IMG/VR virus record: IMGVR_UViG_3300017605_000626
Span: 64,001 to 124,036 of that record
DNA: 60,036 nt
Strand: one strand, 5' to 3'
Source of the DNA: a virus
Lineage: Duplodnaviria; Heunggongvirae; Uroviricota; Caudoviricetes
Shown here: positions 1 through 60,036 of the stretch, piece by piece
Position numbering within the stretch: position 1 is the stretch's first letter
Layout: each line of letters opens with the position of its first letter
Translations under genes and position numbers: made by a program
The notes under the pieces: generated by a model
What the model was told of the DNA's origin: nothing
The model's database searches: none
What the model saw: only the letters and a program-made list of their open reading frames with translations

Positions 1-111
1 GCCCTAAAATACTACATTATACTTTAGGCTCCCCTAATATGGTAGGGTATGAAAATTGTGAATTTGCGCAGGAATGGTTAAATGAAAGAAAAATAATAGA
101 AAGGAAATATT

Positions 112-453
112 ATGCAATTTAAATTTGCTTTTGATAGTAATCCAAGAATTGAAAGATACAAGGAAATTGATCATCAGTTTTCTACTGGAGTTGATGTACA
201 TAATCATACACCTTTAGGCAGAGAAAATTGTTTGCATGAGCATATAGATTTTTGTGGTCATTGTAATGAATTTTATTGTTTAAGTTGTACAGAACAGCAT
301 TATAGGTTAAGAAAAGTTTTCTTAGAAAGATTTTTAGTTTCGGACCACTGCCAATCAATGGAAACTTTGAAAGATTACTTATTAGATGGTGGATTTATTG
401 TGGAGACTCCAGCGGTTTCTTATACTTTTAGGTCGGCTAAAATAACAGTTTAA
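112..453 (+). CDS. Hypothetical Cys/His-rich protein (possible B-box-like zinc finger)
   Basis: ORF track; CLHEH..CGHC-x4-CLSC-x3-H metal-ligand cluster. Confidence 0.5.
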   Translation: MQFKFAFDSNPRIERYKEIDHQFSTGVDVHNHTPLGRENCLHEHIDFCGHCNEFYCLSCTEQHYRLRKVFLERFLVSDHCQSMETLKDYLLDGGFIVETPAVSYTFRSAKITV

Positions 454-495
454 GAGCTTCCTATTACTGCTTAAGACGGAGATAAAAGGAGTTGC

Positions 496-903
496 ATGAT
501 TATTAGGATAAGAAAACACCATTTGTCTTATTTTAGAAGGAAGGCTGCTAGATCTAATAATGAAGTTTTTGCTATGCTTTTAGGTCGTAGAATATCACCT
601 TCTTTAATAGAAGTAGATTTTTTTAAATACCCTAAATTGGAAAGATCTACGCCTTCAGAGGTTTGGGCTGATATGTATTCCTTTGGTCTTATAGAAGAAG
701 ATGCTAAAGATGATGGATTACATATTGTTGCTGATATTCATAGTCATGTAAATTACCCCCCAGTTTTAAGCCCATGTGATTATAGTGATTTAAAAGGAAG
801 TAAATGTACTTTATCTGGGGTAGTGAGTGTTATTGGTGGCCGCACATGGGTGAATTTTTGGGAAAGAGATAAATCTTTACCAGTTAGTATTGTATATTAT
901 TAA
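496..903 (+). CDS. JAB/MPN+ (JAMM) metalloprotease
   Basis: Complete JAMM motif: E in NNEVFAMLLG, then HSH-VNYPPVL-S-PC-D = H-S-H-x7-S-x2-D; RBS AAGGAG upstream. Confidence 0.85.
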   Translation: MIIRIRKHHLSYFRRKAARSNNEVFAMLLGRRISPSLIEVDFFKYPKLERSTPSEVWADMYSFGLIEEDAKDDGLHIVADIHSHVNYPPVLSPCDYSDLKGSKCTLSGVVSVIGGRTWVNFWERDKSLPVSIVYY

Positions 904-912
904 GGATTATTT

Positions 913-1104
913 ATGAATAAAAGAGAAGTAATAGAAGATTTAACTAGAATGTACAAAGATAAGGAGAAAGAGCTTGTACAAGGTTACAGCATTTCTTCTA
1001 GATTTGTAGATTCAGAGACAAAATATAAAACTTTCACGGATGAACTATATAAATTAAGACAAGAATATGAAGATTCTTTAAGAAAAGTTGAATATTCTGA
1101 ATAA
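913..1104 (+). CDS. Hypothetical small coiled-coil protein
   Basis: ORF track; tight spacing after JAB gene; AAGGA upstream. Confidence 0.55.
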   Translation: MNKREVIEDLTRMYKDKEKELVQGYSISSRFVDSETKYKTFTDELYKLRQEYEDSLRKVEYSE

Positions 1105-1140
1105 ATCTTACTGTTTTATGCTAAAAAGGGATGAATCATG

Positions 1141-1149
1141 TGGTATAAT
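1141..1149 (+). promoter_or_regulatory. Candidate extended -10 promoter (TGGTATAAT) for the head/tail operon
   Basis: TGnTATAAT in the 160-bp gap upstream of the GT2-portal operon; no good -35. Confidence 0.45.
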
Positions 1150-1263
1150 ATACTTAGGGACGTTTCCACACTTTATACATAGGTGATTAACTTGTTACGC
1201 TTAAAGAAAAAGACTCCTAAAAAGAAGAAAATGTATTAAGAGGTATTAGAAAGGATGTAAGTT

Positions 1264-2223
1264 TTGGCAGAGCCGTTGGTTACAATAGTAATAGCTTCTA
1301 GAAAGAATGCTCAAGGACTCTGGATGAGCATCAATAATATTGAGTGGGAGTTAAAAGAAGCCGGAATAGACTTTCAGTTTGCTATAGTAACAAATGATGA
1401 TGGCAAGTTAGATACTGATTCTAGGCAAGTTATTGAAATGCTTAGAACTAAAACAGGTTACTTAAAATACTACAGACATAACGAACTACCAATGACGCCG
1501 CAACAGGCGCGACAAGAGGCAATTGACAATACAAACTCTAAATATATTATTTGTTTTGATAATCATGTCCAGCTATGTCCTGGCTTTTTTAAAAGATTTT
1601 TTCACGATTGGGAAAGTACAGAAGCAGACATACTTCATTCGGCGACACAATATTACATAAACGATTTTATTTGTTATAACTATAAGTTACAACTAAAAAA
1701 AGATTTTTGGGGAGTATCAGACAGTTTTGCTTTAAATGAATATAAGCCCTTTAAAATAGGGGCGGCTGGTCATGGTGGAGTTGGATTTAAAAGAAGTTCT
1801 TTTGAGAAATACAGCGGATATAAATTATCAAGTTCTTTTGTGGGCTATTCAGGTGAGGAATTAACAGCAGATTTAGGTACTTGGTTACAAGGTGGTAATG
1901 TTTATATAAGTCCAAGATCAATTCATAGACATTGGGCTGCAACGACTAGGGGTTACGGAAGACATCACACAGAAGATTTTTATAAAAATTTATTTTCTTG
2001 TGCTTTTATACTCGCTAATGAAACAGCCGATGACTATGTTTATACAATGATGGATCATTTTAAGTCTTGCTCTAAACCTTATTTAAAGAAGCCAATGTTT
2101 GATATATTAATGGAAGCAAAAGAAAGAAGTAAACAAGATGCTAATTGGATTAAGGAAAGACGAGTAAGAACAATAGAAGAACAACTAGAAAAGTTCGAAT
2201 TAGAAGAAGTTGCTTATAGATAA
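1264..2223 (+). CDS. Glycosyltransferase family 2 (GT-A fold)
   Basis: TIVIASR N-terminal strand, ARQEAI...SKYIICFDNH (DxH variant), GYSGEE acceptor region; TTG start; stop overlaps portal ATG. Confidence 0.8.
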   Translation: MAEPLVTIVIASRKNAQGLWMSINNIEWELKEAGIDFQFAIVTNDDGKLDTDSRQVIEMLRTKTGYLKYYRHNELPMTPQQARQEAIDNTNSKYIICFDNHVQLCPGFFKRFFHDWESTEADILHSATQYYINDFICYNYKLQLKKDFWGVSDSFALNEYKPFKIGAAGHGGVGFKRSSFEKYSGYKLSSSFVGYSGEELTADLGTWLQGGNVYISPRSIHRHWAATTRGYGRHHTEDFYKNLFSCAFILANETADDYVYTMMDHFKSCSKPYLKKPMFDILMEAKERSKQDANWIKERRVRTIEEQLEKFELEEVAYR

Positions 2224-3827
2224 TGTCACCTTATATCTCAGCAGAAGAAGTTAAGAGGCAAGAAACAGAAGAGAAATTAAAACTTCTTAGGTCCACACAT
2301 GAATTTTATGATGTGTATTATCATGATTGGAAGTTTTATCTTAATTCTTATGAAGGTGGAAATTGTGTATTAACACAAGATAACCTTTTTAAACACGCTA
2401 GGGAAAATGACGAAGACTATTTAGATAGAGTTAAAAGAGCACATTTCTTAAACTATACAAATGTAGTTGTAGATTTTTATACTAATTTTATTTTCTCTGA
2501 TGTGATAGAAAGAGATGGTCGTGATAATGACGTTTTCTATCAACAATTTATTAAAGATGTAAATAGAAAGGGAGAAAATATAGATAATTTCATGTCACAG
2601 ATTTGTACAGATTTGCAAATTTTTGGTATGGTATATGTCTTAGTAGATTCTCCTAGTATTGATGAAATTAGTGGGGCTGATGATGGAGCTATAATTACTC
2701 AGCAGTTCCAAGAAAAAAATGGTATTAGACCATATTGGATTTTGATTCAGCCCGATGAAATTTTAGATTGGGATACTGATGATTTTGGAAATTATCTTTA
2801 TGTAAAACGTAGACAATACGATGTAAAGATGTTGGCAGGATCAAAAAGAAAGTATGAAAAATTTACTGAATGGTATCCCGATAGAATTGAAACTTCATTA
2901 GTAGATTTAACCAATCCAGAAAATCCCGAATTATTGGAGTTTAGAACAGCACAAGGAAATAATGTAGGAGAAGTTCCTTTCATATCTGTGATTTATAAGA
3001 AAAGTAAAAAGTATAAAGATATGGGAGTAAGTTTTATTTGTGACATAGCTGGCAATAACAGAGAAATTCTAAATATAACTAGTCTTATTGATGAATTTTT
3101 ATATCGCCAATGTTTTAATATGTTGGCAAGAGAAAGAGACTCTTTGTTACCATTTACTTCTGCTGATGATTCAAAATTTGGTACTTCCAATGTTATAGAA
3201 TATTCAAGAGGCGGAGATCCCCCACAATATATCACACCACCAGCACAACCTGCTGAATTTTTACAAACGGAAAGAGAAAAAATAATTGGTGAGATATATA
3301 GACAAGCAATTCAAGATTTAAGATCTGACTTAGCTAATGGGGAGAAATCTTCTGGATTTAGTCAAGCTCAGTCTTTTTCACGTACTGTTCCTTTTATAGC
3401 TGCTAGAGCGGAGACTTTAGAAAGGGCAGAAAATAAATTAATGTCCTTAACGATGAAGTATTACAACGATAGGGAATGGAAAGGTAAAGTAAAATATAAG
3501 GATGACTATTCTGTAACTAATGTATCTGATGCTACATCTCATTTGCTGAAGTTATTTAAAGAACTGGCTCTTCCTTCTAAAACATTTGCTGTATTAGAAT
3601 TAAAAAGACTTGTTCAAACTCTTGATGGAAAAATAGCTACTGAGGATTTGAGTAAAGTGTTTTCTGAAATTGATAGTTTGGATTTTAATGATTGGCAGGA
3701 TAAGGTTATTGGTCAAAATAAAACTGTAGTTCCTCCTGCTGATCCAAATAAATTGCCAACCGGAAGCAATGAAAAAAAACCAGCTACTATTTCTGAAGTT
3801 TCTAAAGAAGCAAAGATTAAAAAATAA
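2223..3827 (+). CDS. Portal protein (SPP1-like)
   Basis: 534 aa; YLNSYEG, HFLNYTNVVVDFYTNFIF, LQIFGMVYVLVD, GEVPF motifs; precedes scaffold and capsid. Confidence 0.85.
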   Translation: MSPYISAEEVKRQETEEKLKLLRSTHEFYDVYYHDWKFYLNSYEGGNCVLTQDNLFKHARENDEDYLDRVKRAHFLNYTNVVVDFYTNFIFSDVIERDGRDNDVFYQQFIKDVNRKGENIDNFMSQICTDLQIFGMVYVLVDSPSIDEISGADDGAIITQQFQEKNGIRPYWILIQPDEILDWDTDDFGNYLYVKRRQYDVKMLAGSKRKYEKFTEWYPDRIETSLVDLTNPENPELLEFRTAQGNNVGEVPFISVIYKKSKKYKDMGVSFICDIAGNNREILNITSLIDEFLYRQCFNMLARERDSLLPFTSADDSKFGTSNVIEYSRGGDPPQYITPPAQPAEFLQTEREKIIGEIYRQAIQDLRSDLANGEKSSGFSQAQSFSRTVPFIAARAETLERAENKLMSLTMKYYNDREWKGKVKYKDDYSVTNVSDATSHLLKLFKELALPSKTFAVLELKRLVQTLDGKIATEDLSKVFSEIDSLDFNDWQDKVIGQNKTVVPPADPNKLPTGSNEKKPATISEVSKEAKIKK

Positions 3828-3842
3828 TTAGAGGTATAATAA

Positions 3843-4073
3843 ATGTCTTATTTAAAACCAACGTTGGAAATCGGAAGCTTGTATAAGACCACTGGCTCTA
3901 GTCCTACACGGCCTAAAGCAGTTGGAGCTAAGCCTGATGTTCCTTCTGATACCACAAAGATGCAAGCTAATAACAAGAAAACTGGTTCATTAGCTGGCCA
4001 ACCAAAAGCCATGCAGTCAAAAAAGATGTTGCCTGCTACGTCTAACCCAGACGGAAAAGACTTTAGGAAGTAA
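3843..4073 (+). CDS. Small basic low-complexity head-module protein
   Basis: ORF track; GAGG RBS; K/P/T/S-rich. Confidence 0.55.
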   Translation: MSYLKPTLEIGSLYKTTGSSPTRPKAVGAKPDVPSDTTKMQANNKKTGSLAGQPKAMQSKKMLPATSNPDGKDFRK

Positions 4074-4078
4074 TTAAA

Positions 4079-4128
4079 GTTCCGAACTCACGGAACAAAA
4101 ATATTGAGGCTTAATGCGAACTCTACGC
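4079..4128 (+). promoter_or_regulatory. Two hairpins sharing an AACTC loop upstream of the scaffold gene
   Basis: GTTCCG-AACTCA-CGGAAC (4079-4096) and GCG-AACTCTA-CGC (4116-4128). Confidence 0.35.
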
Positions 4129-4163
4129 TATTTTAAATATAGAGGCATGTAAGGAGAATAGAT

Positions 4164-4991
4164 ATGTCTACGAACGACAACAACGGTTCGGCTGTAGTGG
4201 AAGATACAAAACCAGAGAAGCTTGATTTTACTGACGCTCAGCAAGCTTATATTCAAACTTTAATAGACAGGGCTGTTGGTAAAACAGGCGCTGCTTATAA
4301 AAAGAAAATGGAGCCGCTGGAAACTACTGTTTCTACTTTGACTCAAGAACTAGAGGATGCAAAAGAACAATTGAAAAACGCAAAAACTTCTGGTGACAAA
4401 TCTGACGCCAAGGATCTAGTCGAATCATTGCAGGGACAGTTGGATGAAACAAGAAAGGTGTATAAAGAAGTTGCTAACGAGTTGGAATCATACAAGAAAA
4501 ATATTTTAGAGAAAGATAAACTTGTTGAAAGAACCAAAGAAGACATGATTGAGGTTCGAAAAATTAATTCTATTAAGCTTGCTATGGGCAAGATTGAATG
4601 GGTTGATGATGAGGCTGTAGAAGAGATCACTAAGAAATTTGTTAAGTATGACCCAGAGGAGGATGACTTTTTTGTTGTTTCTGAGCCAAAGGCTACGCAG
4701 CCTAGATTAAATGCTGCAATGCAGAAAATGACATTACAAGAGTTTTATCAGGATTACGCACAAAATAAAAAGCATTTAGTTAAAGGTGATTTGAAATTTG
4801 GTACAGGTTCCGGAGAGTCAAACCGTTCAAGTTTGACTGGAAAGAAATACACTACTGAAGATTTATTTACCAATAAACCAGGATCTGGTAAGCGAGCTAT
4901 GGAGCTAAAGCGCCTCGATCCTAAGATGTATCAGCAGTTAAGACAGACTGCCATTGAAGAAGGCAAGCTGGCTAAACCAAAATATTTTTAA
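4164..4991 (+). CDS. Capsid scaffolding protein
   Basis: Acidic/coiled-coil 275 aa directly before the capsid gene; TDAQQAYIQTLIDRAV start and GTGSG near the C-terminus are typical of scaffolds. Confidence 0.75.
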   Translation: MSTNDNNGSAVVEDTKPEKLDFTDAQQAYIQTLIDRAVGKTGAAYKKKMEPLETTVSTLTQELEDAKEQLKNAKTSGDKSDAKDLVESLQGQLDETRKVYKEVANELESYKKNILEKDKLVERTKEDMIEVRKINSIKLAMGKIEWVDDEAVEEITKKFVKYDPEEDDFFVVSEPKATQPRLNAAMQKMTLQEFYQDYAQNKKHLVKGDLKFGTGSGESNRSSLTGKKYTTEDLFTNKPGSGKRAMELKRLDPKMYQQLRQTAIEEGKLAKPKYF

Positions 4992-5014
4992 TAATTTAGG
5001 AGTTAACATATAAT

Positions 5015-5947
5015 ATGGCACCGACTTTAATTGCCAATATCATCGACCCTGAAGTTTTAGGAGACCAAATCTCTGCGAAATTTCCCGATCATTTGGTATT
5101 AGGTAACACGAATCTAGTTCAGGTTAATGGAGAGTTCCCATTGGGATCTCCGGGAACTAAATTCAAGATTCCGTTTTACAAGAGAATCGCTGCGTTCGGA
5201 GATTTGACAGAGAACGTTGCATTGACCACAAATAACGTTACCACTGGAACGGAAACTGCTACGGTAGTTCGTGGTGGTGGGGCGTATGAAGTACTCGATA
5301 CCGCAGAATTGGTATCTATCTCAGATCCTATGGCTGAAATTTCAGATCAGATTGCTCGAAGAGCCGCAGAGTATATCGACGCTAAATTGGTTTCTCAGTT
5401 GGATTTGACACCAAATAACTTTGATCAGAACGGAACAGAAGGTGTAACAGCTTCTCCAACCGGAACCCTGAATCAGAACGCTATTATTAAGGCTTATACC
5501 ACAAAGCTTGGAGATAACTATAGTTCTCTAATGAATGGTGGGTGGATTATCATGCACTCAAAGCAGTTTGCTGATTTATTGCAGACAGGCGCGGTGCAGA
5601 ATCAGTATCAGATTGGTCCTATGACAACTCAGGGTGTAATTACTCAGGGTCCGTCAGCACTTCCTATGATTGCTGGTCTTAGAATTCACGTATCAGATAG
5701 AGTTACTAGCAATACTATCTCTGCTGTACAACAGTACAAATGTTACCTTGTAGCTCCAGAATCTCTTGCTCTGTTTTACCAGAGACAGGTTATGGTAGAA
5801 TTCGACCGAGATGTTTTGAAGTTTAGTGACATTGTTTCAGCTAGTGTTCACTTCGCTCCCCATCTTTATGGGTACGATGATACTACTGCTTCAGTGGTTG
5901 CACAAGACAACAAATCTATTGCTGTGGTAAGAATTAATACCGTATAA
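5015..5947 (+). CDS. Major capsid protein (HK97 fold, N4-gp56-like family)
   Basis: MAPTLIANIIDPEVLGDQI, GSPGTKFKIPFY, VEFDRDVLK motifs; strong AGGAG RBS; synteny. Confidence 0.88.
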   Translation: MAPTLIANIIDPEVLGDQISAKFPDHLVLGNTNLVQVNGEFPLGSPGTKFKIPFYKRIAAFGDLTENVALTTNNVTTGTETATVVRGGGAYEVLDTAELVSISDPMAEISDQIARRAAEYIDAKLVSQLDLTPNNFDQNGTEGVTASPTGTLNQNAIIKAYTTKLGDNYSSLMNGGWIIMHSKQFADLLQTGAVQNQYQIGPMTTQGVITQGPSALPMIAGLRIHVSDRVTSNTISAVQQYKCYLVAPESLALFYQRQVMVEFDRDVLKFSDIVSASVHFAPHLYGYDDTTASVVAQDNKSIAVVRINTV

Positions 5948-6042
5948 TTTTATTTAGGCTGAGCCAGTAGAGTAAGAGTGTTTGCCGAATCGAGGCTGGA
6001 TGTGGGGAAGCAGCGCCGCCTAACTAAACTAAAGGAATTAAA

Positions 6043-6246
6043 ATGGGAATTGGAAGTCTACGCAGGCACCCAGACAGATATGGTCCTGAAGAGAAATATG
6101 AAACCTCTTTAGAACAAGATAAGTTTGAAGCAGCTTTTGAACAAGTTTTAAATAAACTGTTAGAAGAAGGTACTATAGATCTTCAGAAAGATACTGTACA
6201 GGATATTAAGTATAAAGTAGTTAATTCAAAATATTTTACAGGATAA
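6043..6246 (+). CDS. Hypothetical head-associated protein
   Basis: ORF track; AAGGA RBS; lies between capsid and adaptor. Confidence 0.55.
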   Translation: MGIGSLRRHPDRYGPEEKYETSLEQDKFEAAFEQVLNKLLEEGTIDLQKDTVQDIKYKVVNSKYFTG

Positions 6247-6249
6247 TAG

Positions 6250-6852
6250 ATGGCAGTCGTTCTTGATGATACTTTGAGTGGAGAGTACAGCAATAGTTAT
6301 GTGGATATAACGTGGGCAGATGAGTATTTTGAGGGAAGTTTTAATACTTCTAAGCAAGATGCTTGGGCAGCTTTGAATGATGACCAAAAGCAGCAAGCTT
6401 TAGTGCAAGCTACTATGTCTATAGAGAGGCTTAGATTTACTTATCCATCTAATCGTAATTTTTATAATTTAAGATATGATAAGCATTCACAGAGAGTATT
6501 ATATTTTACTGTGAATATAGAACCTATCAAATATAATTACGTACAGAATTTACAATTTCCTAGAAATCTAGATGTTGATTCTGTAACAGGTGAAACTTAT
6601 ATACCAGAAACAGTTAAAATTGCTCAAGCTGAGCAGGCTGTTTTTTTACTTACATTTAGTGACGCCGCTACCGTTCAAACAGCTAGTGGTATAACTAGAG
6701 AAATGGTAGAAATTGCTGGTCAGATTAAAAGAGATGTCTCTTACGGTGGAGTTGGAGCTATTCAAGCTTTTTCAACTACGTCAATGGCGCCTTTGGCGTA
6801 TCAATATCTTACTCCATATCTTATAAGTGGAACAACAGTGAAGAGATCGTAA
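6250..6852 (+). CDS. Head-tail adaptor (DnaT-like / gp6-gp15-type)
   Basis: NSYVDITWADEYF, QNLQFPR, VKIAQAEQA motifs. Confidence 0.75.
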   Translation: MAVVLDDTLSGEYSNSYVDITWADEYFEGSFNTSKQDAWAALNDDQKQQALVQATMSIERLRFTYPSNRNFYNLRYDKHSQRVLYFTVNIEPIKYNYVQNLQFPRNLDVDSVTGETYIPETVKIAQAEQAVFLLTFSDAATVQTASGITREMVEIAGQIKRDVSYGGVGAIQAFSTTSMAPLAYQYLTPYLISGTTVKRS

Positions 6853-6854
6853 CT

Positions 6855-7274
6855 ATGGCAATAAGTGATGATCTTAAACTTGCAGTTAAAAATATTTTAA
6901 TTCAATTTGCTCCAACTGGTAGTAGAAAAGCATATAAAAGAACAATAAGTAAAACAGGTGGAGATCAATTATTAGATATTGGCGTAACAGTCACAAACAC
7001 TGATACGTTGTTAAGTCCACAGCCAGCATTTAGAAGATTAGGTCAAAACATGGCCACTATTGCTGGAACCTCAAAAACTGTAATTGCTGATTATGTTTTT
7101 GTATTTTCTGTAGAGGCAATATCTAGAACAGAGTTATTGGGTAGTACTTCAACTATAGTATTAAAAGATTCTTCTGGGAATGAGGAGATTCTTTATTTGG
7201 TAGATTATACAGATCCGGCTGTAAGTGAGGTAGATGTAGCTTACATTGGATTCTATCGAAGTTCTGATAGGTAA
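6855..7274 (+). CDS. Putative head-closure protein
   Basis: 139 aa, beta-rich; synteny after adaptor. Confidence 0.5.
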   Translation: MAISDDLKLAVKNILIQFAPTGSRKAYKRTISKTGGDQLLDIGVTVTNTDTLLSPQPAFRRLGQNMATIAGTSKTVIADYVFVFSVEAISRTELLGSTSTIVLKDSSGNEEILYLVDYTDPAVSEVDVAYIGFYRSSDR

Positions 7275-7277
7275 GAT

Positions 7278-7697
7278 ATGAGAAATACTAGAAACTCTTT
7301 TTTAAAATTTTTAGAAGCAGAGTTGCCTAGTATAGAGATTCATCCATTAACTATAAATTCACGTTATCCAGAAGATGCGTTATTAAAATTAAATTGTTTA
7401 AATGTAAACTTTTTGAATACTAATTTTGATCCGCATATAAATGAACAAACAGTATCTTTAGATGTTATTTTTGAAAAAGAGAATGATGGAGTAGATGCTG
7501 TTGAAGATATTTTTGATTTATTAAGTAAAAGATTTTTTATACCGAAGTATGATTATACTGTTCCTTCGGTCCCAGTTTCTTTAAACAGTAATATTTATTG
7601 GGATAAAGACGTAATTAATTTTACTAAGATTTCTAACAATAAATATTACCATGCTAACACAACGTTTAACTTAAAACATTACCGTGCTCTAGCATAA
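7278..7697 (+). CDS. Putative tail terminator/completion protein
   Basis: 139 aa immediately before tail tube; synteny. Confidence 0.5.
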   Translation: MRNTRNSFLKFLEAELPSIEIHPLTINSRYPEDALLKLNCLNVNFLNTNFDPHINEQTVSLDVIFEKENDGVDAVEDIFDLLSKRFFIPKYDYTVPSVPVSLNSNIYWDKDVINFTKISNNKYYHANTTFNLKHYRALA

Positions 7698-7749
7698 GGA
7701 AAAAATGCAGTAGTATTAAAAGTTTTATTTTAGGAGTTTATATAAAAAT

Positions 7750-8379
7750 ATGGCCGTAATTGTAAATAAGAATACTCGCCAGAACCCTGTAGTTCAGGGT
7801 AAAACTGGTACGCAGGTTGTGAAGTTTATTCCAGCCCCGCGTGTGTATATTAGCACAGAAGAGTCTATTACTGCTGCTCCTGTTCAAACACACTTTATTA
7901 AGTCAAACGGTTCTACCCCTTTTGGTGGTGGTATTACTTGGCTTGATTTAGGAATTATTGAATCAGTTGCAACAGTTACATACACTAAAGAAATTAAAGA
8001 AGTTAAGACAGGTATTGACTTGGTATTGCGTCAGTCTTACGTAGGTGAGAAAACCGCCAATATTGAATTCAACTTGTCACAGTTTGATGATTTTGCATTT
8101 GAGCAGGTTTCAGGTATTTCAGCTTCAACGATTATATCTGGATCAACAATTTCTTACACAGTAGGTTCGGAAGATATTGTTTCAAAGTCTCTTTTGCTTG
8201 TATTGCAGAATAAGCTGGATGGTAAAGAAATTCAGTTATACACGCCTTCATGCGATTTGACTTTCAACTTCCAACAGAATGCTGAGTTCCTAGAACTACA
8301 GGCTCAAGGAAAATTGAAGTCATTTACGCCTTCAGGAAGCGTTACAGAAGGATTCTTTCAAATGACATTTTTTGCTTGA
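7750..8379 (+). CDS. Major tail tube protein
   Basis: WLDLGIIES-VATVTYTKE..EVKTG pattern; AGGAG RBS; precedes chaperones and tape measure. Confidence 0.75.
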   Translation: MAVIVNKNTRQNPVVQGKTGTQVVKFIPAPRVYISTEESITAAPVQTHFIKSNGSTPFGGGITWLDLGIIESVATVTYTKEIKEVKTGIDLVLRQSYVGEKTANIEFNLSQFDDFAFEQVSGISASTIISGSTISYTVGSEDIVSKSLLLVLQNKLDGKEIQLYTPSCDLTFNFQQNAEFLELQAQGKLKSFTPSGSVTEGFFQMTFFA

Positions 8380-8427
8380 TTAAGTGCTTAAAAATCAATC
8401 ACTTAATTATTTTTATAGTTTTTACAC

Positions 8428-8456
8428 TTGACAAATAATTAAATTCATGATACACT
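8428..8456 (+). promoter_or_regulatory. Sigma70-type promoter of the HNH moron
   Basis: TTGACA-N17-TACACT with TG at the extended -10 position. Confidence 0.7.
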
Positions 8457-8486
8457 CTTTTTAATTAGATTTAAGGAGAGTGTATT

Positions 8487-9173
8487 GTGACAATAGAAGA
8501 AAGATTTTTAAGCAAAGTAAATAAGAATAGTGGAAGGTTTTGTAAAGTAAAAGGTACGGAATGTTGGGAATGGTTAGCCGCTAAAGACATCGCTGGTTAT
8601 GGTGTATTTGGTAGTAAAGTTAGCCAAAGAGCACATAGATTTAGTTGTTGGTTTTATAACACTACTAGGGAAGAAGAAAAATTAGAGTTATTGGTTTGTC
8701 ATACATGTGACTGGACATCTTGTGTAAATCCTGATCATCTGTTTCTTGGCACTGATTATGATAACATGAGAGACAAGGTAAAAAAGGGACGAGCTAAAGG
8801 ACAAGCATCTGGTTCTGAACATAGTCTATCTAAGATTACTGATGGTGATGTAGAGTTAATGTTTGAATGGAATCAGTTAGGAAAATCAAATTTAGAGATA
8901 GCTGAAAAATTTAATTTAGACCCCTCTAATGTTTCTCTTATTTTAAGAGGCAAAAGATGGGGCCATGTAGAAACGCCTTATCGTTACCAAGTAAAGGATA
9001 GTAGAAGATTTACAGATCAAGAAATAATTGAGATATTTAAATCTTACAGAGAGTTAAAGAGTTATAAGAAAGTAGCTAAAAGATTTGATACAGTTCAGTC
9101 TGTTATTTATAATATAATCAAAAGAATCAAATATCCTCATGTGAGTGTTCCAGAGGTTTTATTAGTAGGTTAA
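8487..9173 (+). CDS. HNH homing endonuclease with C-terminal HTH domains
   Basis: CWEW, AHRFS, VCHTCD..CVNPDHLFLGT..DNMRD; GTG start with AAGGAG RBS. Confidence 0.9.
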   Translation: MTIEERFLSKVNKNSGRFCKVKGTECWEWLAAKDIAGYGVFGSKVSQRAHRFSCWFYNTTREEEKLELLVCHTCDWTSCVNPDHLFLGTDYDNMRDKVKKGRAKGQASGSEHSLSKITDGDVELMFEWNQLGKSNLEIAEKFNLDPSNVSLILRGKRWGHVETPYRYQVKDSRRFTDQEIIEIFKSYRELKSYKKVAKRFDTVQSVIYNIIKRIKYPHVSVPEVLLVG

Positions 9174-9222
9174 TAAGGTATGTAAGAAAGGTTTGTTTGA
9201 TGTATTTAGCATTAGACAATTT

Positions 9223-9260
9223 AAAGGGCCGTTAATAAAATAGCGGTCCTTTTTGTTTTT
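9223..9260 (+). terminator. Rho-independent terminator
   Basis: AAAGGGCCGTTA-ATAAAA-TAGCGGTCCTTT stem-loop followed by a T-rich tract. Confidence 0.8.
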
Positions 9261-9288
9261 GTAGTAAAATTAATTAATAAAGGAATTT

Positions 9289-9726
9289 ATGTCAAAGGTG
9301 AAAAAAGTATTAGATAAATTAGATGTAGCGGAAGCTGCTCTTAATGATCCTAATTTTAATAGAGATGAAGTGGTTCTTGGAGATCAAACTTTTAAAATCA
9401 TGCATTTAGAGTACGATGATTATATTCAGTTTGTTGCTTATCTTGAGCCATTCTTTAATGTGTTGTTGTCTAATACAGGATTATCTAAAACTGAGGCTAA
9501 TTTAGATTTTAAATCATTAATTACTCTTTGTAAAAATGATCTTCCTGAGATGGGCAGGTTGGTATTAAAACAATCTAAACCAGATATTACTATTGAAGAA
9601 GTAAAATCTCTATGTAAAACTCCTTTTAAGATTTGTGATTTGGTATTCTTACAATACCATAAAAACGAAACTGTAAAAGAGTTTCAGAGTTTTTTTCCAC
9701 AGCTAGTGACGATTCTTCAGGGGTAA
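9289..9726 (+). CDS. Tail assembly chaperone (G)
   Basis: 145 aa between tube and tape measure; slippery site near the 3' end. Confidence 0.75.
   Translation: MSKVKKVLDKLDVAEAALNDPNFNRDEVVLGDQTFKIMHLEYDDYIQFVAYLEPFFNVLLSNTGLSKTEANLDFKSLITLCKNDLPEMGRLVLKQSKPDITIEEVKSLCKTPFKICDLVFLQYHKNETVKEFQSFFPQLVTILQG
9690..9696 (+). other. Programmed -1 ribosomal frameshift site (T TTT TTT)
   Basis: AGT TTT TTT CCA; the -1 frame is open from 9696 through ATG 9810 to 10088. Confidence 0.8.
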
Positions 9727-10088
9727 TTCCTCCAGTTGATGCTAAGGATAATCCTTTTATTTTAGTTTCTTCTTTTGCAGAGGCTTATCATTGGAGTTTA
9801 CCAGAGATAATGCAGTTGACTATGCCTCAGATAGTTTTAATGAACCATGCGGCTCATTATAACGGGGAATTAATGAGAGCTAGGATAGACTCAGATAAAC
9901 CTTCTAGATCAATTAATTATGAAGATGCTTATATTCCTGACGCTAATCCCAGAACTGGATGGTTTGATAGTCACGCAGCAAAGCAAATTGTGAAGGATGA
10001 CCCCTTAGTAATGGGAAATAAAAGATTATCGGATGTTAGTGATGACTTTGAATTATTAGCTAGGTATTTGTCAGACTGGAGTGTTTAA
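9696..10088 (+). CDS. C-terminal (T) part of the G-T chaperone frameshift product
   Basis: -1 frame reads STASDDSSGVIPPVDAKDNPFILVSSFAEAYHWSLPEIMQLTMPQ...; W-x3-EI-x2-LT is typical of T segments. Confidence 0.75.
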   Translation, partial: STASDDSSGVIPPVDAKDNPFILVSSFAEAYHWSLPEIMQLTMPQIVLMNHAAHYNGELMRARIDSDKPSRSINYEDAYIPDANPRTGWFDSHAAKQIVKDDPLVMGNKRLSDVSDDFELLARYLSDWSV

Positions 10089-10726
10089 TGAAAATAAAAG
10101 TAGCGCCAAAAAAAGGCCCATCAGGTAGAACATTCTCTCAAGAAATAACTAGAAGAAAGAATGAGCTATCTAGACCTATGGCTGTTACTTTGGCTGGCAA
10201 TGAGCATGAGTTAGATTGGGTTATATTTCAAGAGTTTGGTACTGCAACTAGAAGACAGGCTGATGAAGAAAGAGGTATACCAGGGCCTACTGGTGCGCCT
10301 TATAGAATTCCTAGCATAACTAATTTAACAGCTAAGCCTTTAATATTTCCAGATCCAGAAGATAAGTATATTTTATTAGAACATTTGGAAAATGGTTACG
10401 TTATTACCGATGTTGTTCATCACCCTGGAGTTGCACCTAAATTCTTTATTAGAAGTAAATTAGACCAAATAAGAGAAGATACAAAGGAGTTAATAGTTCA
10501 AGCAATTATTAATCCTAAGATACCGTATAGTTTTAAATACATTAAAAATATATTATTTAATCCAGTTGTAAGAAATATTATTGATAGGATTTCAGATAGT
10601 ATGTCTGAATCATTAAGACAAACCAGAGAAGATGGTAGATTAACTGGAGAATATCCAGAGGTTGTGTTTAGAGAAAAGGTTATAGTAATAGACTCTAGCA
10701 ATCAAACAGACGCGAGTACAGACTAA
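10088..10726 (+). CDS. HK97-gp10-like tail/neck protein
   Basis: WVIFQEFGT and HHPGVAPKFFIR motifs. Confidence 0.65.
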   Translation: MKIKVAPKKGPSGRTFSQEITRRKNELSRPMAVTLAGNEHELDWVIFQEFGTATRRQADEERGIPGPTGAPYRIPSITNLTAKPLIFPDPEDKYILLEHLENGYVITDVVHHPGVAPKFFIRSKLDQIREDTKELIVQAIINPKIPYSFKYIKNILFNPVVRNIIDRISDSMSESLRQTREDGRLTGEYPEVVFREKVIVIDSSNQTDASTD

Positions 10727-10730
10727 ATAG

Positions 10731-13700
10731 ATGCCTCCCACTTTTAATGAAATTCTTGGAATGCGGCTCGATTTTTCCGAGTTCCTTCAAGATTTTGAAA
10801 AGTTTAAAGTAGAATATCAGAAGAAGATTAAATCTCTTGATGAGATTGAAATCAGTTCTAAGGCACAGAAGGTCGTAGACTCTCTTGGTATAAATGAAGT
10901 TAGCAAAGAGATTAGCAATTTAACCAAAGCGTTTAGTGAGTTCTCTGATATTCTTAAAGCTAACTTTGTTAACCCCATTAAAAAAGGGGCTGATGAAGCT
11001 GCTAAGGCTATGCAGAATCTTGGTAGTGAAACTAAGGCTGCCTTTACTCCACTAAAAGAATTTAATGTACAAGATATAGCTAAAGATGAACAAGATGTAA
11101 TTAATACAACTGAGCTTCTTAATAAGAATCTTTCTGAGTTAGTTAGACTTATAATACACAGACAGGAACTTCATAAACAAGGAACTGATCTTACAAGCAT
11201 AGAAAAAGAAATTAAGTTTTTAGAAGAAGAGAATCGTCTTTTAATTAAAGTAAATAATGAGCAAGATAAATTAAATAAGAGTAAGGAGAAGGCGAAAGAA
11301 TCTACTGGTGACGTTGGAGGTATTGGCGGTAATGAAGGAGATCTTGTAAGATCTTCTAAAGCTATTGCAGATGAACAGTTAAAGCTTGTTCGAGCAGGAA
11401 AAATGTTCGAGCAGGTTACAGAAGACGCTAAGATTAGGCAAGCCGATTTTAGACAGTTAGCTCTAGATACTCAGGAAATTTTATTTAGAGAGATTAGTCA
11501 GGGTATTGAAACTGGCGGTGAGATTACTTTTGATAAGCTTACTCAAATTAATCAAAAGTGGTTTGCTGATCAAAAAGCTATTAGAGCTAAGGATGATGTT
11601 GCTTATGACTCATTCTTACAAAACAGAGAAGCCCTTACTAAGAAATCTTTAGACGCCCTTTCTACACAGCAAAAACAATTATTAGAAATTCAGGATCTTA
11701 AGCAGAAAGCTATTAGTCAAAGAGCTATTGTATTTGATTCTGGTGAAGCTACTGAAAAAGATAGAGCCAGAGCAGAACAATCTGTAGAGAATTTTACAAA
11801 AGCTGAGGAAGCAAAAAGAGCACAAATTGCAATTACTAGAGAAGTTACTTTACATGCTCATGAAATTCAAGATCAAGCACAATTAAATTCGATAGAAAAA
11901 ACTTTAGTTGCTTCTGAGAAAGCTGCGGATAAAAGAGTTAATATAGCTATTCGTAGTGAAGAACAAACCAGTGCAGCGATAGAAAAAATACGCAATAAAG
12001 AGATTGCTAGTGAAGAAGCTAGAAATGCAAAAAGAGAAAAAATAAAGCTTTCTCTTTCTAGAGTTAATAAGCAGTTTGCTGATTTACAATTTGCACAACA
12101 AGGCGCTCTTGATGAAATATCCAAAGCTCCTAATGTTGATTTATTCAAAACTACTTTAGCTGAACTTGAAAAATTAGTTCAAGATTCTTTTGCTAAGAGA
12201 ACTGCGTTTGCAGAACAACACGCTAAGTTAGATCAAGCACTTGCGACAGAAACAAATACAGTTGTTATTCAAGGAATTAGAAATGAGCTAGCTATAAGGT
12301 TAGATGCATATAATGAGTCTATACGTGCCGCTGAGAAGTTTGCCGCATCTATTACTAAGAAACCAGAAAATGCTTTAAAAGATCTTGGGTTAAGTAATGA
12401 GCAATTAAAGATTGAAAGAGAAAAAGCTAATGTAATTAGAGATAGTCAAGATGAAATTGGTAAGTTAAAAGTACGTTCTGATAGAATAGAAGAAAGAAGA
12501 CAACAATCCGAATTAGAAAGAAACAAAGCTGTTGAAAGTAATAAAAGCCAAGAGTTAATAAATGCTTTAGATAAAAGATTACAGGCTATAAAAGATTATT
12601 TTGCTGCTGTTGAAAGATTAACTCAAGTTCATAACGCTAAAATAAAAGAAGCTAGTAGCCAGCAAACTGGAATATTTAATAAATCTTCTCAAATAGCGGT
12701 TGATTTTGAAGAAGCTAATAAGGCTGTAAGTAAAACTAGCAAGTCTTTAGCTCTTGCTGATGATACTGTGGGGCGTGTTAAAGAGAAAGCAACTGGCTTA
12801 AGTCAAATTTTTGCTTCATTTAGCAAAGATATATTTAAAACTATTGGTACTGTAGCTAAGTTTGGTTTAATTTGGAATACCGTTGGATTTATTATTGAAG
12901 GTGCATTATTTCCATTCAAGTTATTTGTAAAATCTCTTCAGGATGGGTTTACTTTCCTTGTTAATTTACAGCAGAAGTTGGCTGATGTTAGGGAGAACCT
13001 TGTACAGAATGTAACTTTTGCTAAAAATCTAGCGGATAATTTTGAGTTAGCAGGTAAAGTTGCTACTTTCTTAACACTTGAACAAGAAAGAGCAGCCGCA
13101 TTAATTGGCGTAGAAGCAGATAAGTTTAGACAAGTTTTCGAATCATTTTCATCTACTGGTGGTATTAAAGGAGTAAAGAGAGCTACCGACGATACAGAAC
13201 AAGCTTTATCAAGAGCCGTCAGAACGTCTGCTTTATTGGTGGCCGCACTTAATGCGGTTGGTGTAGGGTCCGAAAATACTAGAAGGCAGACTACAGAAAT
13301 TGGTAAGTTGTTAGAAGGTCAGGTAACGCAAAGAGATAGAATTAGAATTGCTAGTGGTTTGACTGTTAAAGAATTAAATAAGCAATCTTTAGAGGCACAA
13401 AAACAAGGCAAATTTTTAGAATTTGTTGAAGGATTATTTGGCGCGCAAGTTAAAAGATTAGAAAGTGCAAATGATCGTTTTAAAGAATTAAATACTCAAG
13501 TTCAATTCTTTGTCAATAGATTACAAGCTGCATTTGTAGAGCAGATTTTTAGTGAAGTAGTTAAAGCTTTAAAAGATGTATTAAAATTTTTGAAAGAAAA
13601 TGAAAAAGAGTTAATTGTCTTTGCTAGAATAGGCGGAGCAACTTTTAAAGGCTTTTTAGTTCTTCTTTTAGAGATAGGAAAAACTTTTGGAGTAGTGTTT

Positions 13701-16700
13701 AAAGGAGTTTTTGAGTTAGTTGGTAAGATTATTACTTTAGACGGTGTGTTAAATGATACTACTGATTCTTTGCATAAACTTGGCGAAGAATCTAGTAGTA
13801 TTTCTAATCTTAATGATCTTAGTCTAGCTCTGTTCAGAACTTTTCAACATATTTCTTTAGTTGTTTTTGCTGTTAATAATGGATTAAAAGCAATGTTTCA
13901 AATATTGAAGAATGGTCCGTCTGGATTAGATCCTGTTGGACGATTTTTTAATGTTTCTTCTGACCGATCAAAGGCGGCAAAAGATTACACTGAAGCATTA
14001 AAAACAATCACAGAATCTGAAGAAAAATTTGTTAAAAAAAGAGGAGAGCTATTACAAGAGGAGGATAATCTTAGATTTACTATTGGCAGTTTATCTGAAA
14101 GAGCTGCTAAAGATATTGAGCATAATAATAACAAAGCAGCAGAAGATAAAATAAAAAATGCTAATGAAGATAAAAAACGTCTTGAAGCTAATCTAGAAGA
14201 ACAAAAGAGAATTGAAACAAAGTTCCTTTCGGAAAAAGCTGAATTTGATAAGAAGAAACAAAAAGCAATAGAATTAGATTCTGCTATTGTTCTGGACACT
14301 ACTTTTCAAGCTTTCGATGATCAGAAAAAATTATTAGACAAAGAATTTGATGAGCTAAGAAAGTTAGGAAAAAAACAAGAAAAACAAGGCTTGCCGACAA
14401 TAATAGGATTTCCTAAAAAGGAAGGCCCAGAGACGAAGCCAAAATTTGATAATGCTCAGTTACAAGACGCACTTAGACAGTTTAAAGAAGACGCAGATTT
14501 AATTCGTAATTTATTTGCGGAATTAAGAGATGATGTAAATCAAGCTGTAGCAGCCAATGAAAAAGATATAATACCAGCGAGGTCAGAGCTTATAAGTTTG
14601 TTTAAAAGTCAAGGAGAAGCTTTGACTGGTTTGGCTAATGATTTCATTAAAAACTTAAATAAAATTAAGGGAGCTGCTAATCCAAAGGATGTTGAAAAAA
14701 CTAAGGATCAATTAGTAAGGGCTAAAATTGATGCTGAGGAAGAATCTCGCAAAGCTATTGCTAAGATTATACGAGAAGGGACAGCAGAGGAAAAAGCACA
14801 AGAACTAGAAAGACTTAAAAATTCTATAGAAACATTAACACAAGAAGGAAATGCAAGAATTAATTTAATAAAATCTCAAGTTGAGTTAGGCGTTAAATTA
14901 AGGTCAGATGTAGCACAAGAAGAGATTGAATTAAATAGACAGATATTTGAAGAATCATTAAAGATAAATGATTTAGAATTAGATTTGGCTGACCAAAATC
15001 AATCTAAAATAGAAAAAATATTAATAGATCGTGCTAGATCTATTATTACTTTTAATGAGAAGAACGCACAATTAGTTAATGAAAGAATTAAATTACTAGA
15101 AGAAGAGTTAATTGCTACTGAAGAACAAGCCCGCGCTATTTTTGAAGTAAGAAACAACCTTAATAAAGAATTAAATGAATTAGCTAAGAAAGGAACTGCA
15201 ACTGAATTTGAAAAAACTAGAATTGATAATCTTAATTTACAGCTTGAAAGCAAATCTTTAGATTTAAGAGTTAAACAAAATCAATTAGAGTTTGAAAGTA
15301 ATGAAAGACAAAAAGAACAAATTAGAGCTAAGTTAGCTGAATTTAATATAATTAAATTAACTAGAGATTTGGATGCTACAGAAGCTCAACAGTTACTTTT
15401 TAGTCAAAAAGCATTAGAAGAAAAAAGTCAAATTTATCGTAGATTAAAAGTACAACAAGAGGAATTAACATCTGAACTAGTAAAACAAAACGAAGCTATT
15501 GCGGAAGGTAATGTCCGTCAGAATAGAGGATTAGGATCTGCCACGCTTAACTTTTTAACAGGTAGAGAAGTTGATGTTCAAAGATTTAATAGAAATCCAC
15601 AAGCTCAAGCAACTGTTATAAGGGGTGTTGCAGCTAGAGTTACTTCTGAACCTGTTAAAAAGTTTCTTAATGACTTAGCTGATGAAGTAGAAAAGAATTT
15701 AACTAAACAGTTTGGTGGTAAATTTAATAAGTTTAAGTTTGGAATAGATACCGCTGCCGATGCAATACTAGGACTAGCCAGTTTAATTACTAATTTAGCA
15801 GGAGCATTTAGAGAAGGTATAGGTCAAGGAATTACTGCGCTTGGTGGTATTATTAGAACTATAGGAGGCAGTATCGGGCAGTTAGGTACAGCACTTCCTA
15901 AAATTGGTAAAGCATTATCTGGGATTTTTGGTAAAGGATTTGGAAAAACTTTAGGTAAGATATTTGAAGCGGCTGGTCCTATTGCAGAGATTATAGGTGT
16001 AGGTGTGCAGTTATTTTCTGCAATTTTTAGCAGAGCAGCTAAAAGAATTGCTGAAGACATTAAGAAAAATATAGAAAGAATTACTAAAAATTTGGATAGA
16101 GGTATAACTGGGCTAGGAGATACTATTGTCGAGCTTGAGAAACAAAGAGTAGATGCTATCCGTCGTCTTTCTGGAAAGAAGGGAGGTCAAAAAGAATTAG
16201 ATCAAATTCTTCCTGGATTAGAAGATCAGATTTTTTCTTTAAAAAAACAACAAAAGGACGTTCAAGAAGCTTTTGAAGACCAACTAAGTGTTCTTCGTCT
16301 TAACAGTGATGCATTAGTTAGTTTTAATAGAAGTTGGAAAGATGTTGTTAAAACTGTAAAAGATTATTTGGATAGCTTTGCTAAAGGAGAAGATTTACTT
16401 AAAGCTCAAGCCAATGCTGCTGAATTTCTTTCTTTATCTTTAAAGAAGATTAGAGAAGACTTTCTAGATCAAATAGAAAGTGAAGAACAAAGTGCTATTG
16501 ATAGTGCCATAGAATTTAATGATCTTCTTAAAGAAAGAGAAGACTTATTAAAAGATCTTATTAAACTACAAGAAGAGTTTAATAAAGCGCAATTTGATTT
16601 ATTAACTGAAGATGCTGTTGAGGCTAGAGTTGCTGGAGTTGTAGAAAGAGGAAATAAGATTGTTCAACTTCGTAAAGACTTTGAAGAGAGCAAGGCTGAA

Positions 16701-18083
16701 AAAGAAGATAGACTTAGAGAGCTTAATGTAGAGATTGCTCATCAAGCAAGAATTGTTGCGCAGCAGAAACAAATATTCAACTTAGCCTCTAGCACCGCAG
16801 ATTTAAAGGCTAGGTCTAATGCTTTAGAGGAAGCTAGTTTACAAAGACAGCTTGATAAGATCCGTCAAATAAAAGAGGTTGTAGATGGTATAAAGGAGAA
16901 TAATGGAGTATTTACTATTGATCCAGCTTTATTAGCTGCTGCTGGAATTAATCCTAACACAACAACTCCACAAGGAATACAAAATCCTTCCGCTCAGCAG
17001 CAGATTGTTTTAAATTCTAGTGATTTTGATCAAAGCTCGGAAAAATTTAGATTATCTAGTGATAATATTTTTGGGGCTACTAATACATTTGATAGTAGTG
17101 TTTCTAAATTTAGTCAAACTGTCGATAATATTCCTGTTAATACTTTTGAGGCGCCTGCCGTTGTTAACGTAGATTTTTCTAAGGTTGAGTCTTCACTAGA
17201 TACTTTATCTGAGAGCACAATTAAAACGTCTAAAAAGCTTTTAACTATTGAGCCACCAAAACAACAAGTAATAGATGTCAAGCCTTTGGACGATTCTTTA
17301 ACTTCTGCTTCAAGTAAGTTTCAAACTTCGTTAAAAGAAGTAACTAGTACTATAAAGGATGTAACTACTAGATTAGAGAATATAGATATATCTGTTCCTA
17401 AAATAATTGGATTAAATGATTTTGAAACTTCTTTTAAAGAGATAATAAAAACTTTAAATGATGTGACTATTGAGTTAAATCAAATAAGCGTGCCTTTACC
17501 AGAAGTAACTGGATTTGATCATTTTGAAAATTCTTTAAATAGTGCATCAAGTATTTTAGATAGTACAATTAATAAGTTAGAAAAAATAGTCATTCCAGTT
17601 CCAAAAATAACTGGATTGGAAAATCTTGAAATAGCTTTAAAAGACACTACATCATTTATTTCTAATTTTACTAAGAATCCTGCATTTACTTTTGTTGAAG
17701 ATAGATTATTATCCTCTATGGAAGGTTTTACGAATAGCATAGATGATATAGAAATCCCCAAGTTAGAAATTGCTGATACAAAGCAAGTTGCTGATCCTTT
17801 AAATATATTAGTAGAAACGCTAGATAAAATTTTTGTTCAAATAAAAAGTTCTTTTGAATTAGTTACAACTGGTTTAAAAGATATAACTTTAAATACCGTT
17901 AGTTTAAAAGATTTAACCTCTAACTTAGGTAATATTACTAATAATAATAATATGAACACTATTCTTACCAACCCTACTTTTATTATTAATGTGCCAGAAG
18001 GTGTAGATGGTGTTCAATTTGGTCGGGATATGTTAGGAGTTTGGCAAGAAGAACAAACTCGTTTTGGTTTTAACAATCAATAA
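10731..18083 (+). CDS. Tape measure protein
   Basis: 2450 aa, alpha-helical/coiled-coil with Gly-rich amphipathic stretches; follows the G/GT chaperones. Confidence 0.92.
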   Translation: MPPTFNEILGMRLDFSEFLQDFEKFKVEYQKKIKSLDEIEISSKAQKVVDSLGINEVSKEISNLTKAFSEFSDILKANFVNPIKKGADEAAKAMQNLGSETKAAFTPLKEFNVQDIAKDEQDVINTTELLNKNLSELVRLIIHRQELHKQGTDLTSIEKEIKFLEEENRLLIKVNNEQDKLNKSKEKAKESTGDVGGIGGNEGDLVRSSKAIADEQLKLVRAGKMFEQVTEDAKIRQADFRQLALDTQEILFREISQGIETGGEITFDKLTQINQKWFADQKAIRAKDDVAYDSFLQNREALTKKSLDALSTQQKQLLEIQDLKQKAISQRAIVFDSGEATEKDRARAEQSVENFTKAEEAKRAQIAITREVTLHAHEIQDQAQLNSIEKTLVASEKAADKRVNIAIRSEEQTSAAIEKIRNKEIASEEARNAKREKIKLSLSRVNKQFADLQFAQQGALDEISKAPNVDLFKTTLAELEKLVQDSFAKRTAFAEQHAKLDQALATETNTVVIQGIRNELAIRLDAYNESIRAAEKFAASITKKPENALKDLGLSNEQLKIEREKANVIRDSQDEIGKLKVRSDRIEERRQQSELERNKAVESNKSQELINALDKRLQAIKDYFAAVERLTQVHNAKIKEASSQQTGIFNKSSQIAVDFEEANKAVSKTSKSLALADDTVGRVKEKATGLSQIFASFSKDIFKTIGTVAKFGLIWNTVGFIIEGALFPFKLFVKSLQDGFTFLVNLQQKLADVRENLVQNVTFAKNLADNFELAGKVATFLTLEQERAAALIGVEADKFRQVFESFSSTGGIKGVKRATDDTEQALSRAVRTSALLVAALNAVGVGSENTRRQTTEIGKLLEGQVTQRDRIRIASGLTVKELNKQSLEAQKQGKFLEFVEGLFGAQVKRLESANDRFKELNTQVQFFVNRLQAAFVEQIFSEVVKALKDVLKFLKENEKELIVFARIGGATFKGFLVLLLEIGKTFGVVFKGVFELVGKIITLDGVLNDTTDSLHKLGEESSSISNLNDLSLALFRTFQHISLVVFAVNNGLKAMFQILKNGPSGLDPVGRFFNVSSDRSKAAKDYTEALKTITESEEKFVKKRGELLQEEDNLRFTIGSLSERAAKDIEHNNNKAAEDKIKNANEDKKRLEANLEEQKRIETKFLSEKAEFDKKKQKAIELDSAIVLDTTFQAFDDQKKLLDKEFDELRKLGKKQEKQGLPTIIGFPKKEGPETKPKFDNAQLQDALRQFKEDADLIRNLFAELRDDVNQAVAANEKDIIPARSELISLFKSQGEALTGLANDFIKNLNKIKGAANPKDVEKTKDQLVRAKIDAEEESRKAIAKIIREGTAEEKAQELERLKNSIETLTQEGNARINLIKSQVELGVKLRSDVAQEEIELNRQIFEESLKINDLELDLADQNQSKIEKILIDRARSIITFNEKNAQLVNERIKLLEEELIATEEQARAIFEVRNNLNKELNELAKKGTATEFEKTRIDNLNLQLESKSLDLRVKQNQLEFESNERQKEQIRAKLAEFNIIKLTRDLDATEAQQLLFSQKALEEKSQIYRRLKVQQEELTSELVKQNEAIAEGNVRQNRGLGSATLNFLTGREVDVQRFNRNPQAQATVIRGVAARVTSEPVKKFLNDLADEVEKNLTKQFGGKFNKFKFGIDTAADAILGLASLITNLAGAFREGIGQGITALGGIIRTIGGSIGQLGTALPKIGKALSGIFGKGFGKTLGKIFEAAGPIAEIIGVGVQLFSAIFSRAAKRIAEDIKKNIERITKNLDRGITGLGDTIVELEKQRVDAIRRLSGKKGGQKELDQILPGLEDQIFSLKKQQKDVQEAFEDQLSVLRLNSDALVSFNRSWKDVVKTVKDYLDSFAKGEDLLKAQANAAEFLSLSLKKIREDFLDQIESEEQSAIDSAIEFNDLLKEREDLLKDLIKLQEEFNKAQFDLLTEDAVEARVAGVVERGNKIVQLRKDFEESKAEKEDRLRELNVEIAHQARIVAQQKQIFNLASSTADLKARSNALEEASLQRQLDKIRQIKEVVDGIKENNGVFTIDPALLAAAGINPNTTTPQGIQNPSAQQQIVLNSSDFDQSSEKFRLSSDNIFGATNTFDSSVSKFSQTVDNIPVNTFEAPAVVNVDFSKVESSLDTLSESTIKTSKKLLTIEPPKQQVIDVKPLDDSLTSASSKFQTSLKEVTSTIKDVTTRLENIDISVPKIIGLNDFETSFKEIIKTLNDVTIELNQISVPLPEVTGFDHFENSLNSASSILDSTINKLEKIVIPVPKITGLENLEIALKDTTSFISNFTKNPAFTFVEDRLLSSMEGFTNSIDDIEIPKLEIADTKQVADPLNILVETLDKIFVQIKSSFELVTTGLKDITLNTVSLKDLTSNLGNITNNNNMNTILTNPTFIINVPEGVDGVQFGRDMLGVWQEEQTRFGFNNQ
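17316..17660 (+). repeat. Three to four tandem 34-aa repeats in the TMP C-terminus
   Basis: KFQTSLKE..VPKIIGLN / DFETSFKE..LPEVTGFD / HFENSLNS..VPKITGLE, each 34 aa. Confidence 0.7.
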
Positions 18084-18087
18084 ATAT

Positions 18088-18456
18088 ATGTTTAAACTTC
18101 ATAAATTTGATGAAACGCATGTGGACGAAGACTTAACAAAAATTTGTAATAAGGAGTATAAAAACGCTTTGTTATTTAATTGTAAGTTTAAAGATCTTCG
18201 TAACGTTACATTTAAAGATTGTGACATGAATCAAAGTAGAATTCTTTCTGATAGGATTGAAGAATTACTGGGATTTACTGCTACATTTTCATGCAAGCAT
18301 TTTCATAATGTAGAACTATCAGAGCTGGTCTTTGATTTATTTATAATGCTTCTTATTCAAAGTAAGGGTAATGATGAGAAGAGGAGTAAATTAAAGGAAA
18401 TTTTAGGACAGGAAAAATTAGATTTCTTTATTAATAAACTTAAGGACTTAGAATAA
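18088..18456 (+). CDS. Hypothetical protein with pentapeptide-repeat-like segment
   Basis: ORF track 18064..18456; likelier ATG at 18088 just after the TMP stop; FNCKF-KDLRN-VTFKD-CDMNQ. Confidence 0.5.
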   Translation: MFKLHKFDETHVDEDLTKICNKEYKNALLFNCKFKDLRNVTFKDCDMNQSRILSDRIEELLGFTATFSCKHFHNVELSELVFDLFIMLLIQSKGNDEKRSKLKEILGQEKLDFFINKLKDLE

Positions 18457-21400
18457 ATGGCACTTAGTTTTACCAGTGATGACCCTACATTAGCAGGCAT
18501 AGATTTCATAAAGTATCTTACGGATAAGCCTGTTATATCTAGAGGTATAAACCAACCATCTACTTGTGATATGACTTTTGCTAAGTGGGGAAGTGGATTT
18601 GTGCTTCCGAGAAGAGGGTCTTATTTTACTTTTGGAACTACTGCAAATGCAAAGTTTTGGACAGGATTTTTAATTGAAGACCCAGATTTAGAGTATCTAG
18701 GTAAAAAATCTGATGATGATCAACCACAATGGCAGTGGAAATTTAAAGGCACCTCTGATGAATATATATTGAACCTTGCTCCAGTTGGAATTCTTCCTGT
18801 TTATATTAACCAAACACAAGGAAATATTATAAAAGATTTAGCAAGCCGTATTGCTCCATCTAAATTTGATGTAACTAATGTGGATGATGGGCAATTAGTA
18901 CCATACTTTTTTTGTGACCCAACTAAAACTTTTAGTGAAATTGTTAGAGATTTTGCTGAAGCAGCTTACTTTGCTTTTTGGGCCACCGATTTTAAATTAT
19001 ATTATAAACGTCAAGACACTATTACTTCACCAATAATTATTAATGGTAAGACGGATTATTCTAGTAGGGTAAGAATCTCTTCTTCTACCAATGCTTCACC
19101 AATTGTTATTACTACATCTTCTGCACACGGAAGAAGTAATGGAGATTGTGTTTCTATTACTAACCATTTAATTAATACGGCAGCCAATGGTAATTGGATT
19201 ATCCAGAATGTAGCCCCAACAACTATGGAGTTGGTTGGTTCAACTGGTAATGGTGTAGGCGGAGCAACTGGATGGGCTGGACTACATAACCCACATTTTA
19301 CACCAGCTCGATTACAAATTGGCCCAGTAAATGACCCAGTAATTAATGACTGTATTGTAATTGGAGACATAGAGCCACAAGGATTAATAAATGAGTTCTT
19401 TGTTGGCGATGGCCTTACTAATAATTTTCCTTTGTTATCTTCTATATTTGGCACAGATAGTGCTTTATTATTAGATGAAGTTTTTTCTGGTAATACTATT
19501 GATTCTAATAAATGGTTAGAAGTAGACTCTGTTAATGATGTATTAACTGCTGATAATGGTTATCTACAGGTTATTGGAAATGCTCTTGATAATTATGAAG
19601 TATATTTACAGTCAACTGCATTAATACCATTACAAGGAAATTTACGACTAACGCATGGAGAATATGATTTTGTAACTACAACAAATGATGGCGTGGTAGC
19701 ATCTTTGTGGACATCAACCCCTTCGTTTAGTTCAACTGGACCTGTTGAATTTCCTGGGTGTATTTATGGTATTAGAGTTACTTCTAATGGAACAGAAATT
19801 ACTTTAAATCCCATCCTTAATGGAGTGGTACAAGAAGCGGCTGGAGATTCTTATACCGCTTTAACATTATCTGACAATAAAAGATATATTATCAGAACTT
19901 TAGTTAATTTTGAGAATGTTTATAGAAGAGATAGAGAGTCTCTATTTAGATTAATTAATGGAACTTTAGGAAGTTATGGTGGAAACTCTATCCCAGATCA
20001 TCCAGTTTATCGTACTATCATTACAGAGATTGATGCTTTAACTGGTAAGTCAACTACTAATCAAGTGCTTTGGACACATTCAGGAGCAAGCACTGGTGTG
20101 GGTGACACACAATTTTACGCCGCGTATGTTCCAGTGCTTTCTAATGACCTACACCTAACTCTTTCTAATATTACAATTAGTGTTCCAATGCAGGCGTCTT
20201 TGGAAACGCTAGATAAAAATATCTGGTATCCAGAAAGAATGAAGTATGATATTAATACTGGCGAGCCAGTGCCATTTGATACCACTATATTACCTTGGCA
20301 ACCTAAAATAATTGGGCCAAACGAAATAGAATCTTATGACAATATGAATCCTGTGGCTACTATTTTAACTAGTAGACAAGGTAGAATTGATCAAGGAAAT
20401 ATTCTTGGTTCTACTCTTTATAATTCTGGAGATGCATCATTAGCTTTTTTTAAAGACAGTGTTAAGCAGACAGCTAATACACCACCGCCAGGCCAGTTGT
20501 TACATTTAAAATATAGAAGAGCTGGTGTAGCTATTGGTAGAGCACAAAGCACTGATCCAGCCGTCCCTAATAGCATTCCTAATGAAGCTACTCTTTGGGG
20601 AGATAATGGATATCGTACTATAACTAGAAAAGATATTAGTCCATTGCCAAGAACTTCTTTAGAGTGTGAGCAGGTCGCCGCAGCTATTGTGGAGGAGAAT
20701 ATTTATCAACATTATGCTGGCACCTATAATCAATTTAGTAATTATGAGTTTACTCAGAACACTCCAATTCCGGGTGGAATATTATTATTTAAGAACTTAC
20801 CTACAACTTTACCTGATATTCAAGCGGAACAAATTACTAAGGTTGTTTCAACTATTGAGAGTAAATCTCAAGAAATTTTTACGCATGAAATTACTTTTGG
20901 AAAAATAGATAAAGTTAAGAAGTTTTTATCTGGACTAAAAGAAACTAGAAATCCATTTGCACCAACAGATACTGCTGAAGTTCCAACTGCTCAAGATTTA
21001 GAAGATGCTGTTGATTCTACTAATGTTTTATCTTTGATTTATAATTCTATTACTTTGACTTTGACTTATGGAGGCACTTCTAGTGTTTTACCAAATACAG
21101 CTTTAAATGTTGATTTACATCTTAAATTGAAATCTTGGACCAGTGTTCCATCTGATACTATAGTTTCAGGTCTAACAATAGATCAAGAAGATAATAATTA
21201 TCTTGTTATTGATATTGGACAAGCTCCACCAGAAGGCGGTGGTTTTGAAATTAGGTATAGTGATCAAGGATGGGGAGATAGTAATAACAAAAACTTTTTG
21301 GTTTATGACATTATTACGGATGGTAAAACAACAGCACAAGAATTTAAAATCGCTAGAAAAATTAGTAATGTAGTGTTTGTTAAAGCTTATGATTCTAGTG

Positions 21401-22200
21401 GCAAATATTCACGATATGCAAGTGGAATAAGAGTAGTGTTTCCTGGTATTCCTGGTAATTCATCTGGTATTATTGCTAAGGGTGGTACTTTGACTTATCC
21501 AGTTTTTAAGGCGAACCTTCCGATTAATGATAGTGGAAGTGTCGTTTTAAATAGTGATGTTTTTGGATTAGTAGCAACGTACAATCATGAATTATCTTTA
21601 AGTACTAATGTGTTTACTGATAATCGTAATGTTGGTACTAGCATTTCACCTTATCAACCAATTGGAACAGATAATCCCGGTGCTTATAATGTAACGCCAA
21701 CAAGCGATGGATTTCAGTATGGTGGTGCAGATGTATTTCTTGGTGGTGGAGTTACAATTTTTGATAGTGGTTTTATAAATTTTGAAACGGAAATTTCTAT
21801 GCAGAGAGGAGTTTCAATATTTTTTGTTTGGGTTAGGGCTGTTGATGTTACTGAAGATGACGGACTTTATATCAGGTTAAATATTAAGGATGATGCATTG
21901 CTTGGACAAAGCTCAGTTCCTTTTGGTTTCTATTCTCGTCAAGACTATTTATTAACAGGCGATTGGCAACCTTTAGCTACGGTAGTAGATCTTTCAACGG
22001 TTCCAACAGATATTTCAGGCCCAACTCCGCTTAATTATAATTTGGTAATACATAACATTAATACAACTGATTTAAACTTGAAGATATGTTTGCCGTTTTT
22101 AGGAACTAGTTTTTCTAATCATGCAGACATAGTTTTAGGTGCTAGTGAAGATAGCCCCGGCTTAAATTTTACTTATGAGAATATAGGAGTAACAGAATAA
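18457..22200 (+). CDS. Baseplate hub / central tail fibre protein
   Basis: 1247 aa after TMP; hub-like N-terminus, lectin-like central insert, FN3-like C-terminal region; carries an FCCH-like insert at about 19060-19280. Confidence 0.7.
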   Translation: MALSFTSDDPTLAGIDFIKYLTDKPVISRGINQPSTCDMTFAKWGSGFVLPRRGSYFTFGTTANAKFWTGFLIEDPDLEYLGKKSDDDQPQWQWKFKGTSDEYILNLAPVGILPVYINQTQGNIIKDLASRIAPSKFDVTNVDDGQLVPYFFCDPTKTFSEIVRDFAEAAYFAFWATDFKLYYKRQDTITSPIIINGKTDYSSRVRISSSTNASPIVITTSSAHGRSNGDCVSITNHLINTAANGNWIIQNVAPTTMELVGSTGNGVGGATGWAGLHNPHFTPARLQIGPVNDPVINDCIVIGDIEPQGLINEFFVGDGLTNNFPLLSSIFGTDSALLLDEVFSGNTIDSNKWLEVDSVNDVLTADNGYLQVIGNALDNYEVYLQSTALIPLQGNLRLTHGEYDFVTTTNDGVVASLWTSTPSFSSTGPVEFPGCIYGIRVTSNGTEITLNPILNGVVQEAAGDSYTALTLSDNKRYIIRTLVNFENVYRRDRESLFRLINGTLGSYGGNSIPDHPVYRTIITEIDALTGKSTTNQVLWTHSGASTGVGDTQFYAAYVPVLSNDLHLTLSNITISVPMQASLETLDKNIWYPERMKYDINTGEPVPFDTTILPWQPKIIGPNEIESYDNMNPVATILTSRQGRIDQGNILGSTLYNSGDASLAFFKDSVKQTANTPPPGQLLHLKYRRAGVAIGRAQSTDPAVPNSIPNEATLWGDNGYRTITRKDISPLPRTSLECEQVAAAIVEENIYQHYAGTYNQFSNYEFTQNTPIPGGILLFKNLPTTLPDIQAEQITKVVSTIESKSQEIFTHEITFGKIDKVKKFLSGLKETRNPFAPTDTAEVPTAQDLEDAVDSTNVLSLIYNSITLTLTYGGTSSVLPNTALNVDLHLKLKSWTSVPSDTIVSGLTIDQEDNNYLVIDIGQAPPEGGGFEIRYSDQGWGDSNNKNFLVYDIITDGKTTAQEFKIARKISNVVFVKAYDSSGKYSRYASGIRVVFPGIPGNSSGIIAKGGTLTYPVFKANLPINDSGSVVLNSDVFGLVATYNHELSLSTNVFTDNRNVGTSISPYQPIGTDNPGAYNVTPTSDGFQYGGADVFLGGGVTIFDSGFINFETEISMQRGVSIFFVWVRAVDVTEDDGLYIRLNIKDDALLGQSSVPFGFYSRQDYLLTGDWQPLATVVDLSTVPTDISGPTPLNYNLVIHNINTTDLNLKICLPFLGTSFSNHADIVLGASEDSPGLNFTYENIGVTE

Positions 22201-23189
22201 TGGCAACATATTACGTAGCAACAACTGGTAACAATTCAAATCCAGGAACGATAGGTTCCCCGTTTTTGACCATTGCAAAAGGATTGAGTGTGATGGTTGC
22301 TGGAGATACGCTTGATATTAGAACTGGAACATATAATGAAAGTATTAATAGTAATAATCAGACAATTCCTACTGGAACCTCATGGTCAAATGCCCCCCTC
22401 ATTACAGCGCACACCGGAGAAACAGTAACTATACGCAATGTAGGTGCGGTTCACTCTTATGTCAAGTATGTAATTTTTCAGAACATAGTTATAGATGGTC
22501 TAACCACTGAAGAAGAGGTTGTCTCTATCAACAATGGTGCAAACCATGTCCGTTTCACGGGATGTGAAATCAAGAACGCTAACCGTCAAGGTGTTCACTG
22601 TGCTCACGCTGCTGATGGGTACAATGAATTCATCAATTGCAACGTCCACAACAATGGTACAACTCAAAACTTGGATCACGGATTTTACATAGGCTCCACC
22701 AACAATTTAGTTGAGGGGTGCTTAATACACGATAACGCGGCGTTTGGACTCCAAATTTATAACGGTTACGGAGAGCGTGCTGACAACAACACCGTGAGAG
22801 GAAACAAAGTTTACAACAACTCAACACTTGGTACAGGTTCTGGCATTGCTCTCACTTCAGGAACAGGTAATCTTGCGTACAACAACATTATCTATGGGCA
22901 TCAGCTTTACGGAATTGATGTGTCATTTGGAAGCCCTTCAAACACAGGAGTATATAACAATACGGTCTACAATAACGGTGGAGGCATACGTGTTGGCAGT
23001 GATAGTAGTGGTGCCGTAGTTAAAAATAACATTGTCTATAGTTCTGGTGGAATTACGAATAATGGATCAGGAACAATTATGTCAAATAACTTAACCGCAG
23101 ACCCTAGTTTTGTTGATGCTCCTGGAGGAAATTTTCATCTGACTGCTGCAAGTACGAACGCAATTGACCAAGGGGTTGTAATAAATTAG
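22200..23189 (+). CDS. Right-handed beta-helix protein (DUF1565 N-cap; choice-of-anchor Q domain truncated)
   Basis: MATYYVATTGNNSNPGT..PFLTI, Asn-ladder repeats, ends DPSFVD...NFHLTAASTNAIDQGVVIN*. Confidence 0.85.
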   Translation: MATYYVATTGNNSNPGTIGSPFLTIAKGLSVMVAGDTLDIRTGTYNESINSNNQTIPTGTSWSNAPLITAHTGETVTIRNVGAVHSYVKYVIFQNIVIDGLTTEEEVVSINNGANHVRFTGCEIKNANRQGVHCAHAADGYNEFINCNVHNNGTTQNLDHGFYIGSTNNLVEGCLIHDNAAFGLQIYNGYGERADNNTVRGNKVYNNSTLGTGSGIALTSGTGNLAYNNIIYGHQLYGIDVSFGSPSNTGVYNNTVYNNGGGIRVGSDSSGAVVKNNIVYSSGGITNNGSGTIMSNNLTADPSFVDAPGGNFHLTAASTNAIDQGVVIN

Positions 23190-23203
23190 TTAGGAGAAAA
23201 ATT

Positions 23204-26200
23204 ATGCCTTTATTTAATACAGATTATGATGGAAATTTGCGTGGCTCTACGTGGGATATTGGTGCTCTTGAATATGGTTCTACATCATCGTCAGACACAA
23301 CATTTCCAGTTGTACAAATTACAAACCCTACTAATAATCAAACTGTTTCTGGTTCTTTAGTAGTTACTGCCACTGCTTCAGACAATGTTGGTGTTGTCGG
23401 AGTTCAGTTTAAGTTGGATGGAGTCAATCTTGGCACTGAGGATACATCTAGCCCATACTCGATTAATTGGAACACATTGACTATTGCCGACGGAGCTCAC
23501 ACTTTAAGAGCTGCTGCCCGTGATGCTGCTGGAAATGTAACAAATTATGATGTTTCTGTTACAGTTAATAATGCAGTTTCGCAGCCTACTCCTCCTACAT
23601 TGATTGCTGCTTATGCTTTTAATGAAGGTTCTGGAACGATATCTACTGATATTTCTGGTAAAGGGCATGTTGCTACTCTTACTGGTGCTACATGGAACAA
23701 CACAGGAAAGTATGGTAATTCATTAACATTTAATGGCACAAGTGATTATGTGTCTATTGCTGATACAAATGATTTAGATTTTACTTCTGGTATGACTTTG
23801 GAAGCATGGGTTTATCCAACCAGTGTTTCGCCAAACCCTACAGTTATTTTAGTTAAACAACATGTTTACTTTTTGTTTGGCAGTTATACGGGTGGATTTC
23901 CGATGGTAGGTTTCGCTTCTGGTGGATCTAATCGTCTTCTTTCTGGTGTTTCCTCATTACCTCTTAATGTCTGGACTCATCTTGCTGGAACGTATGATGG
24001 TTCTATAATGCGTTTATATGTTAATGGCTTTGAAGTAGCTAATCGTCCAATGACTGGAACCATTGATACTACTGTTAATCAAATGTGGATTGGTTCTAGT
24101 GTCTTTAATGAATTTTTTCCTGGAAGAATTGATGATGTTCGTGTTTACAATGGCGCTTTAACACAGGCAGCTATTCAGGCAGATATGAATACGGCTTTGT
24201 CTGGTGGTGTGCCACCAACTGATACCAGTTTGAAATTGTCGTATGCGTTTGGAGAGGGCTCTGGTGGTACAACAAGCGATTCTTCTGGGAATGGCCATAC
24301 CGGAACTATTTCTGGGGCTTCATGGACTACTTCTGGAAAGTATGGTAATGCTTTAAGTTTTGACGGAATTAATGATATAGTTACGTCTCCAGATGCAAAT
24401 GATTTAGATCTTACTAATGCTATGACTTTGGAAGCATGGGTATTTCCAACTGCCACATTAACCTCACCAGCAGCCGTCATTGCAAAAGAACATGTGTATT
24501 TTTTGTATGCTAATTTGTATAATAATTTACCGCACGGTGGTGTTAGAATTGGAAGTACAAATTATCTTGCCTCTGGTACTTCTCCATTACAACCAAATGT
24601 ATGGACTCACTTAGCGGTAACTTATGATGGCACTATAGTAAGATTATATTCAAATGGTGTACAAGTCTCAACCTTACCAGCTACAGGAAGTATAAGTGTT
24701 AGCGCGAATCAACTTTGGATTGGTTCTAGCGTCTTTAATGAATTTTTTCCTGGAAGAATTGATCAGGTTAGAATTTTTAACAGGGCATTAACTTTAGCAG
24801 AAATTGTTAGCAATATGAATACGGCTATAACTGCTGGACAAGACATTATTCCACCAATTATTTCGTCTGTCACATCTGGAAGTGTAACTAGTTCTAGTGG
24901 TCGTATAACTTGGACAACTAATGAACTTAGTAATTCGCAAGTTGAATATGGCACTACAACTACTTATGGAACATCTTCTATTTTAGATGCTAGTTTAGCT
25001 ACATCTCATACTGTTGATTTGACTGGACTATCACCAAGTACATTGTATCATTACCGTGTGAAATCTAAAGATCCATCTAATAATTTAGCAATGAGTTCTG
25101 ATGCTACATTTACTACGTCAGCGGCTTCAGATGTTACTCCTCCTAATATTTCTGGAGTGGGTACTTCTAATACTACATCTACTTCAGTTAGTATTAATTG
25201 GACAACCAATGAAGCTGGTGACTCGCAGGTTGAGTATGGACCAACTACAGCTTATGAAAATGGAAGTACAACTTTAAATACATCTTTAGTAACCAGTCAT
25301 TCAGTTGGTTTAACTGGATTAATTGCATCAACAACTTATCATTATAGGGTAAAATCTAGAGATGGGGCTGGTAATTTAGCGACAGGAAGTGATAGTAATT
25401 TTACCACCTCCTCACCGCCAGACACTACTGCTCCAATAATTTCAAGTATTATGAATTCCACTCCTACTACTACTGGAACTACTGTTTCATGGTTAACTAA
25501 TGAACTTAGTAATAGTGTTGTAGAGTACGGTATAACTACGTCTTATGGAACTACATCTTCAGATTCTTCATCAGTATTATCTCATAGTGTTAGTTTAAGT
25601 GGGCTGTCATCTGGTACGTTATATCATTATCGTGTTAAAAGCACTGATCCTTCTGGTAATCTTGCTACATCTAGTGATAACACATTTACTACTCAAGTTA
25701 CTCCAGATATAACTCCACCAGTTATTTCTAACCTACAACCTTCTGGGATTTTTCCGGCTGGAACGACCCAAGTAATTTTAAGTTGTATTACAAATGAATT
25801 AGCAACAGTTAAATATGGAGATACATTAGGAACAACTTATGATTTATTGCCTGGGACTTTTAGCACCACAGGTGGAACAACTCATTCTGTAGTTGTTACT
25901 GGTTTAGTTGATGGAACTACTTATAAATATTATATAAAAGCTAGAGACGTGGCTGGTAATGCTAATACTGGAGATCTTTATGTAGTTACATTTTCTGTTA
26001 GTAGTGCTCCTCCACAACAACCTCATGCTAGTATAAAAGTAATTAGTCCTAACGGTGGAGAAAATTGGAAATTAGGTAGTACAAAACAAATTCAATGGTC
26101 TACTATTAGTGTTACTACTAATGTAAAAATTGAATTACTTCGAAATGGAAGTTATTTAACTTTATTTAGTAATCTCAGTAACACAGGAAGTGCTTCTTGG

Positions 26201-26299
26201 GTTGTTTCAGGAGCTAGAGACAATCATTGTAAAATACGTATTTCTACTGTAGATGGTACTGTTACGGGCAGTAGTCCTGATTTCTTTAAGATAACTTAA
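23204..26299 (+). CDS. Multidomain tail appendage/adhesin: MPLF header, Big-Ig, 2x LamG, 3-4x FN3, Kre9/KNH-like Ig
   Basis: WDIGALEY; VQFKLDG..WNT..DG.HTL.A.ARDAAGN; two AYAFxEGSG..WTHLA.TYDG..GRIDxVR repeats; WTTNE..VEYG..YHYRVKS repeats; SPNGGENW. Confidence 0.85.
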   Translation: MPLFNTDYDGNLRGSTWDIGALEYGSTSSSDTTFPVVQITNPTNNQTVSGSLVVTATASDNVGVVGVQFKLDGVNLGTEDTSSPYSINWNTLTIADGAHTLRAAARDAAGNVTNYDVSVTVNNAVSQPTPPTLIAAYAFNEGSGTISTDISGKGHVATLTGATWNNTGKYGNSLTFNGTSDYVSIADTNDLDFTSGMTLEAWVYPTSVSPNPTVILVKQHVYFLFGSYTGGFPMVGFASGGSNRLLSGVSSLPLNVWTHLAGTYDGSIMRLYVNGFEVANRPMTGTIDTTVNQMWIGSSVFNEFFPGRIDDVRVYNGALTQAAIQADMNTALSGGVPPTDTSLKLSYAFGEGSGGTTSDSSGNGHTGTISGASWTTSGKYGNALSFDGINDIVTSPDANDLDLTNAMTLEAWVFPTATLTSPAAVIAKEHVYFLYANLYNNLPHGGVRIGSTNYLASGTSPLQPNVWTHLAVTYDGTIVRLYSNGVQVSTLPATGSISVSANQLWIGSSVFNEFFPGRIDQVRIFNRALTLAEIVSNMNTAITAGQDIIPPIISSVTSGSVTSSSGRITWTTNELSNSQVEYGTTTTYGTSSILDASLATSHTVDLTGLSPSTLYHYRVKSKDPSNNLAMSSDATFTTSAASDVTPPNISGVGTSNTTSTSVSINWTTNEAGDSQVEYGPTTAYENGSTTLNTSLVTSHSVGLTGLIASTTYHYRVKSRDGAGNLATGSDSNFTTSSPPDTTAPIISSIMNSTPTTTGTTVSWLTNELSNSVVEYGITTSYGTTSSDSSSVLSHSVSLSGLSSGTLYHYRVKSTDPSGNLATSSDNTFTTQVTPDITPPVISNLQPSGIFPAGTTQVILSCITNELATVKYGDTLGTTYDLLPGTFSTTGGTTHSVVVTGLVDGTTYKYYIKARDVAGNANTGDLYVVTFSVSSAPPQQPHASIKVISPNGGENWKLGSTKQIQWSTISVTTNVKIELLRNGSYLTLFSNLSNTGSASWVVSGARDNHCKIRISTVDGTVTGSSPDFFKIT
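23600..24830 (+). repeat. Tandem duplication of a LamG domain (about 630-bp unit)
   Basis: Near-identical DNA: TATGACTTTGGAAGCATGGGT at 23791 and 24421; TGGATTGGTTCTAGYGTCTTTAATGAATTTTTTCCTGGAAGAATTGAT in both units. Confidence 0.85.
24840..25700 (+). repeat. Three tandem FN3-like repeats (about 290-bp unit)
   Basis: Repeated DxTxPxIS..WxTNE..SxVEYG..SH.V.LxGL..T.YHYRVKS.D..NLA. Confidence 0.8.
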
Positions 26300-26315
26300 C
26301 TGGTGAGGAATTAAT

Positions 26316-27338
26316 ATGGCAACTTTTTATGTTTCAAAAACAGGAAGTGATGTTAATCCTGGAACATTTAGACAACCTAAGTTGACTATTGCAGATGGTA
26401 TGCGGTCTTTAGGTAGTGGAGATATTCTTTATGTGCTGGCAGGAACGTATACAGAGGGCTTTGTTTTTACAAATACTATAAGAACCGATCATTCTTTGTG
26501 GATGAAATCTCCAAAAGTTATTGCTTATCCTAATAATACAGTAATTTTAACTTCTAATATTACATCACAATCTAGAACACTCGTATATTATAGACTACAA
26601 GGATTACATGTTATGCAGGAGCCAATAAATTATGCTGGTGTTACTTTATTTGATATAGAAAATATAAGAGATAGTGCAGAAGGTAAAGTACATGCATTAT
26701 CTTTTAGTGCAGGCGGCCCAGATTATGTTACAACCGCTCCATCAGATTTAACTAGACCAACTGCTATTATAACTTCTCATGCTGATAGAGACGAGGTATA
26801 TGGAACTATCACTATAGAGGCCACTATTACAGATAATGTCGCTGTTGCTAGTAGTTGGTTAAAATTAGATGGTGAAACAGTACATAGTGAAGAGCCTGAA
26901 GATGTTTGTGAGTTTACATGGGATACAACATTATCTTTAAATGGAGAACATACTATACAAGTTTTTGGGAAAGATACATCTGGTAATATAGGAATTTCTC
27001 CACCAATAACAATTATTGTAAATAATACGCCTGAAATAGAACAGGCTGATCCATCTTTATTGCAGCCCTCAATAACTGTCACTTGTCCTTGGGGAGTTGA
27101 AAAATGGGGAAATGGAATTGAGGTTGATATTACTTGGACTTCTATTGGTATTGAAGGTAATTTAGATATATATTTACTTAGAGATGGATTTCCATATCAA
27201 ATTTTTGGAAATATATCAAATAGTGGTACAGTGCCTTGGACAGTTTTTGGTAACAAAGCGCCTAATTGCCAGATACAAATTAAAAGTATTAACAATTTAA
27301 ATGTAATTGGGTTAAGTGAATTTTTTGACATAGTTTAA
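26316..27338 (+). CDS. Tail appendage protein: DUF1565-like N-cap, Big-Ig, Kre9/KNH-like Ig
   Basis: MATFYVSKTGSDVNPGT..LTIADG; WDTT...NGEHTIQVFGKDTSGN; C-terminal Ig like that of 23204. Confidence 0.7.
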   Translation: MATFYVSKTGSDVNPGTFRQPKLTIADGMRSLGSGDILYVLAGTYTEGFVFTNTIRTDHSLWMKSPKVIAYPNNTVILTSNITSQSRTLVYYRLQGLHVMQEPINYAGVTLFDIENIRDSAEGKVHALSFSAGGPDYVTTAPSDLTRPTAIITSHADRDEVYGTITIEATITDNVAVASSWLKLDGETVHSEEPEDVCEFTWDTTLSLNGEHTIQVFGKDTSGNIGISPPITIIVNNTPEIEQADPSLLQPSITVTCPWGVEKWGNGIEVDITWTSIGIEGNLDIYLLRDGFPYQIFGNISNSGTVPWTVFGNKAPNCQIQIKSINNLNVIGLSEFFDIV

Positions 27339-27349
27339 TAGGAGAAATT

Positions 27350-27739
27350 ATGCCTTTGTTTAATACAGACTTTGATGGAGTTATACGTCCGCAAGGCAAT
27401 GCTTGGGATATCGGGGCATGTGAATTTGTTTCTAGTAGCCCACAACCAGTAATTTCCACTCTTTCTATTATTGCTCCAAACGGTGGAGAACGTTTAAAGA
27501 CTGGCCGTTGGAAAAGTTTTTATTGGGCTTCAACAAATTTATCTGAAGGGGCTATGATTAAGGTTGAGTTATCTAGGAATAATGGAGGTAGTTACCAATT
27601 CTTATTTAATACATCAAATTCAGGTAGTGCGAATTGGTGGGTTGTAGGACCAACATCTAATGCATGTCTCATTAAATTAAGTAGTTTAGATTATCCAAAC
27701 GTGTTTAGTGTTAGTAATCACGTATTTAAAGTGATGTAA
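27350..27739 (+). CDS. Small tail appendage protein: MPLF header plus Kre9/KNH-like Ig
   Basis: MPLFNTDFDGVIRPQGNAWDIGACEF; APNGGERL; AGGAG RBS. Confidence 0.75.
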   Translation: MPLFNTDFDGVIRPQGNAWDIGACEFVSSSPQPVISTLSIIAPNGGERLKTGRWKSFYWASTNLSEGAMIKVELSRNNGGSYQFLFNTSNSGSANWWVVGPTSNACLIKLSSLDYPNVFSVSNHVFKVM

Positions 27740-27754
27740 AGAGATTTAATTATA

Positions 27755-28006
27755 ATGCCTTTATTTACTACAGATTACGATGGTGTTACTAGGCCGCAAG
27801 GATCGGCGTGGGATATTGGTGCTCTTGAATATGTTGGTGGGGGAACTCCTGACACTACCGATCCTACTGGATCTATTACTGCTCCTAGTAATGGTGCAAC
27901 TGTGGCTGGCACTATTACAATAATTTGTGCTGCTACGGACAATATTGGAGTGGCTAATGTGCAATTTTATTTAGATGGAACTCCGCTTGGAGGGCCTGTA
28001 ACTTAG
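27755..28006 (+). CDS. MPLF header plus first half of a Big-Ig domain
   Basis: MPLFTTDYDGVTRPQGSAWDIGALEY..VQFYLDGTPLGGPVT*; the domain continues in the +1 frame at 28008. Confidence 0.7.
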   Translation: MPLFTTDYDGVTRPQGSAWDIGALEYVGGGTPDTTDPTGSITAPSNGATVAGTITIICAATDNIGVANVQFYLDGTPLGGPVT

Positions 28007-28007
28007 T

Positions 28008-30197
28008 ATGTCTAATTTTTCATTGCCGTGGAATACAGCTACATCCCCTAATGGACCTCATACTATTTACGCGGTAGTTACAGATTTTTCTGGTAATACT
28101 GTTACAACGAGTACAATTAATGTAACGGTACTAAATGATGAGCCTGCTCCACCAGATACACCTCCAACACCGACCCCTCCTCCAGTTGTTGTACCACAGA
28201 CAACAACTACAGAGCCTATTCCGTTAGGGGCGTTATTTTACAATACACTTGGTGAGTTTTCTACATTCATAGCACAAGCTGTTTTTCCTAGTGCGACTGA
28301 TCCAGACGCTAGTGGTAATTTTACCGATGATTGGATTGATGTTGTTAGGGACTTGGGGGTTGTTGGAGATGGTTCAGACGAAACTGAGAAAGTTCAAACA
28401 GCATTAGATCAAGCAAGGGACAATGTAATAGCAGGAGCAGGTAAAACTAGAGTTCTTATTCCAAGCAGTGTGGTGGTTAGTGTTGCTCCTGTAGAAAATG
28501 ATTTATGTGATGGGTCTTACTATAACTCTGTTGGTGTTTGTTTGTGGATAGATAGTGGTGTTCATTTTAGAGTTAATGGGGTTTTGAAAGCAAGATTTGG
28601 TTCTATTCAGACTTATTCTAATGGGCAAATAACTATATTAGAAGCGCGTAATTCATTTGTAGGTGCTATTGATTCTGGAGATCACGATATTGTTATTGAT
28701 GGTACAGGCACAATTGATTTAGAAGGTATCTATGATACTAATGGTGAATTTACTGATGATGAAACAGAATCCTTAGCTAAACAAATAAAATCTCTATGGG
28801 CATTGAGGGCATATAAAGTAAGTAAGTTGACAGTTAAAGATTTAACAATTGCACATGGTATTGGAGAGAAGTTCCAAATAGGTTTTTCTGAGTTTGTGAA
28901 TTTTGATAATGTTAAATTTGATACTGCTCTGAGATATGAAGTTAGTAATGAAATAGATACGGCATTAATTAATTTAGATGTTTGTCGTGGTGTTCATGTT
29001 ACTGGTTGTTATAGTAAGAATTGTAGTATTTATAGGGGAGTGGCTTGTTGGGCAAGCACAGAAGTTACAATTGATGGAAATGATTTTTCTGATTTAACTG
29101 GGGCGACAGGCGCTGAAATTGAAGAAGTAGATGTTGGAGTTTCTAGAATTTGGGACGGCTCTGTTTCTAACTATATTAAGTTAACTGGCCAAGGATTATT
29201 TAATGGTGCTTCTTGTCAGTGTGCTTGGATTGAGCCTGCTAGTATAGGAGTGTTGGGGACGATTCTTGGGAACAGGTTCGACTCTGGTTATTCTATGAGA
29301 ATAACTGCTGCCAATGAGCTAGAATTGTTCTGGTCTACAGAGCCATTAGTGGCGGGCAATTGGACAGATTATTCATTGAAAGTTCCATTAACAACTGCTG
29401 GCGGAGCATCGTCAAATTTTTTGGTGGCGGGTAGACCTCTTTTTGTTGCTATAAATGTTACTTTTTCGGGTGCTCCTGTCATTGCTGACTTTTATGCTGG
29501 CTTTACTCCAGGCAGTGTGCAGCTCCTTGGCACGGTAAGTGGTGGTCATGCTATAGCACCTAATGGCACGATTGCATGTGGTATCGGAGTAAATATGTAT
29601 GGTTTAACCCCGCAGCACGCCTTTAATGGTAAGCTTGCTCGAATTGCGGTAATTACTCGCGCTCTTACCGTAAGTGAATTAAGAGCGTTTGCTGCTTGTG
29701 GGGCACTACCACCAGATGCAGATGTTGCTATTACTAGGTTCTTTTTGGAAATTACTGGTGATTCCCCTGAACCAAATAATTATGGAACGTCCATTCCTGG
29801 AACTGTTGTTGGTTCTCTGCCGATAGCTGATGGTTTATGTGGTAATGTTGACGACTTAACTACTCCAGGAATAGGCACTGCTGTTTGGTTTACAGATTAT
29901 GGTATGGAATTTATTGAAAAAGATATGGCTTACGATGAGGATATTTATGATTTGGATGCAGGTTTAGATTCCAGACTAAAAATTACTAACAACACATTCT
30001 GTCGTAATGGTTCTGATGGGATTAGAATTTTGGGCGCGGCCCAACAAGGGACGCTCACTGACAGTGTTACGATTGTGAACAACACTATTTGTAGTAACGG
30101 GGCCAGTGGTATTTTGATTGATGGTTTGAAAGATTTCATTATTAACGATAATCAGATTAAAAATAATGGTCATGGTTATCCTCTTCAGTTTGATTAG
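28008..30197 (+). CDS. Tailspike-like beta-helix protein (second half of Ig, pectate-lyase-3-like start, nested LamG)
   Basis: WNTATSPNGPHTIYAVVTDFSGN; DLGVVGDGSDETEKVQTALD; FNGKLARIAVITRALT; Asn-ladder C-terminus. Confidence 0.75.
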   Translation: MSNFSLPWNTATSPNGPHTIYAVVTDFSGNTVTTSTINVTVLNDEPAPPDTPPTPTPPPVVVPQTTTTEPIPLGALFYNTLGEFSTFIAQAVFPSATDPDASGNFTDDWIDVVRDLGVVGDGSDETEKVQTALDQARDNVIAGAGKTRVLIPSSVVVSVAPVENDLCDGSYYNSVGVCLWIDSGVHFRVNGVLKARFGSIQTYSNGQITILEARNSFVGAIDSGDHDIVIDGTGTIDLEGIYDTNGEFTDDETESLAKQIKSLWALRAYKVSKLTVKDLTIAHGIGEKFQIGFSEFVNFDNVKFDTALRYEVSNEIDTALINLDVCRGVHVTGCYSKNCSIYRGVACWASTEVTIDGNDFSDLTGATGAEIEEVDVGVSRIWDGSVSNYIKLTGQGLFNGASCQCAWIEPASIGVLGTILGNRFDSGYSMRITAANELELFWSTEPLVAGNWTDYSLKVPLTTAGGASSNFLVAGRPLFVAINVTFSGAPVIADFYAGFTPGSVQLLGTVSGGHAIAPNGTIACGIGVNMYGLTPQHAFNGKLARIAVITRALTVSELRAFAACGALPPDADVAITRFFLEITGDSPEPNNYGTSIPGTVVGSLPIADGLCGNVDDLTTPGIGTAVWFTDYGMEFIEKDMAYDEDIYDLDAGLDSRLKITNNTFCRNGSDGIRILGAAQQGTLTDSVTIVNNTICSNGASGILIDGLKDFIINDNQIKNNGHGYPLQFD

Positions 30198-30205
30198 GAC
30201 TAGAA

Positions 30206-31384
30206 ATGGCTATATTAGATTTTCCACCAAATAATTTAGAGGCTACTTACACTGTTAAACAGTTTGCTATTGGCCAAAGACTTGTAGTTTATTTAGTTTG
30301 GGAACCTGGGGCAACTGCTAATGGAGTATATTTTAGTTTGGAGTTTTGTACAGGTGCAGCATGTAGTGGATTTACTGAGTTTACTACTGACCTTGTGTTT
30401 CCCTATGTTGCAAGCAATACTGGGCTTGCCACGTTTCTTGATGGGTATGATAGAACACTTACCCCATCCACAGTATATAGATATAGAGTCAGGAACCAGT
30501 ATGCAGGTGGATATAGCACTTATTCTAATATTGCTGAGGTTACACTGCCAGCGTTTACCCCTGATCCTGTGCCAGACCCCGGCACAAACACGGCGCCACC
30601 ATTGCCACCGTCTAATCTAACAGGGTCTGCAACGGCCAATGATATTGATCTTTTGTGGGATGACAACTCTGATAATGAAACAAGTTTTATATTACAGAGA
30701 TCAAGTGAAGTTGATGCTACTTGGAGAACAATAACTAATCTTGCTCCTAATACTGTTTCATATTCTGATACTGGATTGTCTTATGATGTTTCATATTTCT
30801 ATAGAATTAAATCAGCCAATCAATATGGAGAATCTGCATATATTACTTCTGCTGCAATTACTACTGATCCTCTGACAGTATCTAATCTTGGCGCACCTAC
30901 GTTTTCTTCTGCAACGGCTGAGTTTGTTTCTGGAGTTCCACAAGTAAACCTAGTTTGGATTGATAATGCAACTACTGAAACAGCTTATATTATTGAGCGT
31001 AAAATAGGTACAGGTGGAACATTTTCTACTTTAGTTGTTACTCTACCAGATGTTCAAGCATTTACAGACACTAATGTTGTATCAGGTGGTATTTATTTGT
31101 ATAGAATCAGAGCTTATCGCAGTTCTGATACACAGTATTCCCCTTGGAGCGCCACAAAGACTGTGGGTGTTGGAGAGGATAATCCAGATACAACTGCTGC
31201 TGGTTACGGAATTGCACATGCTGATATGAATCCATTACAAGGCGGAGTGATTAGGGATAATCAAATTGGTAATAATGGTAAAGCTAATATTAGTGCGACC
31301 ATTTATATAGCCACAGATATTACTATTGATAACCCTGGAACAGAAAATACTTATATACGCAGAGGCGTAGTTATCTACGAATAA
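30206..31384 (+). CDS. Fibronectin type III repeat tail protein
   Basis: Three FN3 units: LxWxDNxxxETxxxxxR..YxYRxxA; beta-helix-like tail. Confidence 0.8.
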   Translation: MAILDFPPNNLEATYTVKQFAIGQRLVVYLVWEPGATANGVYFSLEFCTGAACSGFTEFTTDLVFPYVASNTGLATFLDGYDRTLTPSTVYRYRVRNQYAGGYSTYSNIAEVTLPAFTPDPVPDPGTNTAPPLPPSNLTGSATANDIDLLWDDNSDNETSFILQRSSEVDATWRTITNLAPNTVSYSDTGLSYDVSYFYRIKSANQYGESAYITSAAITTDPLTVSNLGAPTFSSATAEFVSGVPQVNLVWIDNATTETAYIIERKIGTGGTFSTLVVTLPDVQAFTDTNVVSGGIYLYRIRAYRSSDTQYSPWSATKTVGVGEDNPDTTAAGYGIAHADMNPLQGGVIRDNQIGNNGKANISATIYIATDITIDNPGTENTYIRRGVVIYE

Positions 31385-31389
31385 ATAAA

Positions 31390-31887
31390 ATGGGAATTGT
31401 TACATGGGGCAAACGTGCTCTTAATCTTTTAACTGCCAGTAACACTTGGTCTGGAACTAATACATTTCAGACTGCAACATTAGCACAACAAACTACTTCT
31501 AACGCGGCGAAGATAACATTTGGTTGGGTCACTGAACAACTTACTTTAAGTACAGGCGCTGCTACAACTGATACTTCTATGGATTTGCCTGCAAACAGCA
31601 TAATAGATAGTGTCGTATATCGTGTCACAACTACCATTACGACAGCAGCGAGTTATAGTATAGGTGATCCTACTACAGCAGCAAGATTTATTAGCGGTAG
31701 CACGGGATTAACGGCAGGTAGTACAGGGGTTGGATTATTACATATGCAGGGTGGGATAACAACTGATGCAGCAGGACCAGTGCAAATTACAACTGCGAAG
31801 GTGAGGGTAACTTGTAATACTACTCCCGGCGCCGGAGTAATTAGATTAACAGTCTTTTATCGCACATTGACACCGCCAACCTCATAA
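31390..31887 (+). CDS. Putative virion structural protein (Thr/Gly/Ala-rich, beta-rich)
   Basis: ORF track; composition; synteny with tail genes. Confidence 0.5.
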   Translation: MGIVTWGKRALNLLTASNTWSGTNTFQTATLAQQTTSNAAKITFGWVTEQLTLSTGAATTDTSMDLPANSIIDSVVYRVTTTITTAASYSIGDPTTAARFISGSTGLTAGSTGVGLLHMQGGITTDAAGPVQITTAKVRVTCNTTPGAGVIRLTVFYRTLTPPTS

Positions 31888-31899
31888 TGGAGATTTTAA

Positions 31900-32736
31900 A
31901 TGGCAAATAAAATGTTTGGTGCAGTTGTTACTGGCACCGTTGACTTATCCTTAGAAGTTACTTTACATGATAGTACTACTGGAGCAGGTTTAACAGGAGT
32001 AGCTTTTGGGTCAGTAACTACTTATTATTACAGGCAAGGTGCAGCTTCTGCCGTTCAGATTACTATGGCTTCATTAGCTGCAAATAATACTGTTCATACT
32101 GATGGTGGGTGGAGAGAAATAGATTCTACTAATATGCCTGGAGTATATCGTCTTGACTCTACAGACGCCGCTTTTGCAACTGGAGCAGAATGGGTGCATT
32201 TTAATATTAGAGTAACTGGTGCTGATGCAGTTAACTTTACTGTGCCATTAAATAATTTAAGTATTGGAACTACTGGTGGAGTTTTACTTCAGCCAACAAC
32301 ACATACTTCTGCTGTTATTCCTACAGTTAGTACGCTTACAGGCCATACTGCACAAACTGGAGATTCTTACGCCATAGTAAATAGTTCTACATTTGGTAAT
32401 TCAAAGTTAGTAAGATCAACAACACCTGCTAATACACTTACTGTTAATGCTTCTAATCAGGCAAGTATTGATGGCTCTTCTGTTACTTTAGGTTCAACAG
32501 AACGAAATGCTATTGCTGCTGCTATATGGTTATCAAGTCCTGCAACTGAAAGTTATGCTGCTGATGGAGCTATACCTACTTTGGCTCAGTTTTTATTTAT
32601 GATACAACAAAGACAAAATGAGTTTGCAAAGGTAACGACTACAATCACTGTTAAGAAATTAGATGGTACTACAACAGCAGCAACATTTACTTTAAACGAC
32701 AGTACTAATCCAACTACTATTACAAGAGCAAGTTAA
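31900..32736 (+). CDS. Putative virion structural protein
   Basis: ORF track; GGAG RBS; Thr/Ala-rich. Confidence 0.5.
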   Translation: MANKMFGAVVTGTVDLSLEVTLHDSTTGAGLTGVAFGSVTTYYYRQGAASAVQITMASLAANNTVHTDGGWREIDSTNMPGVYRLDSTDAAFATGAEWVHFNIRVTGADAVNFTVPLNNLSIGTTGGVLLQPTTHTSAVIPTVSTLTGHTAQTGDSYAIVNSSTFGNSKLVRSTTPANTLTVNASNQASIDGSSVTLGSTERNAIAAAIWLSSPATESYAADGAIPTLAQFLFMIQQRQNEFAKVTTTITVKKLDGTTTAATFTLNDSTNPTTITRAS

Positions 32737-32763
32737 TGAGCAAAATATTTTAGAGGTAGTATT

Positions 32764-33153
32764 ATGACAGTGCAGGACTTTATTCAGTACGCAGGGGCTG
32801 TAGGAGGAGGAGCAGCTAGTCTTAAATTAATTGAGCTTATAGTGGATTATTTTAAGGCAAGAAGAGAAAAATCTGTAGATTTTAAAAAGATTGACGTAGA
32901 AGAAAATATTGCTTTAACTAAATTAAATATTGAGAGTGAAGATAAACTTAGGCTTGAACTATGGGAAAGAATTAAATCCTTAGAATCAAGAGTAAATGAT
33001 TTAGATAGAAAAGAACAAGATTGTTGGGATAAGTATAATTTATTATTTAAAAGTAATGCAGAACTTTCAGCAGAGCTAAACTACGTGAAGACTATTTTAC
33101 ATAGTAGTAGTTCAGAAATAATTAAACTTCTTCCAAAAAAGGAGGATAAATAA
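32764..33153 (+). CDS. Holin-like / membrane-anchored coiled-coil protein
   Basis: Weakly hydrophobic N-terminal helix, charged coiled coil, position directly after tail genes. Confidence 0.4.
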   Translation: MTVQDFIQYAGAVGGGAASLKLIELIVDYFKARREKSVDFKKIDVEENIALTKLNIESEDKLRLELWERIKSLESRVNDLDRKEQDCWDKYNLLFKSNAELSAELNYVKTILHSSSSEIIKLLPKKEDK

Positions 33154-33154
33154 T

Positions 33155-33523
33155 TTGTTTGAGCATGGCTTTTGTATATTATGGAATAAGAATCTTATTA
33201 TTTGGTCTATTATAACTAATAGTGCTATAGCTATAGCTTATTTTTTAATACCATTAATATTATGGAGTGTGGCAAAATCTACTGATTTTAAAATTCCTAA
33301 GTCATATAAGAAAACTTTGTTGATGTTTGCGTCGTTTATATTTTTTTGTGGGTCTGGCCATTTATTAGATATAATGGTTATATGGTTTCCCTGGTATTGG
33401 ACTAAGATAGTCTGGGACGGTTTGACGGCTTTAACTAGCTTAATAACTGTATTTAATTTATACCCACTAGCTAAACGTTTTATAATCTTAGTGGATTTAG
33501 AGACTTCAGAGAATAAACTTTAA
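33155..33523 (+). CDS. Stand-alone ethylene-receptor-like (ETR1/Slr1212-type) three-helix membrane sensor domain
   Basis: HGFCILW; IAIAYFLIPL (ETR1 IAIAYFSIPL); FASFIFFCGSGHLL (ETR1 FGAFIVLCGATHLI); GLTALTS (ETR1 VLTAVVS); TTG start with GGAGG RBS. Confidence 0.85.
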   Translation: MFEHGFCILWNKNLIIWSIITNSAIAIAYFLIPLILWSVAKSTDFKIPKSYKKTLLMFASFIFFCGSGHLLDIMVIWFPWYWTKIVWDGLTALTSLITVFNLYPLAKRFIILVDLETSENKL

Positions 33524-33525
33524 GC

Positions 33526-33554
33526 TTGACTTTAACTAGCATTTATGATAATGT
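33526..33554 (+). promoter_or_regulatory. Sigma70-type promoter
   Basis: TTGACT-N17-TAATGT with TG extension, upstream of the exonuclease operon. Confidence 0.5.
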
Positions 33555-33592
33555 ACATCACAAAGTAATTATATTTATTTGAAAGGCTAGTA

Positions 33593-34384
33593 ATGACTAA
33601 ATCATTAATATCAAGTAATACAGTAAAAACATTGTTGTTAGATTGTGAGACGGCGCCAATACTTGCTTCGGTCTGGCAACTATTTGATGTAAATGTTGGA
33701 CTTGAGCAAATAAAAACGGACTGGCATTTATTAAGTTTTGCCGCTAAATGGCTAGGAAGTAAAGGAGTATTTTACGAAGATCAATCTAAAGCCAAGGACA
33801 TTGAAGATGATAGTAAATTATTAAAATCACTACATAAGTTGTTGGATGAAGCGGAGATTGTAATTGCTCACAATGGTAGGAAGTTTGATCTTAAAAAAAT
33901 AAATACTCGGCTTATTATAAATGGTTTTAGTCCGCCATCACCATATAAAATTATAGATACACTTGAAATAGCAAGACGTAACTTTGGATTTTCTAGTAAT
34001 CGTTTAGCGTTTTTATCTGAATTTTTATGCAAAGAAAAAAAATCAGACCATAAAAAATTTCCTGGATTTTCTTTGTGGAAGGAATGTTTGGCTGGTAATA
34101 AACAAGCGTGGGAAGAGATGAAAAAATACAATGTTCAAGATGTAGTTTCCTTGGAGCAGCTCTACCTTAAGTTAAGGCCGTGGGATAATAAGCACCCAAA
34201 TAAAGGTGTGTATTTAACTGGGTCTATTTGTCCTAAATGTGGTAGTAGTAAAATTGAGAAACGTGGATTTAGTTTTACTCAGGTAGGTAAGTATCAACGT
34301 TATCAATGTCTTAGTTGTGCTGGATGGTCACGCGGCGCCCAACTATTAAATACAAGAGAAGAGCGCAGTGAATTAGTGAGGTAA
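33593..34384 (+). CDS. RNase H-like (DEDD) 3'-5' exonuclease with C-terminal zinc ribbon
   Basis: LDCET, HNGRKFD, IDTL, YNVQDV; CPKC..RYQCLSC. Confidence 0.85.
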   Translation: MTKSLISSNTVKTLLLDCETAPILASVWQLFDVNVGLEQIKTDWHLLSFAAKWLGSKGVFYEDQSKAKDIEDDSKLLKSLHKLLDEAEIVIAHNGRKFDLKKINTRLIINGFSPPSPYKIIDTLEIARRNFGFSSNRLAFLSEFLCKEKKSDHKKFPGFSLWKECLAGNKQAWEEMKKYNVQDVVSLEQLYLKLRPWDNKHPNKGVYLTGSICPKCGSSKIEKRGFSFTQVGKYQRYQCLSCAGWSRGAQLLNTREERSELVR

Positions 34385-34390
34385 GTATTT

Positions 34391-34609
34391 ATGGAAGTTA
34401 AAGCAGAAATTTCTAATTTTAGAATGGCAGTTGCTTTACTTTCTGCTATTTCATTGTCTTATACATTATTTACAATGTTTGTTTATTATATATTTGGTGC
34501 TATATCTTTTGTTCTTGGAATTAGATATGTGTCATTTGGGTCCGCACATTTAATTTCTTTAATTTTATTTGTTTCTTTAACTTTAGTTAATATACTAAGA
34601 AAGGCTTAA
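34391..34609 (+). CDS. Small two-TM membrane protein
   Basis: ORF track; hydrophobic; GAGG RBS. Confidence 0.5.
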   Translation: MEVKAEISNFRMAVALLSAISLSYTLFTMFVYYIFGAISFVLGIRYVSFGSAHLISLILFVSLTLVNILRKA

Positions 34610-34613
34610 TACA

Positions 34614-35216
34614 ATGGCTTCAAGTAGTCCGGTTATTATTGGATTTGGGTATAGACTTCAGAATGGAAAAGATACAGTGGTACAATCTATTCTTGATGGT
34701 TATGGTTCTAAGTATGATATGAAGAGATATGCATTTGCCGATGATTTAAAGGAAGAAGTGGCTGGCAAGGAAATGGACCTTTGTATTAAGTATGATATTG
34801 AACCAGACCCAGAGAATAAGTGGAGAAATTTATTACAATTTTGGGGTCAATTTAGAAGAGAGCAAGATGAGTTTTATTGGATTAAAAAAGTAGCTAATAA
34901 ATTAGATATAGATCAACCAAGAGTTGCTTTAATATCGGATGTTAGATATAGAAATGAAGCTACATTTATTAAAGATAGAGATGGTTTCTTGGTTAAAGTA
35001 ACTAGAACTGGTTATGTCGATGTTACTTCTAATAATGACCACCAATCAGAGCACGATTTAGATTATTATCCTTTTGATTATGAGGTAATTCAAGAAGATG
35101 GTAAGGTAGAAGATTTGAAGTTAGATGCTTTAGAGTTGTTTCAGTTGATTGAAAAAGAGTTGGATGTGGTGGGAGAGTTTCTTAGAATGCTAAGAGAAAG
35201 TGAAGTGAAAGGATAA
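34614..35216 (+). CDS. Deoxynucleoside monophosphate kinase
   Basis: GFGYRLQNGKDT P-loop, RNLLQFWG, ISDVRYRNEA, HQSE. Confidence 0.85.
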   Translation: MASSSPVIIGFGYRLQNGKDTVVQSILDGYGSKYDMKRYAFADDLKEEVAGKEMDLCIKYDIEPDPENKWRNLLQFWGQFRREQDEFYWIKKVANKLDIDQPRVALISDVRYRNEATFIKDRDGFLVKVTRTGYVDVTSNNDHQSEHDLDYYPFDYEVIQEDGKVEDLKLDALELFQLIEKELDVVGEFLRMLRESEVKG

Positions 35217-35220
35217 TAAT

Positions 35221-35346
35221 ATGGGCGAAATGATTAATATGCTTGGAATACTAGGTGGGTTTGTTTTTGTAGGTACACTCTGGTTAGGTGTAGTTTGTTG
35301 GGGTATAAAGCAAGTGGCCGCACTACTTGAATCTAAGTCTAAATAA
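35221..35346 (+). CDS. Small single-TM protein (41 aa; not in ORF track)
   Basis: Translated by hand: MGEMINMLGILGGFVFVGTLWLGVVCWGIKQVAALLESKSK*. Confidence 0.45.
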   Translation: MGEMINMLGILGGFVFVGTLWLGVVCWGIKQVAALLESKSK

Positions 35347-35361
35347 GAAAGAAGATGGGTA

Positions 35362-35637
35362 ATGAATAAGAGTGAGTATGGTAATTGTTTAAAAGCTTTT
35401 CGGTTATTCCGTGAATGCGAAGATAGTAGAATGTCTGGTCCAGGTTTGGTATTAGAAGGTGTGGTATTTCATACCGGGCAGATAGTAGTTAGTTGGTTTA
35501 GTGACGTTAATAGATCAAAGAGCGGTGCTAGTTCTTTAGGATTTTATAATAGTTTAGATGATTTTTATAAAATACACTGTAATTCACATCCGGCAGTTGG
35601 GTCTAAATTGGAATGGTATCGTATAAACTGGCCTTAA
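35362..35637 (+). CDS. Conserved phage hypothetical protein
   Basis: FRLFRECEDSRMSGPGLVLEGVVFHTGQIVVSW pattern familiar from phage proteins. Confidence 0.6.
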   Translation: MNKSEYGNCLKAFRLFRECEDSRMSGPGLVLEGVVFHTGQIVVSWFSDVNRSKSGASSLGFYNSLDDFYKIHCNSHPAVGSKLEWYRINWP

Positions 35638-35640
35638 TGA

Positions 35641-36279
35641 ATGGCACTGAAAATAAAGTTACTTTCAGATTTTCATGATTTCTATGATTTTGCTTTTGAT
35701 CAGGAGGGGGTTTCGTGGGAAAGGTTTGCCAATCCTGGTTTAAGCAGAGTTAAGATGTTTCAGCATTTAGCCGCTTGTGGATTTTCAGTGCCTGCTTACG
35801 GCTATTGTAAGTATTTAATTCCTAATTTAGTTAAACATTTAGGAACAGTTAAATTTAAAGTAGTGGTGCATTTAAAGGAGCATTCTTTTGGCGGAGATTC
35901 TAAAGTATTATTAGACTCAGATGATGCTTTGAGAATGTACCCAGGTAATATAGGAGTTCAGTATATAGAGTCACATAGCACAACTTACACATATTTTAAG
36001 GTAGGTAAATTAGAGTATGGGTTGAAGTACATTAGTACCTCTGATTGGAGGGCTAATTGTGGTGAGTTTAAAGTAGATTTAGTATGTGAAGGATTGGGTA
36101 ATTCATTTCATAAAAGAATTAAATATCCGATATTTTCTATAGATTGTGTTTCAAATTCTGGTCATGTTTATGCTATTGATTTAAATATAGCACCTAAACT
36201 GAGGGGCACTGGTTTGGAGTATCATCTTAGACCTCTTCAAGTATACAAGCAAGTAAGAGACTTTGTTAATTCTCTTTAA
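35641..36279 (+). CDS. ATP-grasp-like protein
   Basis: DWRANC; FSIDCV..YAIDLNIAP resembles the ATP-grasp C-terminal E/D-x-N-x-x-P motif. Confidence 0.45.
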   Translation: MALKIKLLSDFHDFYDFAFDQEGVSWERFANPGLSRVKMFQHLAACGFSVPAYGYCKYLIPNLVKHLGTVKFKVVVHLKEHSFGGDSKVLLDSDDALRMYPGNIGVQYIESHSTTYTYFKVGKLEYGLKYISTSDWRANCGEFKVDLVCEGLGNSFHKRIKYPIFSIDCVSNSGHVYAIDLNIAPKLRGTGLEYHLRPLQVYKQVRDFVNSL

Positions 36280-36817
36280 TTTGTGTTGCTAAGAAAGCAT
36301 CAAGTTCTTGTTGTAGATCGTGTGGATCTGTCCAATTTCTAAGGCGTGTCAGCAACTTAACTGCTTCGTTCATCCTGCGTTGCATGGCGTCGATAGTTTT
36401 TCCGTGCTGATTAGCGAGTGATCCATAGCAATTCGCTTCATACTGAACCTTCTGATTCGCTTCAAGTAAAGCAGCATTCTCACGTTGGCTGTGGGTGAGC
36501 TTCTCTTCTGTATCAACCCACCTATCGTAATCTTCGGCGTGTTCTTTGCATTCCTTGGCGAGTTCGATGCGAAGTTGTCTATTTTCAACTGTAAGAATAT
36601 TGATCTCTCGCGTTTTAGCTGAGTCTTTTATATTGACATCCTCTAATCTTTGCTGGAGTGAGTCACATATCTTAATACGCTCATGATATTTTCTAGACAG
36701 TTCTTCTAGATCTATTTCAAGAATTTCATTGTCTTTCTGGAGAATGGTGAAGTCCTTTTGACAAGGGCTACACGAATGATCTCCAAATCCAACTCTACAT
36801 GCTGTGCAATCTGTCAT
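36266..36817 (-). CDS. Coiled-coil hypothetical protein with N-terminal CxxC-x7-CxxC
   Basis: ORF track; convergent overlap with 35641 gene; elevated GC. Confidence 0.6.
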   Translation of the reverse strand: MTDCTACRVGFGDHSCSPCQKDFTILQKDNEILEIDLEELSRKYHERIKICDSLQQRLEDVNIKDSAKTREINILTVENRQLRIELAKECKEHAEDYDRWVDTEEKLTHSQRENAALLEANQKVQYEANCYGSLANQHGKTIDAMQRRMNEAVKLLTRLRNWTDPHDLQQELDAFLATQIKEN

Positions 36818-36819
36818 AT

Positions 36820-37452
36820 TTAATCCTTTTCTACATCTATAAGTAATATTCTAATTCCGCTAAATTCGTATTGAGGGTGTGTAGAATTAGCTCCTGTTAA
36901 AGCCCCTTCCTCTTTAAAATCCCAATCTTTTGGTAATCCTAAAATATCTATAAACATTCTATGATCTACTTTATCATAGATATCACAAGTAATAATTAGC
37001 CGTTTACGTGCATGGTTAAGAAGGTTGTTAAAGGCTTTCTTTATTGTTTTAGGATTTATAAAATCTTCTACTGTTGATATATTTATAACACAATCATATT
37101 CAAATGGTGATGGAGTTAATATATCGTATTTCCAATAATTTTCAAAATCAAGTGGGTTTTTGTCAAATAAATCAGAGTTTGTGAAGTGATCACCAACGCC
37201 TCTTCTAATTGCACTTATACTTTCAGCAAAGTCCCAATGTAATTTAGAAAAGCCACAAGAAGTATTATGTACGCTGTATAAGCCATTAACATTTTCTACA
37301 ATTTGGTCGTATACGTATTTATATTCGAATCTTCTTGACCAATTAGGTGTATTGTCTTGTTTATCATTAATATTTAAAAATCTACATTCTTTTACTTTCA
37401 TATGCCTCTTTCTGCTAAAAATGCAAAGGTTTCTTCTTGAGACATTAAACAA
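36820..37452 (-). CDS. Class I SAM-dependent methyltransferase-like protein
   Basis: HNTSCG motif I-like; YDCVINISTVED; LIITCD. Confidence 0.55.
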   Translation of the reverse strand: MFNVSRRNLCIFSRKRHMKVKECRFLNINDKQDNTPNWSRRFEYKYVYDQIVENVNGLYSVHNTSCGFSKLHWDFAESISAIRRGVGDHFTNSDLFDKNPLDFENYWKYDILTPSPFEYDCVINISTVEDFINPKTIKKAFNNLLNHARKRLIITCDIYDKVDHRMFIDILGLPKDWDFKEEGALTGANSTHPQYEFSGIRILLIDVEKD

Positions 37453-38363
37453 TCATTATCATTAGATTGTCTATTATTTTTTGCTACTTCTTTGCCGTGT
37501 TTGTTGTTTACTACCACGCACATACCTACATTTTTTAACGTAGTAAGATCAAATTTTTCTTCTGTGCTTACTAGTGTTTCGTGTATTTTTTCGAAATGGT
37601 TAGGTATCCCAATTTTAATTGCTTTTTCTGGTAGCCCATATTTTTTAACAAAGTATCTTGCTATGTCTATTATTTTAGCAGACTTAACAGCTATAGGAAC
37701 CACTATTCCATTTACATCTTCAAATAAAGCATTTGCTATTAGATAAACTGCTTGATTTACATCTAATAAGAACCTTGTCATAGCTATGCTATTAACGGTT
37801 ATTTCCTTTTTATCTTGGCATTGCTTTTTAAATAAAGGTATGACTGATCCTGTTGAGTTAATTACGTTTCCATATCTAACCGAGCAAAATTTAATGTTAG
37901 CTCCTTTTCTGTTACTTTCTTGGGTTATAATCTGTTCACAAATCTTTTTACTGCTCCCATATATAGAGCACGGATTAACCGCTTTATCAGTAGATATAAA
38001 ACAAACTTTTCTAACAAATGGCGCTACCTTATTACAAGTTTCAATGACGTTTAATGTGCCATCTACATTTGTTTTTAAGCACTCAGAATAATTATCTTCA
38101 CAGGCTTTTATTTGTTTTAGAGCATGGGCAATAACTACATTTGAGGGTTTTTCTTCAGATATTACTTTGCATAGTCTGGTATTATCTCTTACATCTCCGA
38201 TAATAGTTTTTAATTTTATTTTAGTATTTTTAAATTTTTCTTTGAGTATAAGATGTTTGGCTTCATCTCTAGAATAAACTATGTAGTCATGTGTTGTTCC
38301 TAGTGTCCCTATTATAGCGGTACCTAGAAATCCTGCCCCTCCTGTTATTAGAATTTTTGACAT
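37398..38363 (-). CDS. UDP-N-acetylglucosamine 4,6-dehydratase (FnlA/WbjB/PseB family SDR)
   Basis: GGAGFLG, SRDEAKH, GDVRD, ALKQI, STDKAVNP, YGSSK, VRYGNV..STGSVIPLF, MTRF. Confidence 0.92.
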   Translation of the reverse strand: MSKILITGGAGFLGTAIIGTLGTTHDYIVYSRDEAKHLILKEKFKNTKIKLKTIIGDVRDNTRLCKVISEEKPSNVVIAHALKQIKACEDNYSECLKTNVDGTLNVIETCNKVAPFVRKVCFISTDKAVNPCSIYGSSKKICEQIITQESNRKGANIKFCSVRYGNVINSTGSVIPLFKKQCQDKKEITVNSIAMTRFLLDVNQAVYLIANALFEDVNGIVVPIAVKSAKIIDIARYFVKKYGLPEKAIKIGIPNHFEKIHETLVSTEEKFDLTTLKNVGMCVVVNNKHGKEVAKNNRQSNDNDCLMSQEETFAFLAERGI

Positions 38364-39224
38364 TTATTTTATTCTCCATCCTAAGTTATCATTGCAGATA
38401 TTAAAATACTTAGGTTGATATATTATTTCTCTGTATATACATTTATATACAAAATCTTTTACCCATGCTTCTTTTTCTTTGTGGAACTCTTCACTTTCTT
38501 TCGGGTTCCAGCCAGAAGATCTACAATAGTGTAGAAATTTGTTACCAAATAATTCTACATCAAATCCTTCTTTATAGCAAGCTTTAATTTCTTTTGGCAG
38601 CAAATTAGTGTTAACATTTCTTTCGCTTATATGCCAGCTTTGATTAAGCAACCAGCATTTTTTCTTTACTTCTGGATATTTATTAAAGTAATTATAAAAC
38701 CCGCCACCAGTATCTAAATGTGTTTCAGTTCCTTCTACTTTAATACCTTCCCAATCTAGTTCTTCCGGAGATTTGATATGCTTCATATTTAAGAAAACAA
38801 TTGTAGGGGTGATGTATTCATGGCCTTTTCTGTGCTGTGGTGCCCCCATTATACTCCAGTCATTGTCTCCCAATTTTAAGAAATCTAATAAGAAGATATC
38901 TCCGTCCATCACACCAACTATATCTAATCCTTTTATTCTAGAGGCGCTGTTCTGCCACACGTTATTAATTGCACTGGCATGATGTGCTCCAGCGTAATCA
39001 AATGGAATATCTGAGTATGTTTGAAGTGAGATTAAGTTTAATTCAGTCGCCGCCTTATTAATTTCTAGCCTCATTTCATTAGTTCTAGCATTGTTTACTA
39101 TTATTAATTGAAATGGATTTTGAAGAAATTTATAGAAACTATCAAACTGCCACTTTATAAAATGTGGTTTATTATAGTGGATACTATAAAGAGTTATGTG
39201 CGGAGACAGATTTTGTTTGATCAT
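38364..39224 (-). CDS. Putative GT-A glycosyltransferase (orphan family; paralog of 47405)
   Basis: LIIVNNAR, MDGDIF (DxD), LDTGG. Confidence 0.5.
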   Translation of the reverse strand: MIKQNLSPHITLYSIHYNKPHFIKWQFDSFYKFLQNPFQLIIVNNARTNEMRLEINKAATELNLISLQTYSDIPFDYAGAHHASAINNVWQNSASRIKGLDIVGVMDGDIFLLDFLKLGDNDWSIMGAPQHRKGHEYITPTIVFLNMKHIKSPEELDWEGIKVEGTETHLDTGGGFYNYFNKYPEVKKKCWLLNQSWHISERNVNTNLLPKEIKACYKEGFDVELFGNKFLHYCRSSGWNPKESEEFHKEKEAWVKDFVYKCIYREIIYQPKYFNICNDNLGWRIK

Positions 39225-40044
39225 ATTTTTCTGCTAGTTCTTTTATTTGTTGATAAATAGTGGGTATTTCAAAGTTTTCTATAAACCATTGATTGTTAGT
39301 AGATAGTGTTCTATCTATATTTCTTTTGCAGAAACTGGGTATTGGCTCTTTATTTGCTTTGAATTCTCTGTTTATTGCACAAAGCAATTCATATTTAGAA
39401 ATAGAATGAGGACTGAATACATGGAATATACCATATGAGAATAAATTTCTTTCTATAGTATGTCCAATTATTTTGCTTAATTGAATGGTGCTTAAACCAT
39501 TCCAATAGTTATTGATATAGCCCATTGGTTGTGTTTTAATTTCATGTAAGAACCAGTCTAATAGACCAAACTTCTTTTCAGAAAGTTCTTGTCCTATGAA
39601 ACTAGTTCTAATTACCATAGATTTACTAGGAAATTCCCCATTTAATTTTGAATGGCCATATGCTGATACTGGATCTGGTTTGTCTGCCTCTGTATACCTT
39701 CCCCTTTTGCCACTAAATACACAGTCTGTAGAGACTTGTATTAGATTTATACCATACTGGCCACATTTAAATGCTAATTTTCTAGCAAAAGAATTATTTA
39801 CTAGGTTTAAAGTGTTGTAATCATGTGGTTTTTGTGGTATTACTCCTATACAATTAATTATAAAATCATCTTTTTTTATTTTATAAAGAGGAAGTAAGTT
39901 GCTAGCTGCATTTTTCTTAGTAGCATCTAAACCTCTTCTTGTAATGCCCCGTATTTCTGTTAGTCCTTTAATTTTTCTATGCCTTAAATGATCTACTAGT
40001 GTGTGCCCTAAATTTCCAGTGGAGCCTAGAATTATGATTTTCAT
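39184..40044 (-). CDS. RmlD-like NDP-4-keto-6-deoxyhexose reductase
   Basis: GSTGNLG, INCIGV, STDCVFSG, YGHSKLNGE, IRTS. Confidence 0.9.
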   Translation of the reverse strand: MKIIILGSTGNLGHTLVDHLRHRKIKGLTEIRGITRRGLDATKKNAASNLLPLYKIKKDDFIINCIGVIPQKPHDYNTLNLVNNSFARKLAFKCGQYGINLIQVSTDCVFSGKRGRYTEADKPDPVSAYGHSKLNGEFPSKSMVIRTSFIGQELSEKKFGLLDWFLHEIKTQPMGYINNYWNGLSTIQLSKIIGHTIERNLFSYGIFHVFSPHSISKYELLCAINREFKANKEPIPSFCKRNIDRTLSTNNQWFIENFEIPTIYQQIKELAEKYDQTKSVSAHNSL

Positions 40045-40045
40045 T

Positions 40046-40294
40046 TCATCCTTGATTTGTTTTGTTTTTATTTATCTTTTTATAGCTGTGTCTTTTAGAA
40101 GGAGCGGTTCCGCCTTCTCCAAATGTTCCCATAAATTTAGCGGATATTTGCACTTCATTTCTTGTAGTTTTGCCTCCACATTCATCACAAGTAAAGATTA
40201 CATTTTTTCTTTCTTCAGATTCTTTATATGTTAGAAACAGTTTATCTAATTGGTGCCCACACTTTTTACAAGTGTAGGTAAATATTGGTGACAT
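40046..40294 (-). CDS. FmdB-family zinc ribbon protein
   Basis: MSPIFTYTCKKCGH..CDECGG. Confidence 0.8.
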   Translation of the reverse strand: MSPIFTYTCKKCGHQLDKLFLTYKESEERKNVIFTCDECGGKTTRNEVQISAKFMGTFGEGGTAPSKRHSYKKINKNKTNQG

Positions 40295-40872
40295 TATATA
40301 TTATCCCATCGTTTTTTATTTACTATTCTAGAAATAGTTGATTGATTTACTTTGTATTTTCTTGCTAATTCTATGGTTGTCATGTGACTATAGAGTTTTC
40401 TTATGGTTATTATATCTTCTGCTGTGAATCTAGTAGTCCTTTTATTTTGATTTTGTTCTTGTTGTGTTGTCCATCTACAATTGTCAGGGCTATAACCTAG
40501 ACTATTGTTGATACGTTCTAAGCTGTGGTCATCAGATGGCCTGTCTCCCATATCATCATAAAAATTCCAGAAGCTTTCTCTCCATCTATTGCAGACTGTT
40601 ATGCCCCTACCACCATAGTTTTTGTAGGCTTTTCCTTTTGTATTGTAACACCTAGTTATCATACTTCTCCATACTTTATGTAATGGAGTTTTAACTAAAC
40701 ATCTACAACTAGTTGAATGTCCAGTTATTAGCATAATGTTTGATGTCTCAACAGTTTTACCACAGGCGCAAAGACATTCTACTATTGTGTAGCCTTTGTA
40801 GTTTTTATTTAAAATCTTTGTTACCTTTAATCTTCTAAAGGTTTGTCCTTCCTTTACTTCACTACCAAACAT
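40294..40872 (-). CDS. HNH-type homing endonuclease
   Basis: CLCACG, WRSMITRC, YGGRGITVCNRW, SLERINNSLGYSPDNCRW. Confidence 0.88.
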   Translation of the reverse strand: MFGSEVKEGQTFRRLKVTKILNKNYKGYTIVECLCACGKTVETSNIMLITGHSTSCRCLVKTPLHKVWRSMITRCYNTKGKAYKNYGGRGITVCNRWRESFWNFYDDMGDRPSDDHSLERINNSLGYSPDNCRWTTQQEQNQNKRTTRFTAEDIITIRKLYSHMTTIELARKYKVNQSTISRIVNKKRWDNI

Positions 40873-41072
40873 TACTTACTTTCCTCTTCTGGTTTATCGG
40901 CTTCTACCACTATTGGAATAGCTCCTACTGTATCAAGATAGGGCCTCCAAAATCTTTCCATAAGTTCTTCTTTGATCTTATCTTTGTCTCTATCAATTCC
41001 AAATTGAGCTTCACCTAAAAAGATTTGTTTTTCTTCATTAGGGAATTTATACCATAAACTAAATTTCCACAT
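40872..41072 (-). CDS. Hypothetical protein
   Basis: ORF track; overlapping operon. Confidence 0.5.
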   Translation of the reverse strand: MWKFSLWYKFPNEEKQIFLGEAQFGIDRDKDKIKEELMERFWRPYLDTVGAIPIVVEADKPEEESK

Positions 41073-41086
41073 ATTATTATTACCCC

Positions 41087-41395
41087 TTAATTAAATTTGA
41101 TATTAACACTTTTCCAAAGTCTGTTGCAAGGTTCACATGTTATTTTAGAGTTAGATTTATATCCTTTTTTACCGCAGATATGTTTTCTGCTGGTTCTATC
41201 GGCATATATACTTAAGCACACCTTACATTTAATTGCTTTACTAAGATCTATTCCTACATATCTTGGGTGTCTATCACATCTATTAGGAATTTGTGGTTTT
41301 AAAACTAAACCATTAATAATTTTTTCTAAATTACTTACTCTGTCGTCCACCGTTATAAGTTTGTTTACTTGATTTTTTACTAGTTCTTCGCTCAT
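41087..41395 (-). CDS. Hypothetical Cys-rich protein
   Basis: ORF track; CxxH..CxxC..C..CxxC. Confidence 0.5.
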   Translation of the reverse strand: MSEELVKNQVNKLITVDDRVSNLEKIINGLVLKPQIPNRCDRHPRYVGIDLSKAIKCKVCLSIYADRTSRKHICGKKGYKSNSKITCEPCNRLWKSVNIKFN

Positions 41396-41583
41396 TACAT
41401 TATCCTTTTTATAATTGTTTGATATGGTTCTATGCCATATACCTTTATTAACTCAGCTACTCTTTCTGAGTGTGGACAAATTGATTTTTTTCCTTTAGGT
41501 GTTCTACATGGTTCATTTGTTAGTGCTTTACATTTAGGACAGTTTAATCTAGTTTTTGCATCTGAAAATATCCAGTTTACCAT
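41395..41583 (-). CDS. Phage zinc-finger protein
   Basis: CPKCKA..EPC..PHSER. Confidence 0.6.
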   Translation of the reverse strand: MVNWIFSDAKTRLNCPKCKALTNEPCRTPKGKKSICPHSERVAELIKVYGIEPYQTIIKRIM

Positions 41584-42323
41584 TATTTTCTTTCCTTAGC
41601 TACGATTTGATTTTTATGAATTCTATAATGAACTAGTACTTGAGGAACAATACCTATTCTTGCTCCCTTATTTATTGATTTCTGCCACAGTAACAAATCT
41701 TCTAATGGTATAGCATCTTCATATGGGCCATATTTCCTCCAAAAATTCTTTGTATATGCTACACCTGGGTGGCATATTACATTGTGTCCCGCATTAAGTT
41801 CTTTCCAAACATCTCTATTAGACATTATAAGAGTATTATTGTCAGTGTCAATACCGTTTTCATTTTCTTCCACATATCTAAAATCAGATGATACCATATC
41901 ATACCTATTGTTTGCGATGAAATCTATTTGACTCATGAATCTTTCTTTGGAATAGTAATCATCTAAATTAGTGTTAAATACTACATTATAATGAGATTCA
42001 AATACAGGCTTAAGATCTGAGAAACAATAGAATAAAAGGAAGTTCATTGCATGAACATGATTAGGAAGAGGTTTGTGTATTCTTTGGTGTGTTGTGAAGT
42101 TTAATTTTCTTCCTAGTATATTGTGAAGAAATGTTTTCTTTTCTCCATACGATAGTTCAATTACATCGAAGTTTTTAAACGTTTGATTTTCTATAGATCT
42201 GACACACTTATCTATCCAATCTTTCTTATAAATTCTACTAATGTCTTTATGGTAGAAAATGACTGCATGTTTAGCAGTAGGTTCTTTGGGCACAAATTCT
42301 TTTACTAGGTCGTTATAAAGCAT
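41583..42323 (-). CDS. Glycosyltransferase family 2-like
   Basis: CVRSIENQTF, NLDDYYSKERF, ICHPGV, EDLLLW, LVHYRIH. Confidence 0.8.
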   Translation of the reverse strand: MLYNDLVKEFVPKEPTAKHAVIFYHKDISRIYKKDWIDKCVRSIENQTFKNFDVIELSYGEKKTFLHNILGRKLNFTTHQRIHKPLPNHVHAMNFLLFYCFSDLKPVFESHYNVVFNTNLDDYYSKERFMSQIDFIANNRYDMVSSDFRYVEENENGIDTDNNTLIMSNRDVWKELNAGHNVICHPGVAYTKNFWRKYGPYEDAIPLEDLLLWQKSINKGARIGIVPQVLVHYRIHKNQIVAKERK

Positions 42324-43009
42324 GTTGGCGGCTTCCTTATTCTTCTTAATATTAGGACTTGATCAGTAGAATTTTCTGTTATGTGTGTAACAGTTCTTTC
42401 TTCTTCCCAACCATATTTATTGCAGAACTTATAGAATAGTTTTTTACTTAATTTATTATGATAAAATATATCGTCATATTTTATTTCATCAAAATCTAAG
42501 TCAGATAATGGAATGAAGAAGTTTATGATGATGTTTTCTTTAGTAACTCTAAAGACTTCTCTTAGCTGCCACCTATAGTTTTCTTGGTGTTCTAGTACAT
42601 GTCTCATATAGAAGCAGTCAAAGAAATGTGTATGATAAGGGATATCATATCCATTAATAAGAGTTACTTTCATCTCTGGGTGATTTGAAGCCGCAAGAGC
42701 GCAGAACTCTGGAGTAACATCTAGGCCGTAATATTCAATAGTAGAATTAGGGGTTGATTTTAATAGTCCATTATTTTTCCACATTTGGAAATCAATTGCG
42801 GCTCCAAAACCTAGTTCTCCTATTTTAATTTTTTTAGAATTTGTAGTAGTATTTCTTATTTGATTCCCTATTTTAAGCCATTCTATTCTACCAGGATTGT
42901 CTGGTCCTTGGCCTTCTCCCCACAAAGTTCCATCTCCTGCGAGAAATTCTCCAGGATTTTTTTCTTTAAATAAATTACTCCAATTGAAATGATTTGTTTT
43001 CATGGCCAT
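42305..43009 (-). CDS. Class I SAM-dependent methyltransferase
   Basis: GELGFGAAID, YYGLDV, IPY..FDCFYMRHVLEH. Confidence 0.8.
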   Translation of the reverse strand: MAMKTNHFNWSNLFKEKNPGEFLAGDGTLWGEGQGPDNPGRIEWLKIGNQIRNTTTNSKKIKIGELGFGAAIDFQMWKNNGLLKSTPNSTIEYYGLDVTPEFCALAASNHPEMKVTLINGYDIPYHTHFFDCFYMRHVLEHQENYRWQLREVFRVTKENIIINFFIPLSDLDFDEIKYDDIFYHNKLSKKLFYKFCNKYGWEEERTVTHITENSTDQVLILRRIRKPPTCFITT

Positions 43010-43272
43010 TCCTGATAAATTAATATACCATCATCATGCTCATGTAAAAGTTCTACCGCGCTCACTCTTGGCATTTTAGACAGCAACTCTGCTAATAGAT
43101 GTGGATCATATTTATACTGATCAAAGCTATCAACTGCTGTTTCTATTAAGTCATTATTGTTGTAGCTATCACTTATAATTTCTTGATTTCTCCATACCCT
43201 AATTTTAAATTCTATGTCTCTAGTTTTATCTATCAGGAGAATATTAGTCATACTTTCTATTACTTTAGGCAC
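43000..43272 (-). CDS. Hypothetical protein
   Basis: ORF track. Confidence 0.5.
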   Translation of the reverse strand: MPKVIESMTNILLIDKTRDIEFKIRVWRNQEIISDSYNNNDLIETAVDSFDQYKYDPHLLAELLSKMPRVSAVELLHEHDDGILIYQEWP

Positions 43273-44194
43273 TTTTAAATACCTCTATATCCCTGCATAT
43301 TTCATCTTCTTGGGTTAATGTTCTTAACACACCATTACTAAATATTTCTCTATCTCCTAATAGATTGTGGTGATCTTTTAGATGAGCTAGCATATCATCA
43401 AAGGTAAAGTCTGAGAAATTTGTTTCTTGTATTCTTCTATACCAATGCATATAATCTTCACCTAAAGTCTTTTCTTTATTACTAATCCAATCTTTAGATG
43501 AACTGAATACCATGTGCCAGACTAAATTATCTATTGTGTGCCCGAACACACCCATTTCATTGGTCATGCCAAGTATTTTGTTCATGGATAAGCTTAATTT
43601 AGCTCCCATATTAATTTGGTCTGAGTAGAAGTTTGCTACCACACCATTATCTGCGTTTTGCTCGAACTCACAATTTGCTACTGGAGTAAAATTCACTTTG
43701 TATCTGTTTTCTGGGCGTAGAAATCCCACCGCCCTAGATAAACTTCTAACCTCTCTAGTTTTCCCTACTCTGAAGTAGTTGTTTATCTGTACAAAATTAC
43801 CCCATTTAGCATATCCTGGATGCATGTGTAGTCCAGTTTGTTTGCCTACGAATAATAGATCGTATTTTTCTATTAGTTTAATAGGAGCAAGCAGCCAGTT
43901 TGGATGAATAGGAATACAATCTACATCCAAGCTACAGAAGTAGTATCCCTCCGCCATAGAAGCAGCTACGTCTATCGGCCAGCCCGCATCTATTCTTGGC
44001 GCTTTTATTACTCTAGCAAAAGAAGAATATTCTATCATAAGATCATTAGGTATACCAGATTCTGTTTGATCTATAACTAATACTTCAGTTGGTAAAGTAG
44101 TTCTATGAAACTTTCTAATCTGGTGAAGATTTCTCTTTAAAAATACTAGCTCTTCTTCATAAGCTAGTGGTATTACTACACTTGCTGTGCGCAT
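43265..44194 (-). CDS. Putative GT-A glycosyltransferase
   Basis: ASVVIP, VLVIDQ, SLDVDCIP (DxD). Confidence 0.6.
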   Translation of the reverse strand: MRTASVVIPLAYEEELVFLKRNLHQIRKFHRTTLPTEVLVIDQTESGIPNDLMIEYSSFARVIKAPRIDAGWPIDVAASMAEGYYFCSLDVDCIPIHPNWLLAPIKLIEKYDLLFVGKQTGLHMHPGYAKWGNFVQINNYFRVGKTREVRSLSRAVGFLRPENRYKVNFTPVANCEFEQNADNGVVANFYSDQINMGAKLSLSMNKILGMTNEMGVFGHTIDNLVWHMVFSSSKDWISNKEKTLGEDYMHWYRRIQETNFSDFTFDDMLAHLKDHHNLLGDREIFSNGVLRTLTQEDEICRDIEVFKSA

Positions 44195-45309
44195 GAATTC
44201 TCCTTAAATATTATCTTTCTGTATAATATATCTGCAATTCTTTGTCCAGATCGACCATCACCAAAAGGAGAATCTATAGTTGCATTTAAAGATCTTTGAT
44301 ATCTTTCTTCATGATGAACTGTATAAAAACTTGCAAGTTCTCTTCTGAATGATTGTGGATCTTCACATAGTTTAGTCCCTGGAAATTTTAATACTTCTTC
44401 TCTTTCAGTGGTATCTCTTAGCACAAACAGCGGTCTTTTTATTCTTGTTATTTCTTCTTGTATGCCGCCAGAATCACTACAAACAAACCAAGAATTCATA
44501 CATTGTTTTACAAACTTATGATATGGTAAAGGGCTTTGTATAGTTACTTTATGAGAAGCTTCACAATGGTGCAAAGCTTCTTGTACTTGTCTTCCAACTT
44601 CAGGATTAGGGTGAAGAGGCAATAAACAATGAAATTCATCATGTATTTTTAGAAAGTTTAGAAGCTCTAGAAAGTATCTATATATTCTTTTGTATTTAAT
44701 ATTTTCTCTACGATGCATTGTAAAGGTAATGTAAAGTTTTTTTATTTCTTCTCTCTTGCCAAGCCCTTCTATTACGCGGTCAACGGCATCTAGAGCTGTA
44801 CTACCAGTAACCCACACATTCCTAGTTATATTTTCTATAAAAAGATTTTCTTTATTTTGTTTTGTAGGGCAAAAATGGTATTTAGATAGTTGGCTTATTA
44901 ATATCCTATTTATTTCTTCAGGAAAAGGACTATTATGGTTGTGTGTCCTTAGACCTGCTTCTACATGTGCTACTGGTGTTTCTAGATTAGAAGCACATAT
45001 AGCAGATGCAGTAGCAGTAGTTGTATCTCCTTGTACTATGATAAGATCTGGTTTATCTTCTTCAAGAATTGGTTCTAGTTTTTGTATAACAGAAGCAAAG
45101 ATAGTATTAAGAGTAGATTTAGGTGCCATTATTCCTAAATTTATATCAGATGCTAATTCTAGCAAAGAATCTTCTGCAATTTGTAGATGTTGTCCAGTGT
45201 TTATTAATCTAATATCTAGATTATCATAAGGCTTTAGGGCTCTAATTACAGGTGATATTTTTACAACTTCTGGCCTTGTTCCATATATGAATGCTACTTT
45301 CTTTTTCAT
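44176..45309 (-). CDS. wecB: Non-hydrolysing UDP-N-acetylglucosamine 2-epimerase
   Basis: GTRPEVVK, TGQH, VQGDT, HVEAGLR, PEEINR, HRREN, DSGGIQEE. Confidence 0.93.
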   Translation of the reverse strand: MKKKVAFIYGTRPEVVKISPVIRALKPYDNLDIRLINTGQHLQIAEDSLLELASDINLGIMAPKSTLNTIFASVIQKLEPILEEDKPDLIIVQGDTTTATASAICASNLETPVAHVEAGLRTHNHNSPFPEEINRILISQLSKYHFCPTKQNKENLFIENITRNVWVTGSTALDAVDRVIEGLGKREEIKKLYITFTMHRRENIKYKRIYRYFLELLNFLKIHDEFHCLLPLHPNPEVGRQVQEALHHCEASHKVTIQSPLPYHKFVKQCMNSWFVCSDSGGIQEEITRIKRPLFVLRDTTEREEVLKFPGTKLCEDPQSFRRELASFYTVHHEERYQRSLNATIDSPFGDGRSGQRIADILYRKIIFKENSCAQQV

Positions 45310-45452
45310 TTATATTCCATTATCTCTTTTTCTGCTTCTTTTATTTTAATCTTTTCTTTCTTGTTCTTAAGAATTCTAGTAGGTTTTACATGAAGTAAAG
45401 CTCTACTAATTGATTTAATGTGTTTTGTACGATTGAAGGTTTTATTTTTCAT
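45306..45452 (-). CDS. Small basic protein (48 aa; not in ORF track)
   Basis: Translated by hand: MKNKTFNRTKHIKSISRALLHVKP...EIMEYK*; fills the gap with overlapping start/stop. Confidence 0.45.
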   Translation of the reverse strand: MKNKTFNRTKHIKSISRALLHVKPTRILKNKKEKIKIKEAEKEIMEYK

Positions 45453-45453
45453 A

Positions 45454-45726
45454 CTAGTTAATATATTCTGTTTTAGTATTTTGCAATATCTTAAATTGTT
45501 CTAATTCTATCATAGTGCGAAGATAAAGTCCATCACATAACATTAATAATTCTTTTTGCATAGATTTGGAACGACACATTGATAATAGTATCAACTGTAA
45601 ACTTTCGCTATAACCTTGATAAAACTCAACACTTTTTTCTTTAGGAAATTTTAGTTCGACAAAGGCTTTTATGTTTGTATCAATTTTTTCCCAAGTCTCT
45701 CTTAGAACATTCAGGATAGTTGTCAT
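45454..45726 (-). CDS. Hypothetical protein
   Basis: ORF track. Confidence 0.5.
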   Translation of the reverse strand: MTTILNVLRETWEKIDTNIKAFVELKFPKEKSVEFYQGYSESLQLILLSMCRSKSMQKELLMLCDGLYLRTMIELEQFKILQNTKTEYIN

Positions 45727-46472
45727 TAATCTTCTTTCCTTAATTCACTGTGATTTTTGTTTAATGCTATTATTCTTTTTTTGAATGGAAGATTCCATTT
45801 TATATGTTCACTATCCTCTGGATAAATATAGCCACTATCTAATGTTTTAACTTCTTGATCAATTAGATATCTATTAAAATAACTTTCATCGTGCCACTTT
45901 GCTATAATATTAACACATTCATCTAAGGCCAGCATTGTGGATATTTCTTGGCACATTGATAAGTATTTAGCAGAAGAAGCGCCATTGAATCCCCCTGCCC
46001 AATATGTTTTTCTTTGGGCTGGTGATACAAAAGCGACGGAAGACATACTTGTTTCCCAATCTCCACCGCCCTGATAATATCCGGGATGTTTTACAGCAAC
46101 TATTTGATTAGGGTTATCTGGTAATACCTCTTCATCTATAATAGACTCTACTTTCATATCCGCATCTATGTAGTACAGATAGTCAAAGTTCTTTAGATGT
46201 TCTTTGTGTTTATTAAAGATATTATAGCGATGTAGCGTCATGTATGGCCAAGGTTTATGTGTTACTTCAAACGCACTAACATGTACTCTATTATTACAAT
46301 TTTTTGCGGTGTGTTCTTTGAAGTTATATATTTGGCTATACGGAGCATCTGTGAATAACATTAATCCAATTCTATGTTCAGGTAAAAAATTAGTAGCAAT
46401 AGACGTAAATAGAGGGTTTATAAAATCATTGTATCCTCTTGTTGCTATAACTAATATTCCTATCTTTTTCAT
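45726..46472 (-). CDS. Glycosyltransferase family 6 (ABO-type alpha-1,3-Gal/GalNAc transferase)
   Basis: IATRGY, WPYMTLHRY, DADM, HPGY, YWAGGFNG, WHDESYFNRY. Confidence 0.92.
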   Translation of the reverse strand: MKKIGILVIATRGYNDFINPLFTSIATNFLPEHRIGLMLFTDAPYSQIYNFKEHTAKNCNNRVHVSAFEVTHKPWPYMTLHRYNIFNKHKEHLKNFDYLYYIDADMKVESIIDEEVLPDNPNQIVAVKHPGYYQGGGDWETSMSSVAFVSPAQRKTYWAGGFNGASSAKYLSMCQEISTMLALDECVNIIAKWHDESYFNRYLIDQEVKTLDSGYIYPEDSEHIKWNLPFKKRIIALNKNHSELRKED

Positions 46473-46483
46473 TTACTAGTTCC

Positions 46484-47401
46484 TTAGTCCGTTCTATCTG
46501 CTGATAATTCAAATCTTATTGGTTCTATATTTTCTAATCTATCTACATAAAATTGACTTTCATTTATAGAATACTTACTAGTTGATTTTTTATTTGCTTT
46601 TTCTTTTTTCTTAGGCTCATCTGTATAATAGTTAAACAACTTTTTCCAAAAATAATCTTTTTGAGTTTTGTTGTTATTTTCCTCTGGATTGAAGTACCAG
46701 AAGGCTCCAATATTTTTTATTGTAATTCCACTAGGAAATGAATTGCTCATTTCATTTCCAAGAAACATTGGTAAATCATGGGTTGATCTGTTTATATCCA
46801 TGCTGCGCCAATAATTTGCATAGACTTTAGGGTTGTTTTTAAAATAAACATAGAATAATCCGCCAGGTTTTAATTGGCATCCTTTTATTTTTGCACTTCT
46901 AGCGTCTAATTCGTATACATTAGAATGATCGTGAGCTAATACTAATCTTGGCCAGATATACGTGTACTTTTCTGTGGTTATTGCCAATCCTTCTATTGAG
47001 GATCTGTTATTTATAGAGTATTGGTTTGATAATTTTAAAGCAGAATAAGCTAGAAAATTAGCATCTAATATTAAGTTGTTTCTTTCGTTAGAACATAGAT
47101 TTTGTACAACGTAATTAAAGGCTCTTTCGTATGTTATTGTGTTTTTACAATAAAATTGTTTTGGAACATTGATTATGTCCGTGAATTTAGATGTGTCTCC
47201 CCATACTTGGTATTTATTATACAGTTCTGCTGATAACTTTTCATACTTCTCCTCCATTCCTTCCTCTTCTGGCAGGGCTTTAATTAAGAAAGATCTTACG
47301 TTAAATTTAGTATGTACTTTAAGAGTTATAACTTGCATTATAGCTCTTTCAAGTTCTTCTAAACTAAGGAGAATTGTAAAAGAATCTGCTGCTGATGACA
47401 T
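46484..47401 (-). CDS. Hypothetical protein
   Basis: 305-aa ORF; no motif recognised. Confidence 0.6.
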   Translation of the reverse strand: MSSAADSFTILLSLEELERAIMQVITLKVHTKFNVRSFLIKALPEEEGMEEKYEKLSAELYNKYQVWGDTSKFTDIINVPKQFYCKNTITYERAFNYVVQNLCSNERNNLILDANFLAYSALKLSNQYSINNRSSIEGLAITTEKYTYIWPRLVLAHDHSNVYELDARSAKIKGCQLKPGGLFYVYFKNNPKVYANYWRSMDINRSTHDLPMFLGNEMSNSFPSGITIKNIGAFWYFNPEENNNKTQKDYFWKKLFNYYTDEPKKKEKANKKSTSKYSINESQFYVDRLENIEPIRFELSADRTD

Positions 47402-47404
47402 TTA

Positions 47405-48253
47405 TTATAGAACCTCATTCATCCAGTAATTTAAGAAAGCCACTTTTCTAGTAAAATATGATTGATCACTACTGTCCCAATTAGATCCTCTACCAAAATG
47501 CAACCAAGCATTATCTATAATCCAGAATTTAAATGCAGGATCATGCAGATGTTGAATAGATTTGGGTATTTTGTTGCCCACATCTAAATTCAAAGAATAT
47601 TCGTCTGGTTCTAGATGAGAATCTTTTATTAGGAAATGCAGCATAGCTCCAGAATCGAAAGGCTTATATCCTGCATTGAATTTTCTCCAGTATTCATCCC
47701 ATGTAAAACCATGTTCTTCGTCACAGATAAAGAAATCATTGGTTTCAGCATGAATCATGGCACCACGGAAATCGACAGATTTATATAGTCCATACATTCT
47801 AAATATAGGACCATTAAATACTATAAGTCCTGGCCAAAGATATGTTATTTCTTCACTGCCTTGTTTAAGCCCACACATATAGTAATCTAATTTACGGGTT
47901 ACTACACTAGGTTTTGTTATAGGAAATATGTCAAAATCAACTATGATATCACAAGTACTGTTTTTGTTTGGTACTATATTTCTAAATATCCAATTTAAAC
48001 TTTCTTGGTGTGATGTTCCAACTCTATCAAATTTGTTGTGTGTGGGTCTTATACATTCAATACCTCTTTCATTACAGTATGAGAAAATATGGTTGGCTTC
48101 ATTATCATTTCTGCCGTTGTTTATTACAACGAAGTTTACTACATTCTTTTCGCCGCCTTCTTTTGAAGGCATAGTAAGAAATTTATCAAATGATTTTAGT
48201 TGTAAGTCTAAAAAAGTTGTATTTATTAGGGTAGAGTAGACTGTATATTCCAT
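47405..48253 (-). CDS. Putative GT-A glycosyltransferase (orphan family; paralog of 38364)
   Basis: FVVINNGR, VDFDIFP (DxD), YLWPGLIVF, FDSGAML. Confidence 0.5.
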   Translation of the reverse strand: MEYTVYSTLINTTFLDLQLKSFDKFLTMPSKEGGEKNVVNFVVINNGRNDNEANHIFSYCNERGIECIRPTHNKFDRVGTSHQESLNWIFRNIVPNKNSTCDIIVDFDIFPITKPSVVTRKLDYYMCGLKQGSEEITYLWPGLIVFNGPIFRMYGLYKSVDFRGAMIHAETNDFFICDEEHGFTWDEYWRKFNAGYKPFDSGAMLHFLIKDSHLEPDEYSLNLDVGNKIPKSIQHLHDPAFKFWIIDNAWLHFGRGSNWDSSDQSYFTRKVAFLNYWMNEVL

Positions 48254-48256
48254 AGG

Positions 48257-49081
48257 TTAGGGCATTAACATCGTTCCAGGATAATATAAATCATGTTTGG
48301 TAGGGCCTTTAGGACCAAACCATTTAGCGGGGGTTACTACTAATTTATTAGCGTGATCACTAAGCCATGATCCCCACCAGCTAAAAGAGCTGTTAGCCAT
48401 AATATGATACTTACATTTAGACATTACATAAAGAGATTTGATATCACTCTTTTCATTTATAGGTATGTAGTTACAGTTTGGGAAAGATTCTTTAAACCAT
48501 CTTTCAGTAAAGTACATATCATCTGAAAATAAAAGAAACATTTTAGCTTTGGTTGTGCCGTTGGTTAGAGTTTTTACAAAATTAACCGCTTTTTTGTAGT
48601 AATCCGTTTTAATTAAATTGGTGTGGTATTCCTCTAAATCTAGGTAATCTCCGCGCCTCACATGTAGGGACACTAAAGTTATATCATCGTGGTTTAATAT
48701 AGGATTATTTTCATGTATAATTTTTCTTAGCACTGGTAATAAAGAAAACGTATTTCTTATTTCTTCTTTACAATCTTTGAAGTATTTTTCAGATTGAAAG
48801 TAACCCATTAGATCATAGTTAAATGATCTGTCGCTAAGATCTAGGTGTTTATAACTAAAATCCGCCTCTCTTACTATTTTGTACCCTTGATAATCAAGAG
48901 ATTTTTCATGATATTGTTCTAGATTAGGCAATCCATTTTCGAAATATACGCCATAGTTCCAAATAGGGAAGTAGGCATCTTTCTTATTTGCTCTAGCTAG
49001 ACCTATTGTTGACGCAATTTCGAATAAACAATTGCCGAGGCGGCCCATCTTACCTAAACGAGAGAATGTAACGATTGACAT
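48257..49081 (-). CDS. Alpha-1,2-fucosyltransferase-like (GT11)
   Basis: GRLGNCLF, GYFQSEKYF, SLHVRRGDY, FSDD, ANSSFSWWG. Confidence 0.93.
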   Translation of the reverse strand: MSIVTFSRLGKMGRLGNCLFEIASTIGLARANKKDAYFPIWNYGVYFENGLPNLEQYHEKSLDYQGYKIVREADFSYKHLDLSDRSFNYDLMGYFQSEKYFKDCKEEIRNTFSLLPVLRKIIHENNPILNHDDITLVSLHVRRGDYLDLEEYHTNLIKTDYYKKAVNFVKTLTNGTTKAKMFLLFSDDMYFTERWFKESFPNCNYIPINEKSDIKSLYVMSKCKYHIMANSSFSWWGSWLSDHANKLVVTPAKWFGPKGPTKHDLYYPGTMLMP

Positions 49082-49087
49082 TGTGTT

Positions 49088-49357
49088 TTACTCTTCATCA
49101 ATTTTTATTTTTGTTAAGTCTGGTAGTGTAATGTATGGTATAGAGTATTTTCCAGTGCCACAATCTAATGATAATCTTTCTTCTGTATTTAAAACGTCGT
49201 TGTTTCCCGCAAGTTCAAATTTTAAATACCTGTTACAATCACAACTAAAATTACCTTCTTGCCATAAGAAGAAAGAGCCGTCTTCCCACTCAAAGTCTGA
49301 TGTATAGTTTCTAATTTCTTTTGTTAGGTTATTTTTAATAGTGACTATGTATGGCAT
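49088..49357 (-). CDS. Hypothetical protein
   Basis: ORF track; GNFSCDCNR. Confidence 0.5.
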   Translation of the reverse strand: MPYIVTIKNNLTKEIRNYTSDFEWEDGSFFLWQEGNFSCDCNRYLKFELAGNNDVLNTEERLSLDCGTGKYSIPYITLPDLTKIKIDEE

Positions 49358-49551
49358 GATGAATTTGATTCCTCTTTTGTTGTATTTTCTTTAGGTGGCA
49401 ACTCCTGTAATCTAAGGCAGGTGCACGGGTGCTTGGTTTTAGTTACTAAGTTCGTGCCAATAAATCCTCTACCGTGGCAAAGATGGCAATTACTTCTTGG
49501 CACAATAACGTGTTTTTCTGGATTATAGCCATGTAAGAAGTTCTTATTCAT
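49345..49551 (-). CDS. Small zinc-binding protein (CxxCxGxG)
   Basis: CHLCHGRG..CTC. Confidence 0.5.
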   Translation of the reverse strand: MNKNFLHGYNPEKHVIVPRSNCHLCHGRGFIGTNLVTKTKHPCTCLRLQELPPKENTTKEESNSSCHT

Positions 49552-50258
49552 TAGATTTTATTTAACCTCGCAAATTTACCAAAATATTTTACCGCAGCCT
49601 CATTGTATGCTTGTGCAGCTTCTATTTCTGTTTTAAATCTACCTAGACTAATTCTTTTATAGTTTAATCCAATTTGTGATACCCAAGTTTTATATGTTTT
49701 ACACCACCACACGCCTTTGTATTTACTTGTAATGAGTTTCTTTCCTTTATAATTTTGTTTTTCTTTGTTCTGTGAATTTTGTAAGTTAGTGGCCTCCCTT
49801 AAATTTTCTTTTCTATTGTCTAAACCATTACCATTTTTATGGTCTACCTGTTTGTCTGTAGTTATTAGTAAGCGGTGTAATTTTACATGATATCCTTTTG
49901 ATTCAGATTGAACATAGAATTTAATATTGTTTTGGTAGTTGTAGTTAGCCATTAAATACCATCTATAATCTTTTACCTTATCATAATCTTCTTTATCAAT
50001 TAGGCAAATTTTTTGGCCATGCTTAGGCGACTTAATTATAATTCCTATAGTTTTATTGTCAATTTCTACTATATTATTTACATGTATTTTCCCACATGAC
50101 TTTGTACTTCCATCTTTTAGGGAATCGCTCCTTACTACTGTTTTATTGCCACAAGTACATAGACAATTCCATCTTTGGCGGCCATTTTGATCAGTGTGGC
50201 TGTAACCTAATACTTTTAAAAAGCCAAATTTTTTACCTGTTAGATCTTTAAATTTCAT
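49551..50258 (-). CDS. HNH-AP2 homing endonuclease
   Basis: VDHKNGNGLDNRKENLR; SKYKGV..AAQAYNEAAVKYFGKFA (AP2). Confidence 0.92.
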   Translation of the reverse strand: MKFKDLTGKKFGFLKVLGYSHTDQNGRQRWNCLCTCGNKTVVRSDSLKDGSTKSCGKIHVNNIVEIDNKTIGIIIKSPKHGQKICLIDKEDYDKVKDYRWYLMANYNYQNNIKFYVQSESKGYHVKLHRLLITTDKQVDHKNGNGLDNRKENLREATNLQNSQNKEKQNYKGKKLITSKYKGVWWCKTYKTWVSQIGLNYKRISLGRFKTEIEAAQAYNEAAVKYFGKFARLNKI

Positions 50259-50836
50259 TTTTGACCTCTTAATGCTTTATAGTATTCTACGTTGTCGTGT
50301 CCTTTTCTATCTTTCAGAATTTCCATTAATTCTACTTCCGAGAAAGGCTCAGCCCTCCCTAATATTTCTATAGCACTATCAATACCTACATCCATAGATC
50401 TTCTTTCTGGAAAGAGATCATTTAATAACTTTTCTCTGTTGTTGTGCATATGCCCATAAAAATGGTATGAACCATGATGCGACTTGTCCCAGAATATCAT
50501 AGGGTAATGACAACACACTGCTAATGCCCCATTAAATAGTTTAAATGTTTTAGACTCTATTAGATTTGGGCCAAATGTTTGTCTGCTCTTTTGTTTGTTA
50601 TCATGATTTCCCAATATGAATATTACATTTTTGCATTTTATTTGCATTCTATGCTTTGCTGGATTTTTCCAAGAGAAATCACCAATGATAACCAGAGTAT
50701 CTTTAGGCCCCACCTTATTATTTATATTTTCCATTACTACTTTAGCATGTTCTTCGGGATTAGTAAAGCCTTTTCTGCCTAATTTAGTAATCAGATTATC
50801 ATGTTCTAGGTGTAAGTCCGCCGAAAAGAATAACAT
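50255..50836 (-). CDS. Calcineurin-like metallophosphoesterase
   Basis: ADLH, GDF, GNHD, HYP, GHMH, DVGID. Confidence 0.9.
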   Translation of the reverse strand: MLFFSADLHLEHDNLITKLGRKGFTNPEEHAKVVMENINNKVGPKDTLVIIGDFSWKNPAKHRMQIKCKNVIFILGNHDNKQKSRQTFGPNLIESKTFKLFNGALAVCCHYPMIFWDKSHHGSYHFYGHMHNNREKLLNDLFPERRSMDVGIDSAIEILGRAEPFSEVELMEILKDRKGHDNVEYYKALRGQK

Positions 50837-50837
50837 A

Positions 50838-51071
50838 TTATTCCTGTTTGTTTTGTGCTTCTATTTCTTTCTCTTCTTCAATTCTTTTTAGCTGCGTTGT
50901 TAGGTTGCCTATGATATCAATATGAGAAAACAATATATCAATGGTTTGGTCATTTACTTTTAACAAACTATTTGAATGTTCAATTAAGCCTTTAATATTT
51001 TTCTTTAAACATTCATTTTCGTATGTAACTTCTTCGATCTTCTTCTCTAAAGCTGCTGTAGATTCTGACAT
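50838..51071 (-). CDS. Hypothetical coiled-coil protein
   Basis: ORF track. Confidence 0.5.
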   Translation of the reverse strand: MSESTAALEKKIEEVTYENECLKKNIKGLIEHSNSLLKVNDQTIDILFSHIDIIGNLTTQLKRIEEEKEIEAQNKQE

Positions 51072-51325
51072 TATTCCATTTCCTCTTCTTTTTGTCTTCG
51101 TCTTTTATCTTCTTTTTCTTTTAGTTCTGTTAAATTTCTTACTTTATTTTTTCTAAGAATTTCATTATATTCATAATCATCCCACCAACGAATATCTTTT
51201 GTAAAACCACAACCAGAGCAAATTATATTATTTTCATCTACACGATAAGTTAATTTTCCTTTATTTATCTCTTTACAACAAGAGCCGCCACACACTTGTT
51301 TAGTGTCACATTTAGGACAATTCAT
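51071..51325 (-). CDS. Hypothetical zinc-ribbon protein
   Basis: CPKC..C..CC..CSGC. Confidence 0.5.
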   Translation of the reverse strand: MNCPKCDTKQVCGGSCCKEINKGKLTYRVDENNIICSGCGFTKDIRWWDDYEYNEILRKNKVRNLTELKEKEDKRRRQKEEEME

Positions 51326-51396
51326 ATTTTATTTAAATTAGCAAATTCACCAAAATATTTAATAGCTGCTCCATTATATGCCTGTGCAGCTTCTAC
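51322..51396 (-). pseudogene. Remnant C-terminus of an AP2-domain homing endonuclease
   Basis: VEAAQAYNGAAIKYFGEFANLNKI* versus IEAAQAYNEAAVKYFGKFARLNKI* of the 49551 gene. Confidence 0.8.
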
Positions 51397-51397
51397 A

Positions 51398-52060
51398 TTA
51401 TTTAATACAATCCTCATAACTTACAATTTTTTCCTGAATGTCACTATAGGATTTTCTTTGTGAAACTAGGGCAGGATAGAATGAATAAGCTTTAATTTGA
51501 TTGTTGTCTTGAAGTTCAGCGTACATAATATCAAGTTGTTTATTTATATTCTCTGCCCAATTATCATTTTTACCTTTTATTTTGTTTATTATAACAGAAT
51601 AGGCCGAGCTTTTCAATGCATAAGCACTAGTGGTAAGTGACCAATTACATTTCATTACAAATTTATTTATAAGATGATCTCTTTTTCTTGTCCAACTAAT
51701 TTCATTGTGGTTGCTTCCCAAGTATAGTTGTTGCCAGTTATTAGGCACTAATTTATATCTTTCAGAGAAGTAGAAATCTATGCCTGGGTTTATCAGTGCG
51801 TCATCTTCTAGTATTAAAACAGAATCTAACTTCATAAGTTGTGCTAGTTCTATTATTTGGAGATGGCTTACTATGCATCCTATTTCTGCTGGTTTCAATC
51901 CCTTAGTAAAACCCCAAGGATTCCCTTTAACAGCTATTCTTCTTGTAGCTTTTATGCCTAGCTTATCTAGCTGTGCTTCCATTTGCTGGCGTCTGTCAGT
52001 GCGGTGCTCTAGGTTTATATAGAATATATGGGGGAAGTACCTGTTTAAGATTGAAGACAT
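51398..52060 (-). CDS. Glycosyltransferase family 25
   Basis: YINLEHRTDRR, EIGCIVSH, LILEDDA, AYAL. Confidence 0.9.
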   Translation of the reverse strand: MSSILNRYFPHIFYINLEHRTDRRQQMEAQLDKLGIKATRRIAVKGNPWGFTKGLKPAEIGCIVSHLQIIELAQLMKLDSVLILEDDALINPGIDFYFSERYKLVPNNWQQLYLGSNHNEISWTRKRDHLINKFVMKCNWSLTTSAYALKSSAYSVIINKIKGKNDNWAENINKQLDIMYAELQDNNQIKAYSFYPALVSQRKSYSDIQEKIVSYEDCIK

Positions 52061-52178
52061 TTATATCTTTTTGATTTCTTTTGTTTATCTAATTCTTTGT
52101 CTAAGGAATCTTGAATCCTTGCCAATACTTTTTTTGCTTTGTTATTAATTTTAGCTTTAGTTAATTTTGGGTTTCTTT

Positions 52179-52616
52179 TTACCAAGTTGGTTCCTTTCCG
52201 GCTCTAGCATCTCTCCATGTAAACTGTGGTGGTTCTAAATGTGGAGTATCTTTCTTTCTTCCGGGCCAATCTCCACCCCAAGCTAGCCCATATGATTTGG
52301 CAATTTGTGCAAATCGTCTAAAGAATTCTTCATTCCAAAAAACTTCTTTGCCTTTTCTGAAAGCAAAATCAACAGCAAAAGAAGGTTTATAGTTATGTAA
52401 GCTTTGATAAGCTTCAGCATGTGTGACAATTGGACCTGGTTTTGTTCTGCCTTGTGCATAAAGTTCTGTTTGTTCTTCTGGACTTCTGTATGTGCATGTT
52501 ATAAATACGTCTGGAAGCTCTGGTTCTATATTTCTTAATTTGTTCCAACCTTCTACCGCCTTAAGCCACCGAGATACTATTTCAGGGTGTAGATCCTCTA
52601 GTTTTCTTGATGCCAT
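52179..52616 (-). CDS. M15-family (L-Ala-D-Glu type) peptidase, probable endolysin
   Basis: TYRSPEEQTELYAQGRT, SLHNY..AVDF, WGGDW, DTPHLE; likely ATG at 52616. Confidence 0.9.
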   Translation of the reverse strand: MASRKLEDLHPEIVSRWLKAVEGWNKLRNIEPELPDVFITCTYRSPEEQTELYAQGRTKPGPIVTHAEAYQSLHNYKPSFAVDFAFRKGKEVFWNEEFFRRFAQIAKSYGLAWGGDWPGRKKDTPHLEPPQFTWRDARAGKEPTW

Positions 52617-52833
52617 TACTTCTTCTCCCACGTAGTTTTTGTTCTACGATATTAAGATTTTTACTGTAGTATGTTAGCTTTTCCTCTATTTCTTGTGAAG
52701 AAAATTGAACGCCGCCATACCTTAACTTATTGTCTATTAATATAGCCCAATCTGATGTGTTGACTACGGGCATTATAACTATATACTTATATTTCTTTGA
52801 ATCAATAATTTTAAAAAGCCTTGGTTGTCTCAT
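52582..52833 (-). CDS. Hypothetical protein
   Basis: ORF track. Confidence 0.45.
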   Translation of the reverse strand: MRQPRLFKIIDSKKYKYIVIMPVVNTSDWAILIDNKLRYGGVQFSSQEIEEKLTYYSKNLNIVEQKLRGRRSNGIKKTRGSTP

Positions 52834-53104
52834 TCTCTACTTTCAATAGACTTTTCTTTGTGGGTATAATTTTTTCTATGTCCCATACAGGCCCTGTTTC
52901 TATAAAGTTTTCTACTAGAATATCTGCGTCTGTAACTATACTAGTTACTTTAGTTATTGTATATATTCTTTTAACATCATTGATGAATAGTGCGTGTAGT
53001 CCCACCTTGAGCTCAGGAGTGTTTATTAACCATTCTTGTCTATGGTCTAGAACGTCATCATCAAAATTTTCAAATTCAACTAATATAGCTTGTTTATTAA
53101 TCAT
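52811..53104 (-). CDS. Hypothetical protein
   Basis: ORF track. Confidence 0.45.
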   Translation of the reverse strand: MINKQAILVEFENFDDDVLDHRQEWLINTPELKVGLHALFINDVKRIYTITKVTSIVTDADILVENFIETGPVWDIEKIIPTKKSLLKVENETTKAF

Positions 53105-53639
53105 CTGTGCAAATGTCCAATTCTCTCCATCTCTTAAGAAACAGTTCTTTACCTTGTTTAAAGCTTTTCGCAGGCTCCCAATCTATTTTCTTTAATATCT
53201 TCTTAGCTCCAATGCTATCTTCATCGCCCCAATATACTACACGTTCTATCAAATATGCAAGCTCATCAAATTCTTTAACTCTTTCCCAAGCCGCCTTATC
53301 ATTAAAGATTTTATACTTATTTAAGATAAGTAGTGTAGCACCATGTTCTAATTTTCTATAGTTAGGAAGAAGTATCTTTAAAGGTCTGGGCACTTCAACA
53401 TAGTAACTTTCTCCAGTGTCGTGCCCTAGCCCTAAAGGCTTGTATTTCTTTTCTTTAACTAAGTAACTGACCAATCTACTGTGGTCGTTTATAGGGCAAA
53501 ATCTTTTTGAATGCCCACCATATCGACATAACTGTGAGCCAGAATGCGCTATATCCTCTATAGTTACATTGTCAATAGTCTTATGAAAGTTAGATAAATC
53601 TATATAGTTATTACTTACTGTTCGTATAATATTACTCAT
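53097..53639 (-). CDS. HD-domain phosphohydrolase (YfbR-like)
   Basis: IEDIAHSGSQLCRYGGH, DHS, GHDTGESY; AAGGA RBS. Confidence 0.8.
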   Translation of the reverse strand: MSNIIRTVSNNYIDLSNFHKTIDNVTIEDIAHSGSQLCRYGGHSKRFCPINDHSRLVSYLVKEKKYKPLGLGHDTGESYYVEVPRPLKILLPNYRKLEHGATLLILNKYKIFNDKAAWERVKEFDELAYLIERVVYWGDEDSIGAKKILKKIDWEPAKSFKQGKELFLKRWRELDICTDD

Positions 53640-53655
53640 TTACTTCCTTTAAATT

Positions 53656-53735
53656 TGGTCCCACTGACGGGATTCGGACCCGTGATAGCCAGCGTGACGG
53701 GCTGGTGCATTGAGCCAGACTTTGCTACAGTGGGA
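53656..53735 (-). tRNA. trnD: tRNA-Asp(GTC)
   Basis: TCCCACT acceptor, CCAGC-CCGTCAC-GCTGG anticodon arm, encoded CCA. Confidence 0.85.
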
Positions 53736-53810
53736 TGGCTGGAGGGGTGGGATTCGGACCCACATATTCTTCATTAACAGTGAAGCGCCTTGCCTGTCGG
53801 CCACCCGCCA
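53736..53810 (-). tRNA. trnN: tRNA-Asn(GTT)
   Basis: CTTCA-CTGTTAA-TGAAG anticodon arm, encoded CCA; abuts tRNA-Asp. Confidence 0.85.
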
Positions 53811-54044
53811 TTAAAAATCTTCATCTAATATGTTTGATATTAATTCCCAAGTACATTTTTTTTCATGCGGATCTTGCCAATCCTGCCCGCAAAATAAACA
53901 TTTGTGGCTAAATTCATCGTAGCAAGACATTCTAGATGTTATCTCCCACATGTATGTTTTTAACTTGGAGAACTTATCTACGTTATTTATCATTCTTATT
54001 AATACTTTTGGTTTAATAAGTGACACATCAATTTTTTGTAGCAT
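53811..54044 (-). CDS. Hypothetical protein (trimmed start)
   Basis: ORF track 53811..54092 overlaps a tRNA; in-frame ATG at 54044 (MLQK). Confidence 0.5.
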   Translation of the reverse strand: MLQKIDVSLIKPKVLIRMINNVDKFSKLKTYMWEITSRMSCYDEFSHKCLFCGQDWQDPHEKKCTWELISNILDEDF

Positions 54045-54064
54045 ATCTTTATTTTCAATAAGTT

Positions 54065-54151
54065 TGGTAGCGGGATTGGGAGTCGAACCCAACTGGGCAT
54101 TAAAGCCATAAGCTTATGAGACTTACAAGTCACCGTAACTACATTCCCGCA
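54065..54151 (-). tRNA. Atypical tRNA with CAT anticodon and long variable arm (Ile2/Met/other uncertain)
   Basis: TAAGT-CTCATAA-GCTTA; 16-nt variable region with GGC-TTTAAT-GCC; TTGGG-TTCGACT-CCCAA; U1:U72 mismatch; ACCA end. Confidence 0.75.
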
Positions 54152-54159
54152 TTATATTT

Positions 54160-54235
54160 TGGAGCCAATGAAAGGAGTTGAACCCTTAACCTTCGCATTA
54201 CAAATGCGCTGCTCTGCCAATTGAGCTACACTGGC
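54160..54235 (-). tRNA. trnT: tRNA-Thr(TGT)
   Basis: GCTC-AATTGGCA-GAGC D arm, TTTGTAA loop, CCA. Confidence 0.9.
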
Positions 54236-54241
54236 TAATTA

Positions 54242-54331
54242 TTACCAAGATTGATAATTGTCTATGTCTACTCCATCAAATACAAATATAAGAACTATTA
54301 CTGCAATTAGAAAAGCAAGTAATCCTATCAT
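54242..54331 (-). CDS. Tiny single-TM protein (29 aa)
   Basis: Translated by hand: MIGLLAFLIAVIVLIFVFDGVDIDNYQSW*; its ATG overlaps the candidate promoter, so the two calls compete. Confidence 0.3.
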   Translation of the reverse strand: MIGLLAFLIAVIVLIFVFDGVDIDNYQSW

Positions 54332-54350
54332 ATCTAAAGTTTTTTGTCAA
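54322..54350 (-). promoter_or_regulatory. Sigma70-type promoter upstream of tRNA-Thr
   Basis: TTGACA-N17-TAGGAT with TG extension on the minus strand. Confidence 0.55.
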
Positions 54351-54377
54351 GTTCAAAATGGTTTATCTAGTAAAATT

Positions 54378-54938
54378 TTAATTAATTGCAGCTATTAATT
54401 TAGCTAGTTCTATAAATCTTTCTTGAGATAAACACATTTTCATATAATTAATATCTTTGTGAACCCATTGTATGTTATCCATTGTGTATCCTTTTGAAGA
54501 ATCAATTCTATCTAAAGAAGCTGTGTTTTCCCCATTGGCTAGCTTTTTAGAATTTTCGGCAAATTCTATAGGAAGTCCTGTTAATTTGCATTTTTTATCT
54601 TGTGCTATAAATAAGTTATAGGCATCTTCTATGGTTATTTCAATTGGAATATTTCTAGTTCTAGCGGTAGCTTTAATTCTACTCCAAATTGATCCTGATA
54701 GTTCTTTATAGCCATTAAATTGTGGATGATTTTGTCTCATTCTTGGCCAAATATTTTTTAAGCGTGAGCAACCACAAGATTTTGTTGGATATTTTTTTAC
54801 TTTTAACTTAGCTCCTATTACAGTTGTTAATTTTCCACAATCACATTTACATAAATAATATTTTCCTCTTTGAGTTTCTTTACGAATGTCATATACTTCT
54901 TCTAAAACCGTTAGTTGGTTGAATTTTAATCCTATCAT
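54378..54938 (-). CDS. HNH-like homing endonuclease
   Basis: CKCDCG, KSCGC, SLDRIDSSKGYTMDNIQWVHKDIN. Confidence 0.85.
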   Translation of the reverse strand: MIGLKFNQLTVLEEVYDIRKETQRGKYYLCKCDCGKLTTVIGAKLKVKKYPTKSCGCSRLKNIWPRMRQNHPQFNGYKELSGSIWSRIKATARTRNIPIEITIEDAYNLFIAQDKKCKLTGLPIEFAENSKKLANGENTASLDRIDSSKGYTMDNIQWVHKDINYMKMCLSQERFIELAKLIAAIN

Positions 54939-55431
54939 TGAATGGTTTATCCGTTAATATGTTTAAATAATATAATAATTTTTTGTGTAGTTTATCTTTC
55001 TTTTTAAATCCGTATTTTTCTGTAGCTATCTCTAGTATCCATTCTCTTATATCTGTTCCGAACTCTTCAGATCTAGCTTTAATATCACAAACTAGTTCCA
55101 TTAAATATACTTCAGGCATTAAGTGTATATTACCCCAATATTCAGGGTGATGGGGGTTAACTTTTACGTGATGTGCTATAGCACATTCTATTAATTCAAT
55201 TGGACCTTCTTCTTCTAATACTAGATATCTAAACTCTATACCATGAAATTTAGATTGGTCATGTATCATTCCGTTGGCTATGATCTGCCGCCCCATATCT
55301 ATATTAGTGTGGCGGCTTATTAAATATTCTCCTATTACTATAGTGCTTTCTTGTACATGCTTTATATGTCTTAATAGCCTATCTATACCCTTGGTATTTA
55401 TAGCTATTTCACTCTGTTGTGCGGCATTCAT
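54889..55431 (-). CDS. DUF5662-like (HD-related) protein
   Basis: HIKHV, HDQSK, HHVKVNPHHPEYW, ELVCD. Confidence 0.65.
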   Translation of the reverse strand: MNAAQQSEIAINTKGIDRLLRHIKHVQESTIVIGEYLISRHTNIDMGRQIIANGMIHDQSKFHGIEFRYLVLEEEGPIELIECAIAHHVKVNPHHPEYWGNIHLMPEVYLMELVCDIKARSEEFGTDIREWILEIATEKYGFKKKDKLHKKLLYYLNILTDKPFNDRIKIQPTNGFRRSI

Positions 55432-55721
55432 ATTTTATTTTGTTTGCATTTGTCGTACCATTCTTTGTTTAAAGCTTCTTCCTCCATATCAGCTCTGGTA
55501 CGTATTGCTCCAATTCTTTCTCTATATACTTGCCCAATTTCCCAACATCTTTTACAAAATGTACTTGGGTAATCACCGTAATCTCTTGGGTCATATACTC
55601 TATGTTTATCACATAAATCTTTTGAGCATAGCCTGCATTTTGCAGTTCCATTACTTGTTCCAGTGCAAATATCACAGGTATAAACGTATCTTTTTACAGT
55701 TTCTTCTGTTGTTTTTCTCAT
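55428..55721 (-). CDS. Zinc-finger protein (trimmed start)
   Basis: ORF track 55428..55898 runs through two tRNAs; in-frame ATG at 55721; CDIC..CRLC..CDKH..CKRC. Confidence 0.6.
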   Translation of the reverse strand: MRKTTEETVKRYVYTCDICTGTSNGTAKCRLCSKDLCDKHRVYDPRDYGDYPSTFCKRCWEIGQVYRERIGAIRTRADMEEEALNKEWYDKCKQNKI

Positions 55722-55728
55722 ATATTTA

Positions 55729-55817
55729 TGGCGGAGATAACAAGTTTCGAACTTGTTTGCCCTTTCGGACAACCTCAGTTTAGCAAACTGGTGCGTTTCC
55801 AAACCCGCCCTATCTCC
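55729..55817 (-). tRNA. trnS: tRNA-Ser(GCT)
   Basis: GGAGATA acceptor, CAGT-TTGCTAA-ACTG, long variable arm, GCCA. Confidence 0.85.
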
Positions 55818-55825
55818 TTTTATTT

Positions 55826-55912
55826 TGGCAGTGAGTGTCGGAGTTGAACCGACCAGAGTTTTACCTCCCGCAGTTTTCAGGACTGTTTGGCGTGCCACAT
55901 GCCGAACTCACT
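55826..55912 (-). tRNA. trnS: tRNA-Ser(TGA)
   Basis: AGTGAGT/ACTCACT acceptor, CAGT-CCTGAAA-ACTG, long variable arm, GCCA. Confidence 0.82.
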
Positions 55913-55919
55913 ATTATTT

Positions 55920-56177
55920 TTATTCAAATCCAGGAAATATTACTCTTTCTTTGATTGGTGGTTCTATTCTTTTTCTAGGATTAAGCCGACCACTTTGGAA
56001 GAATTTTTTATATTGGCCGCCTGGATCAGCGTCTACATCAATTAACAATGTGCCTTCCTTAGATAGATAAACTCCTCCTATTGGAGTACATACACTCTCG
56101 GCCGTTGAAAGAATTTTAGTGTCAGGTGAGTATTGTTTAAGCTGATTTAATAAATCTCTGACTGTATTAATTTTCAT
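55920..56177 (-). CDS. Hypothetical protein
   Basis: ORF track; AAGGA RBS. Confidence 0.55.
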   Translation of the reverse strand: MKINTVRDLLNQLKQYSPDTKILSTAESVCTPIGGVYLSKEGTLLIDVDADPGGQYKKFFQSGRLNPRKRIEPPIKERVIFPGFE

Positions 56178-56307
56178 TGTTTTTATCCTTATTTGTTTTT
56201 CCTTCTCTCTTCGAAATATCTTTCCAATTCAATTAGTAGTTTAAGTATAAGAGGCAATAATATGACTGAACTTATTAATAATAATATAGCTGGTGACATA
56301 ATAAAAT

Positions 56308-56386
56308 TGGAGGGAAGGGCGTGGATTCGAACCCGCGTTTTATAGGTTTTGCAGACCTATGCCTTTGGCCTCTTGGCTACCTCCCC
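56308..56386 (-). tRNA. trnC: tRNA-Cys(GCA)
   Basis: TAGGT-CTGCAAA-ACCTA; U73; CCA. Confidence 0.88.
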
Positions 56387-56571
56387 ATTACTCTATACTT
56401 TGTTTTTCTAGATTGTTTCCAATTTTTTAGTGGCCGTTTATTAGCATTTTCACCACGATTGTAAGGACATAAACCGCACTTAATTTTTCCTTTTTGTTCT
56501 AGTTCATGTTTCCTTACTTTATTAGCGACTGATCTATTAGTTTCTATTTTACTTAGTCTCTTTAGTTTCAT
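56377..56571 (-). CDS. Small basic hypothetical protein
   Basis: ORF track; lies between tRNA-His and tRNA-Cys, 3' end overlaps tRNA-Cys by 10 nt. Confidence 0.5.
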   Translation of the reverse strand: MKLKRLSKIETNRSVANKVRKHELEQKGKIKCGLCPYNRGENANKRPLKNWKQSRKTKYRVMGR

Positions 56572-56578
56572 AAAGAAA

Positions 56579-56652
56579 TGGGGTGTACGGAGCGAATCGA
56601 ACGCTCGTATTGTGGGTCACAGCCACTTGTCTTACCATTAGACTACGTACAC
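56579..56652 (-). tRNA. trnH: tRNA-His(GTG)
   Basis: GTGG-CTGTGAC-CCAC; C73; CCA; position -1 is T, not G. Confidence 0.85.
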
Positions 56653-56655
56653 AGT

Positions 56656-56728
56656 TGGTGGAGGTAGGGGAGTTGAACCCCACTTATTGAATGCAAATCA
56701 ATCGTGCTCCCATTACACTATACGCCCC
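56656..56728 (-). tRNA. trnA: tRNA-Ala(TGC)
   Basis: ATTGA-TTTGCAT-TCAAT; G3:U70; bulged C in the acceptor stem. Confidence 0.8.
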
Positions 56729-56733
56729 GAAAT

Positions 56734-56810
56734 TGGTCAGGATGGATGGATTCGAACCACCGGCCCCTCGGTTCCAGGCCGAGAACTCTACCAGACTGAG
56801 CTACATCCTG
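56734..56810 (-). tRNA. trnP: tRNA-Pro(TGG)
   Basis: CAGGATG acceptor, CTCGG-CCTGGAA-CCGAG, ACCA. Confidence 0.9.
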
Positions 56811-56815
56811 AAGCT

Positions 56816-56953
56816 TTAAACTTGTGATTTAAGTACATAATATAGCAGTACTATAAGAAGTGCTGCTACTATTAAATCTGTTAAATGTGTAAACATAAAG
56901 TTCATAATTTTAATCTCTGAATAAGATGGTATTGGTCTAATAAATTTATACAT
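56816..56953 (-). CDS. Small membrane protein (trimmed start)
   Basis: In-frame ATG at 56953 just downstream of the tRNA-Tyr-like CCA; hydrophobic C-terminus. Confidence 0.4.
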   Translation of the reverse strand: MYKFIRPIPSYSEIKIMNFMFTHLTDLIVAALLIVLLYYVLKSQV

Positions 56954-56957
56954 AATT

Positions 56958-57049
56958 TGGTGTAGACTGGTTGAATTGAACAACTCGCTCGACACTCCAC
57001 AATGTTTAATGAGCATCCGGGTTACAGCCGGACATGGAGAACAGCCTAC
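56958..57049 (-). tRNA. D-arm-less tRNA-Tyr(GTA)-like RNA with giant variable arm
   Basis: GTAGGCT/AGTCTAC-A-CCA acceptor; TCCGG-CTGTAAC-CCGGA; GTTG-TTCAATT-CAAC; only a 10-nt linker in place of the D arm. Confidence 0.72.
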
Positions 57050-57057
57050 TTATATTT

Positions 57058-57131
57058 TGGTAGCGGGACTAGGAATCAAACCTAAATTTTTCGCTCATCA
57101 GGCGAACTTTCTATCATTGAAATATCCCGCT
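57058..57131 (-). tRNA. trnI: tRNA-Ile(GAT), divergent D and T loops
   Basis: AGCGGGA/TCCCGCT-ACCA; TTCGC-CTGATGA-GCGAA; T loop TTTGATT. Confidence 0.75.
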
Positions 57132-57132
57132 A

Positions 57133-57216
57133 TGGTAGCCGAAGAAGGAGTCGAACCTTCAAAGATTTCTCCGGTTGGGTTTGAGCCAACTGCGTTTACC
57201 GTTTCACCATTCGGCT
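57133..57216 (-). tRNA. trnL: tRNA-Leu(CAA)
   Basis: GTTGG-CTCAAAC-CCAAC; long variable arm; ACCA. Confidence 0.88.
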
Positions 57217-57357
57217 TTAAGTAGAACATTTATAATCTTTTATTACCTTTATCTCTTTGCAATCAGTACATTCATAAGTCATTTCCCACGTACTAACTGG
57301 TTCTTTTATTATCTTAGCTTTAATACATTGCCATGTGTGGTTGTGTTCCATAAGTTT

Positions 57358-57440
57358 TGGTCCCATCTAGAGGACTTGAACCTCTACGCCCGAAGGCACA
57401 CGCTTCTAAGGCGTGCGTGGCTGCATTACACCAAGATGGG
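57358..57440 (-). tRNA. trnL: tRNA-Leu(TAG)
   Basis: CACGC-CTTAGAA-GCGTG; GCC-TTCG-GGC variable arm; ACCA. Confidence 0.88.
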
Positions 57441-57647
57441 TTTGTTTACTGTTACTTCTATTTTTTCTATATCGTAAAAGTCTGATATATCTTCAAATAC
57501 TTTCTTACTCATCCTGTTTAAAATGTTTTCAAAATATATTTTTGTTTTTAAATCTATTGTAGAGATAATATCTTGTCTAGTTGGTTTATCTGTGAAGTAT
57601 AAAGTTGGTACGCTATCTTTCCAATTTCTGACTTTATATATAATCAT
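57426..57647 (-). CDS. Hypothetical protein
   Basis: ORF track; 3' end overlaps tRNA-Leu by 15 nt. Confidence 0.5.
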   Translation of the reverse strand: MIIYKVRNWKDSVPTLYFTDKPTRQDIISTIDLKTKIYFENILNRMSKKVFEDISDFYDIEKIEVTVNKPILV

Positions 57648-57862
57648 CTAGGAAATCCAAATATGTCATAAACAAACATCAAATATTTTCCTATTAAAGA
57701 AGCAATAAAACCCATTACTTTAATAAAACTAAGCGCAAACCAAGGCGACAATAACAGACATACTATACAACATACTAGTTTATGATCGCCCAGCCAATCT
57801 AAAATACTTTCTATTCTTTCTTCCCAACTATAATATATTCTCTTACTCACCTTTAGCCTCAT
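57644..57862 (-). CDS. Small membrane protein
   Basis: Hydrophobic central segment. Confidence 0.5.
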   Translation of the reverse strand: MRLKVSKRIYYSWEERIESILDWLGDHKLVCCIVCLLLSPWFALSFIKVMGFIASLIGKYLMFVYDIFGFPR

Positions 57863-58121
57863 GGTTATTTAATAGGGATATTATATCCCAAATTGTAGAT
57901 ACTGAGATATCAAATAATTCATTTCTCTGGCCTTCTTGGTTATTAAGATGAACTTCATCTATAAACTCATCCCATTCTTCTAGTACAAGACCTGTTGTTT
58001 CATGAATGTTATGGTGAGTTCCCCAACCTTTTCGGTCGGCCTTCTTAATAATAAACTCTCTTAACTGAGCTAAAGCTGTATCTATGTTTTCTATTGTTAC
58101 TGGTCTTCGCATTTGTGCCAA
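57843..58121 (-). CDS. MazG-like all-alpha nucleotide pyrophosphatase
   Basis: LVLEEWDEFIDEV..RNELFDISV = ExxE..ExxD. Confidence 0.65.
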   Translation of the reverse strand: MAQMRRPVTIENIDTALAQLREFIIKKADRKGWGTHHNIHETTGLVLEEWDEFIDEVHLNNQEGQRNELFDISVSTIWDIISLLNNHEAKGE

Positions 58122-58324
58122 CCCAATATCTCACAAATTCTAATGGTAAAATCCTGAAATACTTGTATATCATCCATATTCTGTTCAACTACTTCATAAT
58201 GTCTTATTTCGTTCTCCTTAATAAAACTTTTACATTCATTGAATAATCTATTTTTTGTCTCTAGTGTAGATTTAATTTGAATTTCTTCGTCTATTTCTTT
58301 TATTAATTCTTTAGTTATTTTCAT
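58097..58324 (-). CDS. Hypothetical protein
   Basis: ORF track. Confidence 0.5.
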   Translation of the reverse strand: MKITKELIKEIDEEIQIKSTLETKNRLFNECKSFIKENEIRHYEVVEQNMDDIQVFQDFTIRICEILGWHKCEDQ

Positions 58325-58334
58325 ATATATGTTT

Positions 58335-58408
58335 TGGCTCGGCGATTAAGATTCGAACTTAAATTAACGGAGTCAGAGTCCATTTTCTTACCATTAGAAG
58401 ATCACCGA
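58335..58408 (-). tRNA. trnQ: tRNA-Gln(CTG)
   Basis: TCGGTGA/TCGCCGA; ATGGA-CTCTGAC-TCCGT; GCCA. Confidence 0.88.
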
Positions 58409-58410
58409 AT

Positions 58411-58489
58411 TGGATGCGGGAACAGGAGGCGAACCGAAATTTCCCAACTTGAAAGGATGGTTGCCTAGTCCATTTAGCAGACAATGCCA
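58411..58489 (-). pseudogene. Degenerate tRNA-Glu(TTC)
   Basis: CCATC-CTTTCAA-GTTGG anticodon arm and CCA present; acceptor strands do not pair; T arm broken. Confidence 0.55.
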
Positions 58490-58491
58490 TA

Positions 58492-58728
58492 TTATTTTTT
58501 CTCAATTACTTCGTACTTCACACAAGCACCATTATGATGATTTTTCAAAGCTAATACACTGTATAATATAGAGCCGGAATGAAGCCAAACTCCAATCCAA
58601 TTCTTTCTTTTTGCGTTGTATGCAATACCTAGACCGTGTAATGCCACAAGAGAGCCATGTACAAAAATACAAAGTCTTTCTAATTCTTCATTATAAATAA
58701 AACTTGATTTACTAGTTTGTTGTTTCAT
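58492..58728 (-). CDS. Hypothetical membrane protein
   Basis: ORF track; His-containing hydrophobic helices. Confidence 0.5.
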   Translation of the reverse strand: MKQQTSKSSFIYNEELERLCIFVHGSLVALHGLGIAYNAKRKNWIGVWLHSGSILYSVLALKNHHNGACVKYEVIEKK

Positions 58729-59425
58729 TTAAAAACGCCATAATTTTATTATAGATGTCAGGATGAAAAAATTTTTTTATTTCTTTTAATGATAAGTTTT
58801 GTTTAACCGTGTTAAATTTATTGGTACATAAAACTACATTTCCTATAATGTACCCGTTTTCTGGAATTATTTTGTCTATTGATAATTTTTCCCAATCTTT
58901 TATTGAACTTACTTTTAATTTTAATTTTTTTCCAGTATAGAAACATCTTCCATTTTGTTTTTTGTATAGGCTTAGCAAATACTCTGGAGTTATATTTAAA
59001 TTAGAACTTCTAGATTTTAAAGTGCTTATACGTTGTCCAAAGTATCCTATAGGGTCTTTTGCATATCTTTTTTTGTCTCTTTGATACTCACAACCTATAC
59101 AATGAGATCTATAATAAAATTTTATTTCTGGGTAAGGATGGTTTGTTGGTAATTTTCTTTCTTTTTGAATTGAAAACCTATCTAAAGGCAGTGTTTTATT
59201 ACAAGCTTTACATTTTATTTTATCTATGGCTATAAAATTAGGGCCTTGGTGCGGTGTTTTGCCTAATTTGAACGCACTTAATTTTTTATTTTTCTCTAAC
59301 CATGTCCCTACTGTTTTTCCGTCAATACCGAATTTTTTCGCTATAGCACGATTTGTTAGTCCTTTTTCATTTTCTAGTAATACTTGTTTTACTATTTCTT
59401 TTTTATTAAAAATTTTTCTTCCCAT
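58712..59425 (-). CDS. HTH plus HNH-like endonuclease
   Basis: N-terminal HTH; CKAC..CIGC; CFYTG, LSIDKIIPENGYIIGNVVLC. Confidence 0.82.
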   Translation of the reverse strand: MGRKIFNKKEIVKQVLLENEKGLTNRAIAKKFGIDGKTVGTWLEKNKKLSAFKLGKTPHQGPNFIAIDKIKCKACNKTLPLDRFSIQKERKLPTNHPYPEIKFYYRSHCIGCEYQRDKKRYAKDPIGYFGQRISTLKSRSSNLNITPEYLLSLYKKQNGRCFYTGKKLKLKVSSIKDWEKLSIDKIIPENGYIIGNVVLCTNKFNTVKQNLSLKEIKKFFHPDIYNKIMAFLNETTN

Positions 59426-59599
59426 TACTTATTATTATATTAATTAGAACAAAGTTTGCCAATGGTCGGAAGTTTCGTGGTCTTCCTAATGTTTTTATTT
59501 ACTTGTTGACTACCTAGTTTACCTCTAGAACAAGATGCCAGACATTAAACTGGTTGCTGTAATTGGTGAGATAATCCATCAACGTCGGCTCTAATCTTT

Positions 59600-59842
59600 C
59601 TATATAACCTTTATAGTCTCCGCTAAGAAAGTATTTTCTGTAAGAAATCCTGAGCATTCTACTTCTTTTCCTATGTATTGATTTAATTCTACATCACCAA
59701 ACACTGGTCCAGTTTTTCTTCTAAGTACTAGTCTTATACCGTCTTCATCAATAAAATGAGCTTTTCTTTCACTTTTACTTCCTTTACCGTATATATCATA
59801 ACTGACCATTCCCGTTATTACACACTTAATTGGTTTAGCCAT
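59600..59842 (-). CDS. Hypothetical protein
   Basis: ORF track; AAGGA RBS. Confidence 0.55.
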   Translation of the reverse strand: MAKPIKCVITGMVSYDIYGKGSKSERKAHFIDEDGIRLVLRRKTGPVFGDVELNQYIGKEVECSGFLTENTFLAETIKVI

Positions 59843-59926
59843 TGTATTCCTTTGTATTAATTAGAGCAAGTTAATTACGAGCATTTTTATCCCCTGAAGA
59901 TAACGGTAACAATTCGGTTCTAATTC

Positions 59927-60036
59927 ATTTATCCTTTCTTATTTAATCCTTCTAGGAACTTTTTCCAATAATCTTCTACACTTCTTGGTGGTCTAACATT
60001 GACTTCAGGATTGTCAATAACAAATTGTTCATGCCG
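59927..60036 (-). CDS. 3' end of a CDS truncated by the window edge
   Basis: Translated by hand: RHEQFVIDNPEVNVRPPRSVEDYWKKFLEGLNKKG*; stop position approximate. Confidence 0.35.

Follow-up and report, generated by a model that had tools for sequence, protein, structure and literature searches.

Host range in phages is largely decided by how several receptor-binding modules are mounted on one tail and exchanged, and the branched systems known to date rely on dedicated adaptor domains. In KP32, K11, and KP34, which are podophages of Klebsiella, the first receptor-binding protein (RBP1) carries a branching domain and RBP2 has a conserved N-terminal docking peptide (PMC13352976, PMC6872550). The window analyzed here, a stretch of 60,036 nucleotides of an uncultured phage (positions 64,001–124,036 of IMG/VR record IMGVR_UViG_3300017605_000626), contains a group of genes that resembles the KP32-type systems in two ways: a short conserved N-terminal peptide is predicted to dock a secondary fiber or spike onto a primary tail protein, and what would be modular, exchangeable heads are encoded by adjacent genes of a tail cluster. 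The peptides are under constraint, as expected of docking peptides of that type, but the resemblance is functional only, with no sequence relationship, and Pfam and PHROG scans found no T4gp10-like domain at the sequence level anywhere in the cluster. The phage is not a podophage, and its tape-measure protein is very long (2450 aa). It seems fairly likely that the locus is a distal tail-fiber cluster in which separate proteins are joined at split domains of two kinds.

The first split (J1) lies between the gene for a beta-helix protein and the gene that follows it (Table 1; genes are called by the position of their first nucleotide). The gene 22200 protein scores 57.5 bits against PF13229 Beta_helix (E 1.7e-15; cut-off 25.9) and 28.7 bits against PF22842 (cut-off 25.2), and the model of a fused homolog resembles Pel9A (1ru4) with a TM of 0.66 in a fold comparison. 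Its C-terminus, ...GNFHLTAASTNAIDQGVVIN, is followed directly by a TAG codon, and the next ATG opens MPLFNTDYDGNLRGSTWDIGALEY. The earlier note had claimed that a closing domain (choice-of-anchor Q, choice_anch_Q, NF041518; CAQ below) is cut off at the end of the 22200 protein and that its missing half begins the products of 23204, 27350, and 27755, and both the sequence and the C-half matches to NF041518 bear this out. Searched by themselves, the last 40 residues of the 22200 protein give no match to NF041518, even at E 10; in an alignment with the fused homologs, they correspond to the N-half in every column. Many single-chain NF041518 proteins are 45–68% identical to the 22200 beta-helix, and both halves of the motif align with theirs without gaps. 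The interruption measures 23 nt and comprises a stop codon, a Shine-Dalgarno sequence, and an ATG, and deletion of bp 23184–23206 would, as the earlier note had it, restore a normal junction, with a spacing equal to that of the fused homologs (GVVL-TEVT-TDYDG, compared to GVVI-N-stop...M-PLFN-TDYDG in the window). No single polypeptide in the window holds the whole motif, which is divided between chains, and a scan of the entire 124-kb record gives precisely one N-half of CAQ against three C-halves. Both halves are in a single chain in about 111 of 120 homologs (about 93%), and in the AF2 model of one fused relative (P0005) the pLDDT is above 93 throughout the motif. A PDB sequence search for a solved chain with the full motif found none, its sole match being 9rx2_A, which ends with the N-half only; judging from this chain, a beta-helix that lacks the C-half may already be complete.

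Table 1. Features of the split-domain tail gene cluster (window coordinates)
Feature	Position	Strand	Basis
1247-aa tail-tip or baseplate protein; stop overlaps beta-helix ATG	18457–22200	+	Same-position orthologs in L012, L011, L014, G001
Socket 1 gene, 329-aa Pel9A-like right-handed beta-helix	22200–23189	+	PF13229, PF22842
CAQ N-half closing the 22200 protein	about 23100–23186	+	Column-by-column alignment to fused homologs
J1: TAG 23187–23189, 14-nt spacer, AGGAG 23192–23196, ATG 23204	23187–23206	+	Sequence
Header 1 (CAQ C-half plug), MPLFNTDYDGNLRGSTWDIGALEYGS	23204–23281	+	NF041518 positions 36–57, E 0.015
Head 1, 1031 aa: header, Big_7, two Laminin_G_3, four FN3-like, Kre9-like C-terminal domain	23204–26299	+	Pfam
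340-aa protein: beta-helix N-cap remnant, Big_7, Kre9-like C-terminal domain	26316–27338	+	Pfam
Header 2	27350–27427	+	NF041518, E about 1.3e-6 to 1e-5; AGGAG 27340–27344
Head 2, 129 aa: header 2 and Kre9-like Ig domain	27350–27739	+	NF041518; orthologs P0274, P0275, P0276
Header 3	27755–27832	+	NF041518, E about 5e-8 to 1.2e-7
83-aa double adaptor: header 3 and first half of Big_7 (socket 2)	27755–28006	+	NF041518; PF17957 positions 1–45 of 70
J2: GGAGG, TAG 28004–28006, one T, ATG 28008	27989–28010	+	Sequence
Head 3, 729-aa fiber: second half of Big_7 (plug 2, MSNFSLPWNT...), beta-helix rungs at end	28008–30197	+	ORF; homology to L012 protein
392-aa tail protein with FN3 (context gene)	30206–31384	+	After head 3 in all relatives

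The three C-halves, or headers, match NF041518 only over positions 35–57 of its 58; the header 1 match is weak and lies below the family cut-off. The C-half pattern is D..G..RP......D.GA.E, and its D, G, R, D, G, A, and E are kept in all three headers; the PQ pair is absent from header 1. The clear AGGAG sequences reported earlier for the first two headers are present, and ORF 27755 begins with the same header opening without a clear Shine-Dalgarno sequence. When modeled in isolation a header is not confidently folded (pLDDT about 50). A 27-nt run is identical in header 1 (bp 23250–23276) and header 3 (bp 27807–27833).

A search for the same split point in other phages, which the earlier note had suggested, found it at the same residue in two diverged relatives, IMG/VR 3300017605_000342 (G001) and Logan SRR20958190 (L011), whose beta-helix proteins are 68% and 54% identical to that of the window, respectively. 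All three proteins end in AID[QN]GV[VT]IN and a stop codon, and after 12–14 nt that include a Shine-Dalgarno sequence, an ATG opens the next gene with MPLF, so that each junction has its own signals; P0003 and P0014 stop at the same residue as the 22200 protein. The MPLF or MALF start and the same stop position recur across independent assemblies, and this recurrence rules out chance. The objection that homologs might always be fused and the split an assembly artifact is contradicted by these split relatives. The truncated beta-helix proteins of the three phages form one clade (support 95/93).

A second conserved split (J2), which was not part of the earlier note, separates 27755 from 28008. 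The 27755 protein does not contain the complete ~70-residue PF17957 (Big_7) domain; it ends ...LDGTPLGGPVT before its TAG, and the remainder of the domain opens the 28008 protein. The 23204 and 26316 proteins each have a full Big_7. The GGAGG at this junction consists of Gly-Gly codons that double as the Shine-Dalgarno sequence. In the structure model the cut falls within a loop, leaving the Big_7 strands divided 3 + 3, and half a Big_7 domain alone is not confidently folded (pLDDT 41–63). The cut is at one identical position in the window, L012/L013, L014, and L021–L023 (...GG[PL][VI]T and a stop, then M, six residues, and W[ND]T), and the L012, L014, and L021 counterparts of the window junction read GGAGG...TAATG. 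L014 encodes an ortholog of the adaptor (P0122, 83 aa, 75% identical), and a 487-aa protein of L012 shares 54% identity with head 3, starting at residue 1. The two halves are fused in the G001 protein of 814 aa and the L011 protein of 566 aa. A candidate third split, in which the 28008 protein ends in mid beta-helix and the C-terminus of the 30206 protein has a rung-like segment, was rejected, as HMM scans of the 30206 C-terminus gave no support.

The system is rare, with about seven contigs over all collections searched. A DNA search with bp 22200–28006 gave no match in the phage collection; a scan for the header-first pattern found G001 only among the viral contigs and nothing among the metagenome contigs, and one for the J2 pattern gave only spurious noncoding matches (L018 and L019). 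The matches in a protein-representative search with the 83-aa adaptor were dominated by multi-Big_7 repeat proteins, and the weaker viral relatives (L006–L010) have a fused or unrelated layout. Among sequencing runs, none of RNA was listed as containing the sequence. The single DNA run has two short contigs, both of which match the window exactly (bp 26141–26350 and 27641–27891); these reach the start of header 3 and neither J1 nor J2. They may come from the source sample itself and lend no independent support.

In these sequences, the type of plug tracks the type of socket across phages. Where the beta-helix closes with a CAQ half (window, G001, and L011), the small Kre9-like protein opens with a CAQ half; where the beta-helix proteins close with half a Big_7 (L012 and L021), it opens with a Big_7 half. 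The Kre9-like C-terminal domains of the two versions are homologous (34% identity, E 1e-11). Socket to plug counts are unbalanced for J1 (1:3 in the window and L011 and 1:2 in G001) and balanced for J2 (1:1 in the window and 2:2 in both L012 and L021). The C-terminal domain of head 1 shares 43% identity with the 27350 protein, and the assignment of the head 2 Ig domain as Kre9-like is a lead from an Atlas search. The 26316 protein has neither plug nor socket. Upstream, the 1247-aa protein, presumed to be the attachment base of the fiber cluster, has no family match in profile searches; a second CAQ-like socket at its C-terminus was considered and rejected, with no family match there. A scan of bp 17500–33500 for promoters and terminators gave nothing above the shuffled background.

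The earlier note had also proposed that the header docks in trans onto the beta-helix and that this be examined by modeling the complex. The 22200 protein modeled with residues 1–125 of the 23204 protein gave an ipSAE of 0.86, compared to 0.01 for the best control (among 80 solved complexes 58 attain the ipSAE mark, and among 110 mismatched pairs 2 do), a score that reports compatibility and not binding when the partners are halves of a split gene. The folder is a language model that has seen many fused relatives. Contacts were 100% concordant between runs, with a partner pLDDT of at least 80, and the predicted interface involves only residues 1–25 of the partner, that is the header, on beta-helix rungs 200–329. 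Together with the constraint on the header and the co-variation of plug and socket, this supports docking in trans computationally.

On balance, we favor noncovalent fold complementation as the connection between these modular tail proteins, a reading that draws on the sequence comparisons and the model. At J1, the 22200 beta-helix would have a gap, the socket, where the last ~26 residues of its closing CAQ motif are absent, and the N-terminal segment of the 23204, 27350, and 27755 proteins, which corresponds exactly to the absent segment, would be the plug and is modeled along the final four to five rungs of the helix. At J2, the three Big_7 strands that end the 83-aa product of 27755 would be joined by the other three, with which the 28008 fiber starts. 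The beta-helix could then be a hub for alternative heads, a large LamG/FN3 adhesin and a small Kre9-like Ig protein, and the third head, a long fiber, would be attached to this hub via the 83-aa adaptor. Physical docking, its stoichiometry, and the presence of these proteins in the virion are what we infer from these patterns. To the broader proposal we would give about even chances: that the beta-helix closing motif and the 3 + 3-strand Ig domain are two orthogonal natural split-fold connectors, which are moved between genes by fusion or splitting at the same residue and give branched combinatorial fibers, and that the plugs double as recombination sites for cassette swaps.

Recombination could also be the whole explanation, although this seems unlikely. 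The headers and the Big_7 cut would then be conserved linkers for the exchange of fiber cassettes, the header would have no docking role, the stops and starts would be tolerated by-products, and the downstream proteins would attach in some other way or be nonstructural. The headers probably do serve recombination as well, and their conservation could supply homology for gain and loss of head cassettes: headers 1 and 3 share the 27-nt identical run, and the window and L011 have an extra two-gene cassette (the head 1 and 26316 genes in the window), absent from G001, whose bounds are exactly the header starts. Modules including a LamG-like insert are located in different genes in different relatives, and on two short contigs a header has no adjacent socket; in L014 a header-first 83-aa gene lies directly 3' of the 1247-like gene, and in L020 a header-first gene lies amid unrelated small genes. 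However, the header peptide is under purifying selection. There are three paralogous copies in the window and ten across five contigs; nine copies have a pN of 0.15 and a pS of 0.71, and they retain the D, G, R, D, G, A, and E that are invariant in the fused family. Because synonymous sites are near saturation while the peptide is conserved, selection acts on the protein and not on DNA identity alone. The co-variation of plug type with socket type and the specific docking of the header in the complex model also argue against recombination alone, and a recombination role is compatible with fold complementation and does not exclude it.

It is improbable that the header, as a general N-terminal anchor, docks to some part of the tail other than the 22200 beta-helix (the 1247-aa protein's C-terminus, for example) and that its CAQ likeness is only a relic of its origin. 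The L014 header gene, with no beta-helix gene between it and the 1247-like gene, would fit such a role, and three plugs for one socket are awkward for fold complementation, but the 1247-aa C-terminus has no CAQ-like or beta-helix match, replacing the beta-helix in a control gave a score of 0.00, and in the window, L011, and G001 the truncated beta-helix gene always directly precedes a header gene. Programmed frameshifting or read-through, gene decay, and assembly error are very improbable: the window J2 (TAG-T-ATG) does differ from the fused G001 version by a small indel, and read-through would fuse the L011 J1 genes, which are in the same frame, but frame offsets are not conserved (J1, 2 in the window and G001 and 0 in L011; J2, 1 in the window and 2 elsewhere), which leaves no conserved recoding mechanism. 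An ATG is present at every junction, with a Shine-Dalgarno sequence at most of them, independent JGI, ENA, and Logan assemblies agree on the residue at which the cut is made, and all ORFs involved are intact and constrained. The differing J1 offsets and the separate ATG of each plug indicate separate polypeptides and not recoding products.

If fold complementation is correct, cutting a common domain and joining proteins by its halves would be a new and simple route to modular fibers, and one possible reason for the mid-domain truncations of tail genes that annotation pipelines may label pseudogenes or fragments. The connectors, which are small natural pairs (with a plug of 26 residues in one case and half an Ig domain in the other), would be candidates for protein and phage engineering, ready-made and genetically encoded. 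The comparative rule is searchable, since in each genome the plug type should match the socket type.

In KP32-type phages the docking peptide binds a dedicated and complete T4gp10-like branching domain, whereas the peptide here is itself the absent part of a motif, one that most homologs carry in a single chain, and the second junction splits an Ig domain. The single-chain NF041518 beta-helix proteins have an uninterrupted motif, with Big_7, FN3, or sorting signals after it in the same chain. Chaperone-usher pili form noncovalent fibers by donor-strand complementation, in which the following subunit lends its N-terminal segment to complete an unfinished Ig-like fold; a single strand is donated, and a chaperone and an usher are required. 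The Big_7 domain here is instead cut into 3 + 3 strands, the other junction is the closing motif of a beta-helix, and there is no sequence relationship to the pili. SpyTag/SpyCatcher, a protein connector engineered by splitting the Ig-like CnaB2 domain, reassembles through a covalent isopeptide bond; the Big_7 pair would likewise be a two-part Ig-like fold used as a connector, by analogy, and nothing at this locus indicates a covalent bond.

The split-domain genes lie in a linear 124-kb IMG/VR virus record (~75% complete) and follow, in order, genes for a 2450-aa tape-measure-like protein, a 130-aa protein and a 1247-aa protein; all genes across 10731-33500 are on the + strand and have the appearance of a late tail operon. 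Promoter and terminator scans of the tail region gave no signal above background. The tape-measure and 130-aa ORFs overlap by 20 nt, the 130-aa and 1247-aa ORFs abut without a gap, the 1247-aa ORF stop and the beta-helix ATG share one base at 22200, and TAATG is present at nearly every fibre junction in relatives. These overlapping gene ends and TAATG junctions are compatible with translational coupling and fixed stoichiometry.

Features of the split-domain tail module and of the LamG-like modules in relatives
Feature	Position	Strand	Remarks
Tape-measure-like protein, 2450 aa	ORF end 18083	+	
130-aa protein	18064-18456	+	
1247-aa protein	start 18457, stop at 22200	+	without family match
Beta-helix, right-handed, 329 aa	22200-23189	+	PF13229, PF22842; C-terminus ...DPSFVDAPGGNFHLTAASTNAIDQGVVIN then TAG
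Header 1 gene, 1031 aa	ORF 23204	+	N-terminus MPLFNTDYDGNLRGSTWDIGALEY
340-aa protein	26316-27338		start MATFYVSKTGSDVNPGT
Header 2 gene, 129 aa	ORF 27350	+	N-terminus MPLFNTDFDGVIRPQGNAWDIGACEF
Header 3 gene (adaptor), 83 aa	ORF 27755	+	N-terminus MPLFTTDYDGVTRPQGSAWDIGALEY; header, then Big_7 to profile position 45 of 70; C-terminus ...VQFYLDGTPLGGPVT then TAG
Fibre, second plug, 729 aa	ORF 28008, one base past TAG	+	N-terminus MSNFSLPWNT... = remainder of Big_7
LamG-like module, window	29130-29870		28008 fibre, residues ~375-621
LamG-like module, L012	14359-16290		downstream 643-aa gene
LamG-like module, L011	185-2245 and 9585-11522		1247-like gene and 645-aa gene

The earlier note's observation that a choice-of-anchor-Q (CAQ) domain is cut between the beta-helix gene and three ORFs with a common N-terminal header is confirmed: a stop follows the N-terminal half, and the headers match the profile (NF041518) only at positions 35-57 of 58, header 1 weakly (E 0.015). 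The whole record contains one N-half and three C-halves. Fourteen bases, with an AGGAG among them, separate the beta-helix TAG from the start of ORF 23204. Among 120 beta-helix homologs the C-half directly follows the N-half in a single chain in about 111, six are truncated at contig ends, and three end at the cut; the fused CAQ is the rule and the split is a conserved exception. The three are the window protein, P0003 (68% identity; IMGVR_UViG_3300017605_000342, 160,874 bp, here G001) and P0014 (54% identity; a Logan SRR20958190 contig, here L011), and all have a stop, 12-14 nt with a Shine-Dalgarno-like sequence, and then ATG-CCN-YTN-TTY (MPLF). Together with one truncated fragment they form a single clade (support 95/93); one fission, retained despite substantial divergence, fits this pattern. 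The frame offset at the junction is 2 in the window and G001 and 0 in L011, so neither frameshifting nor read-through is a conserved mechanism here, and the products are separate polypeptides.

The closest fused homologs (P0002, P0004, P0008 and P0009; 56-68% identity) carry ~50 additional N-terminal residues resembling a signal or leader sequence, and lie with the phage proteins in the same 13-member group of the tree, a pattern that points to secreted cellular proteins and phage tail genes having recently exchanged sequence. The full CAQ motif is not present in any solved chain. A solved parallel beta-helix repeat protein (PDB 9rx2_A) has the N-half only, at the chain end (residues 672-706 of 717), so the N-half is possibly a viable beta-helix end on its own, and the halves may be separable in nature beyond phages too.

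In the AlphaFold2 model of P0005, the closest fused relative, pLDDT exceeds 93 throughout the CAQ motif and is 41-63 in the dangling half Big_7 domain; the fold resembles pectate lyase Pel9A (1ru4, TM 0.66), with further matches to PL6 lyases and phage tailspikes. A model of the 22200 beta-helix in complex with the 23204 protein (residues 1-125) had an ipSAE of 0.86 (best control 0.01), a result that indicates compatible halves and does not prove binding, since the pair comes from a split gene and the folding program saw many fused relatives. Of 80 solved complexes 58 reached the calibration mark, as did 2 of 110 mismatched pairs; these counts are approximate given the custom alignment. Contacts agreed 100% over three runs, with partner pLDDT >=80. 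The partner contributes only residues 1-25, which lie against beta-helix residues 200-329, mainly at stacked positions 228-230, 253-255, 276-278, 296-298 and 312-329. The free header is disordered (pLDDT ~50) in a model of the N-terminus of the fused G001 fibre.

The header is constrained at the peptide level. In nine copies (three from the window, three from L011, two from G001 and one from L014) the mean synonymous difference is 0.71 and the non-synonymous 0.15, and the headers retain the residues invariant in the fused family. The earlier proposal that the headers dock in trans on the beta-helix is supported at the computational level. The headers may have a second role. A cassette consisting of the 1031-aa header gene and the 340-aa gene is present in the window and L011 and absent from G001, with edges exactly at header starts, and window header copies 1 and 3 have an identical 27-nt run in common; this suggests that headers double as homology for cassette gain and loss. 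Since the header peptide itself is under selection, such a role would be additional to docking rather than a substitute for it.

A second split junction, between the 83-aa adaptor and the fibre gene, extends the first reading, as does a rule that the plug follows the socket. Here the cut falls in a Big_7 Ig domain, and its form (...GG[PL][VI]T*, then M, six residues and W[ND]T) recurs in L012/L013, L014 and L021-L023, the last being contigs of three separate samples. In all of these the junction reads GGAGG...TAATG, in which the Gly-Gly codons also serve as a Shine-Dalgarno sequence. The counterpart is continuous in G001 (814 aa) and L011 (566 aa); in the G001 model the cut would lie in the loop between strands 66-73 and 88-94 and divide the sandwich 3 + 3. 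The window and L012 fibres are 54% identical, starting at residue 1.

The strongest comparative argument is that plug type tracks socket type. The window and L011 have a beta-helix gene with a CAQ socket, the header-first 1031-aa gene, the 340-aa gene, a header-first 129-aa gene, and then the header-first 83-aa gene or a fused fibre; G001 has the CAQ-socket beta-helix followed by header-first genes of 129 and 814 aa. L012 and L021 have two beta-helix proteins with CAQ intact and half-Big_7 ends, followed by two genes that start with the other half, one for a small Kre9-like protein and one for a fibre; in L014 the 83-aa adaptor precedes two genes starting with the second Big_7 half. Depending on the phage, the small Kre9-like protein thus starts with either a CAQ or a Big_7 plug, and the C-terminal domains of the two versions are homologous (34% identity, E 1e-11); the name Kre9-like is a lead only. 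In L014 the Big_7-plug version (983-1398) is in pieces of 75 and 50 aa on a contig with ~3.4x coverage, probably through a frameshift or assembly error.

Socket:plug ratios at the Big_7 junction are balanced (1:1, 2:2, 2:2). The CAQ junction fits less well, with one socket for three plugs (for two in G001), and requires either that a virion has several beta-helix copies occupied by different plugs or that the plugs compete. In L014 the header-first adaptor immediately follows the 1247-like gene without a beta-helix gene, and in L020 a header-first Kre9-like gene lies amid unrelated small genes; these contigs are short (4.9 and 3.0 kb), so the socket gene could lie elsewhere in their genomes. 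A search of the C-terminus of the 1247-aa protein found no CAQ-like signal.

The 28008 protein ends in mid-beta-helix (...IINDNQIKNNGHGYPLQFD*, 30100-30197), and the protein after it has a rung-like C-terminal segment (GVIRDNQIGNNGKANIS...YIRRGVVIYE*, 31250-31384). L011, L012, L014 and L021 conserve these two ends, which may form a third fold-complementation joint, although HMM scans gave no support for it. The 340-aa protein, the same length in L011, has a beta-helix-like start (Pel9A-like at positions 10-53) and is missing the rungs and CAQ motif ahead of its Big_7 and Kre9-like domains. A LamG-like module of ~245 aa (GNRFD.GY...ELQ/ELF...) is housed in different tail genes across relatives and looks like a mobile insert.

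On balance we favor non-covalent fold complementation as the mechanism, with appreciable room for doubt. Full-text searches on strand complementation in tail fibres and on split beta-helix tailspike genes turned up no description of a split-domain joint. Among described systems, the closest is the branched receptor-binding protein (RBP) architecture of Klebsiella podophages, in which a conserved N-terminal peptide of RBP2 docks on the branching domain of RBP1, as experiments have confirmed (PMC13352976; PMC6872550). The docking logic is the same, an N-terminal peptide onto a primary tail protein, but the joint described here is a normally continuous domain cut in two.

What the first reader, a model, noticed from the sequence alone, without database searches (positions are those of the whole stretch)
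33155..33523. Phage-encoded stand-alone ethylene-receptor-like copper-binding membrane domain at the lysis position
Seen: a 122-aa three-helix protein with IAIAYFLIPL, FIFFCGSGHLL and LTALTS, plus the HGxCxLW start typical of bacterial ETR homologs. Established: in ETR1 and cyanobacterial Slr1212 this domain binds ethylene through Cu(I) at C-x3-H (ETR1 Cys65/His69) and is normally fused to GAF/PAS/histidine-kinase output domains. Here Cys/His and the Tyr/Ile/Pro positions are kept, the ETR1 Asp25 and Lys91 equivalents appear to be Asn and Asp, and there is no output domain. It is translationally coupled to a holin-like gene at the end of the tail operon. Inference: a gas-, copper- or redox-responsive regulator of lysis timing, a co-opted holin/antiholin, or a dominant-negative decoy of host ETR kinases. 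I know of no described phage example.
Basis: partly seen in the sequence, partly recalled or inferred. Interest (0 to 1): 0.92.

Follow-up and report, generated by a model that had tools for sequence, protein, structure and literature searches.

The report
Phage stand-alone ethylene-receptor domain protein
An uncultured phage encodes, as the last gene of its tail-fibre operon, an intact 122-residue copy of the copper-dependent membrane domain that plants and bacteria use to sense ethylene, with no signalling part attached but always paired with a coiled-coil partner gene; what it does is unproven, and a role in timing cell lysis is my best guess.

Summary
Window 33155-33523 (+) encodes a 122-aa, three-helix protein. 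It matches Pfam ETR1_N at E 3e-21, and its model superposes on residues 14-124 of Arabidopsis ETR1. It keeps every near-invariant family residue, including Cys65 and His69. The Asn22/Asp88 pair is a recurrent natural subtype, not decay. The gene is under strong purifying selection.

New here:
- In all six related metagenomic phage contigs it follows a conserved 129-134-aa coiled-coil partner gene, 0-3 nt apart or overlapping.
- Sister phages carry a tandem second copy that has lost both histidines.
- The only cultured phages with this domain (Maribacter phages Molly and Colly) have the same layout, directly upstream of their amidase endolysin.
- Three further IMG/VR lineages place solo copies within about 2 kb of lysozyme genes.

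Against a lysis role in this phage: its likely endolysin (Peptidase_M15_4) lies 19 kb away, and a weak classical holin candidate exists elsewhere.

Best reading (about 0.4): a late-expressed two-protein membrane module that acts on lysis timing. Host-signalling decoy and non-lysis sensor remain rivals.

I found no published phage example. This scan has noted stand-alone phage ETR1-like domains before, on other DNA.

The parts
32764..33153 (+). Partner gene, 129 aa: marginal N-terminal hydrophobic helix (residues 9-27, with conserved K21 and E24), then a long coiled coil whose C-terminal half (59-124) is almost invariant among relatives
   Evidence: An ETR1_N gene follows it in all six related contigs with readable downstream DNA.
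33141..33145 (+). GGAGG ribosome-binding site inside the end of the partner gene, 9 nt before the TTG start
   Evidence: The phage uses SD sites: 45% of genes of 80 aa or more have an SD core, against 8% of random windows.
33155..33523 (+). Stand-alone ETR1_N (ethylene-binding domain) protein, 122 aa, three TM helices, short charged C-terminal tail
33218..33220 (+). Asn22 codon (AAT), equivalent of ETR1 Asp25
   Evidence: N occurs at this column in 20 of 64 homologs.
33347..33361 (+). C65-G-S-G-H69: the Cys-x3-His Cu(I) site on helix 2
   Evidence: C in 63/64, H in 63/64; role of Cys65/His69 from PMC10266040
33416..33418 (+). Asp88 codon (GAC), equivalent of ETR1 Lys91. It pairs with Asn22 as a recurrent natural N/D subtype.
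   Evidence: among rows with N at position 22, 11 of 20 have D at position 88
52179..52631 (-). Probable endolysin of this phage (Peptidase_M15_4, no TM segment), 19 kb away on the other strand. Context only, not part of the module.

Best explanation
The gene encodes an intact, selectively maintained, stand-alone ETR1-type ethylene-binding domain. It is a three-helix inner-membrane protein, predicted N-out/C-in, with the Cys65/His69 Cu(I) site on helix 2. It is the last gene of the tail-fibre (late) operon and is translated together with an obligate partner, a 129-aa protein with a weak N-terminal membrane helix and a long, probably cytoplasmic, coiled coil. I infer that the two form a late-expressed membrane module belonging to the phage's lysis apparatus. 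Most likely it is a holin-type or holin-regulating (antiholin/timer) component, whose behaviour depends on the state of the conserved metal site (copper load, redox, or a small unsaturated ligand such as ethylene). In sister phages a tandem copy without the histidines would act as a non-metal-binding regulatory subunit. Shown: identity, fold, conservation, selection, gene pairing, late-operon position, and recurrence next to lysins in other phages. Inferred: membrane topology, binding between the two proteins, any effect on lysis, and any ligand.
For: Identity: Pfam E 3e-21; AF2 model plus Foldseek hits to ETR1 residues 14-124; all family-invariant residues kept.

Selection: pS is saturated while pN is 0.2-0.26 for the gene, its paralog and the partner.

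Pairing: all five database relatives of the partner (65-71% identical) that have readable downstream DNA are followed, 0-3 nt apart or overlapping, by one or two ETR1_N genes.

Late position: the gene directly follows the tail-fibre genes.

Independent lineages:
- Maribacter phage Molly shares no detectable TerL or portal similarity with this phage. It has gp064 (N-terminal TM plus coiled coil), then with a 4-nt overlap gp065 (ETR1_N, E 1.5e-16, site CGIGH), then the Amidase_3 endolysin. Its authors recognised no holin, only TMD proteins beside the lysin (PMC8776804).
- L087/L091: a GH25 lysozyme 2.1 kb downstream.
- L100: ETR1_N, then a 69-aa coiled-coil/TM protein, then a T4-lysozyme-like gene (phrog_7, E 4e-5).
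- L101: a lysozyme-like gene two ORFs downstream.
- TM-plus-coiled-coil neighbours recur in L083, L098/L099 and L094.

Size, three TMs and a charged C-tail match class I holin architecture (general knowledge). The phage's M15_4 lysin has no secretion signal, so it needs a holin.
Against: In this phage no lysin lies near the gene; the only recognisable one is 19 kb away on the opposite strand. A 63-aa two-TM gene elsewhere in the late block gives a weak Phage_holin_5_2 hit (E 0.003, below cut-off), so a conventional holin may already exist. There is no match to any holin or spanin family in Pfam or PHROGs. Full retention of the ligand-site residues is not needed for a mere pore former. In L098/L099 the gene sits between terminase and portal, not near lysis genes. 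The partners in different lineages show no detectable homology. Lysin proximity was scored post hoc on about 12 lineages, without a formal control.
Confidence: 0.4

Rival explanations
1. Decoy or modulator of host ETR-type sensor kinases. The solo domain heterodimerises in the membrane with a host ethylene-receptor-type histidine kinase and locks or blocks its output (biofilm, pili, motility), to the phage's benefit.
For: ETR1-type domains act as dimers, and kinase-fused versions dominate cellular homologs. Characterised bacterial receptors control surface and biofilm traits relevant to phage adsorption (PMC11819568). The dimer-relevant N-terminal HGxC motif is kept.
Against: The nearest cellular relative among 1.84 billion representatives is only 44% identical and comes from DNA of about 58% GC, against 35% for the phage. 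So there is no sign of a recently captured host receptor to mimic. Late-operon placement and the obligate coiled-coil partner are not explained. The host is unknown.
Confidence: 0.2
2. Two-piece receptor unrelated to lysis. The solo domain senses copper, redox or a gas, and passes the signal to the partner's cytoplasmic coiled coil. The coiled coil then acts on a phage or host cytoplasmic target, for example late gene expression or superinfection exclusion.
For: All ligand-site residues are conserved. Isolated binding domains are sufficient for ethylene binding (AzoEtr1[1-130], PMC11819568). The partner's C-terminal half is almost invariant, as expected for a binding surface. By the positive-inside rule the coiled coil is cytoplasmic. 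Bacteria do split the domain from its kinase: P0005 is followed by a PAS-HK-REC gene.
Against: The partner has no recognisable effector or DNA-binding domain. There is no evidence that the two proteins bind. This reading does not explain the repeated adjacency to lysins in other phages.
Confidence: 0.2
3. Copper-handling auxiliary protein: a membrane Cu(I) binder that buffers or scavenges copper during infection.
For: Cys65/His69 and the N-terminal His4/Cys7 are conserved. ETR1 D25N and K91 mutants still bind copper (PMC10266040).
Against: One copper per small membrane protein gives poor buffering capacity. The His-less paralog is equally conserved. The obligate coiled-coil partner is unexplained.
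Confidence: 0.08
4. Virion-associated or ejection membrane protein, encoded with the tail genes, that inserts into the host membrane at infection.
For: The gene directly follows tail-fibre genes here and in L077, L092 and L097.
Against: Polytopic inner-membrane proteins are unusual virion components in tailed phages (general knowledge). Nothing here links the protein to the particle. In Molly the gene abuts the endolysin.
Confidence: 0.05
5. Decaying remnant of a captured host kinase gene.
For: It lacks the output domains found in most homologs.
Against: The domain is complete with its own RBS. The ORF length is conserved across relatives at 58-68% identity with saturated synonymous change. 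The gene is duplicated in sister phages. Solo forms exist in at least three separately supported places on the family tree.
Confidence: 0.02

Closest known systems
Ethylene-binding domain of Arabidopsis ETR1/ERS1 (residues 1-128; Pfam PF25487)
   Same: Same family and fold: three TM helices and the Cys65/His69 Cu(I) site. Six of the seven residues reported as required for ethylene binding are present (Y32, I35, P36, I62, C65, H69 equivalents; the residue list is from my memory of Wang et al. 2006, and the count of seven is from PMC11819568). TM-score to the ETR1 model is 0.72.
   Different: No GAF, kinase or receiver domain. Asp25 is Asn and Lys91 is Asp. In ETR1, D25N cuts ethylene affinity about 100-fold (PMC11971883 abstract), and loss of the basic residue at 91 lowers binding (PMC10266040). 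Loop 2 is three residues shorter. The gene is phage-encoded.
Bacterial ethylene receptors SynEtr1 (Slr1212, Synechocystis) and AzoEtr1 (Azospirillum brasilense)
   Same: Bacterial-type domain with the N-terminal PHGxCxLW motif. The isolated domain of AzoEtr1 (1-130) binds ethylene by itself (PMC11819568).
   Different: Those are fused to PAS/phytochrome and histidine-kinase outputs and signal to response regulators. The phage protein has no output and instead has a coiled-coil partner gene.
Maribacter phage Molly gp064-gp065-gp066 (NC_062751; Molycolviridae)
   Same: The only cultured phages with this domain among 50,697 records, by three tblastn queries. Same order: a membrane-anchored coiled-coil protein, then an ETR1_N protein with the Cys-x3-His site and Asn at the Asp25 position, in the late region after the tail genes.
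   Different: gp065 has an extra 160-aa C-terminal part of unknown family, and the pair abuts the Amidase_3 endolysin. The partners show no detectable homology and the phages are unrelated. The proteins are annotated only as hypothetical.
Class I holins (lambda S105 type) and holin/antiholin pairs
   Same: About 100-120 aa, three TM helices, predicted N-out/C-in, charged C-terminal tail, late expression, next to endolysins in several phages. Sister phages carry two similar copies side by side.
   Different: No sequence or profile similarity to any holin family. The protein carries a conserved metal/ligand site. In this phage it is not next to the lysin. Hole formation is untested.
Split bacterial ETR1_N + kinase gene pairs (e.g. 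P0005 with a PAS-HisKA-HATPase-REC neighbour)
   Same: A stand-alone ethylene-binding domain translated together with a neighbouring gene.
   Different: In those pairs the neighbour is a sensor kinase lying downstream. Here it is an upstream coiled-coil protein with no enzymatic domain.

Membership tests
ETR1_N / ethylene-binding domain (PF25487) | Profile match above the curated threshold over the whole domain | tested here: met
   75.8 bits against a cut-off of 27, profile positions 2-94 of 97
ETR1_N / ethylene-binding domain (PF25487) | Three-helix membrane fold superposable on ETR1 residues about 14-124 | tested here: met
   AF2 pLDDT 92.7. The top 26 Swiss-Prot AFDB hits are all ethylene receptors, TM 0.62-0.75. 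No solved structure exists to compare with.
ETR1_N / ethylene-binding domain (PF25487) | Cys-x3-His Cu(I) ligands on helix 2 | tested here: met
   C65 and H69 are present; each is conserved in 63 of 64 homologs
ETR1_N / ethylene-binding domain (PF25487) | Asp25 on helix 1 and Lys91 on helix 3 (polar bridge needed for high-affinity ethylene binding and signal output in ETR1) | tested here: not met
   Asn22 and Asp88 instead. N/D is a recurrent natural combination, found in 11 of 64 homologs. Its consequence for ligand affinity is unknown.
ETR1_N / ethylene-binding domain (PF25487) | Binds Cu(I) and ethylene | not testable with these tools
   Needs a BCA-Cu(I) competition assay and a 14C-ethylene binding assay
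Ethylene receptor (ETR1, SynEtr1, AzoEtr1 type signalling protein) | Binding domain fused to GAF/PAS and histidine-kinase (with or without receiver) output | tested here: not met
   The protein ends 18 residues after helix 3. The next gene is a DNA polymerase exonuclease subunit.
Holin | Small late membrane protein with one or more TMDs and a charged C-terminus | tested here: met
   122 aa, three helices, tail KRFIILVDLETSENKL, last gene of the tail operon
Holin | Encoded beside the endolysin | tested here: not met
   In this phage the M15_4 lysin is 19 kb away. The feature is met in Molly, L100, L101 and L087.
Holin | Membership of a described holin family | tested here: not met
   No Pfam or PHROG holin hit. 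BFVD fold search finds only the Molly protein.
Holin | Forms lethal membrane lesions that release endolysin | not testable with these tools
   Needs expression and lysis assays
i-spanin (considered for the partner gene 32764-33153) | N-in/C-out TM anchor with periplasmic coiled coil, plus a cognate o-spanin lipoprotein gene embedded or adjacent | tested here: not met
   Flank charges are -1 on the N side and +3 on the C side, which predicts a cytoplasmic coiled coil. There is no + strand ORF of 20 aa or more embedded in or overlapping the gene, and the next gene is not a lipoprotein.

The most novel reading that the evidence does not exclude
Solo ETR1-type domains and their coiled-coil partners are a previously unrecognised, recurrent class of phage lysis proteins. 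In this class a Cu(I) site inside the membrane makes hole formation or its timing responsive to copper, redox state or a gas such as ethylene. The His-less paralog would serve as the built-in antiholin.
Probability: 0.15. Interest if true: 0.9.

Novelty: new variant of a known kind. Interest (0 to 1): 0.62.

Why it matters
The ethylene-binding domain is known only as the input module of receptors in plants and bacteria, and no experimental structure of it exists. This finding gives a natural, minimal version of 114-140 residues, kept under selection in several unrelated phages, always beside small membrane or coiled-coil proteins and often beside lysins. That opens two directly testable questions: what the domain does without a kinase, and whether phages couple a late membrane event, probably lysis, to copper, redox or a gas. 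A cultured system exists for genetics (Maribacter phage Molly, gp064-gp066). The small proteins are attractive targets for the first structure of this domain. The His-less paralog and the Asn/Asp variant are natural experiments on the residues that the plant field is now dissecting (Asp25, Lys91, His69).

Tried and rejected
- Complex prediction on the partner plus the ETR1_N protein gave no verdict. I do not use it either way.
- Peptide-pattern scans of IMG/VR with the protein, its close alignment, the partner, Molly gp065, P0014 and P0032 found nothing beyond the sources themselves. The broader 15-sequence alignment (A1) was too diverse for that tool. A back-translated motif scan worked instead.
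- The promoter/terminator scan of 30-37 kb found no more sites than shuffled sequence, so operon boundaries rest on gene spacing only.
- hhalign of the partner family against Molly gp064 and the L083 partner showed no homology. The shared architecture may be convergent.
- PHROGs has no family for the ETR1_N protein. The partner has only a weak hit to phrog_1397, of unknown function.
- PDB sequence and fold searches found no real match. The metallo-beta-lactamase hit (E 0.03) is a chance GH..D..V.W motif.
- The i-spanin reading of the partner is rejected on predicted topology and the absence of an o-spanin ORF.
- Host inference failed. The capsid is only about 30% identical to phages of many phyla. 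SD use argues against a typical Bacteroidota host, while atlas look-alikes of the partner and one genome hit point weakly to Bacteroidota.
- The family tree is poorly resolved (117 columns). It forces at least three separate placements of phage sequences and no more than that.

Full report
**1. What is there**

Window 33155-33523 (+) is a 122-codon ORF with a TTG start. GGAGG lies nine nt upstream, and the TAA stop of the preceding gene lies one nt before the start. The source's own gene call gives the same protein.

It matches Pfam PF25487 (ETR1_N) at E 3.2e-21, 75.8 bits against a cut-off of 27, across profile positions 2-94 of 97. It matches no PHROG.

An AlphaFold2 model built on 64 homologs has pLDDT 92.7 and three long helices, at 12-43, 49-77 and 81-121. 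Against Swiss-Prot AlphaFold models, the 26 best hits are all plant ethylene receptors. Arabidopsis ETR1 residues 14-124 align to query 11-121 with TM 0.72 and rmsd 3.0 A. The PDB holds no similar sequence or fold. This fits the domain never having been solved experimentally.

**2. State of the binding site**

In an alignment of the 64 nearest homologs, the phage protein carries every invariant or near-invariant residue. These include the N-terminal H4-G5-x-C7-x-x-W10 motif, Y29, I32, P33, I62, C65, G66 and H69.

My mapping to ETR1 numbering rests on my memory of the ETR1 sequence. It agrees with the +3 offset of the structural alignment.
- Asn22 corresponds to Asp25, and Asp88 to Lys91.
- Cys65 and His69 carry the same numbers as in ETR1.
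- At the Asp25 column the homologs have D 42 times and N 20 times.
- At the Lys91 column they have K 21, D 12, N 11 and R 10.
- The combination N with D occurs 11 times.

In ETR1, D25N keeps copper binding but loses about 100-fold in ethylene affinity, and non-basic residues at 91 lower binding (PMC10266040; PMC11971883 abstract). Whether Asp88 compensates here is unknown.

**3. The genome**

The window is the right half of a 124,036-bp IMG/VR virus record, estimated about 75% complete. This is its only ETR1_N gene.

The + strand block holds TerL, portal, major capsid and a long run of tail and fibre genes. The ETR1_N gene is the last gene of that run. After a 69-nt gap come a DNA polymerase exonuclease subunit, a small membrane protein and a dNMP kinase.

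Searches of the whole record found no Amidase_2, Amidase_3 or Phage_lysozyme gene. They did find a Peptidase_M15_4 gene at window 52179-52631 (-), 19 kb away, with no membrane segment and no membrane-protein neighbours. A 63-aa two-TM gene just after the terminase region gives a weak, sub-threshold Phage_holin_5_2 hit. So the 'lysis position' is not shown in this phage.

**4. A conserved partner and a His-less paralog**

The upstream gene (32764-33153, 129 aa) has a marginal hydrophobic helix at residues 9-27, with Kyte-Doolittle 1.3-1.6 and invariant K21 and E24. A coiled coil follows. Flank charges of -1 and +3 predict N-out/C-in, so the coiled coil should be cytoplasmic.

It has five relatives in 5.8 billion proteins, 65-71% identical, and residues 59-124 are almost invariant among them. 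Every one with readable downstream DNA is followed by ETR1_N, 0-3 nt apart or overlapping.
- L078-L081 and the window carry one copy (type B).
- L002-L004, L007 and L077 carry two tandem copies, A then B.

Type A keeps the fold residues and Cys65 but has Arg at both His4 and His69, and Thr at position 22. On the tree, A and B are each other's nearest relatives, so the duplication arose within this phage lineage.

For orthologous pairs of B, of A and of the partner, synonymous sites are saturated (pS 0.62-0.94) while pN is 0.12-0.26. Where dS can be estimated, dN/dS is about 0.08-0.18. This rules out a decaying fragment.

**5. Elsewhere**

An exhaustive HMMER search of 1.84 billion representatives found 4,722 relatives at E <= 0.001. 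Most are long proteins. The nearest cellular one is 44% identical: an ETR1_N-PAS-HisKA-HATPase-REC hybrid kinase on a 1.4-Mb contig of 58% GC. Bacteria also split the domain from its kinase.

Among 50,697 deposited phage genomes, three tblastn queries hit only Maribacter phages Molly and Colly. In Molly the order is:
- gp064, 148 aa, with a strong N-terminal TM and then a coiled coil;
- gp065, overlapping gp064 by 4 nt, 289 aa, with ETR1_N at residues 36-125 (E 1.5e-16), the site CGIGH, and Asn at the Asp25 position;
- gp066, the Amidase_3 endolysin.

Molly shares no detectable TerL or portal similarity with this phage. Its describers listed the amidase as its only recognisable lysis gene, with TMD proteins nearby (PMC8776804).

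A back-translated motif scan of IMG/VR gave 15 contigs, of which 12 hold solo proteins of 122-219 aa. Their neighbours include:
- a GH25 lysozyme 2.1 kb downstream in L087/L091;
- a coiled-coil/TM peptide and then a T4-lysozyme-like gene in L100, and a lysozyme-like gene two ORFs away in L101 (phrog_7, E about 5e-5);
- tail proteins directly upstream in L092 and L097;
- TM-plus-coiled-coil proteins in L083, L094 and L098/L099.

In L098/L099 the gene lies between terminase and portal.

Well-supported branches of a poorly resolved tree force at least three separate placements of phage sequences. Solo phage forms are therefore not one recent clade.

**6. Interpretation**

The identity claim is secure. 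For function I weigh context.
- The gene is late, membrane-embedded and obligately paired.
- In four of about twelve phage lineages it lies within about 2 kb of a lysin. As a rough, post hoc estimate, a random gene in a 40-120-kb genome would do so in well under a tenth of cases.
- In size, helix number, predicted topology and charged tail it resembles class I holins.
- A tandem, site-dead copy resembles a holin/antiholin pair.

I therefore favour a lysis-associated membrane module, at about 0.4. Against this stand the distant lysin and the alternative holin candidate in this phage, the absence of any holin-family match, and the fact that an intact ligand site points to sensing rather than mere pore formation.

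The partner is not an i-spanin. Its predicted topology is the reverse of a spanin's, and no o-spanin ORF exists.

A decoy of host ETR-type kinases is possible, but there is no close cellular counterpart to mimic. A non-lysis two-piece sensor is equally possible. The predicted-complex job gave no verdict.

**7. Novelty**

Full-text searches combining ethylene-binding domain or ethylene receptor with phage, virus or holin found no description of a phage-encoded stand-alone domain. Reviews mention only kinase exchange with giant viruses.

Earlier notes of this scan report stand-alone or fused ETR1-like genes in other phage genomes. One proposes a lysis link. I treated these as leads and tested the lysis link independently on Molly and on IMG/VR contigs.

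I class the finding as a new variant of a known kind: a known domain family in a new, recurrent, kinase-less phage architecture with a conserved partner.

Noticed in passing
L004:670-1026, L077:10409-10768, L007:1-240: Sister phages carry a tandem paralog of the ETR1_N gene in which both His4 and His69 are Arg and position 22 is Thr, while Cys7, Cys65 and the fold residues are kept. The joint loss suggests that the N-terminal His and His69 work together.
   Followed up: partly
window 34391-34609 (+); L077:13006-13221: A 72-aa protein with two or three TM segments sits among the DNA-metabolism genes just upstream of the dNMP kinase gene. A 71-aa membrane protein occupies a similar position in the related contig. 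No family match.
   Followed up: no
window 52179-52631 (-): A Peptidase_M15_4 protein (150 aa, no TM segment) is the only recognisable endolysin candidate in the record. It lies among minus-strand genes next to a GT25 glycosyltransferase, with no membrane-protein neighbour.
   Followed up: partly
G000:C1:51418-51957 (L073:11418-11957), outside the window: Two adjacent small two-TM genes (63 and 113 aa) lie after the terminase region. The first has a weak, sub-threshold Phage_holin_5_2 hit (E 0.003), which makes it a conventional holin candidate for this phage.
   Followed up: partly
L099:2701-5382: An 894-aa protein in an unrelated IMG/VR phage combines a Phage_portal domain with an Acb1 (anti-CBASS nuclease) domain (E 1e-32), an apparent portal-Acb1 fusion.
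   Followed up: no
L077:14693-14974; window 35362-35637: The related contig's 93-aa gene has a precomputed Pfam Acb5 hit. The gene at the matching position in the window (91 aa) gave no Pfam hit in my scan.
   Followed up: partly
L087:747-1352 (-): In a 61%-GC viral contig, a 202-aa PAS-domain protein with a C-terminal TM segment lies between the solo ETR1_N gene and a GH25 lysozyme.
   Followed up: no
G000:C1:3335-3785 and 9954-10042 (L071): The phage carries tRNA-Lys(ttt), tRNA-Arg(tct) and tRNA-Leu(taa), all decoding A/T-ending codons.
   Followed up: no

Follow-up and report, generated by a model that had tools for sequence, protein, structure and literature searches.

Homologues of the human H and A blood-group enzymes in a sugar-building gene island of an uncultured phage

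Sequence comparison confirms that an uncultured phage with a genome of ~165 kb carries true homologues of the human enzymes that make the H and A blood-group sugars. Its GT11 and GT6 genes lie in a 15-kb island of sugar-building genes (~37.4-52.1 kb, minus strand) in the window, the whole 60,036-nucleotide stretch of DNA analysed here. The island encodes soluble cytoplasmic enzymes, among them about eight glycosyltransferases (GTs) or GT-like proteins, of which about seven are probably active, and a PseB-like/RmlD-like/WecB-like sugar-nucleotide set. Tentatively, it may build a phage-specified oligosaccharide with an A-type branch made by GT11 and then GT6; an A-type cap is plausible, with the balance about even.

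The window comes from a 124-kb contig, about 75% of the complete genome. By homology its backbone is non-cyanophage and differs from that of T4-like cyanomyoviruses: the portal shares 45% identity with its counterpart in Tunturiibacter phage Tunturi_4 and matches Pseudomonas, Rhizobium and Xanthomonas phages more distantly. The original prediction singled out GT25, GT11 and GT6 and overlooked the island around them, which has the following genes:

37398..38363 (-): PseB/FnlA-like UDP-GlcNAc 4,6-dehydratase (Polysacc_synt_2), 321 aa; Pfam PF02719 E 8e-65
38364..39224 (-): U286, second unclassified GT-A family member, 286 aa, DxD = DGD; alignment A2
39184..40044 (-): RmlD-like sugar-nucleotide 4-reductase, 286 aa; Pfam RmlD_sub_bind E 1.6e-25
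41583..42323 (-): GT2b, GT2-like glycosyltransferase, 246 aa; Pfam Glycos_transf_2 E 5e-4, under cut-off
42305..43009 (-): SAM-dependent methyltransferase, 234 aa, possibly acting on a sugar; Pfam Methyltransf_11 E 1.3e-8
43265..44194 (-): GT2-like protein, 309 aa; Pfam Glycos_transf_2 E 9e-4, under cut-off
44176..45309 (-): WecB-type non-hydrolysing UDP-GlcNAc 2-epimerase homologue, 377 aa; Pfam Epimerase_2 E 4e-80
45726..46472 (-): GT6, phage type, minimal catalytic domain, 248 aa; Pfam PF03414 E 5e-23
46484..47401 (-): U305, degenerate paralogue of the U282/U286 family, 305 aa; BLASTP and alignment A3
47405..48253 (-): U282, unclassified GT-A family glycosyltransferase, invariant DxD, 282 aa
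48257..49081 (-): GT11 alpha-1,2-fucosyltransferase homologue, 274 aa; Pfam PF01531 E 1.7e-19
49551..50258 (-): homing-endonuclease-like HNH-AP2 gene, outside the glycan chemistry; Pfam HNH_3 and AP2
50255-50836: metallophosphatase
51398..52060 (-): GT25-family glycosyltransferase, 220 aa, EDD (DxD-like) motif; Pfam PF01755 E 5e-11

The three family assignments of the original prediction hold, with all three genes on the minus strand and above the Pfam curated cut-offs: 81.8 bits against 25 for GT6, 70.6 against 23.9 for GT11, and 43.2 against 24 for GT25, whose match is limited to positions 2-138 of the 199-position profile. HMMER aligns the whole of GT6 with BoGT6a (E 3e-30) and human GTA (E 5e-19); its identity to assayed or solved GT6 enzymes is modest. 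Its DADM (46155-46166, minus strand) and WAGG (45990-46001, minus strand) motifs lie exactly where they had been placed. D103-A-D105 aligns with BoGT6a N95-A-N97 and GTA D-V-D, and A159-G-G-F162 with BoGT6a A155-G-G-L158 and GTA L-G-G-F. The W of WAGG falls at the Tyr position ahead of the specificity motif, which in the strict sense is therefore AGGF. The proposed likeness of the donor site to GTA and BoGT6a is borne out as an AGG(F/L)-type motif, with the W falling outside it; the entire phage GT6 clade has AGGF as its consensus, and the motif is not peculiar to this gene.

GT6 has kept all the residues with which BoGT6a and human GTA bind UDP-GalNAc and 2'-fucosylated galactose. The enzyme retains DxD, His129-Pro-Gly131 (positions A1 and A2), Tyr157, AGGF, WHDES, in which Glu196 is catalytic, and at A7 the small residue Ala236; these positions govern UDP-GalNAc choice and space for 2'-fucose (PMC3516806). 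All three acceptor residues that accommodate 2'-fucose (His129, Gly131, Ala236) are present. GT6 is predicted to transfer alpha-1,3-GalNAc to Fuc-alpha-1,2-Gal in a metal-dependent manner.

GT11 likewise keeps its motifs. It has a PHROG 2644 match (E 1e-49), the motifs GRLGN, HVRRGDY (HxRRxD; LHVRRGDYL is encoded at 48641-48667) and NSSFSWW, the GDP-fucose motif among them, and every clade-invariant residue (alignment A4). The closest relative found is 40% identical and lies within a gmd-fcl-GT11-GT6-U282-GT25 cassette (locus L040). As originally noted, the window holds no GDP-fucose pathway, and this extends to the whole contig: neither gmd nor fcl is found in its 124 kb.

Gene order sets GT25 apart. 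GT11, U282, U305 and GT6 form a single tight block with intergenic gaps of 3-11 nt, whereas GT25 sits 2.3 kb away beyond the mobile endonuclease, cut off by the HNH-AP2 gene, which has weak paralogues at 54378-54938 and 40294-40872, and the metallophosphatase. GT25 weakly matches human COLGALT1, and its donor and acceptor are not readable from sequence. The claim that GT25 supplies the beta-galactose acceptor finds no support, the GT2-like family being an equally good candidate. At the sequence level, the predicted A-antigen-like product is supported by the GT6 donor and acceptor residues, the GT11 motif, the gene block and the synteny of the GT11-GT6 pair in most related phage loci, often with gmd and fcl.

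The remaining island GTs include an unclassified GT-A family. U282 has no match in Pfam, NCBIfam or PHROG; its AlphaFold2 model (pLDDT 89.4) has a generic GT-A fold, with B3GalT5, B3GNT2 and BoGT6a as best matches (TM 0.35-0.45). U286 lies between the RmlD-like reductase and the PseB/FnlA-like dehydratase. U305, 31% identical to U286 over 102 aa by BLASTP, has D-A-N in place of DxD and no longer has the Gln, Asp, His and Trp that are conserved across the family (alignment A3); it is probably not catalytic. Of the sugar-nucleotide enzymes, the WecB homologue scores 317 bits against a cut-off of 210 for TIGR00236, while the RmlD-like reductase (TIGR01214 E 7e-22) is under cut-off and the dehydratase (TIGR03589 PseB 197 bits, FnlA 145 bits) is under both equivalog cut-offs. 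Together they probably make UDP-6-deoxy-HexNAc or UDP-ManNAc.

GT6 and GT11 travel together in related phages. IMG/VR holds 464 relatives of the window's GT6; counts below come from the best 80, which are loci of related phages and not independent. GT11 lies within 10 kb of GT6 in 59 of these 80 loci, in every case (59 of 59) sharing its strand, often next to it, and with 1.4 kb as the median gap. When the GT6 proteins are grouped by 70% identity, 17 of the 27 resulting clusters still have GT11; among the 27, one consists of the window's GT6 by itself. The GDP-fucose gene gmd occurs in 35-39 of the 80 loci and co-occurs with GT11 (both in 34, GT11 without gmd in 25, gmd alone in 5, neither in 16). 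Co-occurrence of GT6 and GT11 is far beyond chance, yet phylogenetically structured. The pairing is common in known phages and not special to this one. Among 50,697 GenBank phage records, 72 have a GT6 relative and 103 a GT11 relative; those with both, among the matches listed, are mainly ACG-2014f isolates plus one marine single-cell virus record. The P-SSM2 GT11 is known from its annotation.

Other island families recur around GT6 as well. GT25-like genes are nearby in 38 of the best 80 loci and the GT2b family in 42; the two are almost mutually exclusive, and GT2b is the commonest direct GT6 neighbour where no GT25-like gene is present. These families were collected with iterated HMMs, and Pfam recognises only 6 of 10 sampled GT25-like proteins. 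U282/U286 family members occur in 30 of the 80 loci, adjoining a short-chain dehydrogenase/reductase (SDR) gene in 20 of the 30; in 5 they have an SDR gene on either side.

From what is observed, namely the gene families, their conserved motifs, the gene order and its synteny in related loci, we infer donors, linkages and an order of action. GT11 would move fucose from GDP-fucose, drawn from the host or made by genes on the missing ~25% of the genome, onto a terminal beta-galactose, giving the H-type disaccharide Fuc-alpha-1,2-Gal. The metal-dependent GT6 would then add alpha-1,3-GalNAc, with host UDP-GalNAc as donor, to complete an A-type trisaccharide branch. The underlying chain would be built and decorated by GT25, the two GT2-like proteins, the two active GT-A members (U282, U286) and the methyltransferase, with the PseB-like/RmlD-like/WecB-like set contributing to it.

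The carrier can be proposed with less assurance. A phage protein such as a virion fibre is a possible carrier, slightly favoured over host lipid-linked intermediates; lipid-linked LPS or O-unit intermediates of the host are somewhat doubtful. Several observations bear on the question: the absence of ORFs with many transmembrane segments, the lack of a priming transferase or integrase, the tail-less GT6, a GT2 gene abutting the portal gene, and a 1644-aa Ser/Thr-rich fibre gene directly upstream of the window. Neither the 124-kb contig nor 1.42 Mb of related loci contains an ORF with at least five TM-like segments. Bacterial LPS glycosyltransferases are likewise soluble or peripheral, so the absence of TM segments does not discriminate between carriers. 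The major capsid protein lacks a Ser/Thr-rich tail such as is seen in mycobacteriophages.

Remodelling of the host envelope, the usual reading of cyanophage clusters, is the strongest alternative, though unlikely. Soluble enzymes at the cytoplasmic face of the inner membrane would act on host lipid A-core or Und-PP-linked O-units, and host flippase and ligase would export the altered glycan; the changed surface of infected cells could block superinfection, or progeny adsorption to infected cells or debris. The island contains no membrane protein, priming transferase, flippase or polymerase, and Bac_transf is absent from the whole contig, so any lipid-linked product would have to rely on host machinery, in keeping with modification of a host glycan. 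That machinery would, however, have to accept a foreign glycan, and about seven probably active GTs with their own sugar-nucleotide enzymes exceed what modification needs. Seroconversion in the classical systems relies on membrane proteins encoded by temperate phages; this contig has no integrase or other sign of lysogeny. To our knowledge, every bacterial GT25, GT11 or GT6 enzyme characterised so far takes part in building LPS, LOS or O-antigen (LgtB/E, WbnK/WbnI, FutC; PMC3516806), and cyanophage papers label the same genes as LPS or cell-wall modification (PMC9602691; P-SSM2 annotation); yet this GT6 lacks the C-terminal membrane-binding domain of the bacterial GT6 enzymes that build LPS O-antigen (PMC3516806).

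Less likely still, the enzymes are real GTs of one island that form no linear H-then-A pathway, their glycan being unrelated to ABH epitopes. GT6 would then take an acceptor without fucose, or a UDP-sugar other than UDP-GalNAc; alternatively, GT11 would fucosylate a different residue or draw on another donor. In 21 of the best 80 loci no GT11 lies within 10 kb, and the AGGF/Ala/His pattern is mostly kept there too, so GT6 is not strictly dependent on a phage GT11. Two loci (L086, L087) share the window's GT6-WecB-GT2-GT2 sub-block, with homologues of the 309-aa GT2-like protein following GT6-WecB, but have no GT11. The absence of gmd and fcl from the contig, the unpredictable GT25 specificity and the island's capacity for other sugars point the same way. 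Against this stand the intact GT6 residues giving room for 2'-fucose and the N-acetyl group, the consistent strand and frequent adjacency of GT11 where present, the gmd-fcl-GT11-GT6 cassette around its closest relative, and the requirement of PaGT6, the sole assayed DxD-type minimal GT6, for H-type acceptors (PMC3516806).

Glycosylation of hydroxymethylated phage bases, as in T4 and 5mYOX/ThyS-linked phage clusters, is highly improbable: phage GT-A and GT-B enzymes do build mono- and disaccharides on 5hmC (bioRxiv 10.1101/2023.12.21.572611) and a dNMP kinase is present (34614-35216), but the contig has no thymidylate-synthase-like hydroxymethylase or C5 DNA methyltransferase, GT6, GT11 and GT25 are outside the families reported for DNA in that work, the U282 model resembles neither JGT nor T4 beta-GT among the matches listed, and the GT6 acceptor residues fit a sugar. 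A TET/JBP search of the contig gave no match, a null result of little weight because the model matched no control genome either. Searches of the contig for base-modification genes thus gave no support for DNA as the target.

The gene set itself is not new: it is already annotated in P-SSM2, and the annotations of P-SSM2 and ACG-2014f date back years. T4-like cyanophage glycan clusters (P-SSM2, PSSM2_258-271; ACG-2014f; S-SCSM1), labelled 'LPS / cell-surface', are the closest known systems by gene content. P-SSM2 and ACG-2014f have GT11, one or two unannotated genes, GT6 and then GT25 in the same order and strand, and the clusters also carry nucleotide-sugar epimerases and GT2 genes, as here. 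Identities are 30-36% for GT6, 29-33% for GT11 and 26-29% for GT25, while the genes between GT11 and GT6 have no BLAST relation to their cyanophage counterparts. ACG-2014f has gmd and an epimerase directly upstream of GT11-x-x-GT6...GT25, whereas our island lacks gmd and fcl; unlike the cyanophage clusters, it has a GT2b-type partner, a WecB homologue and an internal homing endonuclease.

Cellular systems offer further comparisons. E. coli O86 uses a GT6 (WbnI), a GT11 (WbnK) and a GT2 beta-1,3-GalT to build a blood-group-like epitope, of B type (Gal); its O-antigen cluster also has gmd, fcl, wzx and wzy, which the phage island lacks, as it does a priming transferase. BoGT6a of Bacteroides ovatus (PDB 4ayj, 4ayl, 4cj8) and human GTA, the best solved GT6 relatives, share the acceptor residues His, Gly, Tyr, Trp, Glu and small A7 with the window's GT6; BoGT6a differs in having NxN for DxD, metal independence and a membrane-binding tail, and GTA is a type II membrane protein of the Golgi and has a stem region. 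PaGT6 of Parachlamydia acanthamoebae, a DxD-type minimal, Mg/Mn-dependent GalNAc transferase, and other 'clade 1' prokaryotic GT6 enzymes resemble it by description in their ~230-250 aa domain, DxD and lack of a C-terminal membrane-binding domain (PMC3516806); PaGT6 is bacterial, whereas ours is phage-encoded and known from sequence.

Virion self-glycosylation is our slightly favoured working model for the carrier. Chloroviruses and mimiviruses encode autonomous virion glycosylation (PMC4691112, PMC9614988), and mycobacteriophage capsids and tails are glycosylated (Freeman et al. 2023, PMC10527164, as cited in PMC12582341). As far as these accounts describe them, soluble virus-encoded GTs and enzymes of sugar-nucleotide synthesis serve to glycosylate the viral structural proteins in the cytoplasm; the GT families differ from those of our island. 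What appears new here is the non-cyanophage backbone, the hybrid island with both GT25-type and GT2-type partners, and the 6-deoxy-HexNAc-type module.

The three glycosyltransferase genes named in the original prediction as an enzyme set for a blood-group-A-like glycan are all present. Each exceeds its curated Pfam cut-off, and PHROGs assignments concur for GT6, GT11 and GT25. They lie in a minus-strand island of glycan genes that also holds three members of an unclassified GT-A family (U282, U286 and U305) and a GT2-like gene (GT2b).

51398-52060, minus strand: GT25, 220 aa; PF01755 at 43.2 bits against a cut-off of 24, profile positions 2-138 of 199
48257-49081, minus strand: GT11, 274 aa; PF01531 at 70.6 bits against a cut-off of 23.9
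47405-48253, minus strand: U282, 282-aa GT-A family member
46484-47401, minus strand: U305, 305-aa GT-A family member
45726-46472, minus strand: GT6, 248 aa; PF03414 at 81.8 bits against a cut-off of 25, profile positions 77-312 of 313
41583-42323, minus strand: GT2b
38364-39224, minus strand: U286, 286-aa GT-A family member

GT6 carries the active-site residues expected of an A-type enzyme. The expected DADM and WAGG motifs translate from 46155-46166 and 45990-46001. Among solved structures GT6 comes closest to BoGT6a (E 3e-30) and human GTA/GTB (about 5e-19), aligning over its full length to BoGT6a and GTA, whereas the match to bovine alpha3GT is much weaker (8e-10). Counted along the printed alignment, D103-A-D105 corresponds to N95-A-N97 of BoGT6a and D-V-D of GTA, Y157 to BoGT6a Y153, and A159-G-G-F162 to BoGT6a A155-G-G-L158 and L-G-G-F of GTA. 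The AGGL stretch determines UDP-GalNAc versus UDP-Gal use (PMC3516806), and GT6 has the small donor-site residues of A-type enzymes (LGG in GTA, AGG in BoGT6a). At the acceptor site, H129-P-G131 aligns to BoGT6a H122-P-G124 (positions A1 and A2) and A236 to BoGT6a I228 (position A7, Ala in GTA/GTB). His129, Gly131 and Ala236 reproduce the A-type pattern of A1 His, A2 Gly/Ser and small A7; His, Gly and a small A7 residue admit 2'-fucose, where alpha3GT has Gln, Trp and Trp instead (PMC3516806). W193-H-D-E196-S aligns to BoGT6a W189-H-D-E192-S, keeping the position of the catalytic Glu192 that is essential in BoGT6a (PMC3516806), and this W-H-D-E-S motif is invariant or nearly so across 85 phage GT6 proteins.

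These residues are typical of phage GT6 enzymes. The AGG-type donor motif is present as claimed, but it does not distinguish the gene: the 85 phage proteins share AGGF, His and Ala as their consensus, so none of these is peculiar to this one. GT6 is 36% identical to the GT6 of cyanophage P-SSM2, which typifies a clade of minimal DxD-bearing prokaryotic enzymes (PMC3516806), and it fits this P-SSM2-like "clade 1" in its 248 aa length, its DxD and its lack of both a stem/TM-like segment and a C-terminal membrane-binding domain. One enzyme of that clade, PaGT6, was shown to transfer GalNAc with Mg or Mn as cofactor, using H trisaccharide and 2'-fucosyllactose, not LacNAc (PMC3516806). Literature searches turned up no phage GT6 or GT11 that had been assayed.

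GT11 has the HxRRxD and SxFSWW motifs of the alpha-1,2-fucosyltransferase family, as HVRRGDY (LHVRRGDYL at 48641-48667) and NSSFSWW, along with GRLGN near its N-terminus. All residues invariant among 31 phage GT11 proteins are kept, and a PDB sequence search matched no solved structure. The closest GT11 relative found (40% identical) sits in a gmd-fcl-GT11-GT6-U282-GT25 cassette in the related locus L040. As the original prediction held for the window, the ~75%-complete 124-kb contig has no GDP-fucose pathway: it contains neither gmd nor fcl, and its only short-chain dehydrogenase/epimerase genes are two in the island. Most simply, GDP-fucose for GT11 would be host-derived, and 25 of 59 related GT11-bearing loci have no gmd within 10 kb. 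An atypical donor for GT11, an island-made UDP-6-deoxy-L-HexNAc, was set aside because the GDP-fucose motifs are all kept and the closest GT11 lies beside gmd and fcl.

Sequence determinants and synteny together support the central chemical idea, in which GT11 would make Fuc-alpha-1,2-Gal and GT6 would then add alpha-1,3-GalNAc to it; we give this two-step scheme an even chance. Searching with a single GT6 protein retrieved no related loci and an alignment was needed; a profile of 20 GT6 homologues found 464 relatives in IMG/VR, of which the best 80 loci were analysed (ORFs of at least 70 aa; phmmer then hmmsearch, seeded with window proteins). In 59 of these 80 a GT11 is found no more than 10 kb from GT6, on the same strand every time (59/59), at a median gap of 1.4 kb and upstream in 40. 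With GT6 clustered at 70% identity, GT11 is kept in 17 of 27 clusters, one of which is the window's own GT6 alone. Genes for gmd occur in 35-39 of the 80 loci and fcl in 20-25; gmd and GT11 are both present in 34, GT11 alone in 25, gmd alone in 5 and neither in 16. Since the loci are mutually related, all such counts describe conserved synteny, not independent events.

The same arrangement appears in annotated genomes. In GenBank, 72 phage records have a GT6 relative; most of these are Synechococcus or Prochlorococcus phages, and two are phages of about 640 kb. For GT11, the number of records with relatives is 103. P-SSM2 is annotated as GT11, two hypothetical genes, GT6, a hypothetical gene, an epimerase and GT25; ACG-2014f reads gmd, epimerase, hypothetical, GT11, two hypotheticals and GT6, with GT25 farther along. 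One 8.2 kb ENA metagenome contig (L007) is arranged GT11-GT10-GT6-x-x-GT25-GT6, followed by an epimerase, an aminotransferase and a methyltransferase. GT10 is an alpha-1,3/4-fucosyltransferase family; this enzyme set could yield a difucosylated (Lewis-like) A-type glycan. Two further loci, L086 and L087 (IMGVR_UViG_3300029913_000012 and 3300028859_000204), share with the window GT6, WecB, a homologue of 36820-37452, a GT2-like gene and a GT2b-like gene, and have no GT11 within 10 kb.

GT6 may not be strictly dependent on a phage GT11. No GT11 lies nearby in 21 of the 80 loci, whose GT6 proteins mostly show the active-site residues described above, and the GT6-WecB-GT2-GT2 sub-block of the window recurs in L086 and L087 in the absence of GT11.

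GT25 is the weakest link of the first reading. Its Pfam match spans only the N-terminal two thirds of the profile. The family EDD motif is present, and there is a faint match to human collagen galactosyltransferase. The GT25 family includes both Gal and Glc transferases, so specificity is unreadable from sequence, and the window enzyme may or may not be the one that forms the beta-Gal. A homing-endonuclease-like HNH-AP2 gene (49551-50258) and a metallophosphatase gene part GT25 from GT11. The HNH-AP2 gene and two others, at 54378-54938 and 40294-40872 on the same strand, form a dispersed set of HNH or AP2-type endonuclease-like genes that resemble one another weakly. GT25-like genes are found in 38 of the 80 loci, and GT6, GT11 and a GT25-like gene together in 35; among ten sampled GT25-like proteins, Pfam recognises six at E < 1e-3, three of those under the cut-off.

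The GT2-like family is an alternative candidate for the acceptor-making step. Beside GT6 in the 80 loci, GT2b occurs without a GT25-like gene in 37, a GT25-like gene without GT2b in 33, both in 5 and neither in 5, a near mutual exclusion (Fisher p 7e-12, not corrected for the relatedness of the loci). This pattern points to a pair of cassette types, or to steps that can replace each other, and the window, with GT2b as well as GT25, appears to be one of a few hybrids.

The wider island adds sugar-nucleotide enzymes and a glycosyltransferase family of its own. GT11, U282, U305 and GT6 are separated by gaps of only 3-11 nt. Downstream of GT6 and in the same orientation come a WecB-type UDP-GlcNAc 2-epimerase (317 bits, cut-off 210), a weakly matching GT2-like gene, a methyltransferase, GT2b, an RmlD-like reductase, U286 and a PseB/FnlA-like 4,6-dehydratase. 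U282, U286 and U305 are distant paralogues of a family whose DxD is invariant, and for the family of U282 and U286 neither Pfam nor NCBIfam nor PHROG gives a match. Modelled with AlphaFold2 (pLDDT 89), U282 shows a generic GT-A fold without a close structural relative; its best structural matches are GT31 enzymes and BoGT6a (TM 0.35-0.45). U305 reads D-A-N in place of the DxD and also lacks the Gln, Asp, His and Trp conserved in the family; judged by these losses, U305 is probably a non-catalytic copy. Such a pseudo-glycosyltransferase may serve as a scaffold or specificity partner.

The unclassified family may transfer a 6-deoxy sugar made by its neighbours. It occurs in 30 of the 80 phage GT6 loci (L026, L036, L045, L050 and L073 among them), and in 20 of those 30 a member adjoins a short-chain dehydrogenase/reductase (SDR) gene; this habitual company of SDR dehydratase or reductase genes suggests that their product may be its substrate. 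In the window the RmlD-like gene, U286 and the PseB-like gene are adjacent, and neither a sugar aminotransferase (DegT) nor NeuB was found in the contig. From this combination we infer a UDP-6-deoxy-HexNAc route for the PseB-like enzyme, of L-RhaNAc, L-QuiNAc or L-FucNAc type; such routes are familiar from FnlABC and WbvBRD. A nonulosonic-acid (pseudaminic/legionaminic) pathway was rejected for want of the aminotransferase and NeuB in the contig.

The cassette sits on a backbone that is not that of a T4-like cyanophage, as its portal matches indicate. The portal shares 45% identity with its counterpart in Tunturiibacter phage Tunturi_4, and weaker matches occur in phages of Pseudomonas, Rhizobium, Xanthomonas and Escherichia, about 90-120 kb in size. 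When 43000-52200 was searched by Megablast, GenBank phages gave no match, hence no close sequenced relative among them. The left half of the window encodes the portal, the major head protein and long tail or fibre proteins on the plus strand, a block closed by a dNMP-kinase-like gene (34614-35216, plus strand); from about 36.2 kb on, all genes lie on the minus strand. A likely endolysin of the Peptidase_M15_4 type (52179-52631, minus strand) adjoins GT25. Just upstream of the island, 53656-58408 (minus strand) holds 14 tRNA genes (Asp, Asn, Met, Thr, Ser x2, Cys, His, Ala, Pro, Ile, Leu x2 and Gln), and several mechanical ORFs there are tRNA-gene read-throughs. A promoter and terminator scan of 36-53 kb gave no transcription units, its sites being no more numerous than in shuffles. 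The window spans bases 64001-124036 of the contig, an IMG/VR record that CheckV puts at 75% completeness; all absences reported here refer to the part of the genome seen, about 25% being unseen.

What the glycan is attached to is a separate question, for which we lean only slightly towards a phage protein, at a likelihood just short of even. The contig carries no lysogeny or membrane component: it has no match to tyrosine integrase PF00589 or the Bac_transf priming transferase and no ORF with at least 5 TM-like segments, such segments being absent from every island protein. The sheer size of the island and the missing membrane-binding tail of GT6 point the same way. A GT2 glycosyltransferase gene (1264-2223, plus strand; 38 bits in Pfam) shares its end position, 2223, with the start of the portal gene, which places it inside the head-morphogenesis module, and a gene for a 1644-aa Ser/Thr-rich fibre (contig 55109-60043) lies just upstream of the window. 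Precedents are described for giant viruses (PMC4691112) and mycobacteriophages (Freeman 2023, cited in PMC12582341). Against a virion carrier, the major capsid protein lacks a Ser/Thr-rich tag at its C-terminus. A literature search found no report of glycosylated cyanophage virions.

Host LPS is a less probable carrier, though a real contender. To our knowledge, all characterised bacterial members of GT25, GT11 and GT6 build LPS. The enzymes that do so are soluble or peripheral anyway, so the absence of TM segments does not discriminate between the carriers; across the 80 GT6 loci, none of 2702 ORFs in 1.42 Mb has at least 5 TM-like segments. DNA is an unlikely target, since the contig has no match to PF00303 (ThyA-like hydroxymethylase), PF00145 (C5-methyltransferase) or PF12851 (TET/JBP; a weak negative, as this model matched no control genome) and GT6, GT11 and GT25 are not among the DNA-glycosylating families of bioRxiv 10.1101/2023.12.21.572611.

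A broader reading, which we offer tentatively and think rather unlikely in full, extends the phage-protein carrier to the whole group. Widespread, all-soluble phage GT11-GT6 cassettes (464 IMG/VR relatives) would coat their own virion proteins with fucosylated ABH-like glycans rather than remodel host LPS. This phage would have two self-glycosylation systems, the island and one by the Ser/Thr-rich fibre, and would combine GT25- and GT2-type cassettes with a 6-deoxy-HexNAc module served by the unmatched GT-A family.

If the two-step chemistry is right, blood-group-A-like sugars are made by phages of very different lineages. That would bear on the origin of the vertebrate ABO enzymes, whose ancestor has been proposed to be of phage or Parachlamydia type (PMC3516806), and on the purpose of phage glycan gene clusters, a question dating from the annotation of the P-SSM2 record. 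This instance is of modest practical use. Its compact block of GT11, GT-A, pseudo-GT and GT6 is suited to expression and assay, and the candidate glycosylated fibre in the same genome makes the choice between virion and host testable by co-expression.

Phage GT6 genes themselves have been on record for more than a decade: two cyanophages are mentioned in PMC3961637 and many marine metagenome homologues in PMC3516806, and the GT11-GT6-GT25 arrangement is already visible in annotated cyanophage genomes. New here are the non-cyanophage backbone, by which the cassette is not confined to cyanomyoviruses, the hybrid cassette, the unmatched GT-A family with its degenerate copy, and the island's own dehydratase, reductase and 2-epimerase genes. 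The contig also differs from two known kinds of system. Unlike this phage contig, the ABH-like O-antigen cluster of E. coli O86 type has Wzx, Wzy and a priming transferase. Whereas the contig is free of polytopic membrane proteins and of PF00589, seroconverting temperate phages (GtrABC) pair a membrane-embedded Gtr with an integrase.

Follow-up and report, generated by a model that had tools for sequence, protein, structure and literature searches.

A tRNA-Tyr-like gene with ten nucleotides at the D-arm position

What can stand in for the D arm in a tRNA gene that has no room for a D hairpin? This question is raised by a 92-nt tRNA-Tyr(GUA)-like gene on the minus strand at positions 56958–57049 of the window, a term used here for the whole stretch of DNA analyzed (60,036 nt), which makes up the final 60 kb of an IMG/VR virus record of 124 kb with a G+C content of 33%. 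The gene lies in a minus-strand array of 14 tRNAs called by ARAGORN (53656–58408), with HNH endonuclease genes between them, and is encoded on the same strand as all 14. Its 5′ end is 8 nt downstream of the CCA of a tRNA-Ile(GAU) and its 3′ end is 147 nt upstream of a tRNA-Pro.

The three arms that are readily recognized, acceptor, anticodon, and T, had been called intact in the preliminary description, and a stem-by-stem reading of the sequence agrees with this (all features given here are on the minus strand). The 5′ strand of the acceptor stem, GUAGGCU (RNA positions 1–7; 57043–57049), pairs with AGUCUAC at 56962–56968 to give 7 bp, one of them G-U, and the 3′ strand is followed by the discriminator A73 and an encoded CCA (56958–56968 for strand, discriminator, and CCA together), an ACCA end being found in 65 of the 79 members of the family described below. 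The anticodon arm UCCGG-CUGUAAC-CCGGA (57016–57032) has a perfect stem and carries the anticodon GUA at 57025–57023. The T arm, GUUG-UUCAAUU-CAAC (56970–56984), is flanked by A (56985) and C (56969), an A.C mismatch at the would-be pair 49:65; in 69 of the 79 members, too, an A directly precedes the T stem. The same mismatch was observed in most members (alignments A3, A4, and A5), the window copy included, and because of it the T stem is effectively only 4 bp long.

Between the acceptor and anticodon stems there are only 10 nt, GUUCUCCAUG, at the position of the D arm, so the absence of a D hairpin, which had also been claimed, is confirmed. This segment was parsed as the linker GUU (RNA 8–10; 57040–57042), which is shared with 51 of the 78 other distinct members, followed by CUCCAU (RNA 11–16; 57034–57039), hereafter strand a and the candidate substitute for a D-stem strand, and a single spacer G (57033) on its 3′ side, a layout of the 9- to 10-nt type seen in the family. 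Strand a is complementary to a hexamer in the variable region, which spans 31 nt from the anticodon stem to the T stem and is closed by GCUC/GAGC. Its parts are, in order, the 5′ strand of the variable-arm basal stem (V stem), GCUC (RNA 36–39; 57011–57014); an A/U-rich linker, AUUAAACAUU (RNA 40–49; 57001–57010); strand a′, GUGGAG (RNA 50–55; 56995–57000), the partner of strand a; UGUC (RNA 56–59; 56991–56994), where the family has UGG or CGG; and the 3′ strand of the V stem, GAGC (RNA 60–63; 56987–56990), which pairs with GCUC. The linker before a′ measures 6–10 nt in the family and ends in AA in 57 of 78 members, and in UU in the window copy.

Of the 14 tRNAs that ARAGORN calls in the window, and the 17 over the full record, none is the gene at 56958–57049; as no other tRNA-Tyr was called by ARAGORN in the whole 124-kb record, it is the only gene there with a Tyr anticodon. 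A search of Rfam returned no match over the gene, RF00005 included, even at E ≤ 10. It had been suggested that standard scanners may overlook this gene, and both tools do.

Several other features of this region were observed. Most of the 147-nt gap before tRNA-Pro is occupied by a 29-codon ORF for the hydrophobic peptide MNFMFTHLTDLIVAALLIVLLYYVLKSQV (56816–56905, minus strand), which is the 3′ part of a 66-codon ORF (56816–57016) overlapping the tRNA-Tyr-like gene. Two HNH/endonuclease VII-like genes lie within the tRNA array (54378–54938 and 58712–59425, both on the minus strand), and a 5′-nucleotidase-like gene is located at 53097–53639. An 87-nt tRNA with a CAU anticodon, called by ARAGORN at 54065–54151 (minus strand), reaches 25.1 bits with RF00005, under the gathering score of 29, while the Ser(UGA) gene at 55826–55912 gives a weak match to tRNA-Sec (32 bits). 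A scan for promoters and terminators returned background levels only.

Relatives in viral contigs, metagenomes, and MAG tRNA arrays

When viral contigs were scanned for the 17-nt anticodon arm as an exact match, 41 loci were recovered, mostly ordinary tRNA-Tyr genes. At five of them, corresponding to four distinct sequences (L008, L028, the identical L009 and L024, and L025), the same odd layout was found, in which a short 5′ segment complements a 6-mer of the variable region, and the complementary sequences vary between loci. Three further pattern scans were performed in which the candidate pairing was left unconstrained. The first further viral scan returned 72 more matches, 56 of them distinct; the scan of a genome collection returned 13 members in MAG contigs, mainly of Hyphomicrobiaceae, Planctomycetota, and Rhodothermales, most of which are located in tRNA arrays; and the second viral scan returned at least 31 distinct members with other anticodon arms, including those with the usual CUGUAAA loop. 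A metagenome scan with the exact anticodon arm of the window copy gave eight loci, all of them family members and none close to the copy. As a result, more than 110 distinct relatives were obtained from viral contigs, metagenomes, and MAG tRNA arrays, with RNA lengths of 87–96 nt, longer than a normal tRNA. Since all search patterns fix the anticodon loop, conservation of the anticodon within this set arises by construction and is not evidence.

A covariance model, R1, was built from contigs L008 and L028 only, with the window gene left out. R1 scores the window gene at 48.2 bits (E about 1e-9), the third-lowest value among the viral members; the model keeps all genes with the odd layout (48–119 bits) apart from canonical phage tRNA-Tyr genes, none of which exceeds 33 bits. 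ARAGORN calls overlap only one of 98 members, and the failure of gene finders to recover this class follows from the helix being rebuilt with a strand of the variable arm. The one overlapping call (L114:8718–8815) is a 98-nt model that takes 11 upstream bases, from an AGUGUGU repeat, as a false acceptor strand. A second rewired tRNA was searched for at 50000–60036 of the window with model R2 and all filters off, and none was found.

No close relative of the window copy was found by three routes: a viral scan for its own T arm gave a single match, a chance one inside a coding region; the portal-protein relatives of this phage are short fragments with no member in them; and no member is present in the cultured phage closest to this one, Tunturiibacter phage Tunturi_4 (portal identity of 45%), an absence that is uninformative either way. 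When the gene, its 451-nt surroundings, and two other members were compared by blastn, an insensitive method, with 50,697 GenBank phage records, short anticodon-arm matches or nothing were obtained, so that no cultured phage with the family was identified by a comparison too insensitive for exclusion.

A long-range helix between the connector and the variable-arm loop

The pairing between strands a and a′ was evaluated over two sets of sequences. In the first, 61 distinct viral sequences in a model-fitted alignment, 99.2% of the cells of the a:a′ helix are paired, with double changes at four of the six pairs (one pair of columns has U-A in 29 sequences, C-G in 27, and G-C in 3), and the 18 distinct a:a′ haplotype pairs are all complementary. 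Sliding the partner columns by one to three positions lowers whole-structure pairing to 33–53% of cells, and none of 2,000 column shuffles reached the observed Watson-Crick count. The second set, in which the anticodon arms are different ones, comprises 33 distinct sequences that had been left out of model building and were likewise aligned by fitting to the model; it has 99% a:a′ pairing, with U-A to A-U transversions among the changes, and its anticodon stem covaries like a working stem.

Given that the pair counts of both sets come from alignments fitted to the structure of the model, alignment-free partner-swap tests were added. Strand a pairs with its own partner at −11.4 kcal/mol and with the partner from another sequence at −7.9 kcal/mol, and the corresponding values for the V stem are −6.1 and −3.7 kcal/mol; in each of the two tests, 0 of 5,000 permutations were as low. 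A reversed-strand control on the long-range pairing discriminates poorly (medians of −11.5 versus −9.6 and −10.1 kcal/mol), because C-rich and G-rich strands pair even when reversed, and we therefore relied on column covariation and the partner-swap tests. A GG no more than 3 nt 3′ of a′, mostly as UGG, is found in 67 of the 78 other members, and in all members listed (at least 31) from the second viral scan. These flanking motifs were counted by alignment column, a tabulation by duplexfold having been dropped since G-U over-extension blurred the helix ends.

Since the a:a′ helix crosses the V stem, the fold is a pseudoknot, and, judged from the covariation of both helices, they jointly form it throughout the family. 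The argument that the preserved pairing speaks against simple decay is thereby strengthened, homologs with compensatory changes being abundant. The proposal that the D arm is replaced by an unpaired segment, as in mitochondrial tRNA-Ser or tmRNA, did not survive the comparison, as the segment pairs with the variable-arm loop family-wide.

Array context and isotypes

In all but one of 98 members, every neighboring tRNA called by ARAGORN is on the strand of the member, and the spacers between a member and its neighboring tRNA are often only 0–12 nt. Among 41 distinct arrays that carry a member and have at least 15 other tRNAs, a canonical Tyr gene is present in 29%, in comparison with 71–100% for each other amino acid, which suggests that the members fill the Tyr slot of tRNA arrays.

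Rewired forms with other anticodons exist as well, namely a Cys(GCA) form with U73-CCA (L061:8433–8523, plus strand) and the single Arg(UCU) form seen (L275:7007–7095, minus strand), which has G73-CCA and a GG followed by A. The discriminator base tracks the anticodon in these forms. A20 is an identity element for ArgRS, and the A after GG in the Arg form would correspond to it.

Some member-bearing contigs have features of their own. In a Planctomycetaceae MAG contig (L168:3157–7702), 30 tRNAs called by ARAGORN are packed within 4.5 kb, and the rewired Tyr gene at 4924–5012 stands 6 nt and 3 nt from its neighbors, with no canonical Tyr gene there; arrays like this one are also present in L201 and L216. 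In one metagenome contig, a tmRNA whose tag is ADDYYTELALAA is encoded (L144:1226–1584), and a viral contig has a 97-nt gene with a CUA anticodon (L061:7763–7859), labeled tRNA-Pyl by ARAGORN, which may be an amber suppressor.

A proposed role in decoding

A tyrosine tRNA function appears to be the most likely reading of these data. We tentatively propose, at slightly less than even odds, that the members are working elongator tRNAs that are not cloverleaves, in which one D-stem strand, usually together with the GG, is placed 3′ of the anticodon arm and pairs back as a pseudoknot. They would be processed and used by the ribosome, and a host synthetase would charge them (with tyrosine, or, in the sister forms, with cysteine and arginine). 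In phages and mobile tRNA arrays, such a design may persist by escaping host nucleases or other factors that recognize a normal D-arm/variable core. In the case of the window gene, the RNA would be excised from a minus-strand polycistronic tRNA transcript. The pyrimidine-rich strand 3′ of the acceptor, CUCCAU, would enter the anticodon stem after one spacer base and therefore must hold the place of the canonical 3′ D-stem strand. Its partner GUGGAG would be located in the enlarged variable-arm loop, closed by a stem of 3–4 bp, with the two helices crossing. The second strand would come to lie where the 5′ D-stem strand normally is, and the UGG that follows it in most members where the D loop carries G18 G19, UGG being the presumed counterpart of these two bases, which dock on the T loop. 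The RNA would fold into an L shape with the long-range helix stacked on the anticodon stem in the place of the D stem. Host TyrRS could charge it by way of A73, the GUA anticodon, and the variable-arm helix; as no TyrRS/TrpRS-type synthetase (PF00579) is encoded in the record, a host enzyme would be needed. The charged RNA would then decode UAU and UAC for the phage. Membership in the family, the covariation of the two helices, and the genomic setting are demonstrated by the analysis, and from these we infer the three-dimensional arrangement, the processing, the charging, and the translational use alike.

The family could instead consist of non-decoding tRNA-like RNAs, acting as a decoy for nucleases directed at tRNA-Tyr, as a sponge that takes up TyrRS or a modifying enzyme, or as a processing or priming element. 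Charging is putative for all members when judged from sequence, and the canonical Tyr gene that accompanies a member in 29% of the large arrays would fit such a role. Host defenses do target tRNA-Tyr, as in the case of retron-Eco7, by which the tRNA-Tyr of the host is depleted; infection is then rescued by tRNA-Tyr genes of phages (PMC11555353). However, 71% of the member-bearing large arrays have no other Tyr gene, the discriminator follows the isotype in the Cys and Arg versions, the encoded CCA and the full acceptor/T geometry are kept, and the anticodon stem covaries as that of a working tRNA would. We thus consider a non-decoding family unlikely, and the genomic context favors a decoding tRNA-Tyr over a decoy.

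The copy in the window

The gene in the window is probably a divergent member of a widespread class of tRNAs, found in phages and tRNA arrays, in which a long-range helix takes the place of the D hairpin, and its membership in the family is well supported by the sequence comparison. It matches 35 of the 42 columns with at least 90% conservation, the disagreements being mostly compensated pairs or effects of alignment register, and none of its four helices is broken or contains a mismatch. The 6-bp complement CUCCAU/GUGGAG is present at the family position (−8.2 kcal/mol, below the mean strength in the family), as is the closing stem of 3–4 bp that crosses the long-range helix, GCUC with GAGC. 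Taken by itself, the a:a′ match of this copy is not significant, since about 10% of shuffles equal it, and the pairing in the window copy therefore rests on homology. The GG after a′ is absent (UGUC), and among the 78 others UGU is found only in L153.

It is conceivable that this copy, although a family member by descent, is impaired or decaying, with a poor elbow fold and little contribution to translation. Its UGU at a position where nearly all members have UGG or CGG would fit this, as would the UU that replaces the usual AA before a′, a long-range duplex weaker than the family mean, a competing hairpin that is absent from every other member, and the third-lowest R1 score among viral members. 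On the other side, the four helices are free of mismatches, the acceptor is intact, as are the anticodon and T loops, A73, and CCA, the agreement at conserved columns is that given above, the gene is the sole Tyr gene of its record, and UGU is shared with one other member, which together make an impaired copy improbable. As an AT-rich divergent member without the GG, the window copy is relevant to the question of what the design can do without.

The variable arm had been described as two-tiered, and this held for its basal 4-bp stem, while the upper hairpin (ACAUU/AGUGU, about −2.8 kcal/mol) can form in the window copy alone and would compete with a:a′. If the fold first described were right, the RNA would be truly D-armless and free of any pseudoknot; its 10-nt connector would stay unpaired, and its variable arm would have two tiers. 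The nested minimum-free-energy structure of the window copy (−26.9 kcal/mol) is identical to that fold, with the −2.8 kcal/mol contributed by the upper hairpin, and the a:a′ match is, as stated, not significant in this copy alone. Yet no other member has an equivalent of the hairpin, the folding energy of the inner loop having a median of 0 over 79 members; covariation between connector and variable-arm loop is seen in each of two independent sets; and among the nested energy terms the long-range helix adds −4.5 kcal/mol, exceeding the hairpin. Energy alone does not settle between hairpin and long-range helix, but homology favors the pseudoknot, and we regard the D-armless fold as very unlikely. 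That the gene is a chance look-alike, or merely the coding region of the ATG-initiated 66-codon ORF that overlaps its 3′ 59 nt, can be dismissed almost entirely given the R1 E-value of about 1e-9, the single weak PHROG match of that ORF (E = 0.009), and the position of the gene in register within the tRNA array.

Novelty and implications

The rewired, pseudoknotted class is apparently undescribed. No tRNA of this layout was found described within the portions of the full-text literature available, and in a 2020 review of non-canonical tRNAs (PMC7609411) neither pseudoknots nor phages come up in the available text; the motif DNAVirus_1423, which was compared by description only (see below), comes closest to a possible mention. 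If the members do decode, they would be a natural, non-organellar exception to the rule that elongator tRNAs are cloverleaves, and RNase P, TyrRS, EF-Tu, and the ribosome would have to accept a pseudoknotted core. Because the standard finders miss the members, inventories of phages and arrays wrongly seem to be without tRNA-Tyr. A defense that depletes tRNA-Tyr is a plausible selective setting for a rewired tRNA-Tyr, with no direct link between the two, and evasion of such host defenses by a structurally different tRNA-Tyr is a testable hypothesis. A tRNA with a different core could also serve as a scaffold for orthogonal translation systems.

Comparison with known systems

Pseudoknots are known from viral tRNA-like structures. 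Those of the TYMV type, at the 3′ terminus of RNA virus genomes, can be aminoacylated and reach a tRNA-like shape through a pseudoknot from which their acceptor arm is built, and they do not decode; in the rewired family, in contrast, the pseudoknot would form the D/variable core, and the gene stands alone and has an anticodon. Assignment to the tRNA-like domain of tmRNA was rejected, as a complete anticodon arm is present and neither ARAGORN nor Rfam finds a tmRNA at the gene.

DNAVirus_1423 (Fremin et al. 2023, PMC10690425) is a candidate structured RNA from IMG/VR, a motif that, in the available text of that study, overlaps ARAGORN tRNA-Tyr calls “only sometimes”, the corresponding value for the rewired family being one of 98 members. 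The motif is there termed only “tRNA or tRNA-like”, with no rewired D arm described in that text, and the comparison is one of descriptions. The allo-tRNAs and other 8/4 or 9/3 tRNAs (Mukai et al. 2017, PMC5389517, as far as its available text goes) are likewise non-standard, were drawn from bulk metagenome or phage sequence, and are missed or mis-called by standard tools. Their acceptor and T stems are altered in length, yet they remain cloverleaves, whereas the rewired family does not form one.

According to PMC7609411, tRNA-Sec has a 6-bp D stem and a 4-nt D loop. A likeness to the rewired family may be seen in the 6-bp helix at the D position, followed by a short segment of the U-G-G type, but in tRNA-Sec this helix is a local hairpin, the acceptor/T lengths are 8/5 or 9/4, and the tRNA is serylated. 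The D-armless mitochondrial tRNAs, such as nematode mt-tRNA-Ser, resemble the window gene in that they have no D hairpin and that only a short connector separates the acceptor stem from the anticodon stem. As described in the same review, their connector is unpaired and flexible, the RNA is shortened, and adapted organellar factors are needed; in the rewired family the connector is paired, the RNA measures 87–96 nt, and the setting is that of phages and bacteria. A D-armless assignment of the mitochondrial type was rejected since the connector covaries with the variable-arm loop.

In many of its parts the window gene resembles canonical class II tRNA-Tyr(GUA) (RF00005; for example, E. coli tyrT/tyrU and the T5 tRNA-Tyr). 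Both have a 7-bp acceptor followed by A73-CCA, the GUA anticodon in a 7-nt loop with U33, and a T loop of the form UUCRAnU; the variable region contains a helix in both, and both are found in tRNA arrays. The canonical tRNA-Tyr has a local D hairpin with G18 G19, which the window gene lacks. With its GUU and C-rich run, the segment that follows the acceptor is similar to positions 8–12 of E. coli tRNA-Tyr. Compared with the canonical cloverleaf, the rewired family appears to have the partner of its D-stem strand, together with GG in most members, in the variable-arm loop, where the pairing would close a pseudoknot.
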